A stretch of DNA of 64,000 nt. Source: a virus. The stretch's first letter is position 1; each line of letters starts with the position of its first letter. The DNA is taken from IMG/VR virus record IMGVR_UViG_3300005581_000008, positions 2,862-66,861 of that record; one strand, written 5' to 3'. The notes under the pieces are model-generated. The model was not told the DNA's origin and did not search any database. It saw only the letters and a list, made by a program, of their open reading frames with translations. Of the stretch, positions 1 through 64,000 are shown piece after piece. The position numbers and the translations under genes are program-made.

Positions 1-485
1 ATAATTTCTGTTTGCTTATGTAATAAGTTATTTAGGCGTAATTGAGTACGCTCGTCAATAGTTACAATCGACTCATCATTAAGAACATAATGCAATTTAC
101 CCTCAACCAATCTGTCCAGTTTATTAAGAGAACGAATGCCTTGAACAACTGGGTCTACACTAAACATGTGAGAAGAAGCAAGTTTGATATAATTTTCGAT
201 TAATGTATCGGTAACTTTAATGTCGTGATATTCTTTAATAATATTAGCAACTGTATGTTCTGATAGTTCTTCGTATAGGTCTTTTGATACTTGTTCTTCT
301 AATTGTTGCGAAATGTAGTCTTGTTTAATGTATTGTCTTGCTTCTTCTAAACTTGTAAATTCTGTTTCAATACCATTTATCAAAACCTTTCCTTCTTCAG
401 TTCTTTCGATTAACTGAAGATAAGATCTGATACTCTCAACGATATCAGATCGCTTTAAAGATTTTGTAAATTCTGAATATTTCAT
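1..485 (-). CDS. Partial ORF (runs off the window), putative prohead core/internal head protein in the gp68 position
   Basis: Not in the ORF track; manual translation from ATG at 485 gives MKYSEFTKSLKRSDIVESIRSYLQLIERTEEG..., open to position 1. Lies directly after the gp67-like gene and has many (L/I)-x-E motifs. Confidence 0.55.
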   Translation of the reverse strand, partial: MKYSEFTKSLKRSDIVESIRSYLQLIERTEEGKVLINGIETEFTSLEEARQYIKQDYISQQLEEQVSKDLYEELSEHTVANIIKEYHDIKVTDTLIENYIKLASSHMFSVDPVVQGIRSLNKLDRLVEGKLHYVLNDESIVTIDERTQLRLNNLLHKQTEI

Positions 486-487
486 TA

Positions 488-1027
488 TTAATCGTTGTGA
501 TGCATACCGCTATCAGGACGAGTTTCATAGCCATGGTAATCTAATCTTTTTATGTATTCTTTATGTTGTGGTGAACCTTTACCACCTAAATGCTTATCAG
601 CAAATTCCTTATGTGATCCAGGTGAACCACCAGCACTCATATTATCATGGTCAACTGCATCTTCTGAGTGGCTTTTTACATGTTTTGCAGCTTCAGCACC
701 GTGATGTTGTTCTACTTTTTTAAGAATTTCTTTTGCTTTGCTTCTATGGTAGCTTTGTTGTCTAGGAGTAGCCTCATCGTTATGCTCACTACTACTACTA
801 ACATGATTATAATGATCAGCTGCTAAATGTGCAAGGGATGGTACTGTTGCTTCGCTTAATTCTTCAGTAACAACTTCTTGATTGAACATACCTTGAGCAA
901 CAGACTGACGCATGTCATCTAACTTAGCAGATAACTTTTCTTGCATGGCCATTGTAAATGCATTTTCTGTTTCTAGTGCATCACCTGCTCTGATTGCTTG
1001 GACTAAATTTTGTACTGTTTCATTCAT
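488..1027 (-). CDS. gp67-like prohead core protein with His-rich C-terminal extension
   Basis: Immediately follows the portal gene. N-terminus (LVQAIRAGDALETENAF...LDDMRQSVAQGMF) resembles the small helical core protein of T4-like phages. Confidence 0.6.
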   Translation of the reverse strand: MNETVQNLVQAIRAGDALETENAFTMAMQEKLSAKLDDMRQSVAQGMFNQEVVTEELSEATVPSLAHLAADHYNHVSSSSEHNDEATPRQQSYHRSKAKEILKKVEQHHGAEAAKHVKSHSEDAVDHDNMSAGGSPGSHKEFADKHLGGKGSPQHKEYIKRLDYHGYETRPDSGMHHND

Positions 1028-1039
1028 AAGATTCTCCTA

Positions 1040-2719
1040 TTAATTTGGCCAAGTACCAGTTTTTAATTTGGTAACTTTACCTTTGCTCTGTTGTGTATCT
1101 TGTTCTGCTTCAGCATCAGCTTCTTGATCTTGAGCACCTTGATCTTGCTGAGGTTGTGCAGCTTGTTGTTGCATTTGTTGTTGCTGTTCAGCCTGTGCAT
1201 CCATCGCTGGTTGCTGCATTGCCTGTTGAAGTTCTCCTTGAACAGTTGCTTGCTGAATCATAATGTCTTGTTCTTTATTCATTTCTTTCTGGATGTCTTT
1301 AATTTCTTTATCATCCAAACGAAGAATGTTTTTCTTAACCCAGTCTTGTGAATAATACTTACCAACAAATGGGTCTACAATTTGTAGTAAGCCCATTCTG
1401 GCTTGCATAATTTCACTGTCACGCAGTTCAGCGTAGTTATTATCTTCGATGTAATCGTATTTAATTCCAACACGAAGATCATCCCATTCATCTGGACGGA
1501 TAATACCTTTGCATATTAACTGAACACGAAGTGCTTGGTTAAACAATGCATTAAATTTCTTACGAAGTCTAATAATAAATTTATTAAACTTAACTTCATC
1601 ACGAGTAATTTCTTGAGCACGACCAATACTAAAACCTGAAGACTGTTGTAGTCGGCTAGCTGGAACATTTAACGCATGAAATAATTTACCTTGGAAGTAT
1701 TCAATATCTTGAATCTCACCTAAATTTTGTCCACCTGGAAGTGTAGTAATCTCAGTACCTTTACCACCTTCACGACGAGGCATCCAAAAATCTTCCATCA
1801 TTGAAAGATGTTTACGATCGTCACGAGTTTCGCCAGTTGTTGCATCATAAACAATCTTGTTACGGAACTTATTCATAATGTCCGTAACATACTGCTCTGC
1901 TTTCAACTTAGGTAAATTACCCACATCAACATAAAAAATTCTTCGTTCAGGCGCACGGCTGATACGATAGATGACAAGGGAGTCCTCGATCATCTTTAAT
2001 TGATTTACTGGTTTAATTGCCTTATGAAGATAAGACATTGCCATACCAGTATTTGGATCTACATAACCTGATGGGACATAGACCACTGAATCAAGAGCCA
2101 ATTTAACACCATGTGTTGTTTGCTCTGTAATCCCTTTGTCGTTATAAAGATAGTATTCTTCTACTTCTTTTACAACTTCAACACCTTGTGGTGTTCTTTC
2201 CTTTTTAATATTCTTAATACGACGAATCTTACGAGGATCGATGTATCTTAATTCTTGGATACCATCTTTCATTCTCGATTCATCGATAAGAATTTGATAA
2301 TATAACCTTCCGTCAATATACCATGCACGGAAAGTTTCATGCGCTCTTTCATCGAACTTTAATATACGGAGTACATTATCAAATTCTTCACGAATTCTAG
2401 TTTTAATATTGTCTGATACTTTAACTTCGTCAAGAACAATCTCAACGGATTTATGAGTTTCATCAGCCACAATGGCTTCATTAACAATATCTTCAATCGC
2501 ACCATCACAATCACTATACTGTGCTACTTCACGGTAGCGACGGATCAAATCATTTTCGTTCTTAATAACACCTTCGAGATCCATGACCATACCGTAGTAC
2601 CCACCAGCATTTACACCAGTGTTTACTACGGTTGCTCCAGTCTCATTCGGACTAGGAGGAACTACACTTGGTAATTGCTCCTCATCCTTGCGTTTTATCT
2701 CAAATCCAAAAATCTGCAT
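1040..2719 (-). CDS. gp20: Portal vertex protein
   Basis: Motifs YLHKAIKPVNQLKMIEDSLVIYRISRAPERRIFYVDVGNLPK and EDFWMPRREGGKGTEITTLPGGQNLG; synteny with gp19/gp18. Confidence 0.97.
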   Translation of the reverse strand: MQIFGFEIKRKDEEQLPSVVPPSPNETGATVVNTGVNAGGYYGMVMDLEGVIKNENDLIRRYREVAQYSDCDGAIEDIVNEAIVADETHKSVEIVLDEVKVSDNIKTRIREEFDNVLRILKFDERAHETFRAWYIDGRLYYQILIDESRMKDGIQELRYIDPRKIRRIKNIKKERTPQGVEVVKEVEEYYLYNDKGITEQTTHGVKLALDSVVYVPSGYVDPNTGMAMSYLHKAIKPVNQLKMIEDSLVIYRISRAPERRIFYVDVGNLPKLKAEQYVTDIMNKFRNKIVYDATTGETRDDRKHLSMMEDFWMPRREGGKGTEITTLPGGQNLGEIQDIEYFQGKLFHALNVPASRLQQSSGFSIGRAQEITRDEVKFNKFIIRLRKKFNALFNQALRVQLICKGIIRPDEWDDLRVGIKYDYIEDNNYAELRDSEIMQARMGLLQIVDPFVGKYYSQDWVKKNILRLDDKEIKDIQKEMNKEQDIMIQQATVQGELQQAMQQPAMDAQAEQQQQMQQQAAQPQQDQGAQDQEADAEAEQDTQQSKGKVTKLKTGTWPN

Positions 2720-2743
2720 TATGTAATAACCTTCAGTTAATTA

Positions 2744-3331
2744 TTAAAGTGGGAAGCTACCAACTGGAGTATCAATAGAAACATTGACACCAAAGCCAGA
2801 TGCTGCACCAGTATTTGAAGTAAAGAAGTTGTATTGGAACTCTACATCAAACTGTTCAATTGCATTTTGTTGCTCGTAATCTAAACCGATTGCGGAAATT
2901 GTTGTCGGGAATGCATCAACAAATTTGTAAGACTTAATAGTTGCACCATTACGATCTAGTTGGTGAACAGATAAGTCAACTTGATACTCAGTAGGATTAA
3001 TACGACCATTAGTAGTATTATAATTCTGAATACCTGATTGCCACTGCTCTAGAGCATTACGGATACCAAATGTGGTGTCGTTGTAAATCGTCACAGTCCA
3101 TGGTTGGAATGTTCGTTCACCAGCAAAGTTAACTGGGCGACCACGATACAAGACTGGTAAAGTCTCGATAGTGGATGCAGGCAACTGAGCAGCTTTACAC
3201 AAAAATTGTGCACGCTGTCCAGCTACCACACCTAGAGTAACATAAGATGGGAATGTTAATTCAACACGGAATTGATTAGGGCGAGCACCACCACCAATCA
3301 TCTGCGCTTTAAAATCAGCAATGTTTGCCAT
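2744..3331 (-). CDS. gp19: Tail tube protein
   Basis: GGARPNQFRV, AQLPASTI, GERTFQPWTVTIYND, FPTTISAIGLD; follows the sheath gene. Confidence 0.95.
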   Translation of the reverse strand: MANIADFKAQMIGGGARPNQFRVELTFPSYVTLGVVAGQRAQFLCKAAQLPASTIETLPVLYRGRPVNFAGERTFQPWTVTIYNDTTFGIRNALEQWQSGIQNYNTTNGRINPTEYQVDLSVHQLDRNGATIKSYKFVDAFPTTISAIGLDYEQQNAIEQFDVEFQYNFFTSNTGAASGFGVNVSIDTPVGSFPL

Positions 3332-3354
3332 TTAATTCTCTCCTTGTTCTTTCT

Positions 3355-3361
3355 TATTTAT
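3355..3361 (-). promoter_or_regulatory. T4-type late promoter (ATAAATA) for gp19
   Basis: Intergenic match to the TATAAATA-type core, ~24 nt upstream of the gp19 ATG. Confidence 0.6.
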
Positions 3362-3368
3362 CTTTAAA

Positions 3369-5558
3369 TTACGCACCAACTTCGCTGAAGTTAATCGCAG
3401 AGCGAGCAGCAACAAAGTTAAGAGTAATAAAGTTGATAGAACGATTTGGTTTAACGAAGATATCAGCAACGAACTCGTTGCGATCAATAACTTCACCTGT
3501 GTTGTTAGACTCATCGCACTTAACAACGAAATCAGTAATACCACGACGACCTTGTACATCACGGAGGAATGGCTCTACTAAGTTACGGAATTGCGCACGA
3601 GTGAAACCATCATTGAATTCGAACAACTGGAATTTAGCAGCTGTTGCGATTGCTTTCTCCATAACGATGAATAGACGACGCACATTGATACGATCAAATG
3701 CGCTTGGCTTAGCCAATAGAGTTTTGTCACCGAACAGAACAGTACCTTCTCCTGGGAATGTAACCACTGGGTTAATACCAGCTTTGTAGAGATTGTCTCT
3801 CAAAGTCTTAGAAGGGTTGAACGCTAAACGAACAACATTTTTAATTTGTCCACGATTTAGACCACCTGGAGAGAACCAAGGATCATTAGTGTAATCAGTA
3901 CGAGCACACAGACCAGCAACATCGGCATTTAGTGGAACATAACGATATTTGTCTGCATAACGATCATACTGGTATTTGTATCCAGAATCTAGGACAGCGT
4001 ATGAAGTGCTTGGTAAAGCATTACGGTAAGCAACCATAGCAGTAGATTCAGTTGAAGTGCTACCAATGATAACATCACCAGTAGAAGTGTTTTGTGGAGA
4101 AACAAAGGCTACGCAATCAAGACGAGTTTCGCAGATGTTACTGATAATGTAATTTGCTACTGTAGTAGATGCTTTACCAGCAAGAACCAAACTAATATCA
4201 TATAGTTCTGCATTTGCGAATAGAGCATAAGCAGAATTTAATTCTGCGTCTGTTGCAGCAAAATCATCAGTACCACCAGATAGTGAAACAGTTTGAGCAG
4301 AAGTCAAACTCTTATATACTGCAGCATTGGCTAATGTTGTGCCAAAATCTTTGGTTCCAGCAACTGAAGTTAATGCAGTAGGATGATCCATCCACCAGAT
4401 GTATTCAGAACGAGAGTTAATAACATCTTTGTAGTAGTTATTAGTACCATCTGATTTCTTCGCATCGTTCGCTTTAGAAACAAAAGCGAATTTTTCTAGA
4501 ACAAATCCTGGGGTGCCAGTAACAAGACCATCTTCATCGATAACGATAATATGCATTTCGTCAACAGCAGCTGGAGCAACCATTACATCTTTTGCGTAAG
4601 TAGAAGTTCCTGGAGCAGCATCAAACTGATCTGCATAAGCCCATGAAGTAAAGGTAGCAGAATCCGCCATAGAAACTAGTAATGAGTTTCCAGTAGTTCC
4701 TGGATATTTTGCAGCCCATGCACCAACAACACCAGCACCATTTGCTAGGTATGTATTGTAATATTCACCATTGGTAACTTTTAGACCAGCAGTAGAAATA
4801 GTACAAGTCGCAGTCGCAGTACCAGCGATTGTAATAGTAGGTGCTGTAGTATAACCGCTACCAGCTGTGACAATATTAATACTAGAAACTGTAGAAGTTG
4901 TTAGAGTTACAGCACCAAGTGCTGCACCAGAACCATTACCAGTAATAGAAACTGTTGGGGCAGCTTTGTAACCAGTTCCTGCAGTAGTGATAGTAATACC
5001 AGTCACTAAACCACCAGAGAAAGTAGCAGTACCTACTGCACCAGTACCAGAATCACCAGCAGCAGGAGTAATAGTAACAGTTGCGCTGGTATATCCAGAG
5101 CCACCAGATGCAACTGCAATCGCACTAATACCACCACCTGATAGAACCGCAGTTCCAGTAGCAGTAATACCACCAGCATCAGTAGGAGCAGAGAATGTTA
5201 CTGTTGGAGCAGCACCAGTAGATGAGTATCCAGAACCACCAGAAGTAATAGCAATAGTAGCTACCCCACCAGTTTGAGTGGCAACCGCATTCAAAGCCCC
5301 AGTGTCAGCACGGACTAGTAATAGATTATTTGTGTATGATAGGAAGTTTGCAGCAGTGAAAAAAGATTGAAAATTGCTATCATTTGGTTTACCGAAGCGA
5401 CGGACTAGTTCATTCTCAGAACTAACTGTGCTAGGTTCCATTACTGGACCCCATGGAAACACCCCAGCAAAAGCACCAATAGATGATGATACGGCTGGAA
5501 CGATAGAAGTGAAATCTTTTTCTACGACTGCAACGCCTGGAGATAGTTGAAACGGCAT
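3369..5558 (-). CDS. gp18: Contractile tail sheath protein
   Basis: MPFQLSPGVAVVEKD, WGP, PWFSPGG, GDKT and FDRINVRRLF motifs; carries a Gly/Thr-rich insertion. Confidence 0.97.
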   Translation of the reverse strand: MPFQLSPGVAVVEKDFTSIVPAVSSSIGAFAGVFPWGPVMEPSTVSSENELVRRFGKPNDSNFQSFFTAANFLSYTNNLLLVRADTGALNAVATQTGGVATIAITSGGSGYSSTGAAPTVTFSAPTDAGGITATGTAVLSGGGISAIAVASGGSGYTSATVTITPAAGDSGTGAVGTATFSGGLVTGITITTAGTGYKAAPTVSITGNGSGAALGAVTLTTSTVSSINIVTAGSGYTTAPTITIAGTATATCTISTAGLKVTNGEYYNTYLANGAGVVGAWAAKYPGTTGNSLLVSMADSATFTSWAYADQFDAAPGTSTYAKDVMVAPAAVDEMHIIVIDEDGLVTGTPGFVLEKFAFVSKANDAKKSDGTNNYYKDVINSRSEYIWWMDHPTALTSVAGTKDFGTTLANAAVYKSLTSAQTVSLSGGTDDFAATDAELNSAYALFANAELYDISLVLAGKASTTVANYIISNICETRLDCVAFVSPQNTSTGDVIIGSTSTESTAMVAYRNALPSTSYAVLDSGYKYQYDRYADKYRYVPLNADVAGLCARTDYTNDPWFSPGGLNRGQIKNVVRLAFNPSKTLRDNLYKAGINPVVTFPGEGTVLFGDKTLLAKPSAFDRINVRRLFIVMEKAIATAAKFQLFEFNDGFTRAQFRNLVEPFLRDVQGRRGITDFVVKCDESNNTGEVIDRNEFVADIFVKPNRSINFITLNFVAARSAINFSEVGA

Positions 5559-5609
5559 TGTATTTCTCCTTGTTAATAAGTTTACCTAGACAATTTCATG
5601 TCTACATTT

Positions 5610-5616
5610 TATTTAG
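5610..5616 (-). promoter_or_regulatory. Late promoter (CTAAATA) for gp18
   Basis: Intergenic CTAAATA upstream of gp18; an AGGAG Shine-Dalgarno follows in the leader. Confidence 0.6.
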
Positions 5617-5630
5617 TTTTTACACGATTT

Positions 5631-7208
5631 CTAGAAGTTTAATGGAGCCTTCTCTGGCTTTCCATCTTCATAGAAACCGAATGGTGTTAATTCTTCTTCG
5701 ATCGCTTGCATTTGCTTAGCGTACATTATATTTCGTAGATTAACATTATTTAGGTCTTTAAAATAACTGTTAGTAGTGAGCCACCCAAACAGAACTAGAG
5801 GCATTACTAAGTCATCATGGTAACCTTCATCAGCTTCATATGAACCCTTCTTCTCGATAAAAGTCGAGATTTCAGAGATTGTATCCGCATCATTTATAAT
5901 AAGTTTGTTTTCCTCAACGAGTGCTTTAAAGTTATGACACCCAATTCGTTTAATCTTTTTATCGGTATTAACACCCAATTGTGTTTTACCACCACCAAAA
6001 CCACCTGAGACAGTCTGCCCCATAGCGTGTCTTGTAACCATCAATATATTTTCGTATTCCATCTCAGAATATAGGATGTGAGCAACCTGTTCCGAGATGT
6101 TAATTTCCAATAATACCCATGCTTGGTTGTAGTCTGATCCAACTTTATAAATGACATTTGGATAGAGCAACGGACTAATTTCATTATTACGATACTTTGC
6201 AACGATTCTGTAAGGAACCTCTGTAATATCAATAACTTGGAATGCTGAATAATCCCCACCAACACCTTTTGCTATATCGCAAACCATACAATAACTATGA
6301 CCAGCCTGTGGGTTTACATATACATCTAACCCATCTTTCTGATAGACGATAGTATCTGGACTCATTCTAGAAATAGCATCTGCTCTAACTAGAGTAAGAG
6401 AAGAACCTAAGAAGTTACAAAGAACCTCTTGAGTAAATTTAAGTTCACCAAGCTGTGCTTTTTGTTCTGCAGCCCATGCTTCATCACGACCTGGAATTTC
6501 CCAGTATGGTATGAATAGATTAACGAATCCATTTCTACCCTTTTCAGCATCTGTCCAAAACTTCCAGAAATGATTATATCCTAAAGGAGTTGAAGACAAT
6601 AGAATCTTAGTAGTCTGACCAGCTGAAATCGTAGGATAGACTGAAGTAAAGAATTCTTCTGCCACATTGTTTGGAATAATCGCTGCCTCGTCAACATACA
6701 ACATGTTTACTGATTTACCACGAATACCAGACTTACCTGTTGCAGCAGTGAATACTTTTGATCCATTCTCTAATTCAATATCACCTTTGTTCCAAGTAGT
6801 AACACCTTGCTGCATCCACTTTGGCAGCAACTCATACATTGTTTGATAACGATCTAAAACCTCACGAGCAGCAGTTGCTTTGTTCGCAAGGATAGCCACA
6901 GTTTTGTTGGCTTGGAAAATCGTATACCAAAGAATGTAGGCTGCAGAGGTAGTTGTCTTACCTTGCTGACGACCTTCCATAAGAATCACACGACGATTAG
7001 TATGGATTACATTTACTTTGTTTTTCTGGCAATCATACAGTTTAAACAACTGTAAGCCATGATCCAGTGTAACAATATAGCAGTAGGTCTCGATAAAATA
7101 TATCGGATCTGCTGCACACTTCATGTACTCTTTTACATCTTCAGGTGTAAAATCAACGGTAACTCCAGCTGCTTTTAAATTGGAGTTTGAATTATAAATT
7201 TGTGCCAT
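5631..7208 (-). CDS. gp17: Terminase large subunit
   Basis: Walker A-like RQQGKTT, Walker B YVDEAA, SSTPLG, nuclease DIAKGVGGDYS and HDDLVM. Confidence 0.97.
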   Translation of the reverse strand: MAQIYNSNSNLKAAGVTVDFTPEDVKEYMKCAADPIYFIETYCYIVTLDHGLQLFKLYDCQKNKVNVIHTNRRVILMEGRQQGKTTTSAAYILWYTIFQANKTVAILANKATAAREVLDRYQTMYELLPKWMQQGVTTWNKGDIELENGSKVFTAATGKSGIRGKSVNMLYVDEAAIIPNNVAEEFFTSVYPTISAGQTTKILLSSTPLGYNHFWKFWTDAEKGRNGFVNLFIPYWEIPGRDEAWAAEQKAQLGELKFTQEVLCNFLGSSLTLVRADAISRMSPDTIVYQKDGLDVYVNPQAGHSYCMVCDIAKGVGGDYSAFQVIDITEVPYRIVAKYRNNEISPLLYPNVIYKVGSDYNQAWVLLEINISEQVAHILYSEMEYENILMVTRHAMGQTVSGGFGGGKTQLGVNTDKKIKRIGCHNFKALVEENKLIINDADTISEISTFIEKKGSYEADEGYHDDLVMPLVLFGWLTTNSYFKDLNNVNLRNIMYAKQMQAIEEELTPFGFYEDGKPEKAPLNF

Positions 7209-7954
7209 TAGAAGTTAAATGTCCAACTCTCATTATCAACTGTTGCAGTAGTTACATCACCTTCTGCCGTATAAATTCTATTTGGGTCACTAAAGTTTTC
7301 GTTCTGACCAACATTAGCATTAACAGTATCGATAATACTTTGACCAGAAATTGGTCCAAATAAATTCATTTTCATTTGAAAGCTAAGAGTATGAGTAACA
7401 AACCTACGAGTTTGGAAATCTCCATCATAATCATCTTGAACCGATACACTATTTAACACGATAGGAACATCAAGTTTAACATTCATATCTGGAACTGCAT
7501 TAAGAGTCAATGTATACTCAGGTGTAAAAGTAGGAAGAATTTGTTCTATAATTTGTAGACCATCTTCTTGAGTTTTTGTTAGAATGTATAATGATAAATC
7601 AATATTGTATGGAACAGGAGTATACATAGTAGATACTGAACCAGTACCATCACCACATTTTATCTGTTGCATGCGATTTACTTTACGAGATGGATCATAG
7701 TTATAACCAATAATTTCAAAAGACATTCTTGGTAGAGTTGTATAAACATGATTTTCCAAAGTTGGATCTTGTTCCAAACGAACAATCCACTTTTCCTTTG
7801 GTGCATAAGCCAGTGGAATCTGTAATCTTTGAATTACCGTACCAGTTACAGAATCACCTTCACGACGATCGATATAGATGTCACTGAATAGCGAACCAAA
7901 TCCTACAATGCACTTGCGGATTATTCCGTGGTAGTATACATTACTGTTTAACAT
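7208..7954 (-). CDS. gp15: Tail sheath stabiliser/terminator
   Basis: IPLAYAPKEK, LPRMSFE, PVPYN, QIIEQILPTFTP. Confidence 0.92.
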   Translation of the reverse strand: MLNSNVYYHGIIRKCIVGFGSLFSDIYIDRREGDSVTGTVIQRLQIPLAYAPKEKWIVRLEQDPTLENHVYTTLPRMSFEIIGYNYDPSRKVNRMQQIKCGDGTGSVSTMYTPVPYNIDLSLYILTKTQEDGLQIIEQILPTFTPEYTLTLNAVPDMNVKLDVPIVLNSVSVQDDYDGDFQTRRFVTHTLSFQMKMNLFGPISGQSIIDTVNANVGQNENFSDPNRIYTAEGDVTTATVDNESWTFNF

Positions 7955-8883
7955 TATGGGTTATTGTCTCTGTCAATTTCACCGAATGGATTTGATACGC
8001 TAAACAATACATCCTGTGCTTGTGTTTTAAACTTATTATTATCACCGAAGGATTCTGGCTTATCAATATTAATATCAATAGAAGCAGTTGCTACCGCACC
8101 AGATCCGCCACCGCCAGTTATAGAAACTACTGGAGCAGTTTGGTATCCACTACCTGGATTTGTTACATCAATGCGAATAATTTTATTTGCAGTAGTACCT
8201 GTTCCACGAACAGCAGTTGCCGTAGCACCAGAACCAGTTGCGCTTGTGAAGGATACTGTTGGAACTGAAGTGTATCCTGATCCTTGAGTAGTCATTGTAA
8301 TCTTAGTAACTTCACCTGTAGGAGATCTAGTTGTATTAGTGGTAAATGTCTTGAGAGTTTCAAAGGCATCAATCGGTGCAATGCCAGTATCTATTCTTTC
8401 AGAAGCATACTGGAACAATTCAACTTGTAGTTTGTAAACATATAGTTTACCAAGCTGATAAAATGGATCTTGATGGGCAACAAATTTAATTTCAAACAAA
8501 CCTTTAGTTAATGGAAAGTAAATTAAATCACCTTCGCATGGTCTATTTGGTAGAATGGTTTGACCATAGCGACCAACCATCTGTTCCCAGCGACGACGAG
8601 CAACTACCAATGTAGCTGACTGTTCCATCATAAGACCAAACTTCTGAATGAACGCACCTTGTCCACCAAGAGAATCTACATTCTCAAAATACATTTCAAT
8701 TGGAAATGAAGAGGTAAATTTTGATAGACGATCTTCACCAAGAATCTCGTCTTTAGAAACTAATGTTCTTGGAATGTACATGAACTCATTACCGTAAATC
8801 TTAAGAGATTCGATAATGAGATCTTCAACTAGGTACTGCTCATTTCTAGTACCATGAGAAAAATAAACATTAGTTGTTGACAT
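7954..8883 (-). CDS. gp14: Neck protein
   Basis: EDLIIESLKIYG, YIPR, PCEGDLIYFP, PFYQLGK, C-terminal NPFG; carries an inserted GSGY module. Confidence 0.92.
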   Translation of the reverse strand: MSTTNVYFSHGTRNEQYLVEDLIIESLKIYGNEFMYIPRTLVSKDEILGEDRLSKFTSSFPIEMYFENVDSLGGQGAFIQKFGLMMEQSATLVVARRRWEQMVGRYGQTILPNRPCEGDLIYFPLTKGLFEIKFVAHQDPFYQLGKLYVYKLQVELFQYASERIDTGIAPIDAFETLKTFTTNTTRSPTGEVTKITMTTQGSGYTSVPTVSFTSATGSGATATAVRGTGTTANKIIRIDVTNPGSGYQTAPVVSITGGGGSGAVATASIDINIDKPESFGDNNKFKTQAQDVLFSVSNPFGEIDRDNNP

Positions 8884-8884
8884 G

Positions 8885-9841
8885 TTATCCTAAAAAGAAA
8901 TCAAGAGGTGCTGATTTATTTTGTAATTCGTCTTCTAGGTCTTTAATTTCTGTAGTGGCTTCGTCATATAGTTTATCACCATCCAGAGTTACACCACCTG
9001 GAAGTTGAATGCCAGAGAATTTTTTAATGTTGGTTGCCCACTGTTTTTTAAACAATGCAATAACATAGTGTTTTAACCACTGTTCGTTGTAAACTTTACT
9101 CCATGTGGTCGGATCCATTGCACGATAAGACTGAACAATAATATAATCACCAAGAATAAAATCTGTTGCCCAATTAGCGTCTAGGTATAAACGACCATTT
9201 AAACGATTGAACCTAAATCTTTGATGACCATTTAACTCTAAATCTAATAGAGCCAAATGCGACATAACTGTTTTGTAGTAGATTAAAGAAGTAGATGTTA
9301 AATCATACAAGTCATTTAATCTTAATTGATACTGCAAGTCGAAAATGTTCTTTGATGAAGATGCTTGTCCAGCAGATATAATTTGAGTGACACCCCAAAC
9401 ATAGTCTGGAATTTCAATATAACGATTATCGTATTCACGGATTATAATAGAAGACAGAGTTGCATTATGCCCTGCTGAACCATTAATCGTTTCGCCAGCA
9501 GTAAAAGTTCCAACAATATTTTTAACTAGTAATAGTGTTCCAGAAGAAGTTCTGCTGGATTCTTGGCAAACTTCAGCAGTAGCACCAGAAGTTGCTCCAG
9601 TAATTTTTTCAGCAAGATTAAATGTACCTGCAACTGATGCAGATAATGTAATTTCAGAAGCACGAATTTGTTGCTTAAGATAAATCTGCTCAATACCTTC
9701 GTAGTGATATATTTTCCAATAATCTAATGCTTCATCAAGACGATCTTCTAATTGATCATCGTCCACATTTATTTCAAGCACGGGAGCACCCAGTGCTCTT
9801 AGCGCATATTGTTTTAACCCATCTCTTGTAGAAACAGCCAT
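8885..9841 (-). CDS. gp13: Neck protein
   Basis: LRALGAPVLEINVDDDQLEDR, KKQWATNIKKFSGIQLPGGVTLDG. Confidence 0.93.
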   Translation of the reverse strand: MAVSTRDGLKQYALRALGAPVLEINVDDDQLEDRLDEALDYWKIYHYEGIEQIYLKQQIRASEITLSASVAGTFNLAEKITGATSGATAEVCQESSRTSSGTLLLVKNIVGTFTAGETINGSAGHNATLSSIIIREYDNRYIEIPDYVWGVTQIISAGQASSSKNIFDLQYQLRLNDLYDLTSTSLIYYKTVMSHLALLDLELNGHQRFRFNRLNGRLYLDANWATDFILGDYIIVQSYRAMDPTTWSKVYNEQWLKHYVIALFKKQWATNIKKFSGIQLPGGVTLDGDKLYDEATTEIKDLEDELQNKSAPLDFFLG

Positions 9842-9842
9842 T

Positions 9843-12350
9843 TTAGTTTCCTAACTTTGCTTTTAGTTCTTCGATTTGTTTTTGCTGTTCTTTAATAGCT
9901 TCAACTAATAATGGAATCATTCTTTCATAATGAATAGTTAAGTATGTTGCATCGATTGGAGCAGGAACAACGATCTCTGGTAGAACTGCCTGAACTTGTT
10001 GAGCAGACAAACCTACTTCTTGTTTAGAAGAATCGTATCCTAATGATGCAGCAGTTTCATTTGCATAATAGTGGAAACCATCAAGAGAAAGAACTTTCTC
10101 CAAAGCATTTTCGATATTGCCAGTACGAGTCTTAAGACGATCATCAGAATAGTAACCAGTAATAGTTCCAGTTGCACGGATCTCACCAGCAGTACCAGAA
10201 GCAGCAGTTCCAACTCCAATTGAACCTAACTGTATACTAGTATTAGTTGGAATAATTTCTGGGATAGTCCAAGTAACTGCAACAGAACCATCAACAGATT
10301 TACCAGTACCACCAAGAGTGATAGTTCTAGCAGTACCCCATGATGCAGTAGTAATTGCTGCAGAACCATCAAATGCAGTTCCGTTAATATTTCGTGCAGT
10401 AGTTAGAGTGGCTGCAGAACCAGTAATACGAAGAGCATCAATAACACCTACTGTCCCAGAAGCAACACCAGTAGTAATTGTAGTGTCTGGAATAAAGGTA
10501 AAGAATCCAGTGCTGTCATCAAAGCCAAAGAAACCATTTTTAGCAGATCCGCTAAACCAACGGAAAGCCACACCACGATCTTGATTATCATCGACTGTTG
10601 GAACAGTGTCGCCACCTAATTGTAAAATAGTATTATCTAAATTAACAGTGCTAGAATTAACTGTGGTAGTTGTACCATTAATAGTTAAGTTACCAGTGAT
10701 AACTGTATTGGCATTATTTAATGTTAATGTACCAGTCGATGCACCGATAGAAACTGTGGTAGCTGCTCCACCAATATTAAGAGTAGTGGCTACTGTATTG
10801 TATAAGTTCTGAGTAGTATTTGAACCAACAACAGTACCTGGACGAAGTGTTAATGTAGCACTAGTAGCATTACCAATATTAAGAGAGGTAGCTGCACCAA
10901 AAGCATTAACAGTAGTGGCTGTTGTATTGAAAATATCCATCGATGCACTACCAGCAACAACGCTAGTAGTCAATGTCGGACTAGTACCAAACACTATAAC
11001 ACCTGTACCAGTTTCGTCAGTAATGGCTGTCGCCAACTGAGCAGAAGTAGCAGTTAATGTATTATTTGTTAAATCGATAGACTTATTAGTAAGAGTATCA
11101 GTAGTTGCTTTACCAACTAGCGTATCGCTAGCATTAGGTAAAAGTATTGTTCTGTCTGCAGTAGGATCTACTGTGGATAATGTTGTTTCAAAACCATCAG
11201 CAGTAGCACCTTCAAACACAAAGGCATTTTGAATTTCAACAGTAGTTGAATTTACAGTAGTAGTAGTACCATTTACAGTTAAATTACCAGTAACAGTTAA
11301 ATTATTGCGAACTGTAGATGTACCAGTAGTAGCACCAATTGTTAATGCAGTTGCTGCACCAAAGGCATTAACAGTAGTGGCAGTTACATTGAACACATTC
11401 TGAGTAGTTTGTGTTCCAACTAGCGTACCAGTGTAATCTTTAAGATTAGTTCTATTCCATTGACCAACTTGAGTTGATGCAGTTCCTGCACCATCCTCAG
11501 CATAAAAATCTAAGTCACCATTTGATGCACTTGCAGATGTTTCTGCAATAATAAAAGTAAATCCATCAACTGATTTTACACCGCCCAGAGATGCCCATGC
11601 TGCTGCAGCATATCCTTCAAAAGAAGAAAGAGTACTATTATAGCGGATCATACCAGTGGCAGGAGTTACTGGTCTTTGACCAGTACTACCAACTGGGATT
11701 TTCCAGTTGCTTGAACCCGTGGCAGTAAGAATATCTAATCCAGCTAAAGAAGCACTAGTGCTACCCAAAGAAATTGCAGTAGAACCAACAGTAATTTGTC
11801 CAGCTGCCCAAGATGGAGCAGAAGAAGCACCAGTAGAAATAAGGAAAGTTCCTGAAGCACCTGGAGCAATAAAGGAAGTTGTTCCAGTATCTGCTTGGTA
11901 AGGTAGGTAACCAGCTGATCCGCCAGCAATGTTAGTGGCAGTAACGGCAGTGCTAGAAGTACCTGCAGTAATTGAAGCTGGAGAAACCCAAGCAGGCACA
12001 CCAGATCCAGAAGAAACTAACAGCTGACCAGAAGAACCAACACCAGTAAATCCAATACTACTATTTGTAGAATAAGCAACTGCACCAGAAGCTGCTGACA
12101 GAGAAGCACCAGTACCACCGTATCCTAAACCGATTGGCTGACCATTCCAAACACAGTTTGTGGACATGGTTTTATTGGTTAGTGTTTGTGCAAAAGTATT
12201 ATTAATTAAAATTGACCCACCACCTGGAGTTGTACCATCATGAAGTCTAAATGTTTTTACTTCAGTGTCATAGGTAATCTCACCAATAGCACCTGTGAAT
12301 GCATTGTTCTGGGTAGTAGTTCCTCTTCTAAATTGTACTTGCGTTGCCAT
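9843..12350 (-). CDS. Tail fibre protein with Mtd_N-like N-terminus and C-terminal S74 intramolecular chaperone
   Basis: N-terminal QVQFRRGTT...FTGAIGEITYDT; Thr/Gly-rich repeats; YSDDRLK...GLSAQQVQAVLPE...YERMIPLLVEAIKE. Confidence 0.85.
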   Translation of the reverse strand: MATQVQFRRGTTTQNNAFTGAIGEITYDTEVKTFRLHDGTTPGGGSILINNTFAQTLTNKTMSTNCVWNGQPIGLGYGGTGASLSAASGAVAYSTNSSIGFTGVGSSGQLLVSSGSGVPAWVSPASITAGTSSTAVTATNIAGGSAGYLPYQADTGTTSFIAPGASGTFLISTGASSAPSWAAGQITVGSTAISLGSTSASLAGLDILTATGSSNWKIPVGSTGQRPVTPATGMIRYNSTLSSFEGYAAAAWASLGGVKSVDGFTFIIAETSASASNGDLDFYAEDGAGTASTQVGQWNRTNLKDYTGTLVGTQTTQNVFNVTATTVNAFGAATALTIGATTGTSTVRNNLTVTGNLTVNGTTTTVNSTTVEIQNAFVFEGATADGFETTLSTVDPTADRTILLPNASDTLVGKATTDTLTNKSIDLTNNTLTATSAQLATAITDETGTGVIVFGTSPTLTTSVVAGSASMDIFNTTATTVNAFGAATSLNIGNATSATLTLRPGTVVGSNTTQNLYNTVATTLNIGGAATTVSIGASTGTLTLNNANTVITGNLTINGTTTTVNSSTVNLDNTILQLGGDTVPTVDDNQDRGVAFRWFSGSAKNGFFGFDDSTGFFTFIPDTTITTGVASGTVGVIDALRITGSAATLTTARNINGTAFDGSAAITTASWGTARTITLGGTGKSVDGSVAVTWTIPEIIPTNTSIQLGSIGVGTAASGTAGEIRATGTITGYYSDDRLKTRTGNIENALEKVLSLDGFHYYANETAASLGYDSSKQEVGLSAQQVQAVLPEIVVPAPIDATYLTIHYERMIPLLVEAIKEQQKQIEELKAKLGN

Positions 12351-12370
12351 TTATTATTCCTCTTTCGATA

Positions 12371-12377
12371 TATTTAT
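12371..12377 (-). promoter_or_regulatory. Late promoter (ATAAATA)
   Basis: Overlaps the upstream stop codon, 20 nt before the fibre ATG; GAGG Shine-Dalgarno in between. Confidence 0.55.
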
Positions 12378-15232
12378 GCTTGGGCTTCTGACCAGAATAA
12401 GTTGATGTTTGTGGTGCACGAAGAAGCAGATAAGTTTTTAATAACAACTGCCAAGACATCTGGACCATCTGGATAATTACTATATCCACCAATAGCAGAA
12501 TTAGTTAATTCTTTTAACTGACCCAAGTCGATTTCAGCAAAACCATTAACCTGCGCAAGCGTCGCAAACACTTGTTCACCTGGAGTTGCAGTAGTAGTAA
12601 CGCTTGTTGAAATTTGCGCAAATGATGGTTGGGATCCTAATGCGCTAGTATTAACAGAATTCCATGTTAATGAAGACGCATCAATATTACCTGGATTCAA
12701 AATACCGTAAACTTGAATATTTTGTGTTGATGTCATCTGTAGTTTTTGTAGCAATAACTGAGATCTATTAATTAAATCTCGTTCACCTAAAGTTCCAGAT
12801 ATAGAGTTTGATACAGATGGAGCTAATCTTAAGAAGAAAGCTGTTTCTGATGAGTCTGCTGGAATATTATTATTTAATGATGCATAGTTAAAAAAGTATC
12901 CACGATCAGTATCAAATCCACCATCCATAATATAAGATGAACCCCAGTGATTAATAACTGGTGATGCTGTACAACTAATAAGAATAACTGAATTAAAACC
13001 ATTACCAACTACATGGGATGCAGCTGCACCACCACTAAATGTTTTCTGAGATCCGCCAGCAAATTGTTGGAAGGAAGCACCTCTGGTGCAACCATTTAAA
13101 ATATTACCTGCTTTACTACTATAATTAATACACTCATTTTCTATCATTACAGTTCCGCTAGATGGGAAACGCTGCGCATCTACTAACTCAATTGATGTTG
13201 CTGAATTACTAATAGTTGTGGCTAATCTTCCAATAACAGATTCATTGATAGCTTGATAACGAACTGCGCTGTTACCAGATCGCATGTATGCTTCATCGTT
13301 TAAGTTATTCTGTTTCATACGGTGAACAAGAACCATATTACCATCACCACCACGACACATAAAGTCGATAAAACCAGCACCATACCAAGAGAATGAAATA
13401 CCCAACATTTGCATTTTGTTAAGGTTTAAATTGTATCCAGAAATACCAGTACCATCAACTTTATCAATATTAAATTGAGATTGAGGAATTCTTTGATCTA
13501 TAACAACTGAAATTTTAACCCCAGTAGAATTTGAGACACCTCTATACTCTGGGTTAACTGTCATTGTATTATCATCAGTAATGGAACCAACCATGTAAGT
13601 CATACCACGAATAACAATTCTATCACCAGCTTTTAATTGTTGAGTGAAACGACAATTTGTGCCAGATATTAATTGTGATCCAGCATTTACTGCCACAAAA
13701 CCAGATAATTGATATGTACCTGATCTTTTAACAACTGCCATTTCTGATCCGTCAAATTCCCAGAATAATCCATTTTGATCATCGAATGGTCCAACACGAA
13801 CAGAAGCCCCATGCCAGTTTTTAACTGTGACACGAGGAAGGTTTGTAATAACTGCACTAGTAGAACCTAGTGTACCCTGTGCAGAAACTGTAAAAATATT
13901 TTCACTGGTAATACCAGCAACACCATATGTTCCGTTGTATCCACTGGTAACAACACCAGAAATTAGAACTGACGCACCAATTTGTAAACCATGGTCAGAT
14001 TCTGTTGTGACAGTAATTGTTGAGCCAACAGTAGTATTTGCAGCTGAGATTTGGTCAAGGTTAAGAACTGGATTAAATAAAACACCTGAAGTCCAAAGAA
14101 CACCTTTACCAGATTGGTAACGCATATACTTTTTAGTTTGACGAGAAACAGACGCACCATGTGAGGCAACAAAAGTTCCAAGAGTCACACCACCATCAAA
14201 TGGTCGATGCATAACAAACGCATCTGATCTTGTATGAATAACCATAGTAATAGCAGCGGAAGCCACCGCACCACCGACACGAGCAGTAAATGTAAATGTA
14301 GTTGGAGATGGAACTGATTCTGCAAAAAAGTTACCAGTTAATAGTGCGTGGTTTGTCCCAACAGAACTGGCAACACCAACGACAGGAGCACCTGGAACTA
14401 AACCATGGTTGGCAGAACAAGTAACAGTAATAACTGATGGATTCGCTCCGTTTGATGTAACAGATGAAACAGGTAATTGTGAACCAGCATAAAAACCACC
14501 ACGACGACCATAAGTGGAACTACCAAAAATTGATAAACCATTTGTTCCAACAATACCTTTAGCATAGTATGTAAATGTAGTGCTAGTTGGAACAGAGTTA
14601 ATTACAAAAGCACCTTCTGCTCTTGCGTAGTTTGCAGTGTTGGTTAATCCAAAAATAATAACTGGGTTATTAACAGTAAGACCATGAGAAACAGAAGTAG
14701 TTACAGTGATCATTGATGGAGAATTACCATCAGTAGTGATAGAAGTAATAAACAAATCTAGTCCAGGCTTTTCAAAAATTCCTGGAACATTACGAATGTC
14801 AGTATAGTTCTGCCACTTTGTTGGTTGAAGACCATATTCAAAGTCAGCATCAATTAGTGATTGTGGTTGTGCGATACGCATTCTTTCAATTGCATCAACA
14901 CCGAATGCATATGGACGAACAATGTTACCAACTTGTTTAGGCGCATCAGTATAAATGGCAATTTTGTCATTGGCTGACATTGCCGAAGTATCTTTACTAA
15001 ATGTTACAGTAGTAGCACCATCTTGTTCGGAATAAAAAGTATTACTATCACTAGGGTCGAATGATACTGTACCACTACGAGTTGGATCACCAATCGCATA
15101 AATGTTTTCTTGAATAGATTTATTCGCAACAATCAATAGTTGAGTCGCATCACACTTTCCAGGGAACTTAATAGTTCCAGCATTTGCAATACCTGGAGTA
15201 AAAATATATTTTTCAACTAGTTGGCGAGCCAT
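12374..15232 (-). CDS. Large virion structural protein with repeated T-x(3-4)-HGL beta modules
   Basis: Three repeats (TVTTSVSHGL, TVTCSANHGL, TVTTESDHGL), RQTKKYMRYQSGKG, WYGAG; located in the fibre block. Confidence 0.7.
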   Translation of the reverse strand: MARQLVEKYIFTPGIANAGTIKFPGKCDATQLLIVANKSIQENIYAIGDPTRSGTVSFDPSDSNTFYSEQDGATTVTFSKDTSAMSANDKIAIYTDAPKQVGNIVRPYAFGVDAIERMRIAQPQSLIDADFEYGLQPTKWQNYTDIRNVPGIFEKPGLDLFITSITTDGNSPSMITVTTSVSHGLTVNNPVIIFGLTNTANYARAEGAFVINSVPTSTTFTYYAKGIVGTNGLSIFGSSTYGRRGGFYAGSQLPVSSVTSNGANPSVITVTCSANHGLVPGAPVVGVASSVGTNHALLTGNFFAESVPSPTTFTFTARVGGAVASAAITMVIHTRSDAFVMHRPFDGGVTLGTFVASHGASVSRQTKKYMRYQSGKGVLWTSGVLFNPVLNLDQISAANTTVGSTITVTTESDHGLQIGASVLISGVVTSGYNGTYGVAGITSENIFTVSAQGTLGSTSAVITNLPRVTVKNWHGASVRVGPFDDQNGLFWEFDGSEMAVVKRSGTYQLSGFVAVNAGSQLISGTNCRFTQQLKAGDRIVIRGMTYMVGSITDDNTMTVNPEYRGVSNSTGVKISVVIDQRIPQSQFNIDKVDGTGISGYNLNLNKMQMLGISFSWYGAGFIDFMCRGGDGNMVLVHRMKQNNLNDEAYMRSGNSAVRYQAINESVIGRLATTISNSATSIELVDAQRFPSSGTVMIENECINYSSKAGNILNGCTRGASFQQFAGGSQKTFSGGAAASHVVGNGFNSVILISCTASPVINHWGSSYIMDGGFDTDRGYFFNYASLNNNIPADSSETAFFLRLAPSVSNSISGTLGERDLINRSQLLLQKLQMTSTQNIQVYGILNPGNIDASSLTWNSVNTSALGSQPSFAQISTSVTTTATPGEQVFATLAQVNGFAEIDLGQLKELTNSAIGGYSNYPDGPDVLAVVIKNLSASSCTTNINLFWSEAQA

Positions 15233-15241
15233 GTTTTTCCT

Positions 15242-16060
15242 TTAGAAACCAAAAATAATAGAGTAAGCAATATAGTCAGCCTTAATAGACTGATCGATAT
15301 TATTCAATGAAACGATACCATCAACAACAAGAGTACCCATGTTATAAATGTACTCAGAAACTGCAGTTACTAATCCTAGATCTTCTGTAATTGTCACTAC
15401 ACCATCAGTGACTAAACCAAGATCCGACTGAGCATTAGTGGCAAAAACTGCAGAGGCTATTACAGCATCTGGATTAGAATTTTGCCAGATCGATCCGTTA
15501 TATTTTAAAACTTGCTGGGCAGTTGGTGATGTGATAGTAACATCAGTTAAACCATCTAATGATGCTGCTGAGTTTGAAACCCACTGAACACCAGTTCCAG
15601 TAGATGTTAAAATATAACCATTGGCACCAGTGTTACCACCTGCAGTAACTGCACCAGTTAGGGTTACACCACTTAGAGTTTTGTTTGTTAGGGTTTGTGT
15701 GCCAGTTAATGTAACATCACCAGCTGGTGTACTCCACTGAACACCTGTTCCAGTAGATGTTAAAACTTGCCCATTTGTGCCTACTCCACCACCAGCTGTT
15801 AGTGTTCCTGTTAGGGTTGCTGCTGATAGAGTTTTATTGGAAAGGGTTTGTGTTCCATCTGATGTGGAAACTGCAACGATAGACTCTGTTATTCCATCGT
15901 CTTTTTTGAAAAATAGGTTACCATTGTAGGTATTAATCGCAATCTCACCCAGCGCAATATCGGTGGTGAGAGGGATTTTACCTGGAACTGCACTTCGTTT
16001 TAAAATAACGATGTTTGAGTTTAAGGTAAGTGGTGGGCTACCGCCTCCTGCAGATGGCAT
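15242..16060 (-). CDS. Short fibre-like structural protein
   Basis: ILKRSAVPGKIP...GEIAIN head motif; internal repeats TQTLxNKTLS...G(Q/Y)xLTSTGTGVQW. Confidence 0.7.
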   Translation of the reverse strand: MPSAGGGSPPLTLNSNIVILKRSAVPGKIPLTTDIALGEIAINTYNGNLFFKKDDGITESIVAVSTSDGTQTLSNKTLSAATLTGTLTAGGGVGTNGQVLTSTGTGVQWSTPAGDVTLTGTQTLTNKTLSGVTLTGAVTAGGNTGANGYILTSTGTGVQWVSNSAASLDGLTDVTITSPTAQQVLKYNGSIWQNSNPDAVIASAVFATNAQSDLGLVTDGVVTITEDLGLVTAVSEYIYNMGTLVVDGIVSLNNIDQSIKADYIAYSIIFGF

Positions 16061-16071
16061 TATAATAACCT

Positions 16072-16134
16072 ATTCTATATAGAATTTAAAACAAAAAAAC
16101 CAGTATATACTGGTAGTGGGAATTACACCCCACT
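16072..16134. repeat. Cluster of palindromes/hairpins in a 5' leader
   Basis: ATTCTATATAGAAT (16072-16085), ACCAGTATATACTGGT (16099-16114), and AGTGGG-N8-CCCACT (16115-16134). Confidence 0.75.
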
Positions 16135-16138
16135 CATG

Positions 16139-16145
16139 TATTTAG
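16139..16145 (-). promoter_or_regulatory. Late promoter (CTAAATA)
   Basis: Intergenic, just after the stop of the 867-aa fibre gene. Confidence 0.55.
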
Positions 16146-16151
16146 CGAATT

Positions 16152-18755
16152 TTAATAAGTGCCACCATCAATCTGGAATCCATCCAATAATGAAGTAGCA
16201 GCACCTGCACCGATAATATCAGTTCCAACATAAATTTTCTTAGCAACTGATAAACCACCAGACATAACAACACCAGCAGTTCCAAGTGGACCAGCTTCAG
16301 TAGTGTTAGTGAAAGTAATTAAACCAGAACCAGCAATAGTAGTACCACTGAAAGAAGAAGCAGTAATTGTCTTATTGCTTAGTGCTTCAGATCCAGCTAG
16401 AGTAGCAAGAGTACCAGTAACAGGTAGTGTTAATGAGGTGTTTGCAGTTGCAGTAAATGTCTGAGCAAACGCACCAGCATGAGATACATTACCTGCTAGA
16501 GTTAATGTATTTGATCCGTTGTTTACACCAGTACCACCATAAGTTGGACCAACGATAGTACCTTGCCAAGTACCAGTAGCGATAGTACCAAGAGTAGTAA
16601 TAGTTGATTGACCAACATAAGTTGATGCAATATCTACTGCATCTGCACTAATAGTAATTCTACCTGCAGTACCAACAACATTTAAAGTGTTACCAGTCTT
16701 TGTTAAACCATCACCAGCAACAACTTGCCCAGCACCAGAGAACTGAACATAGTCAATTCCAGTAGTACCAATTGTAATAGCACCATTAGTAGTTACAACA
16801 AAACCATTATCAGCGTTAACTGTACCTTCTTGAACAAAACAGAAATCTCCACCTTCAATCTCTAAAACAGTGGAATTGTCATCATTATCGATTGCACGAG
16901 TAAGCACCCAGTTTGTAGAAACAGTACCAACAGTGGTTACTGTATAGATACCATTTTGGAAAGCAGTTGATTGATCTTTAACAAGAACACGCTGTCCAGC
17001 TGTTAAGACGATCGAATCAATTGTAAAGGCAGCTTGAGATCCAGAGTTAGTTAATGTAGCACCAACACCAGAAGATCCGTTAGCATATGTTGCAGTTAAG
17101 TTTGCAGTAGTTGCTGCACGAACTGCATCTTTAACCTTTAGACCAGTTTTAACAGCGTCAACATAGTTCTTAGTTGCAGCGTCAGTAGACTGAGTAGGTT
17201 CAGCAACAGAAGTAATACGCTTGTTAGCAACATCAACAGTACCAGTACCAGTTGGTACCAAGTTAACACTGTTGTTACCAGCTGCAGCATTAACAGTCAT
17301 ATTACCAGAAGTGGCAGTAATGCTAGTTGCTAAAGCAGCACCAAGAGTTGGTGTTACTAGAGTTGGGCTAGATGCGAATACTAAAGCACCAGAACCAGTC
17401 TCATCGGAGATAACACCAGCAAGTTCAGCAGAAGTAGTTGCAGCAAAAACACTTAATTTGTTTGCTACATAAGCAACAGTACCACCAGCACCGAATGCCA
17501 CAGAAGCAGTATCTGTACCAGTGAATGTTAGGGTATTACTTGCAGTGAGAGTTTTACCATCAGCGATAGTTAAAGTAGAACCAGTCGCAGGAGCAGTAAG
17601 AGTAACTTTATTAATACTTGTGGCAGAAGCAACACCAAGAGTTGGTGTTACTAGAGTTGGACTAGTAGCAAATACTAGAGCACCAGAACCAGTCTCATCG
17701 GAAACCGCAGTTGCCAATTGAGCAGAAGTCATAGTTACGGTGTTTGAACCGAAACTAATTGTCTTGTTAGTAAGTGTATCAGTAGTAGCACGACCAACTA
17801 GCATATCTGTTGCTGCTGGCAGAGTTAATGAATTTGACCCAGCAACAGCAGAAGCAAGTACAGTAATTGTACCTGAAGTAGATCCATTAAATGTAGCACC
17901 TGTAGAACCAATGGTTGCACCATTGATTGTTGGGCTAGTTAGTGTCTTATTAGTAAGAGTCTGAGTGCCAGTTAGCGTAGCAACAGTCGAATCGATATCG
18001 AATGTAACGCTAGTGGCTGTACCAACTGCAGCAACTGTAGAAGTAATACCAGTACCACCAACGAAGGTAACAGTATCAGTGGCAAGAGCAACAGAGTCAG
18101 TACCAGTGTCACCAGCAATACTAAGAGTAGTGGTAATTGAAGCAGTAGAAGCTGCAGTCAAACGACCTTGAGCATCAACAGTAAATACTGGGATTGCAGT
18201 GGCAGATCCGTAACTACCTGCAGTTACTGCAGTGTTAATTAGAGAAAGAGTAGAAGTATTAGAACCATCAGAGTTGGTAACAAGAATCTGACCAGCAGTA
18301 CCAGTTACTGCACCACCAACTGTATCAAAGATGAACTCGGCAAGACTATCTGAAGTTCCATTAATGTATACATTATTAAGAACTGTTTTACCAGTACCGT
18401 TTGGAGTAAGAACAATGTTACCATTGGTATCAGTTGAACTGATAGTATTAGTGCTACCAGTAAGAGTTAGATTACCAACATTAAGGTTATTAATTTTACT
18501 GCTGGCATCAAGAACAATCGCAGATGACGCAGTTAGCGTACCTGGAGTATGATCCAACATGTCGGTAAAGTATTTACCACCGATGACAAAGTGGTTTGCT
18601 GCATTACCTGATGTTTCTGTACCAAAACCAATGTATAGGCGATCACCACCATTAGAACCATTGTCGGTTAATGCTGAATACGCTAATTCGCCAGCACCCA
18701 GCGTTGCTGGATTACCTGTTACTGACGAACGCTTTATGCGAATAATAGATGCCAT
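16152..18755 (-). CDS. Tail fibre protein
   Basis: IRIKRSS...LGAGELAYS head; TLTNKT repeats; DAATKNYVD and RVLVKDQ...NGIY motifs; ends DGGTY. Confidence 0.82.
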   Translation of the reverse strand: MASIIRIKRSSVTGNPATLGAGELAYSALTDNGSNGGDRLYIGFGTETSGNAANHFVIGGKYFTDMLDHTPGTLTASSAIVLDASSKINNLNVGNLTLTGSTNTISSTDTNGNIVLTPNGTGKTVLNNVYINGTSDSLAEFIFDTVGGAVTGTAGQILVTNSDGSNTSTLSLINTAVTAGSYGSATAIPVFTVDAQGRLTAASTASITTTLSIAGDTGTDSVALATDTVTFVGGTGITSTVAAVGTATSVTFDIDSTVATLTGTQTLTNKTLTSPTINGATIGSTGATFNGSTSGTITVLASAVAGSNSLTLPAATDMLVGRATTDTLTNKTISFGSNTVTMTSAQLATAVSDETGSGALVFATSPTLVTPTLGVASATSINKVTLTAPATGSTLTIADGKTLTASNTLTFTGTDTASVAFGAGGTVAYVANKLSVFAATTSAELAGVISDETGSGALVFASSPTLVTPTLGAALATSITATSGNMTVNAAAGNNSVNLVPTGTGTVDVANKRITSVAEPTQSTDAATKNYVDAVKTGLKVKDAVRAATTANLTATYANGSSGVGATLTNSGSQAAFTIDSIVLTAGQRVLVKDQSTAFQNGIYTVTTVGTVSTNWVLTRAIDNDDNSTVLEIEGGDFCFVQEGTVNADNGFVVTTNGAITIGTTGIDYVQFSGAGQVVAGDGLTKTGNTLNVVGTAGRITISADAVDIASTYVGQSTITTLGTIATGTWQGTIVGPTYGGTGVNNGSNTLTLAGNVSHAGAFAQTFTATANTSLTLPVTGTLATLAGSEALSNKTITASSFSGTTIAGSGLITFTNTTEAGPLGTAGVVMSGGLSVAKKIYVGTDIIGAGAATSLLDGFQIDGGTY
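17340..17702. repeat. ~69-bp imperfect coding direct repeat (17340-17408 and 17634-17702)
   Basis: Both copies encode SDETGSGALVFAxSPTLVTPTLG with near-identical DNA. Confidence 0.8.
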
Positions 18756-18769
18756 CTTTTATTTCTCCG

Positions 18770-19015
18770 TTAAAATTCTCCACCTTCCATGTTCTGAGCA
18801 TCGAGGGTGGTGGTGGATGTCCACTTATTTGTTGTTGTTCTGTATACTAAAACTGATCCATTAATCTTAGTAGTTGTATCGACATCTGCAATCGCACTCA
18901 ATGATTCTACCACTGCTGGATTAGTAACAGTTGATGATGAAAGAGTCAATACCCCTTCGGATACTGCAACTGTTAATGCTTCATCAGGTGAAACTACCGC
19001 TATTGTATCTGCCAT
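18770..19015 (-). CDS. Small virion/fibre-associated protein
   Basis: LSAIADVD...NGSVLVY...KW and a C-terminal EGGEF, typical of fibre modules. Confidence 0.6.
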   Translation of the reverse strand: MADTIAVVSPDEALTVAVSEGVLTLSSSTVTNPAVVESLSAIADVDTTTKINGSVLVYRTTTNKWTSTTTLDAQNMEGGEF

Positions 19016-19016
19016 A

Positions 19017-19352
19017 TTATATCTGAGTAATTTGTGGTGTTACTGTTACAATACCTTCAACCACTCTAGTTTTAGTCGTAGCAGGAGAAGTTATTTCTAC
19101 ATCATAAAGCCATCTGCCAGAAGGGATAGCCTCTGATTGAGTGTTTGATAATTGTAATCTTATCTTACCAGTAGCTGCATTATAGATGCTGGCATTAAAG
19201 TTATACACAGTACTAGAACTGTATGATTTTCTAATTTGTGAAGCTACAGTATACCCAGTCAAATCTAGTGCTTGACCATTAGAAGCAGTCACAGTAATTA
19301 TATTACTATAAGTGCTTCCAGCATCTACAAAAAGGTTGCTAATAGTAGCCAT
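19017..19352 (-). CDS. Small structural protein (BppU-N-like Ig fold, fibre adaptor)
   Basis: DLTGYTVASQIRK...GRWLYDVEI...RVVEGIVTVTP. Confidence 0.65.
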   Translation of the reverse strand: MATISNLFVDAGSTYSNIITVTASNGQALDLTGYTVASQIRKSYSSSTVYNFNASIYNAATGKIRLQLSNTQSEAIPSGRWLYDVEITSPATTKTRVVEGIVTVTPQITQI

Positions 19353-19378
19353 TTTTATTTAATCCCCAGTTTACATCT

Positions 19379-19386
19379 TATTTATA
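19379..19386 (-). promoter_or_regulatory. Canonical T4 late promoter TATAAATA
   Basis: Exact consensus in the intergenic gap upstream of the ATG at 19352. Confidence 0.75.
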
Positions 19387-19405
19387 AACTAAGGGATTTG
19401 CTTTC

Positions 19406-21532
19406 TTACAAATCAGTTCTTGTAAAGTTTGCCTGACCCCAACCATGTTGTGATGGGTTGTTTGAGCCATCCCATCCGTAGTACCAAGCCATAGAACCAG
19501 TAGAAAGAACGAATCTATTATTAGTGGTAATGAGACAGAAACCAGATTCTGCATCTTCACCCACAGCACCAATCATATAAGCAGGTTCATGGAATCTTGG
19601 TTGCATTGGATGATATGCTCCTCTTTGGAAATGTTCCCATGGTAATCTGTTACCACCACGATTATGTTGAGCAGTAGGATCAGCACCTCCGTTTTGACCA
19701 ACACCACGAGACCAAGCAGTTCCATTCGTTCCGTTTGACCATGTTCTTCCGTCTGAGTTTTGGAAAATAACTTTTAAGTTTGCATTTGCCTTAGCTGTAT
19801 GAATATACTTAATATCAGTCATATTACCCATATGAATAGGAACTGGAGTCTGAGTGTTTGGGTTATTGTAGGCATTATCAGAAACACACTCATCATAGTT
19901 TAGATGTTTTCTATATGTTGGAATAGAACCTTGTCCGTTATCACCAATTAGAAACATAGCACCAGTACCCTTTTCTTTGATAACTATACCATGGGTCATG
20001 TTACTTCGATTGATTAGCCAGAACTCTTCACAGTTTCTCATGACATCATTAAGATTACCTATCTCAGACATTTTATTACCAATGCCTTTAGAATTTCTAC
20101 GGTAATTAAATAATTGAGCAGCTGGAGTAAAGACGCCAATATATGTTTGGTTTGTATTGCCCATACCATAAATAGACGCACCACTTGCACCGTAGTAACC
20201 AACATAGTGCAAAGTTCCGTCGTTGGTTAAAACAACTCCATTACCATAGGATCCTTGTCCTTGGAACATAACTTTCTTAATACCACCAAATCTTGCCCAG
20301 TTATATTTAATTCTTTCTGGACGATAAAGATTACCATAGTTACCTTGTCCTAGTTGCCCGTAACCATTATAACCCCAAGAATATAAATCACCATCTTGAG
20401 TTAATGCGTATGAAGATTGGTAATCATATCCAGACATCCACATATCTACAATAGCTTTACCATGAAAATAATTTTGTGGTATTACTGTTGGTGTTGAGTA
20501 GTTAGATGTATTACCGTGTCCTAATTGTCCGTAGCCATTATATCCCCATGTCCACACACGACCTGTATTATCTAATGCATAGCAAGAGTGAGTATCAGTA
20601 TCATTTGAATATACACCCTTTGCAGAGTGACCAGCTTTAATAACAAATACATCTCTTAGTACACCAGTTCCTCTAGCACCAGATCTTCCAACTCTTCGGA
20701 AATATTGTCTGTTAGTAGTAGTTGCATCACCATTTTGTCCATGCCCAGCGTAACCACATTTATATAATTCGCCATTATCAAATAAAGCAAATGTAAAGGC
20801 ATCTGTTCCTGTAAGTTGGATTAATTTTGGAGCACCACCAGTAATTGATGGTCTATATCCATCGATATAATCATAGAAATCAAAACCAGCATTTTTAGTG
20901 TAATTAAATGTACCACTGGCATTCACATTATTAGAAGCCATCCAAGTAGTTCTTTCACCTAGTCCGTGTCCAATATCACCATAATCACGACCCAAGAAAG
21001 ATAACTCATAGTTACCATTAATTGTCATGATATTAATATATCCTGTCTGGTTAGCCATATTATTATCTTCGCACATATTGCGAGTCCAACCCATTGGAGG
21101 ATATAGCGCAAATTGTAGTTGATTTTTCGATCTATCTAGTCTAGAACATTCTGCAATTTTAGTCCACTTAGTTGTAACTGCACCATTCTCATAAATTGGA
21201 TGTCCACCAAAATTATCAGTAACACACTGGAAAAAGTCACCATTGTAACGAACAATGTCGCCAACATAATGTTGATCTTTAAATGCCCAGTCACCTTTAT
21301 AGACAGAACCACTTATTACTAGAGTCCAGTTAGTCGTATCAATTCCTGGTTTTACTTCATGACCAAATAGATTGTTTTCTACATGGTAGTTGCTATTCAT
21401 CACATAGGCTTTACCATTAATACGAACTGTATCATTTATTTTATAAATGGTTCCTTCATCCCAGCTTCCCATCCAATTTTGTTTTAATTGGGTGTAATCT
21501 AAGTCACCCGCTAAAGATCTTGATAGTGGCAT
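19406..21532 (-). CDS. RCC1/BLIP-II repeat beta-propeller protein, putative receptor-binding protein
   Basis: WGYNGYGQLG repeats; N-terminal W-x5-Y-x2-(G/N)D-x-V repeats (CBM5/12-like). Confidence 0.78.
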   Translation of the reverse strand: MPLSRSLAGDLDYTQLKQNWMGSWDEGTIYKINDTVRINGKAYVMNSNYHVENNLFGHEVKPGIDTTNWTLVISGSVYKGDWAFKDQHYVGDIVRYNGDFFQCVTDNFGGHPIYENGAVTTKWTKIAECSRLDRSKNQLQFALYPPMGWTRNMCEDNNMANQTGYINIMTINGNYELSFLGRDYGDIGHGLGERTTWMASNNVNASGTFNYTKNAGFDFYDYIDGYRPSITGGAPKLIQLTGTDAFTFALFDNGELYKCGYAGHGQNGDATTTNRQYFRRVGRSGARGTGVLRDVFVIKAGHSAKGVYSNDTDTHSCYALDNTGRVWTWGYNGYGQLGHGNTSNYSTPTVIPQNYFHGKAIVDMWMSGYDYQSSYALTQDGDLYSWGYNGYGQLGQGNYGNLYRPERIKYNWARFGGIKKVMFQGQGSYGNGVVLTNDGTLHYVGYYGASGASIYGMGNTNQTYIGVFTPAAQLFNYRRNSKGIGNKMSEIGNLNDVMRNCEEFWLINRSNMTHGIVIKEKGTGAMFLIGDNGQGSIPTYRKHLNYDECVSDNAYNNPNTQTPVPIHMGNMTDIKYIHTAKANANLKVIFQNSDGRTWSNGTNGTAWSRGVGQNGGADPTAQHNRGGNRLPWEHFQRGAYHPMQPRFHEPAYMIGAVGEDAESGFCLITTNNRFVLSTGSMAWYYGWDGSNNPSQHGWGQANFTRTDL

Positions 21533-21559
21533 TTAATTTACCTTTTTCCTATTATGCTA

Positions 21560-22198
21560 TTATGCTTGTTCTTCTGTAAATACTTTTCCTGCTGAGGCTG
21601 TAGCTAGTCTCACAGCTTCTTCTGCAAATGCTTTAGCCATAGCTTCTAAATCTACTTCTGGTTCACTTTCAGAAGATTTTATTCTTTCTAACCTAGCTGC
21701 CATTCTTGCTTCTTCTTCATCCGCATTCTTTTGAGCCTGTTCTAATACAACCTCAGGAATATTATACAAAGAAATTAAATCTTTTTTATGAACAGCAACA
21801 TCATATGCAGGTAAACCCAATTTGTTTAGATACTCTGGATCTTCCTTGTATTTATTTGCAATAGAACCATTGTATAACAATACAGTTTTTGTAAAGTTGC
21901 CATCTAGTTTTGTTTCAATATTAAAGTCATTATCATCAGTAGGTGTCAACATTTCTTCTGTCATGTCTTTATGAACAGAATCATATCTTTTGTTACCAAT
22001 AGTAATTAAGTAAATATTTTCCGCATCCCATTCAGTTGGGTAACGAGGATCTCGGTCACCCTTAAATTGCGTAACACCATTAATTTCTGTATCTTCTTCA
22101 AGAATTTTATGAAGATCAAATCCTAAAGAAGGAAATGCTGTAGTAGTGTCATCTGTTTGCGATACTATTTTTCTAGTAGTTATCTTGCTCGTTGCCAT
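21560..22198 (-). CDS. Hypothetical acidic protein
   Basis: 212-aa ORF, co-oriented, short gaps to both neighbours, GGA Shine-Dalgarno-like; no motif recognised. Confidence 0.6.
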   Translation of the reverse strand: MATSKITTRKIVSQTDDTTTAFPSLGFDLHKILEEDTEINGVTQFKGDRDPRYPTEWDAENIYLITIGNKRYDSVHKDMTEEMLTPTDDNDFNIETKLDGNFTKTVLLYNGSIANKYKEDPEYLNKLGLPAYDVAVHKKDLISLYNIPEVVLEQAQKNADEEEARMAARLERIKSSESEPEVDLEAMAKAFAEEAVRLATASAGKVFTEEQA

Positions 22199-22207
22199 TT
22201 TTATCCC

Positions 22208-24778
22208 TTAAACAAAATTAGGTACTGGATGTGGAGTATTCTGAGGCTCACCTTGACCATTGATACTGTAATTATAGTCTCTGCCGCACAATAGAATTTC
22301 TCCTCGTTCTGTCAACCAGAAGTTGGAAGTTACATGTCCAGCAGGACCATCATAATCACCATAACCCCAAATATCAACAACACGATTTCCTGGTTCATAG
22401 TAGTTACTAGCCATAAAACAACGAGCCCATCCAGCATTAGTGCTGCTGGTTCCATTCTGTTGATGATATGTGTAGTTATTACCTACCACATTCTGATGAC
22501 CAACACCAGCTTCTCCATACTGATTCCATCCAGAACCATATGTGATACCATCTTTATCTAAACATACTTGGGTATTAGCACCAGAGCGACCACTACCTGA
22601 CATACAAACAATATCAGTCATCGCTCCCTTTGGTCCAAACATCTGTGCTGGTGTTAATCTGCTCGAAGTAGACGCAGATCCAAAGTTGTAATTACCAGCA
22701 TTACCGCATCCCCATAGTTGTAAACTTGTATCTAAGAAGAATGATAACTGGCAACCACCTGTTGTTGCCCAAATATTCTTAATACCACCACCAATAGACC
22801 AACCAGCAGTAGAAGAAGTTCTTCTTAGCGTACCAGTAGAATTACTATCACTAGTAGTGTTATTAGTTCCTAGTTGCCCAACATCATTATATCCTTGTGT
22901 CCATACATGACCTTGTCCATCAAGAACCATGAGCCACTCAGCATTTTCCGCAGAAGGAGTCATAACCTTTTGGATACCACCGTATGTAGACCATGTAACA
23001 GGCACTTTATATGGTGCAGCAGATTGACTTGCGCTTGCAAAAGATGCAGTTGAATATCCTAGTTGTCCGTAGTTATTTCTACCCCAACCCCATAGGTTTC
23101 CTGCTTCATCTAGCACATGAATAGAGTTTTCCTGAGTAAACACATCAACAATTCTATTATTTTCAAAGAAAATTTCTTTCGGTAAACACATTGGTGTTCG
23201 GACATTATCTGTTCTATTAGCTATACGATAACCAGTGGAAAGATGGTTTTCTGGACCAATACCGCACTGTCCGTAACCATTGTAACCCCATGTCCACAAC
23301 TCACCAAATTCATCTAGTGCAGCGTACCAAACACTGGAGTTTCTAGAATTTGAATTACCACCTGCTAGTTTAACGATGGCACGATTACCAAATCTTGACT
23401 TGTCCAACTGAATATATGCAGATGAATAATCTGCATCTTCACCAGTACCCAAAGAAGAACCGCTAGAAGTACCACCAACAATAACAGTACCATTGGATGT
23501 TAGCGAAGCATTAGTTGTCCACTGCGCATTGTTTTGCATTAGTCGTGGTGCTTGACTCTTTCTAAAGTTTTCAGCAAAAGATTTATTACCAAAGTGCGGG
23601 TTTGCATCTGTATAGTAATCATTAAAATACTGAGCAGCTTCTTCACCAGCACTTAGACGGTAACTATCTAACTGTCCTGGACCACCCTGACCATAGTAGA
23701 TATGTCCCTTACCAATTCTGTGTCCACGACCATCAGCACCAACAGAAAGAGATCCACGATACTTCATCTGCGCTGGCATATGTGGTGTATTCCATGCCCA
23801 TGCCCATGCAGCCAATGAGTTCGTTGCTGGGTCTTTATGAGATGCAGGAATGTTCCAAGGAATACCAGAATATGTACAAGCTACTGTACCAGTACCTGTA
23901 CCTGTGGCAGTTGCTACGAATTCAGTTCCAACAGTATTATATGCTGCACCGAAACTAGTAAAGGTGCTTGTACCAACAGTTACAATAGTGTAAGTAGTAC
24001 CTGCAATCATTGCAGTCGCACCTATTGTAGTTGCGTTTGAGAAGGTTGGTTTCTTAACATACGGATGTCCTGCCCAATTAAATGGATTTTTATTGACACC
24101 GCATACGATTCTTTCGTGAGGTAAAGCATCGTGACCAATAAGGAATGGTTCCCAGACACCAACATAATCAAAAAGTGGATCCACATTAGTATGACCATTA
24201 GTACAGAAATAAGAATTACCATTTCTTACAACTATCTGACCATCTGTATAATTAGCAGTTCTTGACCACTCACCAGAATATGTCATACCTTCACTTAACA
24301 AATCCCAATCGGTTTTGTTTAGAGCGACTTCATAGGTATTGGCCATTCTTCTTGGACCAATAGCAACCACTCCACTAATAGATCCAGTAGTAAGAGTATT
24401 TCGTTTGCTAACTTGAATAGTTGATTGTGTTGTTGATATATTAGTGATAGAAATAATTCTACAATCTGGTTCTAAGAAACTAGCATATGCAAATAAATCA
24501 GCATTTGCAACGATTCTAGAATCTGCAATATTTGGTAAAGTAGTATCCCATGTTACAGTGAAAGTATCAGTACCAAATGTCATTCCACTAATGTTTCCTG
24601 TCATTGGGAATCCACTTAATGGACCAAATAATAAAGATGTATAAGATTTGGAAGTTTCATTCTTATAGATGTAAGATTGTCCGTTATACTGAACAACATC
24701 ACCTTGTGTATATGTAGCAGTAGAACTCCAGGCTCCTCTGTTTACAAATTTAATCTTACCTAATGTTAATGTAGTCAT
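22208..24778 (-). CDS. RCC1/BLIP-II repeat beta-propeller protein
   Basis: WGYNGYGQCG, WGRNNYGQLG, QGYNDVGQLG; N-terminal RGAWSSTATYTQGDVV. Confidence 0.78.
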   Translation of the reverse strand: MTTLTLGKIKFVNRGAWSSTATYTQGDVVQYNGQSYIYKNETSKSYTSLLFGPLSGFPMTGNISGMTFGTDTFTVTWDTTLPNIADSRIVANADLFAYASFLEPDCRIISITNISTTQSTIQVSKRNTLTTGSISGVVAIGPRRMANTYEVALNKTDWDLLSEGMTYSGEWSRTANYTDGQIVVRNGNSYFCTNGHTNVDPLFDYVGVWEPFLIGHDALPHERIVCGVNKNPFNWAGHPYVKKPTFSNATTIGATAMIAGTTYTIVTVGTSTFTSFGAAYNTVGTEFVATATGTGTGTVACTYSGIPWNIPASHKDPATNSLAAWAWAWNTPHMPAQMKYRGSLSVGADGRGHRIGKGHIYYGQGGPGQLDSYRLSAGEEAAQYFNDYYTDANPHFGNKSFAENFRKSQAPRLMQNNAQWTTNASLTSNGTVIVGGTSSGSSLGTGEDADYSSAYIQLDKSRFGNRAIVKLAGGNSNSRNSSVWYAALDEFGELWTWGYNGYGQCGIGPENHLSTGYRIANRTDNVRTPMCLPKEIFFENNRIVDVFTQENSIHVLDEAGNLWGWGRNNYGQLGYSTASFASASQSAAPYKVPVTWSTYGGIQKVMTPSAENAEWLMVLDGQGHVWTQGYNDVGQLGTNNTTSDSNSTGTLRRTSSTAGWSIGGGIKNIWATTGGCQLSFFLDTSLQLWGCGNAGNYNFGSASTSSRLTPAQMFGPKGAMTDIVCMSGSGRSGANTQVCLDKDGITYGSGWNQYGEAGVGHQNVVGNNYTYHQQNGTSSTNAGWARCFMASNYYEPGNRVVDIWGYGDYDGPAGHVTSNFWLTERGEILLCGRDYNYSINGQGEPQNTPHPVPNFV

Positions 24779-24797
24779 TTGTTATTTTCCCTTAATC

Positions 24798-26915
24798 TTA
24801 TTGGTTCTTTAGTTTAGTCATGACATTCCAATAAGAACCTCTATAGTGCGTTCCACTAATAGTATAGTCATTTGAGTATCCAGTATTATAGCATCGACCT
24901 GTAGTTAAATCTACATAGAAACCGAACTTATTACTTGAGTGGCCAGTTGGGTAGTATTTCCAGTAAGAACGATATGTACTAATCTGAGCATGTGGATACA
25001 ATAGATTATTCTTTAGTCGATAGTTTGCAGAAATATTATCTGGATCTCTGTCTTGTCTCTCATTGTATGTATCTGTATTTCCAGAAGCCCAAGCACCACC
25101 ATTGTTTGAATACCCGCAGAAATACCAATCACCATCACTTCTCTTAACTGACATATTAGTATACGAAGAAGCACCACAATTTGATGCCATATCAACCACA
25201 TTGGTTAAAGCAGTTCCACTTCTAAATTGAGTAGCTTGTAAAGTTGAGTAGTTTGTAGTAGATGCTTGTGCCACGGATAGTTGATAGTAACCATTATACC
25301 CACAAGTATATGCAGTATTGGATGAATCTGATGATCCTCTTGTGACCATCATAGATCCGTATTGACCACCGTAGTGCCAAGCATTCCACACATCTGTTAA
25401 CTTTGTTCCACTCGGAGAAGTATTTTGTGGGGCTGCTGTCGTCACGGCAGCTGTAACACCATTATACCCTCCAGTATAAACTTCTAGAGGTAGACACACA
25501 TTATAAGTGTGGTTATGTGCAAGTTGTCCATAACCATTATAACCCCAAGTCCAAAGAGTATTATCTCTTCTAATAACTAACAGTGATACAGTAGAACCAG
25601 ATGAATTTCCACCACTAGTATTAAATTTCTTAATACCAGTTGTAGAAGTTGTACCCCATGTTTTAACAAATGTTGGTGAAGAACGATTTGTAGTATCACC
25701 AACACCTAATTGTCCGTTACCATTGTATCCTATTGCATACATCTTTCCTTGATCAGTCAAGAACCAGAAAGATCCATAGTTACCACCAGTTGCCCAGATC
25801 TCAATAATTTTACCATTGGTTGTTTGGTCAAAAGAAACTAAAGTTGGTTGGTAGTAATCTGTTGCATTACCTTGTCCCAATTGTCCATAACCATTATAAC
25901 CCCACGCATATAATTCACGAGTATCATCTGAGTTACGAATTAAAGCGTAGCAAGATCTTGTAGAAATATTACCGTCAGAAGAAGAAGCAATACGAATGGC
26001 TTTCTTAGTGCGAAGAATTGTTGTTGGACTAGTTTTATTAATACCAGCGTATCCACACTGTGTAAAATTGGTATACTGTGTAGTTTGGCCATGTCCACAA
26101 GCACCTTGAACATTATATCCTGCAGAGTGTACTTCGCCATTGTCAAATAGTACTAGAGTACCATCAAATCCGCCATCGCTTTCAATTTGAATAAGTTTTG
26201 GTGCTGCTGTGGTTGGAGAAGTTGGAAGAGAACCATCAAACCAACTCAAATGAGAGAACGATGCTTCTCCTGGAGTTTGTTGTGTTCCTGACGCTACACC
26301 AGTACCTAAATTGTAGCTAGAGTTTCTACCATAAGACATTAAACCGTATCTTCTATTAACATACTGTACTGCACCATTACCTGCTAGATTAGATCCAGGA
26401 GTTTTAAACTCACCGAAACTATCGCCCATACCAACATAACTAGTTCCAGGTACTGCAAGCGCATAAGCATCCCAAACAGTTTTATGTGTTGGTGAATAAC
26501 CTTCGTTTGGACCGAACAAATAAGCAAATTTATCTCTCATAGTCCCAGTGGAAATCTTTTTCCAATATGCAGTTTGAGTTGATGGATTCTGATTTGTACC
26601 TGTTTGAATACAGATATATGAATCTTGTTCTAGATAATTGTGGTGATCATTATAAGGTAGTGTTCTTTTATAAGTTATAATATCACCCACAGCATAAGCA
26701 GTAGCATTTGACCACTCACCAGCTTGATACACACCACCACCCATTAAATCCCAATTCGCAGTGTTTAATTCTGGAGTGGTTGAAGATGAATTGGCTACTT
26801 CACAAGCATAGTATTTGTTTTTGTAAAGAACGATGTCATCTACCAAGTATGATGTGGCTGCAACCCAAGAACCTCTTGGATTAAATCTTAGTTTACTCAA
26901 TGTTGATATTGTCAT
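24798..26915 (-). CDS. RCC1/BLIP-II repeat beta-propeller protein
   Basis: Multiple GYNGYGQL repeats; N-terminal RGSWVAATSYLVDDIV and GEWSNATAYAVGDII. Confidence 0.78.
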   Translation of the reverse strand: MTISTLSKLRFNPRGSWVAATSYLVDDIVLYKNKYYACEVANSSSTTPELNTANWDLMGGGVYQAGEWSNATAYAVGDIITYKRTLPYNDHHNYLEQDSYICIQTGTNQNPSTQTAYWKKISTGTMRDKFAYLFGPNEGYSPTHKTVWDAYALAVPGTSYVGMGDSFGEFKTPGSNLAGNGAVQYVNRRYGLMSYGRNSSYNLGTGVASGTQQTPGEASFSHLSWFDGSLPTSPTTAAPKLIQIESDGGFDGTLVLFDNGEVHSAGYNVQGACGHGQTTQYTNFTQCGYAGINKTSPTTILRTKKAIRIASSSDGNISTRSCYALIRNSDDTRELYAWGYNGYGQLGQGNATDYYQPTLVSFDQTTNGKIIEIWATGGNYGSFWFLTDQGKMYAIGYNGNGQLGVGDTTNRSSPTFVKTWGTTSTTGIKKFNTSGGNSSGSTVSLLVIRRDNTLWTWGYNGYGQLAHNHTYNVCLPLEVYTGGYNGVTAAVTTAAPQNTSPSGTKLTDVWNAWHYGGQYGSMMVTRGSSDSSNTAYTCGYNGYYQLSVAQASTTNYSTLQATQFRSGTALTNVVDMASNCGASSYTNMSVKRSDGDWYFCGYSNNGGAWASGNTDTYNERQDRDPDNISANYRLKNNLLYPHAQISTYRSYWKYYPTGHSSNKFGFYVDLTTGRCYNTGYSNDYTISGTHYRGSYWNVMTKLKNQ

Positions 26916-26925
26916 TTCCTATACC

Positions 26926-27255
26926 TTAATATGTAGCAGTTAACTGGCCAGAAGAGTTAATGGCTAGTGTTAATTTATTAGAGAAGAACGCAGTCAGCGC
27001 ATTTTCAATATTAGATACAGATGTGCTTGCTTCAGTCCCTAATATTTGATTGTGTATAAGATTACCACTACTGTCTACTGAAAGAACATTGTATCCAGAA
27101 ACTGAAACTGGAACCCAAGCAGTTCCATCCCAAATTTCTACACTGGACAGATCTGTGTTGTATCTGGTCATCCCCTGTACAGGACTTGCTGGACGCTGAG
27201 CAGTAGTACCAACACCTATGGTAACATACTGGTCGCCTAAGACTGTTGCTGGCAT
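26926..27255 (-). CDS. Small fibre-associated protein
   Basis: VGTTAQRPASPVQGMTRYNT...EIWDGTAW, a motif shared with the 835-aa fibre. Confidence 0.65.
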   Translation of the reverse strand: MPATVLGDQYVTIGVGTTAQRPASPVQGMTRYNTDLSSVEIWDGTAWVPVSVSGYNVLSVDSSGNLIHNQILGTEASTSVSNIENALTAFFSNKLTLAINSSGQLTATY

Positions 27256-28133
27256 TATTTAACTCCTTTTAATTCTTGTATCTCTTTATTTAGCTCTTTT
27301 ATCGCTTCTATTAAAAGAGGGACTAGTTTTTCGTACTGCACTGTTTTGTAATTTTCGCCTGAACGAGAAATCTCTGAACTTTCAAATAACATGATATCAA
27401 ATGGTGCAGGTTTAACAACTTCAGGGAGAACTTTTTCTACTTCACCAGCTAAAACACCGACTTGGCTTTCTTTACTAGTATAGCCAAAAGATTCTGCCAA
27501 CTGGTTTGCCGTATAAGTAACACCTCGCAAAGAACATACTTTTTCTAATGCATTTTCAATAACTTGAATATTTTCTTTTAATCGTTCGTCTGAGTAGTTA
27601 GAGCTAATATTACCAGCTGCACGAATCTCGCCACTAGTGGCAGAAGCTGCAAGCCCAACTCCTAGAGATTTAACTTGAGTGACAGAATCAGAAGCTGTTA
27701 GTGAAGTTCCATTATAGGTTAAAGCTGCAGTGGCTGAACCAAGAGCAATAGTAGTTGCAGCACCGCCAATATTAAGAGTGGTTGCCGTGGCATTAACTAG
27801 ATTAAATGTGGTCGCAGTAGTAGTAATATCACCACCATTAACTGCCAAGTCTGCAGTTATCGTGGTATTACCAGTTACGGCTAGTGTACTAGAAAGAGTG
27901 GTTGCACCAGAAGCATCTAGGGTTCCAGTAATACCGATTGAACCAGAAAGAAACCCTCCAGAACCATCTCTACGAACTACAGCATTAGCAGTATTTGTGC
28001 TAACGGCATCGGTAGTTTCTACTTTAAAGCTGTTCAGGTTTAAGAAATTGTTATCAATTTCTGAGTTTGACAATGGAAGATTCTTGACAGTTGCTCCACT
28101 GCCAGCAGTACTTCTAGTTGTTATTGAAGCCAT
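27255..28133 (-). CDS. Short fibre protein with C-terminal S74 chaperone
   Basis: YSDERLKENI...GVLAGEVEKVLPE...YEKLVPLLIEAIKEL. Confidence 0.82.
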   Translation of the reverse strand: MASITTRSTAGSGATVKNLPLSNSEIDNNFLNLNSFKVETTDAVSTNTANAVVRRDGSGGFLSGSIGITGTLDASGATTLSSTLAVTGNTTITADLAVNGGDITTTATTFNLVNATATTLNIGGAATTIALGSATAALTYNGTSLTASDSVTQVKSLGVGLAASATSGEIRAAGNISSNYSDERLKENIQVIENALEKVCSLRGVTYTANQLAESFGYTSKESQVGVLAGEVEKVLPEVVKPAPFDIMLFESSEISRSGENYKTVQYEKLVPLLIEAIKELNKEIQELKGVK

Positions 28134-28162
28134 TTTATTGGTGTTCCTATGGGTTTACAATA

Positions 28163-28176
28163 TATTTATTATTTAG
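28163..28176 (-). promoter_or_regulatory. Tandem late promoters (CTAAATA + ATAAATA)
   Basis: Minus strand reads CTAAATAATAAATA in the gap directly downstream of the radical SAM cassette. Confidence 0.6.
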
Positions 28177-28199
28177 GAGTTCTAATAAGGATGCAATTC

Positions 28200-28865
28200 T
28201 TATGCAATTTCCATATAAGAACCATCGTAATTATTTATAGAAAACTCCAAAATGTTTCGGATATTTGGGTTTCTGGAGTCTACATAAAACCTAACCATAA
28301 TCATGGGAGAATCTCCATAATTAAACGCATTATGATAGTGATAGCTATTAAAACAATATCCTCTCCCCACAGGGTAGGATTCCTCATAAACTGGGATCGG
28401 TTTATTAAAATCTGAACATCTATAATCCATATAGTGTAGCACACTAAATTTTGAATTCTCGGGCATCTGAATAGGTAACTGCCAAACAGAAATCCATTCT
28501 GGTTGTTTAGATTCTAATACATGACTATGCCAGCCTGCAGAACCATTTGGATTTATTCTTTCTATTCTAGCCAGTAAATTACCAGCACCTAAAGATAGTA
28601 GAAGTTCTCGGAGATAAGGACATTTCTTTATAGCATCAGTTTCTTTAAACTCTCCAGTCCATGCTTCTTTGGGATCAGATTTGCAATCTCCGTTAATGCT
28701 ATACAAAGCGATAGAATCCCAAGAAGATTCTATGTAACATCCAGCTTTGATATCTTCCCAACTATTATAGGGATAAAACTCTAAACCTTGTATCTCTGAT
28801 AAAATCTTAGATGCATCAAACTCAATAGGTAAAGGAAGATGTGCAATTTGACTTAGGTTATTCAA
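28200..28865 (-). CDS. Cupin-fold oxygenase (Asp/Asn beta-hydroxylase-like), TTG start
   Basis: ARIERINPNGSAGWHSH...QLPI...FNSYHYHNAFN; paralogue of 28858-29571. Confidence 0.65.
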   Translation of the reverse strand: MNNLSQIAHLPLPIEFDASKILSEIQGLEFYPYNSWEDIKAGCYIESSWDSIALYSINGDCKSDPKEAWTGEFKETDAIKKCPYLRELLLSLGAGNLLARIERINPNGSAGWHSHVLESKQPEWISVWQLPIQMPENSKFSVLHYMDYRCSDFNKPIPVYEESYPVGRGYCFNSYHYHNAFNYGDSPMIMVRFYVDSRNPNIRNILEFSINNYDGSYMEIA

Positions 28866-29571
28866 TGTAATCTCCAGTATAAGAATTCACTGCATCTTTA
28901 ACTAAATCATAAACTAAGTCATCTCTAAGGTCTGCAAAGAAACGAATTGTTAGCCTCACACCTTCTTCATCAAAATTAAATACATTGTGATAGTGGAATG
29001 CATTAAACACAACTGGAGTTGACGGTATATAACTAGCTTCGTATACCTTTGGAAGTTCCTTGCCAAAATCAACCATTCTGTATTGTTTGTTTGATATTAC
29101 AGAGTATTTAAACTTATCTGGCATCGTAATTGGTAACTGAATAATCATCATCGTCTCTGGATGATATAATTCAAAAGCATGATTATGCCAACCCATTACA
29201 GTTCCAGGATGAATCTCCTCAATCCTTGCCAACGCTTTACCACCACCCAACTGTTCAACAATTTCGTAGGTATACGGCAGATATTCAGACAAACCAGTTT
29301 TCTGAAACTGCCCCCAAATTCTTTCTAACTCTCCTGGACCAGCACCCTCTAATCTATCGCAAAATATTTCACCATTATAACTGAACAATGATAAATTGTT
29401 CCACTTACTTTTACTGTGTCCATGATTCTCTTGCATAGTAGCTGAGTATGGCATTAGCGGAAATGGACACTCACGAATCTCGTGCTCAATCCTTTCTGCA
29501 TCGTATTTAAAATTTAACGGCAGATGAGGAATTCTATTTACTTGTTCAACTAATTGCGCTATGTTTCTCAT
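28858..29571 (-). CDS. Cupin-fold oxygenase (Asp/Asn beta-hydroxylase-like)
   Basis: ARIEEIHPGTVMGWHNH...QLPI...FNAFHYHNVFN...RLTIRF. Confidence 0.65.
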   Translation of the reverse strand: MRNIAQLVEQVNRIPHLPLNFKYDAERIEHEIRECPFPLMPYSATMQENHGHSKSKWNNLSLFSYNGEIFCDRLEGAGPGELERIWGQFQKTGLSEYLPYTYEIVEQLGGGKALARIEEIHPGTVMGWHNHAFELYHPETMMIIQLPITMPDKFKYSVISNKQYRMVDFGKELPKVYEASYIPSTPVVFNAFHYHNVFNFDEEGVRLTIRFFADLRDDLVYDLVKDAVNSYTGDYIE

Positions 29572-31450
29572 TAATAAAATTTTCGTAAAAGGTTCTTATC
29601 TGATAAAATTTATCATACTTTGGAGCAGTGGAAAACTTTAAAGAATTAACTCTTTCAGCCCATTGTTCATATATTGACTCTGGTACATCTAAATTTAATT
29701 GCTCTGCTAATTCTACTAAGAATTTTAAATAATCTTCCTGAAACACTACAGCACAAGATTGAAAAATATAACTTAAATTTGCAGACACATTTGTGTGTGG
29801 TAAATTATATTCTCTAAAATCTACAATCTCTTTTCTATTACCTGAAACTAATTCTTGCATCTGATCGCTAAGGTTTCTCATAGCCAAAAGATATTTATTA
29901 TCAGTATCGGACATAACCTTTTGGTATAGATGTCTAAACAGAATAGATGGTCTACTAATTTTACCAGATGCAATATTGGCATCGATAACAATTTTGGTGA
30001 AATCAAATAATGGTCTATTGTAGACGATCCAATAATTCACAAAGAAAAACTCAGTATACTCTTCTTCAGTGTATCCGTTGGCTTTAGTCACAAACTCCAC
30101 ATCTGAGATATAGACAGGATCATCGGATATATGATATTTAGAGAACTCATCTACATCGTTAAATTCATAGCTATTTAATCTAGACTTACCAACACAAACC
30201 CTTGCAGTTTTAATACCATGTTCTTTTTTATACTCTGGATCAAAGGCAGGAGAGTCTGGTAGCAGTAACCAAATATATCGTTCAAGTTGATATCCATGTT
30301 CGTACTGAAGATCTATCTCATCGTAAAAATCTTCCTTCGTGTATCCTGGAAGTCCAAGAATGAATTCAATATCTGAACGAACATCATATGTCTTTTCCAA
30401 GTATCTGGCAAACTCAAAATCTTTTTCTCTTGGTACATCAGTTCTTTTAATGTTTCGTAAAACTTTTTGACTAATAGACTGTAAACTAATTTTGTAACGA
30501 TTAACTGCGCCACATCTTGCCAATGGTTCAATAACAGCCCATCTTGCTTCTTGTTTAGATTTCGTTATACCAAATAGTTCAACTTGAGTTGGCAACCCAT
30601 ATATGTTCTTAGACTGCTCGATATAATTTGAAACATCAACATCTTCTTTGAATATTCCATAGTTTGCGTCAACAATTTGAACACCCTCAATACCAAACTG
30701 TGGGATATAATCTAGATCTTGTTTAATCATATCCAGTGGTTTACGAATAACCTTTCCACCGATACCACCACCCCACTCGCAAAACACGCAAGCATAGGGG
30801 CATCCTCTAGATAATTCTATTGGAAGAACAAGTGGAACATTGGCTTCCATTGCCAAATCTTTGCACTTGTAAATAATATCTTCATTTCCTGGGATCATTG
30901 CCTGAGGAAATTGAAATGTAACTTTATTTGGAGTTGGTCCACGACCAGTTCTAAAGATAGAAAACCTTACCTGTTTCCAATCAATATCACCTTCAGCATA
31001 TTGATTTAACATATCCTCAATAAACCACTCACCATAACTAGTAGGTTCACAGATAGCATCTACAAATTTATGACTAAAGAACCAGTCTAGTTTATTGTGA
31101 GTTATACCTAAGTGTGGTCCACCAATTACAATAATTCGTTTCGGGTTTCTATTTTTAATCTCTTTCGCAATTGCCATAATTGCCATATGGCTCCATACAT
31201 AACTAGAAAACAAATAGATGTCAGAATCTTGTTTATCGTAATAGTTTACGATATCATCGAAACTCATTCCTTCAACATCTAAAACTGGTTCTTGCCAAAT
31301 TACATTTGACGAATACTTACCATTTTTAGTATAGTAGTTCTTGAAGTTTAACCAATGGATCGGTAACCTAATAACAGGTGATCTTAGTTCAACTGTTAAG
31401 TATGAGATTTTTATGGATTTTCTGGGTGGCTTCAACATAATCTGTTTCAC
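29546..31450 (-). CDS. Cobalamin-binding-domain radical SAM enzyme (class B-like)
   Basis: B12-domain-like FSSYVWS...IVIGGPH; ELSRGCPYACVFC (CxxxCxxC); DANYG; ILGLPG. True start may be the second Met (31438). Confidence 0.85.
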   Translation of the reverse strand: MKQIMLKPPRKSIKISYLTVELRSPVIRLPIHWLNFKNYYTKNGKYSSNVIWQEPVLDVEGMSFDDIVNYYDKQDSDIYLFSSYVWSHMAIMAIAKEIKNRNPKRIIVIGGPHLGITHNKLDWFFSHKFVDAICEPTSYGEWFIEDMLNQYAEGDIDWKQVRFSIFRTGRGPTPNKVTFQFPQAMIPGNEDIIYKCKDLAMEANVPLVLPIELSRGCPYACVFCEWGGGIGGKVIRKPLDMIKQDLDYIPQFGIEGVQIVDANYGIFKEDVDVSNYIEQSKNIYGLPTQVELFGITKSKQEARWAVIEPLARCGAVNRYKISLQSISQKVLRNIKRTDVPREKDFEFARYLEKTYDVRSDIEFILGLPGYTKEDFYDEIDLQYEHGYQLERYIWLLLPDSPAFDPEYKKEHGIKTARVCVGKSRLNSYEFNDVDEFSKYHISDDPVYISDVEFVTKANGYTEEEYTEFFFVNYWIVYNRPLFDFTKIVIDANIASGKISRPSILFRHLYQKVMSDTDNKYLLAMRNLSDQMQELVSGNRKEIVDFREYNLPHTNVSANLSYIFQSCAVVFQEDYLKFLVELAEQLNLDVPESIYEQWAERVNSLKFSTAPKYDKFYQIRTFYENFINEKHSAIS

Positions 31451-32441
31451 TGTTTATTTTAATAATTCTTGGAGCCAACTGTTTCATATGAACACAGTGC
31501 TCTTCAACCATATCATGGTGTTTTAAATCTTTAATTGTTTTCTTGCACCCATTACAAATTGCAAACATTGGGCAACCGATACACTCATCCTTTAACGAAT
31601 ATAGTTCTGGAGCATCTTGTAGTGGTGTAATAAATCCACCTTCTTTAACTTCCTTTACAAAGTTAATAGGGTATTCTTTATCATCACCCATCGCTCCACA
31701 AGAATAATAATCTCCCTCTGGATTCAATGCTCTTATATGATCATCACAATTTCTTGCTTGAGGACAAACATTGGCAATATTATTCAGACGAGTCATCATC
31801 TGTTTTGTATTAAACTCCCAATGCCAAAGATCTTTCTCGTATATCTCTATGTACGCTTCGTATATCTTACTTAGGCGATAAGGTTTATCCTGTTCACCAG
31901 AAGCCATGGCATAGTTTAACTTACATTGAACATCCATCTTCTTGGCTAACTCTACATGTTTAATTGCATGTTTCTCATTCTCTTCAGAGATAACAGCAAT
32001 AAATCCTGGGCGATAACCAATCTCTTTTAGAAACAAATTACTGACATTCCAAAAGTCTTTTTCAGTATAGACTCGGTTCTCGTTAATCTTACGACCAAAT
32101 CCATATTGAAAACTTGTGGTGACTCCGACTCTTGGATGTTTGAACAAAGGTGTCCACATCTCTGGTTTCTTGTAGAATGCCCAAAGATTAGTAGTCAATC
32201 CTAAAGTTGTTATAAGTTTGTGTTCTTCGATATAATCAAGAATCTCAAAATAATACTCTGGCTTTACCATTAATGGATCACCACCATTAACAATAATCGT
32301 ATTTGTGTTTGGAAATCTTTTTAAAAAATCGAATACATGCTGTAAATCAAGTGTGCTGGTTTTGTCTTCTACAAGTTTAGTGGATGAACAAAAGGTACAC
32401 TTAAAATTACATAGTTCCGTTGGTTTGATTATCAGTTCCAT
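31389..32441 (-). CDS. Radical SAM/SPASM-domain enzyme
   Basis: KPTELCNFKCTFC, NGGDP; C-terminal C...NPEGDYYSC...CIGCPMFAICNGC...C. Confidence 0.9.
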   Translation of the reverse strand: MELIIKPTELCNFKCTFCSSTKLVEDKTSTLDLQHVFDFLKRFPNTNTIIVNGGDPLMVKPEYYFEILDYIEEHKLITTLGLTTNLWAFYKKPEMWTPLFKHPRVGVTTSFQYGFGRKINENRVYTEKDFWNVSNLFLKEIGYRPGFIAVISEENEKHAIKHVELAKKMDVQCKLNYAMASGEQDKPYRLSKIYEAYIEIYEKDLWHWEFNTKQMMTRLNNIANVCPQARNCDDHIRALNPEGDYYSCGAMGDDKEYPINFVKEVKEGGFITPLQDAPELYSLKDECIGCPMFAICNGCKKTIKDLKHHDMVEEHCVHMKQLAPRIIKINSETDYVEATQKIHKNLILNS

Positions 32442-33414
32442 GCGTCACTTTATATTTACTAAGCCATTCTGTATTATCTTTGTTCTGTAGAATTGCGTTC
32501 CAAAAAATTGGATTTACAGAATCAAAGTTGGAAAGATTTGGGAATACCAATTGGTGTTGTGAAGCAAAGACTGGATCTAAAATGTAATCTGCAACCAACT
32601 CCCTTTTCGATAATCCCTTAATAGAATTAACGATGTCGCCATATTCTTGTGTATTATTCACTACGCTAAAGAAGTGGTTGCCATAATCATATCCATAAAC
32701 TTCTTTGATAGTATTATGGATGCCATCAACTGGCATTAATTCATTGATATCAAATTTGGTTAGATAAGAATCAATATACTCTGCGTTTGTTAAGTTTGCG
32801 ATAGTATATTCATCATTAGTCATAATTGCTGGAAGGGTCTGTTCAGCAAATTTTAACCAAAATCCTGGAGATCCATCGTACATCGCATCAACACGATCTA
32901 TACAAAAATCCAGTGACTGTTCGTCACCTTGAATTGCATTGGCATATTCTATTTCTACTCTAACATATTCTAGAGAAGCAGCAAACTCTGAAGTCTTTGG
33001 TGCTAAGTTTAATTGTTCTGGTAATTCAATACGAGTAACTTCTCTTAATCCAGTAACTTGTAGTCCATAGTTATAACTTCCAAGACCATAGTTTTCTTTT
33101 AACCTATCATAAGAATACATTTCGTTAAGAGCAGTTTCGTTTAGTACAGCACCAAAGAAAAAAGAATATACATACTGAAATGTTTCATCATCACAATATA
33201 TGATAGTTTTTACATTTGAGAAGTCTTCATGAATATCTGCAAATAATTGATCTAGTATAACAGGTGTTACAGTCTTATAAATTTTGTAGATATCAAAACA
33301 ATTGTTTATTTGAGGATCATCAATATTTTTATGATCACCAAGCCATACATGTTTAGCAGTTTCTACAATATTATTTGTAGTTGAGAGATAGCAGTTGTCG
33401 AATAGAAATATCAT
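32407..33414 (-). CDS. Hypothetical protein (radical SAM cassette), likely paralogue of 33411-34292
   Basis: Overlaps both neighbours; MIFLFDNCY and IIYCDDETF motifs. Confidence 0.7.
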   Translation of the reverse strand: MIFLFDNCYLSTTNNIVETAKHVWLGDHKNIDDPQINNCFDIYKIYKTVTPVILDQLFADIHEDFSNVKTIIYCDDETFQYVYSFFFGAVLNETALNEMYSYDRLKENYGLGSYNYGLQVTGLREVTRIELPEQLNLAPKTSEFAASLEYVRVEIEYANAIQGDEQSLDFCIDRVDAMYDGSPGFWLKFAEQTLPAIMTNDEYTIANLTNAEYIDSYLTKFDINELMPVDGIHNTIKEVYGYDYGNHFFSVVNNTQEYGDIVNSIKGLSKRELVADYILDPVFASQHQLVFPNLSNFDSVNPIFWNAILQNKDNTEWLSKYKVTHGTDNQTNGTM

Positions 33415-34292
33415 ACTAAGATACCCATTTGTTGAATTTCATGCTTTGGCATTTTTAATAACCATCGTAATAACCAAATGTCAATCTTATCGCCCATATT
33501 TTTGTTTGCCGATAACAACAGTAAAAACAGTGGATCTTTTATCATCTCTGAAATGTTATTAATGCTGTAGTATTTTAAAATAGTAGGATCTGTGAATGTA
33601 TTAAATTCTTTTCGCATTTCCATATACAAATCTTTCATAGAAACTACTGTGTCAAATGAAGCATTTCTATAATCACTAACCCAAGAATTATTCGGTTCTT
33701 TTCTTGATAAGTATTTGGCTTTCGCTTCTGGGTAGAAAGAATACACATATCGATTAACAATATTATCAATAGTGCTATAATCTCCAGAAGCCACTTTCCA
33801 TTCAACACCTGCGTTTTGTTTAACCCAAGTTTCTGATAGTTTAAATGGATCATCTTCAGGAATGTCTTCTAATGACATAAACATATCAGAAAGAACTTTT
33901 ATATTAGCTCTGCTTGTTTGAGATTGCATTAACTTTGCTCTTGTATTTAAACGAAGTGCAAAAAGTTTGGCAGCATCTAAGAAAAACTCTTTACTTAAAT
34001 TTGTAACTTGAGTTTTTAATTTAGCAGTAAAGAATTTTACAAAACTATCGTTATCAGCGTATATCACAAACGCTTGTTTATTACTTAAAACTAATTCTAG
34101 TATTCCGCTAGAAGCAAAATGTTCAAAACAAGAAAATCTTTGAAAGGCATCTTTTGGACTAGAATTGTTATAATAAAAACTATTAGTTACTACAGGAGTA
34201 TTGGTGTGGTCTTTTCCTACCACCAAATATTGTTTTGTTGGATCAAATAATTCTACAGGATAAACATAACAAGAATTAAATAAGTGTAGCAT
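33411..34292 (-). CDS. Hypothetical protein (radical SAM cassette)
   Basis: Overlaps both neighbours; MLHLFNSCY and VIYADNDSF motifs. Confidence 0.7.
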   Translation of the reverse strand: MLHLFNSCYVYPVELFDPTKQYLVVGKDHTNTPVVTNSFYYNNSSPKDAFQRFSCFEHFASSGILELVLSNKQAFVIYADNDSFVKFFTAKLKTQVTNLSKEFFLDAAKLFALRLNTRAKLMQSQTSRANIKVLSDMFMSLEDIPEDDPFKLSETWVKQNAGVEWKVASGDYSTIDNIVNRYVYSFYPEAKAKYLSRKEPNNSWVSDYRNASFDTVVSMKDLYMEMRKEFNTFTDPTILKYYSINNISEMIKDPLFLLLLSANKNMGDKIDIWLLRWLLKMPKHEIQQMGILV

Positions 34293-35037
34293 CGGCTTCT
34301 TTGATCATTGAATTTAATTGTTGTGGGGTAAATTTAGCGTCTAAAATAATTTTTAAAATTGGGAAAAACAAACATGTTTTAGAAGACAGATAATAGGTTA
34401 ATGTTTTACCAGAATATATTGGTCTATCAAAATAGAAATCAAAATATTTTAAATCGTCAAACTTTGGTAATGAACCATAGTAATGGAAATTAAATGCTTC
34501 ATTTAGTAAGATATTTACAAAAGTTTTTCCAACTTCTTGTTTCTCAGTTACAATATTATTTGTAATAAAATCGCCATGCACCTCATGATACGAATTCAAA
34601 TTCTTTATCGCTAATAGTATAATTCCATCTAGCAAATCAGCCAACTGTTTTATTAAATCTTTATTCTGTTCTACAAATAATGCAATGTCACCATTGGATA
34701 AAATACTTTTTTGAAGAAAAGGTTTATCATCTTCTGATTTATCAACTAAAGATAGATCGTATCCTTTATACAAAAATAAAGATTTAAGAACTGCTGCTTC
34801 TAATTGTTCAATATGGCATGTTGAATTGTGTTTAATAAATTCGCAAATCAAATCACTTTTTTCATCGTAAGCAATATCTGTGAAATCAATATTCAAATTT
34901 TCATATTTTAGATTACTAAGATATGTAATAAAGTTCTTACCTTTAATTTTTGAATTGGCATAGTCAATGGCTGGAGATTTTATATCTCCAGTTATAATAT
35001 GTTTTAAAACTTCAGAGTCAAATGGTATAGTGTACAT
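34276..35037 (-). CDS. Hypothetical protein (radical SAM cassette)
   Basis: Start moved from the track's 35067 to 35037 (MYTIPFD), which gives a TAATG overlap with the stop of the putative precursor gene. Confidence 0.7.
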   Translation of the reverse strand: MYTIPFDSEVLKHIITGDIKSPAIDYANSKIKGKNFITYLSNLKYENLNIDFTDIAYDEKSDLICEFIKHNSTCHIEQLEAAVLKSLFLYKGYDLSLVDKSEDDKPFLQKSILSNGDIALFVEQNKDLIKQLADLLDGIILLAIKNLNSYHEVHGDFITNNIVTEKQEVGKTFVNILLNEAFNFHYYGSLPKFDDLKYFDFYFDRPIYSGKTLTYYLSSKTCLFFPILKIILDAKFTPQQLNSMIKEADATLI

Positions 35038-35558
35038 TAAATACTTCCGTGGCAAGATCCATGGCAATTACTATGACAGTAAAATTCTTCTATGGTAACT
35101 GTGGTAGTTCTATTAGTATCTATTGCAGTTGATAGCAAAGCAACGAAAGCATCTAAATCAGAAACAGTAATAGTGTCTCCACCCTCTACTCCAATAAGAG
35201 GATCTGGCGCAATTTGATAAGTTTCACTAAGGCTAGTTATATTAGTCTCGTTAAATTGTAAAGAAGATCTTGGATTCCCACCATTTTGATACCACTTCAA
35301 TAAATTAACAGATCGTATTCTTGATAATAACTGCGCATAGTTTTTAAAATTTGTGGTTATTGTAGAAGCAACCACATTAGTATCTGAGATCTCGGAAGCA
35401 AAACTAGCAGGTATTGTTAAATCAGCTGCTGTGGCTGGTGCCTGAGAAAAAGGATTGGTCGTAGCTGACCATACAATACCAGTATTGTATAATGTCTTTA
35501 ATGCTTCCATCGATTCAACGATGTTTGCTTTTGTTATATTATCGCCAGCTGTTGTCAT
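35037..35558 (-). CDS. Putative radical SAM substrate: 173-aa protein with C-terminal (CHxx)3 core
   Basis: Ends EEFYCHSNCHGSCHGSI; all its Cys and His residues lie in the last 13 aa; overlaps the upstream SPASM enzyme gene. Confidence 0.65.
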   Translation of the reverse strand: MTTAGDNITKANIVESMEALKTLYNTGIVWSATTNPFSQAPATAADLTIPASFASEISDTNVVASTITTNFKNYAQLLSRIRSVNLLKWYQNGGNPRSSLQFNETNITSLSETYQIAPDPLIGVEGGDTITVSDLDAFVALLSTAIDTNRTTTVTIEEFYCHSNCHGSCHGSI

Positions 35559-36618
35559 TCTTTAACCTTTGCATTAGTGTTTTCGGTGCTGCACAGATAT
35601 CTCCTTGCCATTTCAATTGATGGCAGTCGCTATTGCAGATATCAAATACATCACAGGTATAGCAACGAGGGTCTCTTTCTATCTCGCATGTAATGTTATT
35701 TATTCTTCCTCTGGCGGAGAGTAAAGTTCTAATAGGTTGAGATATATCTCCAAACCCATTACCCACTGCAGCATTCGGACATCCAGCCACAGTTCCATCG
35801 GCATTAATCGTAAAGATTTTCTGTTCACAATCTCTACATCTAACTCCACCATGTATTCCCTTAGTTATAGAGGAATACACACCTTCCAGTAGGACATCTT
35901 TATATTTAGGTTTTATTGTCTGATAGGTTTCATGCATTCTAACAAACCAATCGTCTTGGTCTTTATTTGCAGGAAAGATATGTGTATTTTCTAGAGCCGA
36001 TCCATCGTGGGTTAGTCGTTCAAACTGCACCCAATTAACACCTAGCGTATTCAGCCAGAGAACTAACTCAGTGGTATCCATCTCCATTAGTTGTTTATTA
36101 AGGCTAATATTCAGTGTAATATTATGCCCAGCATCTACTACAGTTTGAAGATTCTTTCGCCAGAGGTTTTCTTGTTTATCATTCTCAAATCGAATACCTT
36201 TATCCCACGAAGTGCAGAATCCATTTTTAAGAACAGTTTTGAAAAACTGCATATGATCTTCAGTTAGATTAAAACATAGATTTGTAGAGCAAGACCAGTT
36301 AAGATTCGGGAATAATTTTGATACTTTATCCCAGACATAATACATATCATCCAGCGGAGCAAGGAATGGTTCTCCTCCATGAAATGTAATATTCCCACCA
36401 TTGAAAGATGGGCATTCCTCGTGGAGTCGTTCAAACCACTCTACAGTATGTTCGGGATTAAAGTATATCTTTTTGCCGTTGGCACCATTTGTAAAACAGT
36501 GTTGGCAATTAAGTTGACAAGTTTCTGTGGTCTTGAGATAGACCACTAAATCTTTTGGGATTAATATATCTGAAAGAGATACATCTGTCTTATGAAAGAC
36601 AATTGGTTGAGTTATCAT
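35539..36618 (-). CDS. Radical SAM/SPASM-domain enzyme
   Basis: KTTETCQLNCQHC, FHGGEP; SPASM-like C...INADGTVAGCPN...CYTCDVFDICNSDC...C. Confidence 0.92.
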   Translation of the reverse strand: MITQPIVFHKTDVSLSDILIPKDLVVYLKTTETCQLNCQHCFTNGANGKKIYFNPEHTVEWFERLHEECPSFNGGNITFHGGEPFLAPLDDMYYVWDKVSKLFPNLNWSCSTNLCFNLTEDHMQFFKTVLKNGFCTSWDKGIRFENDKQENLWRKNLQTVVDAGHNITLNISLNKQLMEMDTTELVLWLNTLGVNWVQFERLTHDGSALENTHIFPANKDQDDWFVRMHETYQTIKPKYKDVLLEGVYSSITKGIHGGVRCRDCEQKIFTINADGTVAGCPNAAVGNGFGDISQPIRTLLSARGRINNITCEIERDPRCYTCDVFDICNSDCHQLKWQGDICAAPKTLMQRLKNDNSWR

Positions 36619-36624
36619 GAAGCA

Positions 36625-37842
36625 TTATAAAATTACACATTCAACAAGTTTAACATTAACATCTTCATTTGTTTCTAATGCTATTGCAAAACTATTATTC
36701 GTATCACCGAAGAATGCTTTACCGTCTTGATTACAAATTAGTGGTTGTCCTTTACGGATTGGTCCAATAACTTTAACTGGCACACGACCACGAAGGGCAA
36801 TAGCCTGTCCTTCTAATTCATCGTTCATAATGAAAGCTGGGTTTGTAGACACAACACCAAGAACTCTTTGTCCAGAAGTATAGGAAGCAGTACCTTCAGC
36901 GTCGCCAGCAGATGCAACAACAATAACTGTTCCAGGTTCATATTCTTGATCAGTTGTATATTTTTCTGCCAAGTCAGCGTATTTAGCGGAAGTTGCAGTA
37001 CCGTAAATAGTACCAAACCTATTTACTGATTGTCCAATATCACCTGTGCCATCTGTACCAGATTTTAAAATTTGAGAAACTGTAGGAGTTTGACTCCCAT
37101 CAATAGTAATATTACCAGCAACACCATTTGCATTTGTTAATGCGATATTTGTTCCAGCAGTTAATGTTCTGGTAGTTGATGTTCCAGAACCAGTTCTAAC
37201 AACTAAACCAGTTGTTGTTAGAGCAGACAATGCAACTAACTCTGCAGAATATCCTTGCACATCTAAACCTACAACTAGTCCAAGATTAGTTCTTGCCTGT
37301 GCTGCATCAGATGCACCAGTACCGCCATCAGCAAGTGCCAAGTCAGTAATACCACTAATAGTACCACCAGTTATAGTTACACTATTAGATGCTTGCGTGG
37401 CGATGTTACCAAGTCCAAGAGCAGTTCTTGCATTGGCAGCAGTATTAGCACCAGTGCCACCATTTTCAAGTGCCACGATACCTGTAACATTGTTTGCGTT
37501 ACCACTTAAAGAACCAGTAAAAACACCAGTAACATTACCTGTTAAATTACCAACAAAAGAAGTAGCAGTAATAGTACCTGCAGCAAAATTTCCAGAAGAA
37601 TCACGACGAACAAGAGTGCTAGCAGTATTAGTAGTGGCTTGTTCAAAACCATCAACAGTGTCCGCATCTAAACCAGAGCCAGACCCATCTACTGTTTTAA
37701 TTTTAGTTAAAACATCAGCAGCTGTATACAAGGCGGAATCTAGTTTAGATCCAACCTCAGTGTTTAGGTTACTGAAATTAGCATCTGCCTCTGCAATCGT
37801 TAATGGACTGCCTTTAGTTGTTCTTAATACGATTACCGCCAT
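36625..37842 (-). CDS. Fibre protein with C-terminal auto-cleaving chaperone-like domain
   Basis: KGSPLTIAEADANFSNLN head; GSGLDADTVDG; GGTGA...ARTxLG repeats; YADLAEKY...GVVSTNPA...LRGRVPVKV. Confidence 0.78.
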   Translation of the reverse strand: MAVIVLRTTKGSPLTIAEADANFSNLNTEVGSKLDSALYTAADVLTKIKTVDGSGSGLDADTVDGFEQATTNTASTLVRRDSSGNFAAGTITATSFVGNLTGNVTGVFTGSLSGNANNVTGIVALENGGTGANTAANARTALGLGNIATQASNSVTITGGTISGITDLALADGGTGASDAAQARTNLGLVVGLDVQGYSAELVALSALTTTGLVVRTGSGTSTTRTLTAGTNIALTNANGVAGNITIDGSQTPTVSQILKSGTDGTGDIGQSVNRFGTIYGTATSAKYADLAEKYTTDQEYEPGTVIVVASAGDAEGTASYTSGQRVLGVVSTNPAFIMNDELEGQAIALRGRVPVKVIGPIRKGQPLICNQDGKAFFGDTNNSFAIALETNEDVNVKLVECVIL

Positions 37843-38066
37843 TATCGTTCCTTATTGATAAGAGAGATTAATAATTGTTTAATCTCTGCAACATCTGTTT
37901 TTAAATTTTGTATATCATTAGAGTTTGAACTAATCTTTTCTTGCAAACTCTTTTGGGCATTCATCTTAGCCATATAATTCATATAATCAGTGGCATTAGT
38001 ATTTATCACTGCGCCACTAGATATATCTCTAGCTAACCCATCTTTGTCTTTTATTTTTACTAACAT
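37842..38066 (-). CDS. Small coiled-coil protein
   Basis: LARDISSGAVIN...IQNLKTDVAEIKQLL; start placed at the TAATG overlap (38066). Confidence 0.65.
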   Translation of the reverse strand: MLVKIKDKDGLARDISSGAVINTNATDYMNYMAKMNAQKSLQEKISSNSNDIQNLKTDVAEIKQLLISLINKER

Positions 38067-41000
38067 TATGCGCAAGAGATTACACGAAGATCTTTAATTC
38101 TTGGTACTTCTGAACTATTAGTAGACTTCATTACAATCTTTAATTTAACAGCATCATAAGTTTCCATATCTTTCTTAGAGAAAGATGCGTCTACAAATCT
38201 ACCAGTACTATTGCTATAATAAGGAATAGTTGTGTCTGGAGTCATTTGGGTAAACGGAATAGAATCCCACTCTGTGGTAGAACCAACTGGTGATGTTTTA
38301 TACCAAACTTCAACACCTGCTTCTACTGGAAGATTAATAGCAAATTTAACTCTTAAGAAAGTAGAAGCATTTGCTAAATTAACTTTCTTAGTTACATATT
38401 TACTATAAGAAGAAGAATTATCTGGAGCAGTTTCTGCCACGAATCTCTCTTTCTGTTTAATCATTATAGCATTAGCTCCAACTGCTTCAGTGGTAAATGT
38501 TAAACCATCAGTTCTACTAACAGTTGTTGTAACAGTATAATATTTAATACCAGTGACAGCAGCCAAAGTTAATGCAGCGTTTGCAGTTAGAGTGATTGTA
38601 GTTGCAGTAACTGCAAGAACAGTTCCGATAAATGTAGAACCTTGGAATAACGCAAAGCCAATTTTCACACCATCTGAAACAAAGTTAGTTCCTGTCACAG
38701 CTGTACTACTAGAACTAGAAGTAAATGTACCAGTTAATGCCGTTCCACCATCAATAGAAGTAGAAGATACTAAGAATGTACCATTATTATCAGCATTTGA
38801 CGAACCAGAAACAGTAATATACTTACCAACAGTCACACCAAACATGGCACCATGTCTTGTGTTAATTTGAGTTCCACTGAAAGATACGGCACTAGAACCA
38901 AGGAATGATCCACCGTAATTTCCAATTAGAACATTATCATCAAGATTTGCTACATTTAGGTTATCTGATGTTGGGCTGTTAATTTTATTATTAATTGTAA
39001 TTAAGCTAGTTCTATGTGTATCTAGAATAGGTGATAGTGCTGCATTGCTACTGCTAAACTGGCAGTTTAAATACATAGATTTAATACCAGAACTCCATCC
39101 AGAATTAGCAGGAAGTTCATTAATTTCAGAAGCTACCATTTTTGGAGCAAAGAAATTATTAGTTTCATTTACGAGAATAGATTCATATGTCAAAGTCTCT
39201 GGAGTCACATAAGCAACCTGAGAACTATTATCTACTGCTTTACCAGTAGTTGCTTTAAAACCAAACTCAATTGGAGTTTCAGAGAAAGACTGAATTTGAA
39301 TTGCTGGTTGAATTGCATCAAACTGAATATTTCTGGTAGCCTTAACTGTTGATCCGCCAGAATAACCAGATGAAGTTGCAGTACCGCCAGCAATAGTGAT
39401 AACATAGCTATCTAAATCTACATCGCTAATAGTATGAGTACTATTAAATAATGCAAATGCGATTCCATTAACATTGGCAGTAACTCCACTAATAGTTACC
39501 TTTGATCCAGATGGCATACCATGATTTGTATGCCAGACACGAACCTTATTATTAGTTACATTGGGTGTTACTCTAGTTTCAAATGGATCATAATCTAAAG
39601 TTTGTAGCGGAACAACATCGTTAATGTATTCAACATTAGATAATACATCAGTTCTAAAGTTTGCACGATAGATTGCAAATTTAAGATCTTGTGATTGATC
39701 CGCTGTCCAAGTAGAAGCATTCTGAGATTTAAATAACGAACCAAGATATGGTTGCTCAGAAATAGTTCTACTAGTTCCTACCATTAATTCACCAACTTGA
39801 GAGATCCAAACATTATATGAATTACAATCAGAAGCTAGAACTATACAGTATTCTGTATTTTCTGCAACATAAACTGGAGATGGGAATGTGAAAGTTGTTG
39901 GTGTATCCCACTTATTAACTTCTACATCATCTAGTGTAACAGTTTGAGTTGAAATATTAACTTGTTCTGGTTTTAATGTTACACGAGAAAATGGTAATAC
40001 TCGTTTTCCTGGATAACCATTAACAACCTCACGAAGTTCTAACATAACAGGAATTTTTGTATCTTTAGTAGCAAAGAATACATCAACTTTAGATAAGAAA
40101 CACCCACCCTTAACATCAATTAAGAATGTTTGCGCAAGCGGATCCCACCATCCAGTATCTGCTACAACTCGTTCAGATGATTGAATAATAACTTGGTTAT
40201 CACTCAACTGTTCTTCAACTAACTGTGCATTTCTAACAGAATGTATAGTTGTTTCACGAGTTTCTAAAATACCCTCTGCACGATAATTTGCTCTTGCACG
40301 AGATGTGAATAGTCCATCTGCAGTAGTAACATCAACTAATTTTAGTTCACGAGTACCGCAACGGAATCTTATTGATTCTGTATTTGGAATATTAAAGAGT
40401 AACTGAACATCACCATTAAAATTAGATACTAAAGGAGTGCCTTGTGCATTAGATGTTAAAGATGTAAATGTACCAGTCGCTAAAGAATTTGAACCAGTAA
40501 TAATATCAGAAGCGACGAATGTTCCTTGAACATTAACTACATACAAAGAATACGCATTTGATGTAGCGTCTGGATCAAAATCTTTACCAACTACTACTGC
40601 AGTCGCAAGAGAAACTGATCCTGTAATAACATCACCACGATTTAAACATACTTGTGAATCACCACTAATTCTTCGAGCAGTTCCAGAAGCACTGCTACCC
40701 ACATTAACATCAATATTAAAAGCACCACTTGTTGGTGTATAAACTAGTTTAGATGCTGGTGTACAATAAGCAGAAATATCCACACCATCAAAGAATGGAT
40801 AGAAACGAGTGTTTGGTTTTAACTTTTGAATCTGTATAAGAATGTTTCTTGAACGAATGTACGGAAGAGCAGCAGTAGAAAGAACACGATCTCCAATAAT
40901 TTGTCTGTCAATTTTTTGCACTAAAGATGTTTTGATACCAGTTCTTGATTGTCCAACTTCAGTTGCAGTAGACTCAACAGTAATCTGACGAGCATTACCC

Positions 41001-44000
41001 CAGCCAACACCACCGAATTTTGCATTGGCTTCTGCTTGTGATAAACGAACATCACCAAAACCAGAAGCCCATTCTCTACCAAATGTATATTTAATATTAC
41101 TATTAGTAGAAGCACCAGACCACTGAGTTTGCCACGCATTCCATATTGTTCCCAATACACCAGATTTTTCGGCAATATTTTTTACAGTAGTAAAGTTACC
41201 TTCAACATCGATAACTAAATCTGGGCGACGATCAATCTCAAACCAATCATCAGATGATGGATTAATTTTAACATCACCGAGGAAAGTGAATACAGCAAAT
41301 GGGTTAATATTTTCTAAACGAGAAGCATATGGTTGATCAATTATTTTAACATGTGGTACAGTTGTGTTTAGAGGTAATGTAATAACATCACCATACAATT
41401 TGTAATTAGCACTAGTTCTTTGAGAATCAATATTATTTTTCTCTAATAAATTTATGTTGTTCATTGAATAGAATGGGCGCAGTTCAGCGTTTTCCATATC
41501 AATGGAGCACATATAATCTGGAGATAATGTATCACCAGTAGCGTGTCCTGTAAATCCGTCTACGATAAATCCATTTTTAAATCTAGTATTACCAGTAGAA
41601 TCTACAATGTTTAATGATTCTGTTTGTTGTTCTAGTAATGATAGAGATGTATAATACTCAAGATTGTCAATTCTTTTTTCTAGTTTACCGATATCACGCA
41701 TAGTGTATCGTTTGTTATCAATTCTATTAATTTGAACATTATTACTATTAGTTCCAAATGTGTATGGTTCTAAAGTCAATGTATATAAAACTAATCCAAG
41801 AGTAGGATCTAGTGGTTCACCTGGATTTAATGATGACACTCCATCAATCGGGAAAAATTCACCAGCAAAGTCTACCGCAATTTTAGTTTTTCTAGAAAGA
41901 TAGTATGAATAATGAGTGATAAAATCAATACCTCTTTTAGGTACTAATGTGTTTGTAGAGCTAAATGTTAATCCACTATCAGCAATAATTGGTCTAAAAT
42001 CTACACAGTCTCTTAAAGACACACCCATAAATGATGGGATATTTGTGTAACTAACTTGCCCTGCAACATAAGAGTCAACAGTACAATAGTCGCCAGCATC
42101 ATGCGTAAAGTAATCAAATGTTACTTCAATTGGTGCTTCTGGTGGGGCATAAGAATTCTTAAGAACTAATCTGGCTAGATCATAGTGAGTGTGTCTTTGT
42201 CCGTTATCCCAGTCATAACGATCTGAAATATCAATAGTGTATCCACCAGTTGGAGCAGAGAATGTTCCGCTTCTCATTTTAACAGAGACTAGTCGATATC
42301 CATCTGCCTTACCCAATAGTACTTCTGTAGCCTGTGCTTCACCTTGTGCAGTGAATGTTGCGACAGCTGATGGAACTAGCGTTTTAGTTTTTCTAGTGAC
42401 ATTGGCACCAGTTTTGTTAATTGCACAAATAAGCGTAATGTTATTACTACTAGATACACCACCAGTAAATGATACTGTGATAGATACAGTTCCAGTACCA
42501 GTAATACTATACTGAGATGTAGAAAGAACTGTACCAGTACTAGAGTTAACAATAATGTAGTTATCAGTGTCTGCAGTTGATGCGAATGTTGCGCCACTAT
42601 TAACTGTAAATGTTAGAGAAGAACCAGTATATGTCGATGAAAATCTTTGGTATACTGTGTAGTTAGAAATTGTAGAACCATCTGCAGCTTTTACAGATTT
42701 AATTGCAAATTGAGGTAACTGATACACCAATGATGTAGATTCTGGTTCAATAATCTTAGTAGATAATCTATCCGCAGTTTTATCTACGATAGTAATTGAA
42801 GAATCTACTTCCATTTGATCTTGTGCTGTCACAGCAATAACTCTGCGTTGAGTTCCACCGAAAGAAACAATATCACCAGCAATAAAATCTGTCTGGAATG
42901 TTGTACCAGAACCTTTAATGAAAACACCTGCTGCTGGAGTTGTAGAACCGCTGGTTGCTACAGAAGTTCCAGAACCACGAGTTATAGTTAATATCGGATT
43001 AATATCTGCACTGAAACTTGTAGCAGCAGAACCACCACTAAAGAAGAACGATTTTACTTTACGGTTAAAGTCAAAGTTACCATTCATCTTAACATCGAAT
43101 AAAGATAGTTTATAGATGGCTGTTGCAGATCCTGGATTAGAACCACTGTCCCATTCAATAAAACGAACTCGTGCAGTTCCAACTGCAGTTGCTCCACTTG
43201 GTGCAGTACCGCCAGTAACAACTGGTCTATCATACAATGTAACAGAAGAATAATCTCCGATCGGAGGAGCACCCCAGAGATTGGTAATTGTTGCATAGTT
43301 ACCAACAGTAGTTTGTAATGCCTGAGAAGTTACTTGAATACTTTCTCTGGCTTTTTCTACTGTCACATAACTGGTTGATGGTTTTTCAATTTCATAACCT
43401 TGAACATACGCTTTTCCAGGCTCTAAACCAATTGCCAATTTTTTTTCGTTGAGTAGGTTAGCTGCTACATCTTGAGCATCAGATGGTGCAAATACACCAC
43501 GATTATAGAATGGTGACGAATTCCATTCCCATGTAACACCTGTTCCTGAACCATCTTGAGCAACACCAGATGTGTGGATAGGACCAGGAGTTGCTGCGCC
43601 ATTATTAACAGATTGTGCATTATCTTTAGCAACATAAGTGTTGCCATTATTTGTAACAACATCACCTGTTATGTAATATTTTGCAGCTGCCCATGCACCA
43701 CGATTATTGTTTCTATATTCACGAACATCGATTTCAAAATTCTTAACAGTATAATTACCAGACTCATCATAAGTTCGGTGAGCAAATTCTTGTTGCAGGA
43801 TAGAATATTCTGTTCGGTTTGTACCACGCTGGATGGCACCATCGCCAGTTCTAATTAACTCAATAAAGTCAATATCAATGACGCTATCCAATGAAAATTT
43901 AGTTAGCGTTGCAGCAATAGAATAACGATGCGCACCTGGAGCAGCATAGTTAAATGAATTCTGTGCGTTATCGAATAGAGTTTCGTCTTCTTCAGAAGTT

Positions 44001-44632
44001 AGAATAGATTCAGTTGCAACAAGACCAATACGATATGTTGGAGTATTGCTATATTTGTCTAAAATAATTATCTGTGGCTCAACTAGAACAAAGTGCCCTT
44101 TAATGTAATAAACACCAAGTTTGATTTCTGCAATAGAACCAACACCAACTGGAGAAGATGCTAATGCTTGTACTGAACTAATTTCTGTATCTACATCAGT
44201 TAAAATATCTGATGCTGCAAACACTTTGCTTGTTCCAGTGCTACCAGAATTTTTATATTTTACAAATAAGGTAGGAGGATCACCAGCTTGTGATGCAGAA
44301 TAATGGGTAACTTGTGCTTGCAAGCCACCCGCATTTTGAATAACTTTACCAACATAAGATGCTACGACAGTATCTGCTTGGATAGAATTATAAGAAGATT
44401 CTAATTTAACATATCCGATAGTAGTATCAACAGAAGAATTACCAGGAATGACCATGGCTCCTTCTTTGAATACATGAGATCCAAAACGAGTGATTTGTTT
44501 CTGCAGAATAGTCTGCATTTGAGTAAGTTCTCTCGCCTGAACAGCAAATGTTGGGCGATACAAGATTTTATAAAACTTCTTAGTTTCGTCAAAATCGTCG
44601 TAGTAAGGTTCAGTATTAAAGTCGATGGCCAT
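38066..44632 (-). CDS. Very large baseplate-associated virion protein (VrlC/DUF4815-like)
   Basis: PYYDDFD...VQARELTQMQ; RTYDESGNY; RYTMRDIGKLEKRIDNLEYYTSLSLLE; DPLAQTF; GSLFKSQNASTW. Confidence 0.85.
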   Translation of the reverse strand: MAIDFNTEPYYDDFDETKKFYKILYRPTFAVQARELTQMQTILQKQITRFGSHVFKEGAMVIPGNSSVDTTIGYVKLESSYNSIQADTVVASYVGKVIQNAGGLQAQVTHYSASQAGDPPTLFVKYKNSGSTGTSKVFAASDILTDVDTEISSVQALASSPVGVGSIAEIKLGVYYIKGHFVLVEPQIIILDKYSNTPTYRIGLVATESILTSEEDETLFDNAQNSFNYAAPGAHRYSIAATLTKFSLDSVIDIDFIELIRTGDGAIQRGTNRTEYSILQQEFAHRTYDESGNYTVKNFEIDVREYRNNNRGAWAAAKYYITGDVVTNNGNTYVAKDNAQSVNNGAATPGPIHTSGVAQDGSGTGVTWEWNSSPFYNRGVFAPSDAQDVAANLLNEKKLAIGLEPGKAYVQGYEIEKPSTSYVTVEKARESIQVTSQALQTTVGNYATITNLWGAPPIGDYSSVTLYDRPVVTGGTAPSGATAVGTARVRFIEWDSGSNPGSATAIYKLSLFDVKMNGNFDFNRKVKSFFFSGGSAATSFSADINPILTITRGSGTSVATSGSTTPAAGVFIKGSGTTFQTDFIAGDIVSFGGTQRRVIAVTAQDQMEVDSSITIVDKTADRLSTKIIEPESTSLVYQLPQFAIKSVKAADGSTISNYTVYQRFSSTYTGSSLTFTVNSGATFASTADTDNYIIVNSSTGTVLSTSQYSITGTGTVSITVSFTGGVSSSNNITLICAINKTGANVTRKTKTLVPSAVATFTAQGEAQATEVLLGKADGYRLVSVKMRSGTFSAPTGGYTIDISDRYDWDNGQRHTHYDLARLVLKNSYAPPEAPIEVTFDYFTHDAGDYCTVDSYVAGQVSYTNIPSFMGVSLRDCVDFRPIIADSGLTFSSTNTLVPKRGIDFITHYSYYLSRKTKIAVDFAGEFFPIDGVSSLNPGEPLDPTLGLVLYTLTLEPYTFGTNSNNVQINRIDNKRYTMRDIGKLEKRIDNLEYYTSLSLLEQQTESLNIVDSTGNTRFKNGFIVDGFTGHATGDTLSPDYMCSIDMENAELRPFYSMNNINLLEKNNIDSQRTSANYKLYGDVITLPLNTTVPHVKIIDQPYASRLENINPFAVFTFLGDVKINPSSDDWFEIDRRPDLVIDVEGNFTTVKNIAEKSGVLGTIWNAWQTQWSGASTNSNIKYTFGREWASGFGDVRLSQAEANAKFGGVGWGNARQITVESTATEVGQSRTGIKTSLVQKIDRQIIGDRVLSTAALPYIRSRNILIQIQKLKPNTRFYPFFDGVDISAYCTPASKLVYTPTSGAFNIDVNVGSSASGTARRISGDSQVCLNRGDVITGSVSLATAVVVGKDFDPDATSNAYSLYVVNVQGTFVASDIITGSNSLATGTFTSLTSNAQGTPLVSNFNGDVQLLFNIPNTESIRFRCGTRELKLVDVTTADGLFTSRARANYRAEGILETRETTIHSVRNAQLVEEQLSDNQVIIQSSERVVADTGWWDPLAQTFLIDVKGGCFLSKVDVFFATKDTKIPVMLELREVVNGYPGKRVLPFSRVTLKPEQVNISTQTVTLDDVEVNKWDTPTTFTFPSPVYVAENTEYCIVLASDCNSYNVWISQVGELMVGTSRTISEQPYLGSLFKSQNASTWTADQSQDLKFAIYRANFRTDVLSNVEYINDVVPLQTLDYDPFETRVTPNVTNNKVRVWHTNHGMPSGSKVTISGVTANVNGIAFALFNSTHTISDVDLDSYVITIAGGTATSSGYSGGSTVKATRNIQFDAIQPAIQIQSFSETPIEFGFKATTGKAVDNSSQVAYVTPETLTYESILVNETNNFFAPKMVASEINELPANSGWSSGIKSMYLNCQFSSSNAALSPILDTHRTSLITINNKINSPTSDNLNVANLDDNVLIGNYGGSFLGSSAVSFSGTQINTRHGAMFGVTVGKYITVSGSSNADNNGTFLVSSTSIDGGTALTGTFTSSSSSTAVTGTNFVSDGVKIGFALFQGSTFIGTVLAVTATTITLTANAALTLAAVTGIKYYTVTTTVSRTDGLTFTTEAVGANAIMIKQKERFVAETAPDNSSSYSKYVTKKVNLANASTFLRVKFAINLPVEAGVEVWYKTSPVGSTTEWDSIPFTQMTPDTTIPYYSNSTGRFVDASFSKKDMETYDAVKLKIVMKSTNSSEVPRIKDLRVISCA

Positions 44633-44660
44633 TGTTTTAATCTTCTCTTGGTTAGTTCTC

Positions 44661-44667
44661 TATTTAG
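44661..44667 (-). promoter_or_regulatory. Late promoter (CTAAATA)
   Basis: In the 35-nt gap upstream of the 2188-aa gene; the last intergenic late promoter seen before the radical SAM cassette. Confidence 0.6.
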
Positions 44668-47600
44668 TTAGAATCTTATAACAGTTCTAAGCGTCACAGT
44701 CTCATCATCAGATGGAGTAAATCCAGCTTTATTGTCAATAAACATTAACTGTCCAGAATATTTATCCACTGTTGGTGATGTTACATTAGTAGCAGTAAAG
44801 GTTTGTGATGCAGCATTAGTGAAAGTATCGTTCAATTGTGGGACATCATTATCTAAAGATTGAATTAATACTGAGTTTGAAGTAGATGAAACTACTCTAT
44901 ATTTTCTATAATATGTAGTTCCACTAACACTTCTTGCTACAGTACAATTTGTATCTTTGGGGAAATATGTTGTGTTAATAGATCCCTGTAATAAGAAACA
45001 TCCTGATCCAATAACATTCTGATAACGAGTATTATCTAAGAATGATCTTGGGTTTTTAATAATACCCAGTTGTCGATAATCGTTGTTAACGGTAACACCT
45101 TGATTTAAATCGTTTGATACATTAGAATAAAACATTAATGTTCTAGCAAATAATTCATCAGGAGCATTTTTACCGTGTCCACCGTAAGGAGAAATAATTG
45201 CTCTAGCAGTTCCAGCTTTTCCATTACCTGCTATTACAATATCTGCCCATGTATAATTTTGTCCAGGATTTGTTATATTTATTTTAGTTATTCTACCTGT
45301 GGCAGTATTAATAGAAGCTGTGGCTGTTGCGCCAGTGCCATCTCCATTAATTGTAATAGTAGCCACACCATAACCATATCCACCAGAAATTAACTTAACT
45401 GCATTAATAGTCCCAGCAGTTGTTAAAATCTCATTATTAGCCTGCAAAGATTTAATATCTCCAAGATTTAAATCTGCTTGCATAGTGGCATTAGTTCCTG
45501 TACCAGAAACCGCAAGAGTTGCTGCAGTATATCCAGTACCAGCATTTTCAACAGTAACTCCAACTACCTGCCCACCATCAATAATAGGTAATAATTTAGC
45601 ATTTGATTTGTCAACATTAACAACACCTACTACACCAGAACCTTGATCAACACTAGTGAATGTTATTGATGGGTTAGTAGAATAACCAGCACCGAACCTA
45701 CGAATTGCAGACCCAGATGCAGCAATTCCAGCATAAGTTAAAATAACATCACCACTGGTAGCTGTACCACTAGTATGTGATGGAGCGACAGTACCTAATT
45801 TAGATACTAGTAAATTCTGATATTGATATACAGTATCGTTTGCGCTACCAACAATATACATATATGCATTGGTTGGATGCAGTGCAAGACCAGAACCAGT
45901 GCTCTCAAGCCCACCAATATAAAACTGATTTGTATATAGTGCAGTAGCAACTGAATTGGCAGTACCTAAAGTATACTGGTAAATATAGTCAGTAGTTGCA
46001 TCAGTAACTAACATGTTTTTACCATCAGCAGTAACAGCAATATCTACTGGGTTAGTAGTTTGACTCGCAACGCTAAAAGATGTACTATATGTGGCAGTAG
46101 TAATAGTCCAAGCTGTACCTAGCGTATATTGAAAAATAGCATCGGCAGTTGCGCCAACTAACCACATTTTTGTTCCATCAGCACTAAATGCTAAACCACC
46201 AGTAGTAGTATCTTCAGCAGCAATAGAAAATGTGGCAGATGTAGTTAGCGCAGAAGTTGAGATAGTCCAAGCAGTGGCCAGTGTATATTCTTGAACCAAG
46301 TCAGCAGACTGTCCAACAACAAACATCTTTAATCCATCGCTGGAGAATGCAATACCTACTGGAACAGTTTCTGTGGCTAGTGCTCCAGATTCATATGAGA
46401 ATACTGCAGTAGATACATCCCATGCTGAAGAAAGATTATAAACAATCACATTATTATCAGTATCTCCAAGAACAAACATCTTTGTTCCATCAGTTGAGAA
46501 TGCTAAACACGATGGAGCAGTATCTCTTGCAGTAACAGAAACTGATTTACCTGTATAAGTTGCTTGTGTAATATTTAATTGAGTACCAGCAGTTGTAACA
46601 GTATATAATCTATTACTAGCAAAAATTTGGTCAGAAAGTTGAACCTGTCCTTCTGAAGACCATGCAGTTCCAAAAGTTACAGTTGGGTCGCTAGAATAGT
46701 TATCTCCAATATTTGTAACAGTAGCATATAAAACACTACCAGAAACAGTATTCATTTTAACAACTGCAGTTGCTCCAGAACCACCACCACCAGAAAAATT
46801 AACTGTAGGTGGTGTAGTATATCCAGTTCCTGCAGAAGTTAAATTAATTTCTCTAACTGCTCCAACTGGTGTTACGCCAGAAACAAATCCACTGGTAACA
46901 GTAACAGTAGATGTTCCAGTTGCGGCAGACATAGTTTTAGCAGTGCCACCAATACTAGCAGTAATAGTTAAAGTTGTAGAATTAGGTACAGTTAAAATGT
47001 AGTAAGTAGTTCCAGAAACAATAGTGCCAATAGTTGTACCAAATACAATGCGCTGACCAGCATAAAAACCTGCAGTAGAACTAACAGTTATAAGATTTGT
47101 AGTCAGTGCAGTAGAAACTGTTCCAGAAGCTAAAGATATAGTGCTAGTTCCAAGAGTAGCAGTTCCTTTTGCTCGTGTACCAACATACTTTAAAGAAGCA
47201 GTTCCATTTTTAACAATTCCAAATCGGTGTGTTGGTTCTAGTGCTGATAAAGTTCCTGGAGAATATATCTCAAAGAAATCGCCAACAGAGTTATATAATT
47301 TTTGCCCAATGATAACTCCACTATTAGCAATGAATAGAGTTGCACTGTTAATAGGATCACCGAAAGTTACAGTTGGTGCAGTGAAATAATTAATACCAGC
47401 CGAGGTAATAGTTACTGGAGTTACAGTGTTTAAGAATACTGGATCTTCTTCTCGGTAACCATCACCAGTTACTGAAATTGATGCTCCAGTGTATCCAGTA
47501 CCTTTATTGGTAATTGCGATACTATCTAAACTACCATTTGAGTAAAATTGGTTTGTTAATGCTGAAGAAACTGGAATTTGTTCTGCGCTTAAGAATTTGT

Positions 47601-48369
47601 TTCTCAAATTGATAGGCACATTATACATATACTTCCAGATGTATCCATCTGAAGTAGTAATAGGAGTTACAGATGTTCCAGAAGGTTTTACTATAGAAAA
47701 AGAATTATTATTATTGTCTAGACATTTGTATACATTATAATCATCTGTCATAACATAAAAGATAGTATCTTCAATATTATTTTCACCAGAGTAAGACAGG
47801 TTTAATATTGCTTGTAAGTTTGCTCCAGAACCACCAGAACCACCAGTGACTGTTACAGTAGGAACAGAAGTATATCCAATTCCTCTTGAAACTAAATCAA
47901 CACCAATAATCTGACCATCTAAAACAACTGGAGTATATTCTGCACCAGTTCCACCACCACCAGTTATTGTAATAGTTGGAAGAGTATTATAACTAGAACC
48001 CCCAGAAATAATATCGATACCAATAATTTGATTGCAATACTCGTCATCGTACATATCATATACAACACCTGATATCCAATCATATCTTGGGATAACAAAA
48101 CATACATCTGATGGACCAATTTGCTTCATAGTGATAATTTCACTACGAACTGCTCTTTCATAAGCATAGCTATCGATAGGATAAGGTGGAGCAGTTTCAT
48201 CATCCCAAGCTAATGTTTTACCCAAGAAATAATAGTAATTAGAACTTCTTGTTACCACATCTCTGTATACACCTTCTGCAAGAGATTTGTGCAGAATAGT
48301 TTTTATTAGAGATGAAGATGATGTTGTACCACTACTTGGTGGAACTATCGAAGATGAAGAAGCTACCAT
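44668..48369 (-). CDS. Baseplate wedge protein (gp8-like) with large insertions
   Basis: YYYFLGK, VIPRYDWISG, YNVYKCLDNN, DGYIWKYMY, GGHG, DYRQLGIIKNP; beta-propeller insert. Confidence 0.8.
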   Translation of the reverse strand: MVASSSSIVPPSSGTTSSSSLIKTILHKSLAEGVYRDVVTRSSNYYYFLGKTLAWDDETAPPYPIDSYAYERAVRSEIITMKQIGPSDVCFVIPRYDWISGVVYDMYDDEYCNQIIGIDIISGGSSYNTLPTITITGGGGTGAEYTPVVLDGQIIGVDLVSRGIGYTSVPTVTVTGGSGGSGANLQAILNLSYSGENNIEDTIFYVMTDDYNVYKCLDNNNNSFSIVKPSGTSVTPITTSDGYIWKYMYNVPINLRNKFLSAEQIPVSSALTNQFYSNGSLDSIAITNKGTGYTGASISVTGDGYREEDPVFLNTVTPVTITSAGINYFTAPTVTFGDPINSATLFIANSGVIIGQKLYNSVGDFFEIYSPGTLSALEPTHRFGIVKNGTASLKYVGTRAKGTATLGTSTISLASGTVSTALTTNLITVSSTAGFYAGQRIVFGTTIGTIVSGTTYYILTVPNSTTLTITASIGGTAKTMSAATGTSTVTVTSGFVSGVTPVGAVREINLTSAGTGYTTPPTVNFSGGGGSGATAVVKMNTVSGSVLYATVTNIGDNYSSDPTVTFGTAWSSEGQVQLSDQIFASNRLYTVTTAGTQLNITQATYTGKSVSVTARDTAPSCLAFSTDGTKMFVLGDTDNNVIVYNLSSAWDVSTAVFSYESGALATETVPVGIAFSSDGLKMFVVGQSADLVQEYTLATAWTISTSALTTSATFSIAAEDTTTGGLAFSADGTKMWLVGATADAIFQYTLGTAWTITTATYSTSFSVASQTTNPVDIAVTADGKNMLVTDATTDYIYQYTLGTANSVATALYTNQFYIGGLESTGSGLALHPTNAYMYIVGSANDTVYQYQNLLVSKLGTVAPSHTSGTATSGDVILTYAGIAASGSAIRRFGAGYSTNPSITFTSVDQGSGVVGVVNVDKSNAKLLPIIDGGQVVGVTVENAGTGYTAATLAVSGTGTNATMQADLNLGDIKSLQANNEILTTAGTINAVKLISGGYGYGVATITINGDGTGATATASINTATGRITKINITNPGQNYTWADIVIAGNGKAGTARAIISPYGGHGKNAPDELFARTLMFYSNVSNDLNQGVTVNNDYRQLGIIKNPRSFLDNTRYQNVIGSGCFLLQGSINTTYFPKDTNCTVARSVSGTTYYRKYRVVSSTSNSVLIQSLDNDVPQLNDTFTNAASQTFTATNVTSPTVDKYSGQLMFIDNKAGFTPSDDETVTLRTVIRF

Positions 48370-48397
48370 TTACTCTACCCTAAATGTAAAAAGTTGA

Positions 48398-48865
48398 TTA
48401 ACCTACAGTAACAACCCATGTTACAGCGATAGTATCACCAGCTGATTTACCAACAGATGGGAATGTAGTACGGCAAAGCATTGTACCTGCGCCAGCAGTA
48501 CCTGAGTTAAATACAGCTGCTTCCTGAATACCAGGAGATGTAGAAGTACCAGTACCAGCTGGGAATGTAGCAGTAAAAGTAACTGTATTAGTTGATGTAG
48601 AAGATGAGCATGATACACGACCAACTTCTGCGATTAACTGTGCCTGAGCAGCGTCTGGTGTAGTTGCACTAGTACCAATAGCCATGTGAGTCATAGAAAC
48701 TGGTGAGTTGGTAGTAGCAATTATCTTAGATGCGATAAAAGTCTTACCTGAGGTAACTACCAAGTTTGGCACTTCAAACTCACGAATTGTTTCACCTGCT
48801 GCATTACGATGAAGGATTTTAACCATTCCAGTTGCAGCGATATTGTCTTTATTAAATTGTTCCAT
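48398..48865 (-). CDS. Virion structural protein
   Basis: NLVVTSG, MAIGT, ATFPAG, EAAVFN...MLCR; located in the baseplate block. Confidence 0.65.
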   Translation of the reverse strand: MEQFNKDNIAATGMVKILHRNAAGETIREFEVPNLVVTSGKTFIASKIIATTNSPVSMTHMAIGTSATTPDAAQAQLIAEVGRVSCSSSTSTNTVTFTATFPAGTGTSTSPGIQEAAVFNSGTAGAGTMLCRTTFPSVGKSAGDTIAVTWVVTVG

Positions 48866-48885
48866 AAATTTCTCCTATTGAGGTT

Positions 48886-51630
48886 TTAAGCGGTAAAGGT
48901 TTCTGTTAAACCTTCACTGTATTCTTGTGAATAATAATCTTGTCCTTGGTAAGAATTCATCCAAATTTGGCCAAGAGTTGTTGTTGGATTAGCTAAGTTT
49001 TCTGGGTCTATAGTAACCCCATCATTAATCAGATGTCCAGCATAACTGTTAACAACCTGTTTACCAAGATATTTATCTGTGCTTATAGCAGGCATTTCAG
49101 TTATAATGGAAGTATCTGCTAATAATTTGGTAATATCAAAGTTTGATATTACCTCAGATATGCCACTATAGGTTTCGCTAATATTTTTACCAGTATTAAA
49201 AGTAGCATCTGAATCTGTCATAGAAACAGATTCAGTGGTAAATCCTGCGCTTGAGCCAGCAGGTAAAACTTTAGTGAATTGGTGAGTCAAAGCATCAGTG
49301 GGAGAAACACTTTCTGTGGATAAAGTTACTCCATCATTAAGAATGTGCCCAAGGAAACTATTAGCATCTTGCGCACCAAATCTCTTGGTTGCCGTTTTAA
49401 AAACTAATTCTCCACTAGTAACATCAATTGCATCTACAAACCCCTTAGTTAGAGTCCAATAAATTCCATTTATCTGATTTCCAGAAATATCATATTCCTT
49501 ACCATCCAAGATAAGAAATTCGTCTTCCAATCCAATACCCATAGATTTAACTAAAGATTCTAACTGAACGCTAAGGTCAAAATCATTGGTGATATTAAAC
49601 TCTCCAAAAAGAGCCATACCAGCTGGATGCAACATAGTTTTAACTGCTGATTTATATGATGCTAGTCTCTCATCAATTTTAATAACATAAGAGAACGCTT
49701 GATAGAATTTACTATCTTGGATAAACATCGAGTCGGATAAGAATCCATTGTTTGTTTCATAGTATCCTGGATATCTAACTAAAGCACCCAGTTTAACATA
49801 AATTACAGATGGGTCATCAGAAAATGTTTGAGCATTTGCAGCAGACAGTGAGAATTCACGAAGAACAGTACCAACATAGCTACCATCTACATATGGAGCA
49901 AACACATCATATGTTCCTCCGCTTACTGCTACTGAAGAATTAGTTCTTAATGTTAAAGATGTATTTGAAGCAATAGCAGAAACTATTCCAAGCTGAACAC
50001 CAGAAGAGTTTTTAATTATATCATTAATTTTTATCTGAGTAGTAAATGATGTTCCAACACCAGTAATAGTAACACTAGATGTAGAAGCAGTAATCGTGCC
50101 TGTACCAAACCCTTGACTAGAATAGTAATTAAAATAATCACTAGAGTTAATATAACCTTGTTCGTTAAAACCATCGGTGTAATCAGAAATGGTTGGTCTG
50201 TTAGTATATGACTGGGCTGTTCCTCCAGCGTTACCAAGAAATAAACTACCAACTAAACGAATGTTTCTAAATGTGTATGATTGAGCAGTATAAGCACTAC
50301 TAATGCTAGTTCCAGGTTCATACGAAGATGGTAATGAGGCTAGAGTAAGAGAAGTATTACTTTCAATACTTTTAACCACTCCAATTAATAATGGTGTAGT
50401 ATTTGTAGTCCAAATCTCATCACCAACAGCCACACCACCTGATTGTCCAAAAGTCGTACTGACTCCAGTAACAGTTAAACTAGATGGAGATGCAGTAATA
50501 GTTCCAGATGTAGTTGAAGAATAAGTTTCCGATTTAAGTAATGTGGCAGTTCCTGCCGAAGCAACGACCCCAGCAGCAATAACATCGTTTGATGCGAGAA
50601 TAGAAAGAGCAAAGTCAGAGTTATAACCTAAGCCGAATCGAATTAACTCTGCATATTTGATACCACCAAACTCTGTGGTGGCAGTAACTTTCATTAAAGC
50701 ACCAGTACCAGCACCAGATTTTAATTCAAAAACCTGCCCCAATCTAAAGTATTTTCCAGGTTGAGATATAGAGATAGTTTGAGTTGCTGGTAATATTTTA
50801 GCTTGGAAAGTATCTTTAAATTTTATTAAATCGCCAGCATTAATTTTACCAAAGAATCTTTTATCTAAAAAGAACTCGTATAATTCGTTAGAGAAAATTA
50901 AAGCAGTATTTACAACACCAGTAGTAGCCTTTGTTAAAGTTACTATGTTGCCTACAACTGAAACTACTTTACTGCCATCAAATATATTATTTCCTGTGAC
51001 GAGTTGACCAACTTCAATACCCACAGCTGTAGAAACTGTTATAGTGGTTGAATTTGATGCACCTGTGGCAGTTATCTCATATGATTTGCCGATTTTAACA
51101 ATTCTATCAACTTCACCAATTAGTTGTTCTTTCTTGTCTACAAGAACACGAAGAATTCTTCCTGCTGTTTGAATATCAACTAATTTCCCGACAATATCAT
51201 CTGGGTCGCCATAATCTACCTGAGCAAAAATTGAAATTTCTTGGTTCCATCTACCATCAGATGCTCTAAGCATTGATTGGTTTGGATATGTTAATTCTAC
51301 TTGTTTACCATACAATAATTTGAATAGTAACTTATAAGATGCAGCAGACCCTTTAGATAGATACTGATCTCTTATATGAGAAAGTAAAAATCTTTCGTCT
51401 TCAACTACCAGTGGAAGATTATAGGCTAATTCTTTTTTAAATTGTACTATAAAATCTTCTAGGGTAATATCAATATCTCTAATATTACTTAAATCTACAC
51501 CTTGTGTTTTCAAGTAATCATAGTAGGCTTCAACGAAAGCTACAAATGTTGGGTAGTCCTCCCTGATAAATTCAGGGAGTTGACTTCTAACTACTGACGA
51601 CAGTGGTGTTCTAACAGGATTTGTATGCAT
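48886..51630 (-). CDS. Baseplate wedge protein (gp7-like)
   Basis: QLPEFIREDYPTFVAFVEAYY, SKGS, IQDSKFYQAFSYVIK, LHPAGM; adjacent to gp6. Confidence 0.75.
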   Translation of the reverse strand: MHTNPVRTPLSSVVRSQLPEFIREDYPTFVAFVEAYYDYLKTQGVDLSNIRDIDITLEDFIVQFKKELAYNLPLVVEDERFLLSHIRDQYLSKGSAASYKLLFKLLYGKQVELTYPNQSMLRASDGRWNQEISIFAQVDYGDPDDIVGKLVDIQTAGRILRVLVDKKEQLIGEVDRIVKIGKSYEITATGASNSTTITVSTAVGIEVGQLVTGNNIFDGSKVVSVVGNIVTLTKATTGVVNTALIFSNELYEFFLDKRFFGKINAGDLIKFKDTFQAKILPATQTISISQPGKYFRLGQVFELKSGAGTGALMKVTATTEFGGIKYAELIRFGLGYNSDFALSILASNDVIAAGVVASAGTATLLKSETYSSTTSGTITASPSSLTVTGVSTTFGQSGGVAVGDEIWTTNTTPLLIGVVKSIESNTSLTLASLPSSYEPGTSISSAYTAQSYTFRNIRLVGSLFLGNAGGTAQSYTNRPTISDYTDGFNEQGYINSSDYFNYYSSQGFGTGTITASTSSVTITGVGTSFTTQIKINDIIKNSSGVQLGIVSAIASNTSLTLRTNSSVAVSGGTYDVFAPYVDGSYVGTVLREFSLSAANAQTFSDDPSVIYVKLGALVRYPGYYETNNGFLSDSMFIQDSKFYQAFSYVIKIDERLASYKSAVKTMLHPAGMALFGEFNITNDFDLSVQLESLVKSMGIGLEDEFLILDGKEYDISGNQINGIYWTLTKGFVDAIDVTSGELVFKTATKRFGAQDANSFLGHILNDGVTLSTESVSPTDALTHQFTKVLPAGSSAGFTTESVSMTDSDATFNTGKNISETYSGISEVISNFDITKLLADTSIITEMPAISTDKYLGKQVVNSYAGHLINDGVTIDPENLANPTTTLGQIWMNSYQGQDYYSQEYSEGLTETFTA

Positions 51631-53465
51631 TATGATCTAATAGAATTAAACTGGTAGTTGTAACCTGCTTGTAGGTCACCATTTGCGGTTTCGTCTGCAA
51701 TTGCTTCAACAGTAATATATTCTGGATCAATCTGTACGATTTGATTTAGGGCAGAGACCACATCATATGATTCTGGTTTAACTTGCCATTCAAACACGGC
51801 TCCATCCAACGCAGTAATAATTAAATTTCTAACTACAATTCTACCTAAATCGTAATTGATAGTTCCAATTGTAGCGTTTACAATAACTTTTTCAAAGTTA
51901 GTATTGTAGTAGTATAAACGAATATTACCCTTAGCATCATCATCTAAAAAGTGGACTAGAGTGCTATTTGGAACAAAGAATCCAGTTGTTCCGAACACCT
52001 CACCTTGTTTACCACCATCTTGAGAAATTGGATTAATCAAATCAATAACATATTGTGCCGATACATTGTACTCAACATCATGTGGGTGACGGATCATTAT
52101 ACGAGTAATATTATTAACGATTGCTGGATCTGCCTGATCAATAATTCTAGTTAATTTAGAATAACGAAGAACTGAATCAAACCTTTCTAAATCATCATCA
52201 TTAAATTTCATAATGGCTTCTTTTACTAGCGTTTCAATTTGTTTAGCAGATTTAGTAGTTGTTCTTGGGTTGTAGTGAACAAATGTAGTAACTTTAATAT
52301 TAAAAACTTCTGGATCAACAATCTCTGGTGTGATAGAAACTACATTTCTAGAAGCTAAAATATTGTTTCTTACAAATTCTTTTTGCAGGTTAGTTAATTT
52401 AGATGCTTCTTTTGGTTTAATACAAATAAATGTTTTTCCAAAAACTGGAGGATCATTATCCTCGCCACCCCATACAGAAACAGTTTGTGCCTCAGGCAAC
52501 AATTTTAAAATAATAGCTTTATAATCATCTGGGGTAACTGCACGATTTTGAGCAGCATAGTATTTTGGTGCATTAAATTTAATTTCATCGATAGTTTCTG
52601 GTGATGCTCCACCACTTGCAATATCTATAGGGATAACAGATAAGTTACTTCCAGCAATAACAGCCCCTGCATATGTGAAGGAAGAAGCAGTATTAGGTGC
52701 TTCTAAACTAGAGACCATGTAATCTAAAGTAACTACATTACCAGAAGATAATGCTTTACCCAAATTGTTATTACCAAATGTTATCTCATAAAGACCATCA
52801 TCGATTTCTTTAAGGAAATAACAATTAGTGATTTCTGTAACCTCAGTTAATACCTCTGCTCTAGTAAACACTTGATACACATCTGAAGAAGCAGACTCTT
52901 GTACGCTAACAGTTAATGTATCTAAATCTGCATTGGCATTCGGAACGATATAGCGAACACCAGCAGCAACAGTATATTTGTATTGGAGTGGTGTACCTTC
53001 TGTAAGAACCAGATTACTAAAAGTATAGTTACCTGCTGTATTAAGAGCAACAGTAACAGCAGATCTGTTATAGAAAATATATGTTACATTATCAATAGAA
53101 GTTGTGAACTGTTGCATTCTAGGAATAGTAACAGTAGATGGAGTGCTGGTTGGAGATGCCACAGTAGCATTAACAGTTGCTGAAGAACACTTGGCTGATC
53201 TTGGAATATATCCAAGCATTTTAGCAAGAGAAACTACAGATGCTCGTTTGCTGGCAGAATCTAAGAATACTTCATTAACAGCTAGGTTAGTATAGATACC
53301 ATTATAATGAGTATTGTAGGCTAAAACATCTAAGAGAACAGAAAGACCAGATCCTTCAAAATCGTAATCTTGAAATTCTGTTTGTCCCTTTAAAAAGTTC
53401 TTTAAATTAGTTTTAATAGTATCAAAGTCTAACTCTGATACTGATATTCTTTTATTGTTTGCCAT
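51630..53465 (-). CDS. gp6: Baseplate wedge subunit
   Basis: ELDFDTIK, DYDFEGS, LAYNTHY, QNRAVTPDDY, WGGED. Confidence 0.95.
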   Translation of the reverse strand: MANNKRISVSELDFDTIKTNLKNFLKGQTEFQDYDFEGSGLSVLLDVLAYNTHYNGIYTNLAVNEVFLDSASKRASVVSLAKMLGYIPRSAKCSSATVNATVASPTSTPSTVTIPRMQQFTTSIDNVTYIFYNRSAVTVALNTAGNYTFSNLVLTEGTPLQYKYTVAAGVRYIVPNANADLDTLTVSVQESASSDVYQVFTRAEVLTEVTEITNCYFLKEIDDGLYEITFGNNNLGKALSSGNVVTLDYMVSSLEAPNTASSFTYAGAVIAGSNLSVIPIDIASGGASPETIDEIKFNAPKYYAAQNRAVTPDDYKAIILKLLPEAQTVSVWGGEDNDPPVFGKTFICIKPKEASKLTNLQKEFVRNNILASRNVVSITPEIVDPEVFNIKVTTFVHYNPRTTTKSAKQIETLVKEAIMKFNDDDLERFDSVLRYSKLTRIIDQADPAIVNNITRIMIRHPHDVEYNVSAQYVIDLINPISQDGGKQGEVFGTTGFFVPNSTLVHFLDDDAKGNIRLYYYNTNFEKVIVNATIGTINYDLGRIVVRNLIITALDGAVFEWQVKPESYDVVSALNQIVQIDPEYITVEAIADETANGDLQAGYNYQFNSIRS

Positions 53466-53858
53466 TTATCGGGTTCTCTCTAATGCTAGATCGAGAGTTA
53501 TTGGTCTCTCGGTATTGATTATTTTAAATTCTAGTGATACATATACCTCATTGGCATCGATAGAGTCATTAACTTTAACATCTATTATTTCTACTCTTGG
53601 TTCAAAGTTATTAATGACATCTATAATCGCTCTCTGTAACATAATAGTAAACATTGGTCCAGGAAGTTCAAAGAGCAATCCTCTAATCGGTGAGCCAATC
53701 TCGCTATGGAATGGTCTTTCATAGTTTCTGGTCAACAGTAAATTTTTAATAGACTGTTTGATAGCATTGTCGTCGTATCTGCGTGAAATATCCTTAGTTA
53801 CTGGGTGAGCAGTAAAATTAAGGTCGAGATCGGAAAAGATTCTTGTATTTCTTGACAT
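53466..53858 (-). CDS. gp25: Baseplate wedge subunit
   Basis: DLDLNF, AIKQSIKNLLLT, ERPF, FEPRV. Confidence 0.93.
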   Translation of the reverse strand: MSRNTRIFSDLDLNFTAHPVTKDISRRYDDNAIKQSIKNLLLTRNYERPFHSEIGSPIRGLLFELPGPMFTIMLQRAIIDVINNFEPRVEIIDVKVNDSIDANEVYVSLEFKIINTERPITLDLALERTR

Positions 53859-53863
53859 ATTAT

Positions 53864-53870
53864 TATTTAG
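53864..53870 (-). promoter_or_regulatory. Late promoter (CTAAATA) 5 nt before the gp25 ATG
   Basis: Sits in a 14-nt gap; no Shine-Dalgarno between the motif and the ATG. Confidence 0.55.
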
Positions 53871-53872
53871 GT

Positions 53873-54175
53873 TTATTCTATGAATGAGTTGGTCGAACCT
53901 TCAGCTATTGCATCTCCGCACTGGATATTATCACCGATCCTAGCTGCTTTTTTACCTTCGATATATGTTTTACTGGCTCCACTACTAGGAATACGAATAT
54001 CTGAATTGTGTGTAGTTATACCACAAGTATGCGCAGCAAATTTACAATTAGAATCAACTACTGCAGCTAGTTTCCCATTAAAGAAAGTCTTAGCCACAGG
54101 TGTAGTTATTAAGTTGGTTGGAGCGAAACAACCATGCCCTGTGGACATGTCACCTAGTCTACTTACTGCTGGCAT
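53873..54175 (-). CDS. PAAR-domain spike tip protein (gp5.4-like)
   Basis: RLGDMSTGHGC, H/C metal ligands, KAARIGD...CG; lies between gp5 and gp25. Confidence 0.88.
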   Translation of the reverse strand: MPAVSRLGDMSTGHGCFAPTNLITTPVAKTFFNGKLAAVVDSNCKFAAHTCGITTHNSDIRIPSSGASKTYIEGKKAARIGDNIQCGDAIAEGSTNSFIE

Positions 54176-54689
54176 ATGACACCAATTCTTTTAAATTTAA
54201 CATTCCTGGAGTCCAGTTTAGGTCTTGGGCTAGTATAGTATAAGTTTGAGAAGCTACTACGGTATTTGGAACTAAAGGGTCATATGCTTCTGCAAGATAA
54301 GTGAATGTTCGACTTCTTGTAGTATCAGCTTTAAATGAAATAACCTGATATACATTGGATCTACTAACAGCGTCAAATACTCCAGCGTTTTCTCCAAGAG
54401 TCGTTATGGTAGTAAAAGATCCGTCCTCTGCTCTAGTAGTAAGACTATCATTAAAAATACCTTTATAATATCCACTAACAGTTCCAGGATTTCCAGCAGC
54501 AAATGTTATACTGTTTGGATTAGTTTCTTGAGGAATTATACGAACATTATAGTATGTAGGTGCGCCAGCCTCAACTGGTGGAATTGCAAGAGGATCTCCT
54601 GCAGCACCCTCAACATAATATTGTACTGTATGGCTAAAGGAAGCCAGTTCAGCATGAGTACCTAGTAGTGTTTCAGTTGGAACCCACAT
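54159..54689 (-). CDS. Hypothetical protein (gp5.1 position)
   Basis: Coupled to gp5 by a TAATG overlap and overlaps the PAAR gene. Confidence 0.65.
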   Translation of the reverse strand: MWVPTETLLGTHAELASFSHTVQYYVEGAAGDPLAIPPVEAGAPTYYNVRIIPQETNPNSITFAAGNPGTVSGYYKGIFNDSLTTRAEDGSFTTITTLGENAGVFDAVSRSNVYQVISFKADTTRSRTFTYLAEAYDPLVPNTVVASQTYTILAQDLNWTPGMLNLKELVSYASSK

Positions 54690-57600
54690 TATGCAGGTTT
54701 CTTATGTGGAGGACAAGTTGCCAATAAAACAAAGCCTTTGCCTCTAAATGCTTGGGCATCATGATTTACCATTGTGAACGCTTGTTTTTTTCTACCTTTC
54801 ATTTTGTAAGAACAGTGAATCCAGTTTTCAAACGGATGATTATACTCAAGTATAAGCTGGTCATATGGAACAACCTTTTCTAGCTTGACACAATACTCAT
54901 ATGTTTTATCAAATTTAGGAGCAAGCATAATTCCAATGTCAACAGCGCATCCCTTTGGATGATCCGATGACTTAGATTCATTTTTAACAACACCTCTTAA
55001 ACGATATCCAGAATTAATCTTCCATTGTTTTTTATACCCACCAATACCACCTGGAAGAACATCAAGCGCAGGTTCCAATACATTCTGAGCAAGCATAGCC
55101 ATATTACAAATAATTTCTTGAACTTTGTATAATCTTTCTGGTCCGTCCTTAGTTTCTCTTAACATTTGATCAACTAATTTATGGTTGCCAGTTGTACCAC
55201 CATCGATTAGCATACCAAGAGTAAAGTTTTTCGATAGACGGAAGTCATCAGTAAAGTTTGTAGTACCGTAAATAATTTTGCAGTCTACAGGAACTTCTTT
55301 AGCGTTTGCAGATGGTTTAGTTATTGGAGTGGCATCTACTCCAAGCGGTGGAGGAGCATTAACAACACCTTCAGTTCTAGCGGTTTGATGTGTTGCTGCT
55401 CTACCTTCTGGTGTTTCTGCAATATCAGGTGTTTCAACTACTGCTTTATCTTCAAATTGTCTTTGTGGTGGAACAGTATAAGGAACAACTGCATTAAACG
55501 GAGAACCTTTTGCTGGTGGAGTTAATGCAACATTTTCTACAGCTGTAGCTGCAGCTGCTCCATTACCAAATTGCCCCTCAGAATAATCCATACTGGTTTT
55601 TCCGCCAGAAAGATAATTCGCAGCACCTTCGGATTGTACATTAACTGTAGATCCTTTAAGACTTAACGCAGAAACTGCTTGCATATTAAATGCTGCTTGA
55701 GATTTAACATTGACACTACCAGCATCAATACTTAAAGCACCCACAACTTTAACCTTCATATCATTACCAACTGCTAATGTTAAATCACCAGCAATACCAA
55801 TATCAGCATTAGTACCAACTCTCACTGTTGCATTATTTTCAACATGAATATTCGCATCTGTTCTTGCATAAATGTTTGTATTACCTTCTACAGTAATATT
55901 TAATTCACCATCTACGCTGACGCAACCATTTCTTTCCATGATGATAAAATTATCACCAACAATATAATTAACTTGCGTTCCAGTAGGATCAATTTCAGTG
56001 AATGTACCAGAGCGGTGATAAGTATGAATTCTTTCATATCCTGGGGTATCATCAAACTCTTGAATATGCCCAGACTCAGTCTCAAGAACTTTATTGTATG
56101 GATACTGTGCGCCATATGTTGATAATGGTTGATCCCAAGATCCTAGGTCAAGTGCTTTCGGAACAGTTAATTTACGAATCACATCTTTTTTATTAACAAC
56201 AGTACCATCAATAATACCACGAGCTAATCTATTTGTATCTGGTTCACCAATATAAGCTAATAGTGGATATTTGTTATTTGGGTCTCTAAATCCAGTATTA
56301 ATAGAACCAGATTTTATACTCTCATCCGATGGTCTTGGTGTTGGATCTTTAGTGTCTTTTGGAGGTTGTGGCACTGGTGCACCAGCACTTTTTTCAGTTC
56401 CACCTTCTGCAACTGCTCCATAAAAATATTCATAGTATGTTTTTTTAAGTTCAGCAATATCAGGAGAGTTAACACCCACACCTTTTTTTGCTGCATAAAA
56501 ATAATCAGGATGTTTTGAAGGAGGAACACCCTTGGATGTTCGATCTTTAATATAAAGAGCAGCAATTACTGCACCGACATTGATGTCATCGCCAAGAGAA
56601 TCTGGATTGTTAACAAGATCAATTTTAATTCCATATGCTAATGCTTGCTGTTGGTACTTGGTATAGTTCGCACGACCAGTTAATTGAATAAAACCTCTAC
56701 CGTAATATTTTCCACCATCAGCATCATTTAGGTTTCCTAACTGGTTTGACATACCTCTTTTTGTAGTGCCATAAGCCCATGAGAAGAATTGTTCTCGTGT
56801 GATACCTTTTTTGGTAGCGTTTGAATATTTTGCAACATCATCTGGTGTGGCAAAAGAAAAGATTTCCTTTAACCTTTTTTCATCATAATTAAAAAATTCT
56901 TTTCGTTGAATCCATCTAGACTCACCGCCAGCAATAGCAAGGATAGAACACTTTTGTTCTTTAGTTGTCAATCCAACTTTGTCACATGCAGCGATAATGG
57001 CTTTAATACCTGCCGTAGAAAGTGCTACATTATCTGAAGATTTTTTAGGTGGTACTGTTGGAATTACATCATTGGTTGATGAAGATTTAACAGGTGATGC
57101 TATGGCTGATCCAGTAGTGACTGGTGTTCCATCTCCAGATCTAACTATTGTGCCGTCACCAGTTCTTAGTGCAGTATCATATACTTTACTTTCAGCAACT
57201 GCAGATAAATTAGTTGGTGCTGCTTCGAACGATATAATATTTTCTTCAAGTTTAATAACTGGTTTACTAATAGTTATTTTTGTTCCACTATCGATTGACA
57301 CAATAGTAGAGTCAGAAGGAATACCAAAACCTATCACCTTCATGTTAGGTTTTAGTTGTGTTGTTAAATTATTTGATCCATTTTCTGGATCAAAGAAAGT
57401 TAATTGTTTACCATTAGTTGGTCCAGGAACAGTTCTTAATTTTAGATCTGTAAGTTTAACGGAAGCAGTAATAGATCCATTATCATCTGCGTCAACAGGT
57501 AAGGGTGAACTTGGAATACCACCAAGTGTTCCTAAAAGAATGGGTTGTTGTTTATCATCATCAGCAAATATAATAATAACCGATGTGCCTTCAACTGGAC

Positions 57601-57787
57601 CAACAGGAGATTGTCCAATTCCATTCATCGCTGCAGAAGTAACTGGCTGAACGGGAACTGCCCATGGAAGATCTGCTGTAGGTAGCTGAGATTTATCGTG
57701 AGTGTGCAATCCTACAACTCTGACTTGACATCGCCCAAGTCTTAGTGGATCACTTCTATTTTCTACGACACCATAGTAAAAATTCAT
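54689..57787 (-). CDS. gp5: Baseplate central spike with GH19-like glycosidase and C-terminal M15-like peptidase
   Basis: OB-fold GVVENRSDPLRLGRCQVRV; YYGRGFIQLTGRANY; YPYNKVLETESGH...DDTPG; beta-helix repeats; INSGYR...SDHPKGCAVDI...WIHCS. Confidence 0.9.
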   Translation of the reverse strand: MNFYYGVVENRSDPLRLGRCQVRVVGLHTHDKSQLPTADLPWAVPVQPVTSAAMNGIGQSPVGPVEGTSVIIIFADDDKQQPILLGTLGGIPSSPLPVDADDNGSITASVKLTDLKLRTVPGPTNGKQLTFFDPENGSNNLTTQLKPNMKVIGFGIPSDSTIVSIDSGTKITISKPVIKLEENIISFEAAPTNLSAVAESKVYDTALRTGDGTIVRSGDGTPVTTGSAIASPVKSSSTNDVIPTVPPKKSSDNVALSTAGIKAIIAACDKVGLTTKEQKCSILAIAGGESRWIQRKEFFNYDEKRLKEIFSFATPDDVAKYSNATKKGITREQFFSWAYGTTKRGMSNQLGNLNDADGGKYYGRGFIQLTGRANYTKYQQQALAYGIKIDLVNNPDSLGDDINVGAVIAALYIKDRTSKGVPPSKHPDYFYAAKKGVGVNSPDIAELKKTYYEYFYGAVAEGGTEKSAGAPVPQPPKDTKDPTPRPSDESIKSGSINTGFRDPNNKYPLLAYIGEPDTNRLARGIIDGTVVNKKDVIRKLTVPKALDLGSWDQPLSTYGAQYPYNKVLETESGHIQEFDDTPGYERIHTYHRSGTFTEIDPTGTQVNYIVGDNFIIMERNGCVSVDGELNITVEGNTNIYARTDANIHVENNATVRVGTNADIGIAGDLTLAVGNDMKVKVVGALSIDAGSVNVKSQAAFNMQAVSALSLKGSTVNVQSEGAANYLSGGKTSMDYSEGQFGNGAAAATAVENVALTPPAKGSPFNAVVPYTVPPQRQFEDKAVVETPDIAETPEGRAATHQTARTEGVVNAPPPLGVDATPITKPSANAKEVPVDCKIIYGTTNFTDDFRLSKNFTLGMLIDGGTTGNHKLVDQMLRETKDGPERLYKVQEIICNMAMLAQNVLEPALDVLPGGIGGYKKQWKINSGYRLRGVVKNESKSSDHPKGCAVDIGIMLAPKFDKTYEYCVKLEKVVPYDQLILEYNHPFENWIHCSYKMKGRKKQAFTMVNHDAQAFRGKGFVLLATCPPHKKPA

Positions 57788-59064
57788 TATTTTGCCCTGT
57801 TCATATCAATCATTGATGATTCTTTAATAACTTCCATATAACACTCATGTTTTTCTCTATCAATGTAATGGTTTATTGCTGCGATAATATAATTACCTGA
57901 AAACATTTTATCTGTTGTATCTTTATCTGCTTTTGATAGTGGTTCAATTTTCTTAAGATCTAGAGCAATTTTCAACCCAACAGTATAATCACATCTTCCA
58001 GGAACTGTAATATTTAATTTATTAGCTTCCGACAATTTTAATAAAGATATTCTTTCCTGATTAGTCTTTGCATTTGTCACATCTTCAAAACCATTAAAAT
58101 TTCCATAATCTTTTGGAAAATTTATAATCCTTGAGTTAGCCCTAAAAATTGCACGATCTGAATTTATTGCATATTTATTAAGGTGTTTCTGTTTATCAAA
58201 TTTTTGAAACATATTATAATTTTTTGCAGAATATGTTTTCTTAACTACATCATATGATACTTGTCTAGAAGATAGCATTCCAGTTCTAATACGATCCATA
58301 TAATCGAACGCTACTGGAATGCTAATCTCAAGAATTCTTTTAAAGTCTTCTGTGGTATTTCTAACACTTCCACCACCTGGACGATCATCACGAGTATATT
58401 TGTCATATACAAATGACGCAAATGTTGCATTTGCATAAAGAGTTTCTAAAGTCATAAAATAGAATCCATCTCTGTTCTCAAAAAAGATATAGCTGGGTGA
58501 GCCATTTTTATTAACAGCTTGGGCAGCTAGATACTGAATATTCTCAACTGGACTCCAGTAATTTGAAATGTATTTTGTATTATTAGAAGTTTCTTCTACA
58601 TAGACCTTCTTAGTAGTTTCTAAACCATATGTTTTATCTGTTAAGAATGGTTTGATCAGTTTAGATATCTGGTCACCAAATACTTTGCTAAGTTTCTTAT
58701 TTAAATCTACTACTGCTTCTACAGAAATAAAATGTAATTGATATACTACTGATTTATCACCAGTCATCTCTCTACTGGTCATTTTGTAAATATAATATTT
58801 ACCTTTAATGTTATTTTCTTTTAAAGTGGGAGTACTAATTTCTAGTTCAAGAAATTCTTCACCAATAAATGGGAAAAGATTAACTAAGTCAATTGAGTCT
58901 TTAAGAATTAAACTGCCAGTAATAAATGGCGAAAATAAATCCTCATAGTATTGCACATTAATAACTTGTGCGCCAACATCTTGATAAAAACCCTTTGGGG
59001 TAATTATTCTAACTTTATCGATGCTGACATCGCCAGCAAATCGCAGTACTGAACTAGGTTTCAT
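57787..59064 (-). CDS. Baseplate hub protein (gp27-like)
   Basis: YEDLFSPFITGSL...D, YIFFENRDGFYF, FSGNYIIAAINH; located between gp53 and gp5. Confidence 0.7.
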   Translation of the reverse strand: MKPSSVLRFAGDVSIDKVRIITPKGFYQDVGAQVINVQYYEDLFSPFITGSLILKDSIDLVNLFPFIGEEFLELEISTPTLKENNIKGKYYIYKMTSREMTGDKSVVYQLHFISVEAVVDLNKKLSKVFGDQISKLIKPFLTDKTYGLETTKKVYVEETSNNTKYISNYWSPVENIQYLAAQAVNKNGSPSYIFFENRDGFYFMTLETLYANATFASFVYDKYTRDDRPGGGSVRNTTEDFKRILEISIPVAFDYMDRIRTGMLSSRQVSYDVVKKTYSAKNYNMFQKFDKQKHLNKYAINSDRAIFRANSRIINFPKDYGNFNGFEDVTNAKTNQERISLLKLSEANKLNITVPGRCDYTVGLKIALDLKKIEPLSKADKDTTDKMFSGNYIIAAINHYIDREKHECYMEVIKESSMIDMNRAK

Positions 59065-59816
59065 TACAATAGATCTTTATAGTCATTCAAAATGATGTTT
59101 ATAATTCGTGGAGATATTAATTTTATTCTGCGTTTCGCTTCATTATTATTTTGAAACCAAATTAAGTTAGTCACAGAAACTGCGCCAGCTGTACCTGAGT
59201 TAACTACAAAACCTGCAGCATTCTCATAATGATGAATATAGTTTTCTCTATTAGTTGTTTCTATTGTTAGGGTTGTTCCAGATGTTACTATTGGTACATA
59301 AGATATAGCAAATTTAAATGTATTTTCTGTTACTTCAGTTACAGTAAATGTTCCATTAGGAACTGTTACAGTCGAACCAGTTGTTGTTAGAGATAATGCA
59401 CCACCAGTAACAGTAACTGTAGTAGTAGGGCTAACTAATATTCCATGTAGTGGAGCAGTAACAGTAATCTTTCCGCTAGAATATACCCAACTTGTTGCAG
59501 TAATTGTAGGATTGAATATAGCCTTAGCTGCACTAATACAATTATTATCTGTTAGTGGCCAATCGCTTAGATAATCATATCTCTGATTTGCCAACATTAA
59601 AATCCAATGATATTCTGGGTCTCCATAAACTCGTTCTGCTACAATTTCTGGAGTATCTCCATCCATAATATCATATTCGTCAAAGACTGCAATGTTATCT
59701 AATACTTCTTTTCTGAAACGAACATTCCTAGTTATATCTTTAACTATGTGAGTTTTAGTTTTAAAATCACCATATTTAAAATCGTATAAGAATACTGGAA
59801 ATTCTTTAAAGTACAT
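59064..59816 (-). CDS. gp53: Baseplate wedge protein
   Basis: MYFKEFP, DGDTPEIVAERVYGDPEYHWILMLAN, WP, IHHYE, NEAKRRIKL. Confidence 0.9.
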   Translation of the reverse strand: MYFKEFPVFLYDFKYGDFKTKTHIVKDITRNVRFRKEVLDNIAVFDEYDIMDGDTPEIVAERVYGDPEYHWILMLANQRYDYLSDWPLTDNNCISAAKAIFNPTITATSWVYSSGKITVTAPLHGILVSPTTTVTVTGGALSLTTTGSTVTVPNGTFTVTEVTENTFKFAISYVPIVTSGTTLTIETTNRENYIHHYENAAGFVVNSGTAGAVSVTNLIWFQNNNEAKRRIKLISPRIINIILNDYKDLL

Positions 59817-60928
59817 TATAGACCATCCTCAATCTTATCTTTGGTTAATAGAGCCAACTCACGGAATGACATCTGAACATTAATCTGTGTGGGCATGCCG
59901 TTATCGAATGTAGTAAAATTACCATTTGGAGTATAGTTGATACTCATCTCAGTCAATACACATGATGTGTGGCGATGTATATGTGTATTTTCTAATCCAC
60001 CCTGATAATAGAAGATATCAAATTCAGATGGATATATGTAAACAAAATTATTTGCATCTTTAAATTCAGGATGCATGTGGTATTTAAATTGTTGAATAAT
60101 TCTTAATACATTTTCTGCTTCGCCAGAACTTCTAGGAAAGAACTGGTATTCGAACTGGAATGTTCTAAAATCTACACCTTTAAATACTTGTTCTTTCTTT
60201 GGGTTTGCAGCTAAGCCTGTAGCTGCAGAGTTTGCGGCAGAATTTGGTCCTTTTGATAACATCAAGTTAGTTACCATAGCCTGTGCTGGATCAGCTAAAT
60301 CTTTAATCTTACCACCACTGCTTGTTGCTTTTAAAATCTCTTCAATACCAGAAGTTGCCATTGCCATCGCTAAAGTGTCTTCTTCACTCCACTGCATTCC
60401 ATAGCGAATTTGAAGCTGGTTTGGAATATGTAATGCGATGGCAGTCTTTAATCTTTTCTGTGCTCGTGAAGCAGTGGCTGCATAGTTAGCTGTTGCTGCA
60501 GCACCGACTGTAGATAGTGCAGCTACACCACCTGAAACACCACCTGCTCCTAGGGCTTTACCTAATAGCGCACCACCAACATTTAATCCTGCGTTGGCTG
60601 CGAATAGTTCTGTGGTTGATACATCTGTGGCAATCAAATCTCCACGATCTCTTGGAGTAATCTCTTTAACAAATAGATCTTCATTATCTTGTTTACCAAG
60701 TTTAGAGTCTACTTGAACATTGATGTAAAATACTACATAGTTACCACCATATATTCCTGTTGGCGATAGCAAATCGTCTGGGTAAGAAAATTGCTCAGTA
60801 TTGTACTTATTAGAAAACTCTGATGGATTTTTTCCACGACTTCCGTACTTTATACCACCTTTTAGTGGTATAGACTGAGGTCCAGAATCAGTAATGCTGG
60901 CTAAACTTGCGTCTGGGTCAAATGCCAT
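59816..60928 (-). CDS. gp48: Baseplate tail tube cap
   Basis: IALHIP, NPKKEQVFKGVDFRTFQFEYQFFPRS, VLTEMSINYTP, FREL. Confidence 0.85.
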   Translation of the reverse strand: MAFDPDASLASITDSGPQSIPLKGGIKYGSRGKNPSEFSNKYNTEQFSYPDDLLSPTGIYGGNYVVFYINVQVDSKLGKQDNEDLFVKEITPRDRGDLIATDVSTTELFAANAGLNVGGALLGKALGAGGVSGGVAALSTVGAAATANYAATASRAQKRLKTAIALHIPNQLQIRYGMQWSEEDTLAMAMATSGIEEILKATSSGGKIKDLADPAQAMVTNLMLSKGPNSAANSAATGLAANPKKEQVFKGVDFRTFQFEYQFFPRSSGEAENVLRIIQQFKYHMHPEFKDANNFVYIYPSEFDIFYYQGGLENTHIHRHTSCVLTEMSINYTPNGNFTTFDNGMPTQINVQMSFRELALLTKDKIEDGL

Positions 60929-60944
60929 GTTTTTTTTCCTAGGA

Positions 60945-60951
60945 CTAAATA
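60945..60951 (+). promoter_or_regulatory. Late promoter (CTAAATA) for gp4
   Basis: In the divergent gp48/gp4 gap. Confidence 0.55.
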
Positions 60952-60969
60952 GTTGGTTAATACTTATAT

Positions 60970-60976
60970 TATTTAG
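60970..60976 (-). promoter_or_regulatory. Late promoter (CTAAATA) for gp48 and the baseplate operon
   Basis: In the divergent gp48/gp4 gap. Confidence 0.55.
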
Positions 60977-60978
60977 GC

Positions 60979-61410
60979 ATGTTTCATAAAAGAAAGTTTA
61001 CCCCAGTTTTTCCAGAAAAGTATAAAGGCGACCCAACGAACATTATAATGAGAAGTTCGTGGGAAACCATGTTTGCTAACTGGTGCGATAAGAACTCCAA
61101 TATAATTAACTGGAGTTCAGAGGAAACTATAATCCCATATCGTTGCCCGACCGATAACCTTATTCATCGCTATTTTGTTGATTTTAAGATAACTATTAAT
61201 ACAGGAAAAACTTACCTAGTAGAAGTTAAGCCAAAATATCAAACAATTGCACCAGTGTATCCAGGGAAAAGAACCAAAAGATATCTCACAGAATCCTATG
61301 CGTATATGAAAAACCAAGCTAAATGGGAAGCTGCTAATATTTATGCTAAAGATAGAGGGTGGGAGTTTAAGATAATAACTGAACACGAGTTGGGTATATC
61401 ACCTAAATAA
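60979..61410 (+). CDS. gp4: Head completion nuclease (TnsA-like fold)
   Basis: PEKYKGDPTNIIMRSSWE, WSSEE, HRYFVDF, EVKP, NQAKW, FKIITE. Confidence 0.92.
   Translation: MFHKRKFTPVFPEKYKGDPTNIIMRSSWETMFANWCDKNSNIINWSSEETIIPYRCPTDNLIHRYFVDFKITINTGKTYLVEVKPKYQTIAPVYPGKRTKRYLTESYAYMKNQAKWEAANIYAKDRGWEFKIITEHELGISPK
61403..61409 (+). promoter_or_regulatory. Late promoter (CTAAATA) 5 nt before the gp2 ATG
   Basis: Overlaps the gp4 stop codon; same spacing as the gp25 promoter. Confidence 0.5.
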
Positions 61411-61414
61411 TCTT

Positions 61415-62014
61415 ATGGCTAAACAAACATTACTCGATGTATTCGAGAGAAACCAGTACGATTTAAAGACTTCTGTTAAGAAGAGTCGTTCGTGGTTTGA
61501 GCAACAGGTCTTATTAATGACCAAGCAGCAAATCACCCCTCCGAGGGTGCTTGCTGGTAATCCAGATCAGCTAGCAACTAGAGTGTTACCTGGACACCTG
61601 TATATGTTTCTTTATGATCCTAAGACTAAGGCAGATTTACCGTATTATGACAGGTTTCCACTAGTGTTTCCATTTAGAAAAACCCCAGATGGGTTTATCG
61701 GATTGAATATGCACTATCTTCCATATCAGCTAAGAATACAGTTGTTAGATAATCTGTTAGTATTTGCAAACAATCAAAGATTTGATGAGACTACTAGAAT
61801 TAAGTATTCTTGGGCATTGATTGATGGTGTTTCAAAATATAAAGCAGCGCAACCATGTATAAAACAGTATCTCTCTGGACATGTTAGATCTCAGTTTAGA
61901 CAAGTAACTTCTTCTGACTGGGCAACTGCTATGTTACTTCCAGTTGAGAGATTTGTTGGTGCTTCCAAACAAGAAATCTGGGCAGACTCCAGAAAGATAA
62001 TTAGAAAGAGCTAA
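61415..62014 (+). CDS. gp2: DNA end protector protein
   Basis: YDPKTKADLPYYDRFPLV, GLNMHYL, CIKQYL, LPVERF. Confidence 0.92.
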   Translation: MAKQTLLDVFERNQYDLKTSVKKSRSWFEQQVLLMTKQQITPPRVLAGNPDQLATRVLPGHLYMFLYDPKTKADLPYYDRFPLVFPFRKTPDGFIGLNMHYLPYQLRIQLLDNLLVFANNQRFDETTRIKYSWALIDGVSKYKAAQPCIKQYLSGHVRSQFRQVTSSDWATAMLLPVERFVGASKQEIWADSRKIIRKS

Positions 62015-62016
62015 GA

Positions 62017-62751
62017 ATGCCATTACTACCAGCAGACACTCCAAGGCAAGACTCTAAACCTAAAGCAATTAATGAATTTATTGCTCAGGTAAGGGGATCT
62101 GGTATGATGAGGCAGAATAGATTTGCCGTCTTATTAACTCCACCTGTTAGTATCCTTCCAGAAAACTTAAAACATGTTCTGTTATTTTGCGATAGTGTTC
62201 AGCTTCCTGGAACCAATTTCTCTACAGTACAAAATAGAACATATGGTGAATTTAGAGAAGTCCCTTACGAAAAATTATATGATCCGTGTAGCTTAACTTT
62301 TTATGTTGATGGTGATTTAAAAGTTAAACAACTATTTGATAGATGGACAAATCAGATTCAAGATCCTATTACAAGAAATTTTAATTATTATGATAACTAT
62401 GTATGTGATATGACTATTCAAGTACAAGATCTACAAGACAATAGTAGATATGATATGATTCTTCACGAATGTTATCCAAAAACAGTTGGGTCTATTCAAT
62501 TAGACCATAATAATAAAGATGTTATGAAATTGACTGTTACAATGCAATTTAAGTGGCATGAAACATATGCGCAACAAGTGTTATACACATATGAACAGGT
62601 TTCATCTGAAGATATAGAAAGAGCTAATAAAGATTTTACTGGTTATCAACAAACAGTTAATAAATCGTTCCTACAAAGAGCGGGAGACTATTTAACTGGT
62701 TCAGCTATAACTTATGGTATTACAAAACTTCCAGGACTTTTGAGATTCTAA
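62017..62751 (+). CDS. Baseplate tail tube initiator (gp54-like, tube-fold)
   Basis: RQNRFAV, CDSVQLPG, LTFYVD, YYDNY, ECYPKTVG. Confidence 0.72.
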   Translation: MPLLPADTPRQDSKPKAINEFIAQVRGSGMMRQNRFAVLLTPPVSILPENLKHVLLFCDSVQLPGTNFSTVQNRTYGEFREVPYEKLYDPCSLTFYVDGDLKVKQLFDRWTNQIQDPITRNFNYYDNYVCDMTIQVQDLQDNSRYDMILHECYPKTVGSIQLDHNNKDVMKLTVTMQFKWHETYAQQVLYTYEQVSSEDIERANKDFTGYQQTVNKSFLQRAGDYLTGSAITYGITKLPGLLRF

Positions 62752-62757
62752 TAAATA
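62751..62757 (+). promoter_or_regulatory. Late promoter (ATAAATA) for gp16/gp26
   Basis: Followed by a GAGG Shine-Dalgarno and the ATG at 62775. Confidence 0.55.
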
Positions 62758-62774
62758 CAAAATTGAGGTAAATT

Positions 62775-63188
62775 ATGAAGATTGATAATTCGTTATCTAC
62801 TGAGTTTGGGATACAACCAATGGGCAACACTGAGGTGATAACAAAAACTGGAGAAGTTATTAACGACTCTACAAATAAAATTGAAGCAGATTATGATACA
62901 ACTCGTAACAATCTTCGTGTTTTATTACAGCAAGGGCAGGAAGCACTACAGAAGTCACTCGATGTGGCTATGCAGTCTGAGCATCCAAGAGCATTTGAAG
63001 TTGTTGGTAATTTGATGAAACAGTTGGCTGATATTAACCAACAGTTATTGGATCTACACCAACAGAAACAAAAGTTAGATGGACCAAAAGAAGGTTCACG
63101 AAAAGAAGTGACGAATAACAATGTTATCTTTACAGGTAGCACTGCTGAGTTGAATAAGTTAATTAAGAATATGTCTAAAGGAGAATAA
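62775..63188 (+). CDS. gp16: Terminase small subunit
   Basis: DYDTTRNNL...ALQKSLDVAMQSEHPRAFEV...NNNVIFTGSTAEL. Confidence 0.88.
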   Translation: MKIDNSLSTEFGIQPMGNTEVITKTGEVINDSTNKIEADYDTTRNNLRVLLQQGQEALQKSLDVAMQSEHPRAFEVVGNLMKQLADINQQLLDLHQQKQKLDGPKEGSRKEVTNNNVIFTGSTAELNKLIKNMSKGE

Positions 63189-63190
63189 TT

Positions 63191-63907
63191 ATGGCATTGC
63201 CAAAGAATAGTACACCAATTTATAACTTGGTGGTTCCGTCAACTAAAAAGTCTGTTACATATAGACCATTTTTAGTTAAAGATCAAAAAGCACTTTTAGT
63301 GGCACAGCAAAGTGATGATCCTAGAGTTATGATTGATACTTTAAAAGAAGTTATTAAATCTTGTATTACAGAAACTATTGATGTTAATAAATTAGCAATG
63401 TTTGATATTGAATATATCTTCACACAGCTAAGATCTAAGTCTGTCGGTGAAACTGTTGATATTGTTTTATCCTGTGATGTAGATCACGGAGAAGATAACG
63501 CAAAATCTAAGATTCAACATACAATAGATCTATCGCAATTGAATGTTGAAGAAAAAGAAGGACACACTAATAAAATAGAGTTGTTTGGAACAGTAGGTGT
63601 TGTTATGAGATACCCAAATATTGATGATATCAAAAAGCTGCAGGGTGGAGTAACAGCTGAGGATACATTTAAATTAGTAGCGTCTTCAATTGATTACATT
63701 TATGACTCTGACCAAGTGTATTATTCAAAAGATCAAACTGAAACTGAGTTAATGGATTTTATTAACAATCTGACTTCTGAACAGTTCAGTAAAATACAAA
63801 GTTTCTTTGATACAATGCCAAAGCTGTCCCACACTATTAATTATAATTGTCCTGTTTGTAATAAAGCGCATACCGTCCACTTGGAGGGAATGCAAAGTTT
63901 TTTTTAA
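63191..63907 (+). CDS. gp26: Baseplate hub assembly protein
   Basis: MALPK, YRPFLVK, FDIEYIFTQLRSKSVGE, MRYP, FFDTMPKL, CPVC...LEGMQSFF. Confidence 0.88.
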   Translation: MALPKNSTPIYNLVVPSTKKSVTYRPFLVKDQKALLVAQQSDDPRVMIDTLKEVIKSCITETIDVNKLAMFDIEYIFTQLRSKSVGETVDIVLSCDVDHGEDNAKSKIQHTIDLSQLNVEEKEGHTNKIELFGTVGVVMRYPNIDDIKKLQGGVTAEDTFKLVASSIDYIYDSDQVYYSKDQTETELMDFINNLTSEQFSKIQSFFDTMPKLSHTINYNCPVCNKAHTVHLEGMQSFF

Positions 63908-64000
63908 TAAACCTTTGTCATGACAGCTTGGTGAATCATTATAAAATGAATTTTGCCTTGATGCAGTACCACAAATATGCTTTATCAGATATTGATAACA
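63898..64000 (+). CDS. Partial gp51-like baseplate assembly catalyst, in the -1 frame relative to gp26
   Basis: Manual translation FFLINLCHDSLVNHYKMNFALMQYHKYALSDIDN; NFALMQxHKY is typical of gp51-like ORFs that follow gp26. Confidence 0.75.

What the first reader, a model, noticed from the sequence alone, without database searches (positions are those of the whole stretch)
28200..36618. Phage-encoded RiPP-like radical SAM modification cassette inside the virion structural operon
Seen: nine co-oriented genes, each overlapping the next, in transcription order SPASM rSAM, (CHxx)3-tailed 173-aa protein, three unknowns, second SPASM rSAM, B12-domain rSAM, two cupin oxygenases. The cassette starts 6 nt after a fibre gene, so there is no intergenic room for its own promoter, and late promoters resume right after it (28163-28176). 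Established: SPASM rSAM enzymes form thioether (sacti-/ranthipeptide) or cyclophane (triceptide) crosslinks in peptides; class B B12-rSAMs methylate unactivated carbons; such enzyme sets typify RiPP clusters. Inference: the phage expresses a multi-enzyme post-translational pathway during morphogenesis, to crosslink, methylate or oxidise a virion protein or to release a modified peptide. I do not know of a characterised phage system like this.
Basis: partly seen in the sequence, partly recalled or inferred. Interest (0 to 1): 0.95.

Follow-up and report, generated by a model that had tools for sequence, protein, structure and literature searches.

The report
Radical-SAM cassette for Cys-His-tailed phage protein
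A freshwater T4-like phage carries, between two tail-fibre genes, a set of iron-sulfur radical enzymes that always travels with a small protein ending in three Cys-His-x-Ser repeats; the enzymes probably modify that tail chemically, a finishing step that I found in no paper for any virus.

Summary
Nine overlapping minus-strand genes (28200-36618) lie between two fibre genes. They are two SPASM radical SAM enzymes (g1, g6), a B12-type radical SAM enzyme (g7), two weakly AspH-like cupins (g8, g9), three proteins without a recognisable fold or family (g3-g5), and a 173-aa protein (g2) whose only Cys and His residues form its last 13 residues.

The pairing is not chance. In 62 of 63 related viral loci with enough sequence, a (CH..)-tailed protein follows the g1 homologue. 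The tail family has 835 clusters at 50% identity. Of the 150 best, 144 carry CHxxCHxxCH.

The conserved core is rSAM-A, the tailed protein, g3, a c7-family protein (g4 and g5 are divergent copies) and rSAM-B. It occurs in T4-like phages, jumbo phages (Atu_ph07, RSL2) and Bdellovibrionota MAGs, usually beside fibre genes.

This window holds a reduced variant. The tail ends in I/L instead of RGRR, rSAM-C, rSAM-D and the upstream cupin are missing, and two AspH-like genes are present.

Best reading: the enzymes mature the g2 tail, and g2 is a fibre- or baseplate-associated protein. The chemistry and the virion location are inferred, not shown. The closest described analogue is the bacterial HXS defence system, but membership tests failed.

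This scan had already noted the same cassette on other DNA: 68 notes in at least 43 genomes. My literature searches found no paper describing it.

The parts
35539..36618 (-). g1, rSAM-A: radical SAM/SPASM enzyme, 359 aa, directly upstream of the tailed protein
   Evidence: CX3CX2C at residue 34 and the full SPASM Cys pattern at 261-342. phrog_1802 at 1.4e-56. Homologues at 39-48% identity in 15 jumbo-phage records. 207 viral relatives.
35037..35558 (-). g2, tailed protein (TAILP), 173 aa: folded body plus C-terminal (Cys-His-x-Ser/Asn)x3 tail; the candidate substrate
   Evidence: AF2 model has pLDDT 80.4 and pTM 0.71, with the last blocks at 63 and 48. No known fold was found.
35040..35078 (-). 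Codons for the tail core, residues 161-173 (CHSN-CHGS-CHGS-I)
   Evidence: Cys 161/165/169 and His 162/166/170 are the only Cys and His in g2. C161, H162, C165, H166 and H170 are invariant and C169 is kept in 90% or more of 39 aligned relatives.
34276..35067 (-). g3, conserved accessory protein (phrog_20767), function unknown; likely true start is the ATG at 35037
   Evidence: phrog_20767 at 1.3e-26. Present in 63 loci. AF2 pLDDT 87.2 and pTM 0.85. No fold match.
33411..34292 (-). g4, divergent member of the c7 accessory family
   Evidence: hhalign of c7 against g4 gives probability 98.3%, E 1.3e-14. No Pfam, PHROG or NCBIfam hit.
32407..33414 (-). g5, second divergent member of the c7 accessory family
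   Evidence: hhalign of c7 against g5 gives 97.3%; g4 against g5 gives 82.4%.
31389..32441 (-). g6, rSAM-B: second radical SAM/SPASM enzyme, 350 aa
   Evidence: Radical_SAM 38.6 bits. DynA-like over its full length at 53.9 bits. Cys motifs. Orthologues in Atu_ph07 and RSL2 at 53-59% identity.
29546..31450 (-). g7, B12-binding-domain radical SAM enzyme (class B methyltransferase type), 634 aa
   Evidence: Radical_SAM 47.1 bits and B12-binding 24.7 bits. KedN5 subfamily at 3.4e-36 but far below its cut-off. TokK 2.3e-28 and CysS 2.2e-26.
28858..29571 (-). g8, cupin-type protein, distantly AspH-like
   Evidence: Invariant H129, H131, E134, H193 and H195 in the 11-member alignment.
28200..28865 (-). 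g9, paralogue of g8 (37% identity)
36625..37842 (-). Upstream fibre gene, 405 aa, 6 nt before g1; its family (FIB) precedes the cassette in most related loci
   Evidence: Fibre PHROGs. Peptidase_G2 IMC weakly, E 0.0024. Synteny.
27255..28133 (-). Downstream fibre gene, 292 aa, with a Peptidase_S74 intramolecular chaperone domain
   Evidence: phrog_5668 at 2.3e-29. PF13884 at 2.3e-14.

Best explanation
The block is a protein-maturation cassette. Its substrate is the disordered C-terminal tail of g2, (Cys-His-x-Ser/Asn)x3.

Proposed sequence of events, all inferred:
1. g2 is made together with the neighbouring fibre genes.
2. The two SPASM radical SAM enzymes, g1 (rSAM-A, encoded directly upstream of g2 with a 20-nt overlap) and g6 (rSAM-B), abstract hydrogen atoms from tail residues and install cross-links. 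The most likely products are three-residue His-C2-to-C-beta cyclophanes on each H-x-S/N, as made by His-specific triceptide synthases, and/or Cys thioethers.
3. The B12-type enzyme g7 adds methyl groups to unactivated carbons.
4. The AspH-like cupins g8 and g9 hydroxylate a residue.
5. g3, g4 and g5 are non-enzymatic helpers that hold or present g2.
6. The finished protein joins the fibre/baseplate apparatus as a host-contact component.

What is shown: the gene set, the motifs and the conserved co-occurrence. What is inferred: that g2 is the substrate, every chemical step and the virion location.
For: (1) Co-occurrence. One search found 207 viral relatives of g1 and kept 80 loci. I dropped L041, which duplicates Atu_ph07. 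Of the remaining 79 loci, 63 have 700 nt or more after rSAM-A. Of those 63, 62 encode a protein with a (CH..) tail, 54 as the very next gene and the rest as the second gene. The one miss is cut by the contig end.

(2) Constraint is concentrated on the tail. In 39 relatives at 15-65% identity, the only invariant columns are C161, H162, C165, H166 and H170. The profile finds 835 clusters at 50% identity. Of the best 150, 144 have CHxxCHxxCH in the last 30 residues, and position 4 of each repeat is Ser or Asn in 139-143 of those 144.

(3) The tail is terminal and modelled with low confidence, on a confident body. That would leave it accessible to enzymes.

(4) One relative (P0136) carries an intein-like insertion inside the CHSSC motif. 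Splicing blocks are visible in the sequence and it hits a DnaE intein at E 8.3e-4. Inteins usually sit in strongly conserved sites (established knowledge).

(5) Enzyme type. Both SPASM patterns are intact. The nearest families are peptide and protein maturases.

(6) Precedents. His-C2-to-C-beta cross-links on H-x-x motifs by rSAM/SPASM enzymes (PMC11499958, passages). rSAM maturation of a His-x-Ser repeat protein, HxsA (PMC13128918, sections 9-10). SPASM thioethers on a whole protein, CrpA (PMC13692751, abstract).

(7) Link to fibres across great distance. FIB-family or other fibre-like genes precede the cassette in T4-like loci, jumbo phages and Bdellovibrionota MAGs. In L088 the cassette lies beside a Peptidase_S74 fibre gene among cellular metabolic genes on a 382-kb contig. 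One relative is fused to a Gly_rich_2 domain.

(8) The Atu_ph07 paper places most virion proteins in CDS 170-215, and gp170 is the tailed protein (section 29).

(9) Contigs from four freshwater RNA libraries lie on the cassette and bridge the g1/g2, g4/g5 and g9/fibre junctions. DNA carry-over in those libraries is not excluded.
Against: No modification has been observed.

The SPASM enzymes score far below every curated maturase cut-off, for example DarE 35.6 against 650 and DynA 53.9 against 450. Their chemistry therefore cannot be read from homology.

The B12 enzyme's nearest solved relatives modify small molecules.

No RRE/PqqD-like recognition domain was detected in any of the nine proteins.

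Virion location is not demonstrated. The Atu_ph07 protein list is in a supplement I could not open. In RSL2, FLC6 and S13 the tailed protein is not among the proteins annotated as structural.

Three Cys plus three His could simply bind a metal or a cluster, with no modification.

Radical SAM enzymes are oxygen-sensitive and the cupins need O2, which is an awkward combination in oxic fresh water.

An earlier check of the same claim on other DNA is recorded as 'part of it fell', without saying which part.
Confidence: 0.55

Rival explanations
1. Released peptide (a true RiPP). The 160-residue body of g2 acts as a very long leader. The modified 13-residue core is cut off and acts as a free molecule, for example a metallophore, toxin or signal.
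For: The enzyme set resembles RiPP clusters. The core is C-terminal, repeated and short. The usual RGRR end of other clades could be a processing or export mark.
Against: I recognised no protease or transporter in the window's cassette. The body is confidently folded. It takes domain insertions and an N-terminal Gly_rich_2 fusion, which is how a functional domain behaves, not a disposable leader. The cassette keeps company with fibre genes in phages and predators.
Confidence: 0.12
2. Metal- or cluster-binding tail. The Cys3His3 end binds Fe, Zn, Cu or an Fe-S cluster. It would act either as a clasp in an oligomer or as a dedicated electron donor for the radical SAM enzymes, which then act on something else (the fibres or a small molecule).
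For: Only Cys and His are invariant. Radical SAM enzymes need a reductant (established knowledge). His-lined metal sites are known in T4 fibre proteins (recalled, not tested). TokK/CysS-like g7 points to small-molecule chemistry.
Against: Position 4 of each repeat is also constrained to Ser or Asn in 139-143 of 144, which a pure Cys/His ligand set does not explain. A reductant would not be expected to carry variable insertions and fibre-type fusions. The one-to-one pairing and adjacency with rSAM-A are typical of an enzyme and its substrate. No alternative conserved substrate motif was seen in the FIB proteins, which vary from 405 to 1127 aa.
Confidence: 0.12
3. Small-molecule, cofactor or nucleic-acid pathway. 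The enzymes build or modify a metabolite or the phage DNA, and g2 is a bystander or carrier.
For: g7 is closest to TokK, CysS and KedN5. In RSL2, DHFR-like genes sit inside the cassette. rSAM-B homologues have been annotated MoaA in some records.
Against: Matches to MoaA, QueE and viperin cover only the N-terminal cluster-binding part. Full-length matches are to SPASM peptide and protein maturases. I recognised no nucleotide- or sugar-handling gene in the window's cassette. This reading leaves the invariant tail next to rSAM-A unexplained.
Confidence: 0.08
4. HXS-like exclusion factor. The cassette is a phage-borne cousin of the bacterial HXS defence system. Matured g2 would block DNA entry of competing phages into the infected cell.
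For: His-x-Ser repeats plus paired radical SAM enzymes plus small helper proteins mirror HxsA/B/C/D. Most clades end in basic RGRR, and DNA binding by basic HxS repeats is the model proposed for HxsA.
Against: No HxsA, HxsB, HxsC or HxsD model is met; HxsC scores 31.7 against 267.9, on the N-terminus only. PADLOC gives only generic rSAM-core matches. No peptidoglycan-binding domain was found in g2, and I see no hydrophobic N-terminal signal in its sequence (by eye, no predictor run). The position between fibre genes does not suit an early exclusion gene. The window's clade lacks the basic end.
Confidence: 0.06

Closest known systems
HXS antiphage system (HxsA effector with HxsB, HxsC, HxsD; Li et al., Nat Commun 2026, PMC13128918; sections 9 and 10 read)
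   Same: A folded protein carrying His-x-Ser repeats is encoded with two radical SAM enzymes and a small helper. The enzymes are needed for a covalent change mapped to an HxS motif (+8 Da on SHRSS).
   Different: - The repeats here have period 4, with an invariant Cys, and lie at the extreme C-terminus.
- No peptidoglycan-binding domain was found and no signal peptide is apparent.
- None of the Hxs NCBIfam models is met.
- The context is phage fibre genes, not a four-gene defence island.
- Extra enzymes are present: B12-rSAM and cupins.
His-specific triceptide synthases HaaB, HtkB and YhhB (three-residue cyclophane-forming rSAM/SPASM enzymes; PMC11499958, passages read)
   Same: These are SPASM radical SAM enzymes acting on repeated aromatic-X-X motifs. 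His-C2 to C-beta of residue 3 is an established product. H-x-S/N occurs three times in the g2 tail.
   Different: Their substrates are short precursor peptides with leaders. g1 and g6 score only 20-24 bits on YhhB and AmcB, against cut-offs of 445 and 425. The Cys in every repeat has no counterpart. No cross-link has been demonstrated here.
CrpC/CrpA of Methanococcus voltae (PMC13692751, abstract read), and from recall QhpD/QhpC and anSME
   Same: A SPASM radical SAM enzyme modifies Cys residues of a whole protein rather than a short peptide. anSME is among the best solved matches to the g1 profile (8.7e-6, full length).
   Different: The substrate family and motif differ. No C/S-x-P/A-x-R sulfatase motif is present (the motif is recalled). 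The setting is viral, with several enzymes acting together.
Radical SAM gene cassettes noted in the 'host recognition cluster' downstream of VrlC in pelagimyophages (PMC7029224, passages read)
   Same: Same genomic place (after VrlC, among fibre genes) and same kind of phage.
   Different: That paper only mentions the cassettes as variable content. It describes no tailed protein, no conserved core and no proposed function.

Membership tests
Radical SAM superfamily | CX3CX2C cluster motif in a partial TIM barrel | tested here: met
   The motif starts at residue 34 (g1), 11 (g6) and 217 (g7). PF04055 scores 24.8, 38.6 and 47.1 bits against a cut-off of 29.5, so g1 is below it, but g1 hits phrog_1802 at 1.4e-56.
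SPASM subfamily | C-terminal seven-Cys pattern CX9-15GX4C ... CX2CX5CX3C ... C for two auxiliary clusters | tested here: met
   g1 has C261/264...G275...C280, C319-C322-C328-C332 and C342; these positions are invariant or nearly invariant in 33 homologues. g6 has the same pattern with CX2 in the last step. TIGR04085 scores 23.2 and 25.0 bits, just under its cut-off of 27.
Class B (cobalamin-dependent) radical SAM methyltransferases | N-terminal B12-binding domain followed by the rSAM core | tested here: inconclusive
   PF02310 scores 24.7 bits, below 32.1, on residues 63-119. KedN5 subfamily scores 124.6 bits against a cut-off of 700. TokK 2.3e-28 and CysS 2.2e-26 over residues 64-416. The architecture fits; cofactor binding is not testable here.
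HXS system | HxsA (TIGR03979), with peptidoglycan-binding domain and tandem HxS repeats | tested here: not met
   g2 hits no NCBIfam family at E 0.1 or better and no Pfam domain of that kind. H-x-S/N is present three times, but spaced by Cys.
HXS system | HxsB and HxsC radical SAM maturases, and HxsD | tested here: not met
   HxsC TIGR03977 scores 31.7 bits against 267.9 for g6, on residues 8-91 only. No Hxs model appears among the 25 listed hits of 42 for g1. g3-g5 have no hit.
Triceptides (3-residue cyclophane RiPPs) | Aromatic-X-X motif in the substrate | tested here: met
   H-x-S/N occurs three times in g2 and is conserved in 144 of 150 relatives.
Triceptides (3-residue cyclophane RiPPs) | Maturase belongs to a 3-CyFE family; aromatic-to-C-beta cross-link (-2 Da) | tested here: not met
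   YhhB NF041707 scores 20.0 bits against 445 (g1). AmcB NF041718 scores 23.6 against 425 (g6). ChlB matches the g1 profile at the N-terminus only. The cross-link itself is not testable with these tools.
Sacti-/ranthipeptide systems | Cys-rich core, a SPASM maturase of a known family, and an RRE/PqqD-like leader-binding domain | tested here: not met
   The core has three Cys. PapB scores 20.9 against 340 and RumMC 20.1 against 720. No PqqD/RRE hit in any of the nine proteins.
Aspartyl/asparaginyl beta-hydroxylase-type cupins (PF05118) | Match to the family model; double-stranded beta-helix with His ligands | tested here: inconclusive
   g8 and g9 themselves have no hit. Of 11 family members, 6 hit PF05118 (best 3.9e-4), 3 hit 2OG-FeII_Oxy_5 and 2 hit Cupin_2. 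Atlas feature score 0.96. Invariant H129, H131, E134, H193 and H195. No solved relative by sequence. No structure was predicted.
Virion structural protein (for g2) | Detected in purified particles, or homologous to a known structural fold | not testable with these tools
   No fold match in PDB. Only uncharacterised family members in the viral library. The Atu_ph07 paper says virion proteins cluster in CDS 170-215, but the list is in a closed supplement.

The most novel reading that the evidence does not exclude
Phages of several unrelated lineages and predatory Bdellovibrionota share a dedicated radical-enzyme pathway. It turns the Cys-His-x-Ser tail of a fibre-associated protein into a cross-linked, possibly metal-binding or redox-active structure that is used at the prey or host surface. 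This would be the first virion component finished by RiPP-type radical chemistry, and a piece of cell-attack equipment common to viruses and bacterial predators. The window's clade would show the minimal working kit: rSAM-A, rSAM-B, g3 and c7 helpers, plus B12 and AspH-like tailoring.
Probability: 0.35. Interest if true: 0.9.

Novelty: new variant of a known kind. Interest (0 to 1): 0.8.

Why it matters
Radical SAM/SPASM chemistry is known from peptide antibiotics, cofactor synthesis and a few protein maturations. It is not known from virus particles.

Here a large, strictly conserved family (835 clusters at 50% identity) ties that chemistry to the host-recognition region of abundant aquatic T4-like phages, of jumbo phages of plant pathogens, and of predatory bacteria.

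If the tail is modified and sits on the fibre or baseplate, several things follow:
- It adds an enzymatic finishing step to phage assembly.
- It gives a new substrate motif and up to five new rSAM families to enzymology.
- It may explain part of the unexplained gene content of 'host recognition clusters'.
- It offers a testable link to the recently described HXS defence system, which uses the same His-x-Ser-plus-rSAM logic on the bacterial side.

Tried and rejected
**Searches that found nothing**
- Megablast of the whole block against phage records: no match.
- tblastn of g7: no match.
- tblastn of g2: only marginal hits, E 0.06-0.1, to Atu_ph07 and pPa_SNUABM_DT01, plus chance hits to mycobacteriophage scaffold genes.
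- tblastn of a typical RGRR-type tailed protein (from L046): no match.

**Folds**
- g2 model: Foldseek against PDB gave nothing at E 0.001 or better. VIA-align wide gave a best Z of 5.5, within the range the tool calls common. The viral library returned only uncharacterised relatives.
- g3 model: nothing in PDB. Best Z was 3.4. The low rows to the C-terminal halves of ChlB, anSME and SuiB made me test whether g3 and c7 are decayed radical SAM proteins. hhalign says no, at 3.7% or less. Only family c15, which is absent from the window, is rSAM-like (94.5% to rSAM-D).
- The Atlas gave no usable hit for g3.

**Binding of g1 and g2**
- Complex prediction returned 'no answer' (score 0.02 against a mark of 0.32; controls were not run). 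This is evidence neither way.

**Promoters**
- The sigma-70-type scan was no better than shuffles (48 found against a mean of 50.9). Terminator-like sites were 8 against 5.1.
- TATAAATA occurs twice against 8.7 expected. ATAAATA occurs 16 times against 29.9 expected.
- I therefore make no promoter claim.

**Other**
- Defence libraries: PADLOC gives only generic rSAM-core matches (viperin N-terminus, PDC-M51A).
- The cupin profile against PDB sequences gave nothing meaningful.
- Own record: no rSAM-C found. The record is a 66.9-kb fragment with estimated completeness 41%, so this shows nothing. The tailed protein is found once.

**Virion proteomics**
- The RP12/RP31 paper, the FLC6 paper, the S13 paper and the Atu_ph07 paper do not name the tailed protein in their main text.
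- The decisive tables are supplements (Table S5 of PMC6102473, Table S3 of PMC5468394).

**RNA libraries**
- Parts of the block without contig cover, and the fibre/g1 junction at 36618-36625 for which no listed contig bridges, allow no conclusion.

**Rejected idea**
- The noursin paper concerns a lanthipeptide synthetase and does not bear on this cassette.

Full report
**What is there.** The window is part of a 66.9-kb viral record with estimated completeness 41%. It comes from a freshwater T4-like myovirus. Its 2188-aa VrlC-type baseplate protein is 43.5% identical to that of Synechococcus phage BUCT-ZZ01 and 36-40% identical to those of pelagiphages. The DNA recurs in freshwater metagenome runs. 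From about 60900 down to about 500 almost every gene is on the minus strand.

Each overlaps the next by 4-62 nt with the longest-ORF starts. g1 starts 6 nt after the stop of a 405-aa fibre gene. A 66-nt gap follows g9, before a 292-aa fibre gene with a Peptidase_S74 chaperone domain.

**The proteins.**
- g1 and g6 are radical SAM enzymes with intact SPASM cysteine patterns. Their curated-family scores are all far below cut-off. The best full-length matches are darobactin and dynobactin maturases (35.6 and 53.9 bits). For the g1 profile the best solved matches are the protein 8vpo, anSME and the triceptide synthase ChlB.
- g7 has a weak B12-binding match followed by a radical SAM core. It is closest to TokK and CysS.
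- g8 and g9 are paralogues (37% identity) with invariant H-x-H-x-x-E and H-x-H motifs. They have no Pfam hit themselves, but 6 of 11 members of their family touch PF05118 (best 3.9e-4). The Atlas places g8 beside viral AspH-like clusters (0.96).
- g3 hits only the unannotated phrog_20767. Its confident model (pLDDT 87.2) matches no solved fold.
- g4 and g5 have no library hit. Profile comparison shows both to be divergent members of one accessory family, c7 (98.3% and 97.3%).
- g2 is a 173-aa protein whose only Cys (161, 165, 169) and His (162, 166, 170) residues form the last 13 residues. Its body is modelled with confidence (pLDDT 80.4, pTM 0.71) and the tail is not. No known fold was found.

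**Is the pairing real?** A scan of viral contigs with a g1 alignment found 207 relatives, of which 80 loci were kept. I called ORFs in all of them and clustered the products.
- I left out L041, which is Atu_ph07 again. That leaves 79 loci, of which 63 have at least 700 nt after the g1 homologue.
- Of those 63, 62 encode a protein ending in repeated CH.. units. It is the next gene in 54 loci and the second gene in the others. The single miss is truncated by the contig end.
- In an alignment of 39 such proteins, sharing 15-65% identity with g2, the only invariant columns are C161, H162, C165, H166 and H170.
- A profile search of 1.84 billion representatives found 835 clusters at E 0.001 or better (546 at 1e-10). 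Of the 150 best, 144 carry CHxxCHxxCH in their last 30 residues.
- Position 4 of each repeat is Ser or Asn in 139-143 of those 144. In 130 of them the tail is exactly 16 residues long, and Arg dominates its last four positions (consensus RGRR).
- The six exceptions keep two CH units, or an H-S-N variant.
- One relative, P0136, has a roughly 130-residue insertion inside the CHSSC motif. It begins with Cys, contains a T-x-x-H block, ends in Ser-Asn before the next Cys, and hits a DnaE intein (E 8.3e-4). I read it as an intein sitting in the motif.

**The cassette as a whole.** Clustering and gene maps show a conserved core of rSAM-A (g1), the tailed protein, g3, one or more c7 proteins and rSAM-B (g6). 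Most loci add:
- an upstream cupin, c9 (Cupin_2, with a weak JmjC_2 match);
- two further SPASM-type families, rSAM-C and rSAM-D;
- sometimes a fifth rSAM-like family, c15;
- a B12-rSAM;
- several 2OG-Fe(II) oxygenases, c6 and c8;
- a small protein, c12.

The same core is present in Agrobacterium phage Atu_ph07 and Ralstonia phage RSL2.

**How the window's clade differs.** I compared loci with at least 8 kb after the tailed gene.

| Feature | Arg-rich tail end (36 loci) | I/L tail end, window included (9 loci) |
|---|---|---|
| rSAM-C | 35 | 0 |
| rSAM-D | 29 | 0 |
| c9 cupin | 31 | 0 |
| c12 | 24 | 0 |
| c6/c8 oxygenases | 32 | 1 |
| B12-rSAM | 16 | 9 |
| AspH-like pair | 0 | 9 |

This is one clade, so it is probably one evolutionary event. 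Because the window's record is incomplete, the missing genes could lie elsewhere in the genome. Taken at face value, rSAM-A, rSAM-B, g3 and c7 are the part tied to the (CHxS)3 repeats. The lost enzymes may serve the Arg-rich end.

**Context.**
- In T4-like loci the order VrlC, a 72-97-aa protein, a FIB-family fibre gene, (c9), rSAM-A recurs even where VrlC identity is only 25-37%.
- In jumbo phages a FIB-family or other fibre-like gene also precedes the cassette.
- A pattern scan of one genome per prokaryotic species found 7 loci. Five are from Bdellovibrionota MAGs.
- In three of those (L084, L086, L088) the full kit is present with an RGRR tail. In L086 and L088 it lies next to fibre-like genes with Peptidase_S74 domains.
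- In L088 it sits on a 382-kb contig among acyl-CoA dehydrogenase, 3-hydroxyacyl-CoA dehydrogenase and other cellular genes. That is a cellular setting, not an obvious prophage.
- I took the predatory-bacteria lead from earlier notes of this scan and verified it here.
- Relatives of g2 with internal insertions, and one with an N-terminal Gly_rich_2 domain (E 7e-11), also behave like surface or structural proteins.

**Expression and particle location.**
- Contigs from four freshwater metatranscriptome runs (four studies) lie on 18-25 of 30 bins of 26001-39000. Single contigs bridge the g1/g2, g4/g5 and g9/fibre junctions. The tool warns that DNA can be present in such libraries, so this is only a weak sign of transcription.
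- For the virion question, the Atu_ph07 paper states that most of its 131 particle proteins are encoded in CDS 31-76, 170-215 and 284-329 (section 29). gp170 is the tailed protein, so the cluster boundary falls on it. The list itself is in a closed supplement.
- I therefore treat virion association as inferred.

**Mechanism.** The most economical reading is that the tail is the substrate. Three precedents bear on the chemistry.
1. rSAM/SPASM triceptide synthases form His-C2 to C-beta bonds on H-x-x motifs (HTK, HAA, HNR; PMC11499958). Each repeat here contains H-x-S/N, with position 3 of that motif constrained.
2. In the HXS system, two radical SAM enzymes are required for a covalent change mapped to an S-H-R-S-S motif of a His-x-Ser repeat protein (PMC13128918).
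3. SPASM enzymes install Cys thioethers even on whole proteins (PMC13692751).

I therefore propose cyclophane and/or thioether cross-links by g1 and g6, C-methylation by g7, and hydroxylation by g8 and g9. g3-g5 would act as presenting or assembly factors. None of these steps is shown.

Membership in HXS, triceptide, ranthipeptide or sactipeptide families was tested with the curated models and is not met. The resemblance is functional logic, not family membership.

**Rivals.** I considered four: a released RiPP, a metal- or cluster-binding tail, a small-molecule or nucleic-acid pathway, and an HXS-like exclusion factor. Each is set out in its own section with its evidence. Together I give them about 0.4.

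**Prior knowledge.**
- My literature searches returned no description of the tailed family or of its link to radical SAM enzymes. The searches were: radical SAM with jumbo phage; RiPP, phage-encoded, SPASM; radical SAM with VrlC; Atu_ph07 with radical SAM; SPASM, bacteriophage, tail fiber.
- Phage genome papers list the enzymes as annotations only.
- The pelagimyophage study mentions radical SAM cassettes as variable content of the host recognition cluster.
- Earlier notes of this scan describe the same cassette on other DNA: 68 notes in at least 43 genomes. One related claim is marked 'part of it fell' without detail. I counted none of this as evidence.

**Verdict.** This is a new variant of a known kind (radical SAM maturation of a protein), in a setting (phage host-recognition module, shared with bacterial predators) where it has not been described. 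Interest 0.8.

Noticed in passing
P0136 (protein), residues about 176-306: An intein-like insertion sits inside the CHSSC repeat of a tailed-protein relative. It starts with Cys, has a T-x-x-H block, and ends in Ser-Asn before the next Cys. It hits a DnaE intein at E 8.3e-4; Pfam found nothing.
   Followed up: partly
L084, L086, L088 (Bdellovibrionota MAG contigs): The complete cassette, with an RGRR-tailed protein and rSAM-A to rSAM-D, occurs in predatory-bacteria MAGs. In L086 and L088 it lies next to Peptidase_S74 fibre-like genes. In L088 it lies among cellular metabolic genes on a 382-kb contig.
   Followed up: partly
window 22208-26915, minus strand: Two paralogous large proteins (856 and 705 aa) lie downstream of the fibre genes. 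The 705-aa one has RCC1 repeats and a weak CBM_5_12 match, so it is a possible receptor-binding propeller protein.
   Followed up: no
window 35697-35703, 29892-29898, 28232-28238 (minus strand): ATAAATA motifs, the core of T4-type late promoters as I recall it, lie inside g1 (about 140 nt before the g2 start), inside g7 and inside g9. The motif is under-represented in the window overall (16 against 29.9 expected).
   Followed up: no
window 35037: g3 probably starts at the ATG at 35037, overlapping the g2 stop by one base, rather than at the TTG at 35067. The Atlas holds the protein from residue 11.
   Followed up: partly
L038, L050, L052, L054, L071, L073, L080, L084, L086, L087 (family c15): A fifth family of about 350 aa in many cassettes is a distant radical-SAM-like protein (hhalign 94.5% to rSAM-D). 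It is absent from the window.
   Followed up: partly
L002 15033-16182 (RSL2 ORF073 and ORF074): A dihydrofolate reductase gene and a second DHFR-like gene sit inside the RSL2 version of the cassette, between radical SAM genes. This is unexplained.
   Followed up: no
window 32001-36000: GC content is lowest in the window here (0.32, against 0.34-0.41 elsewhere), over g1-g5.
   Followed up: no
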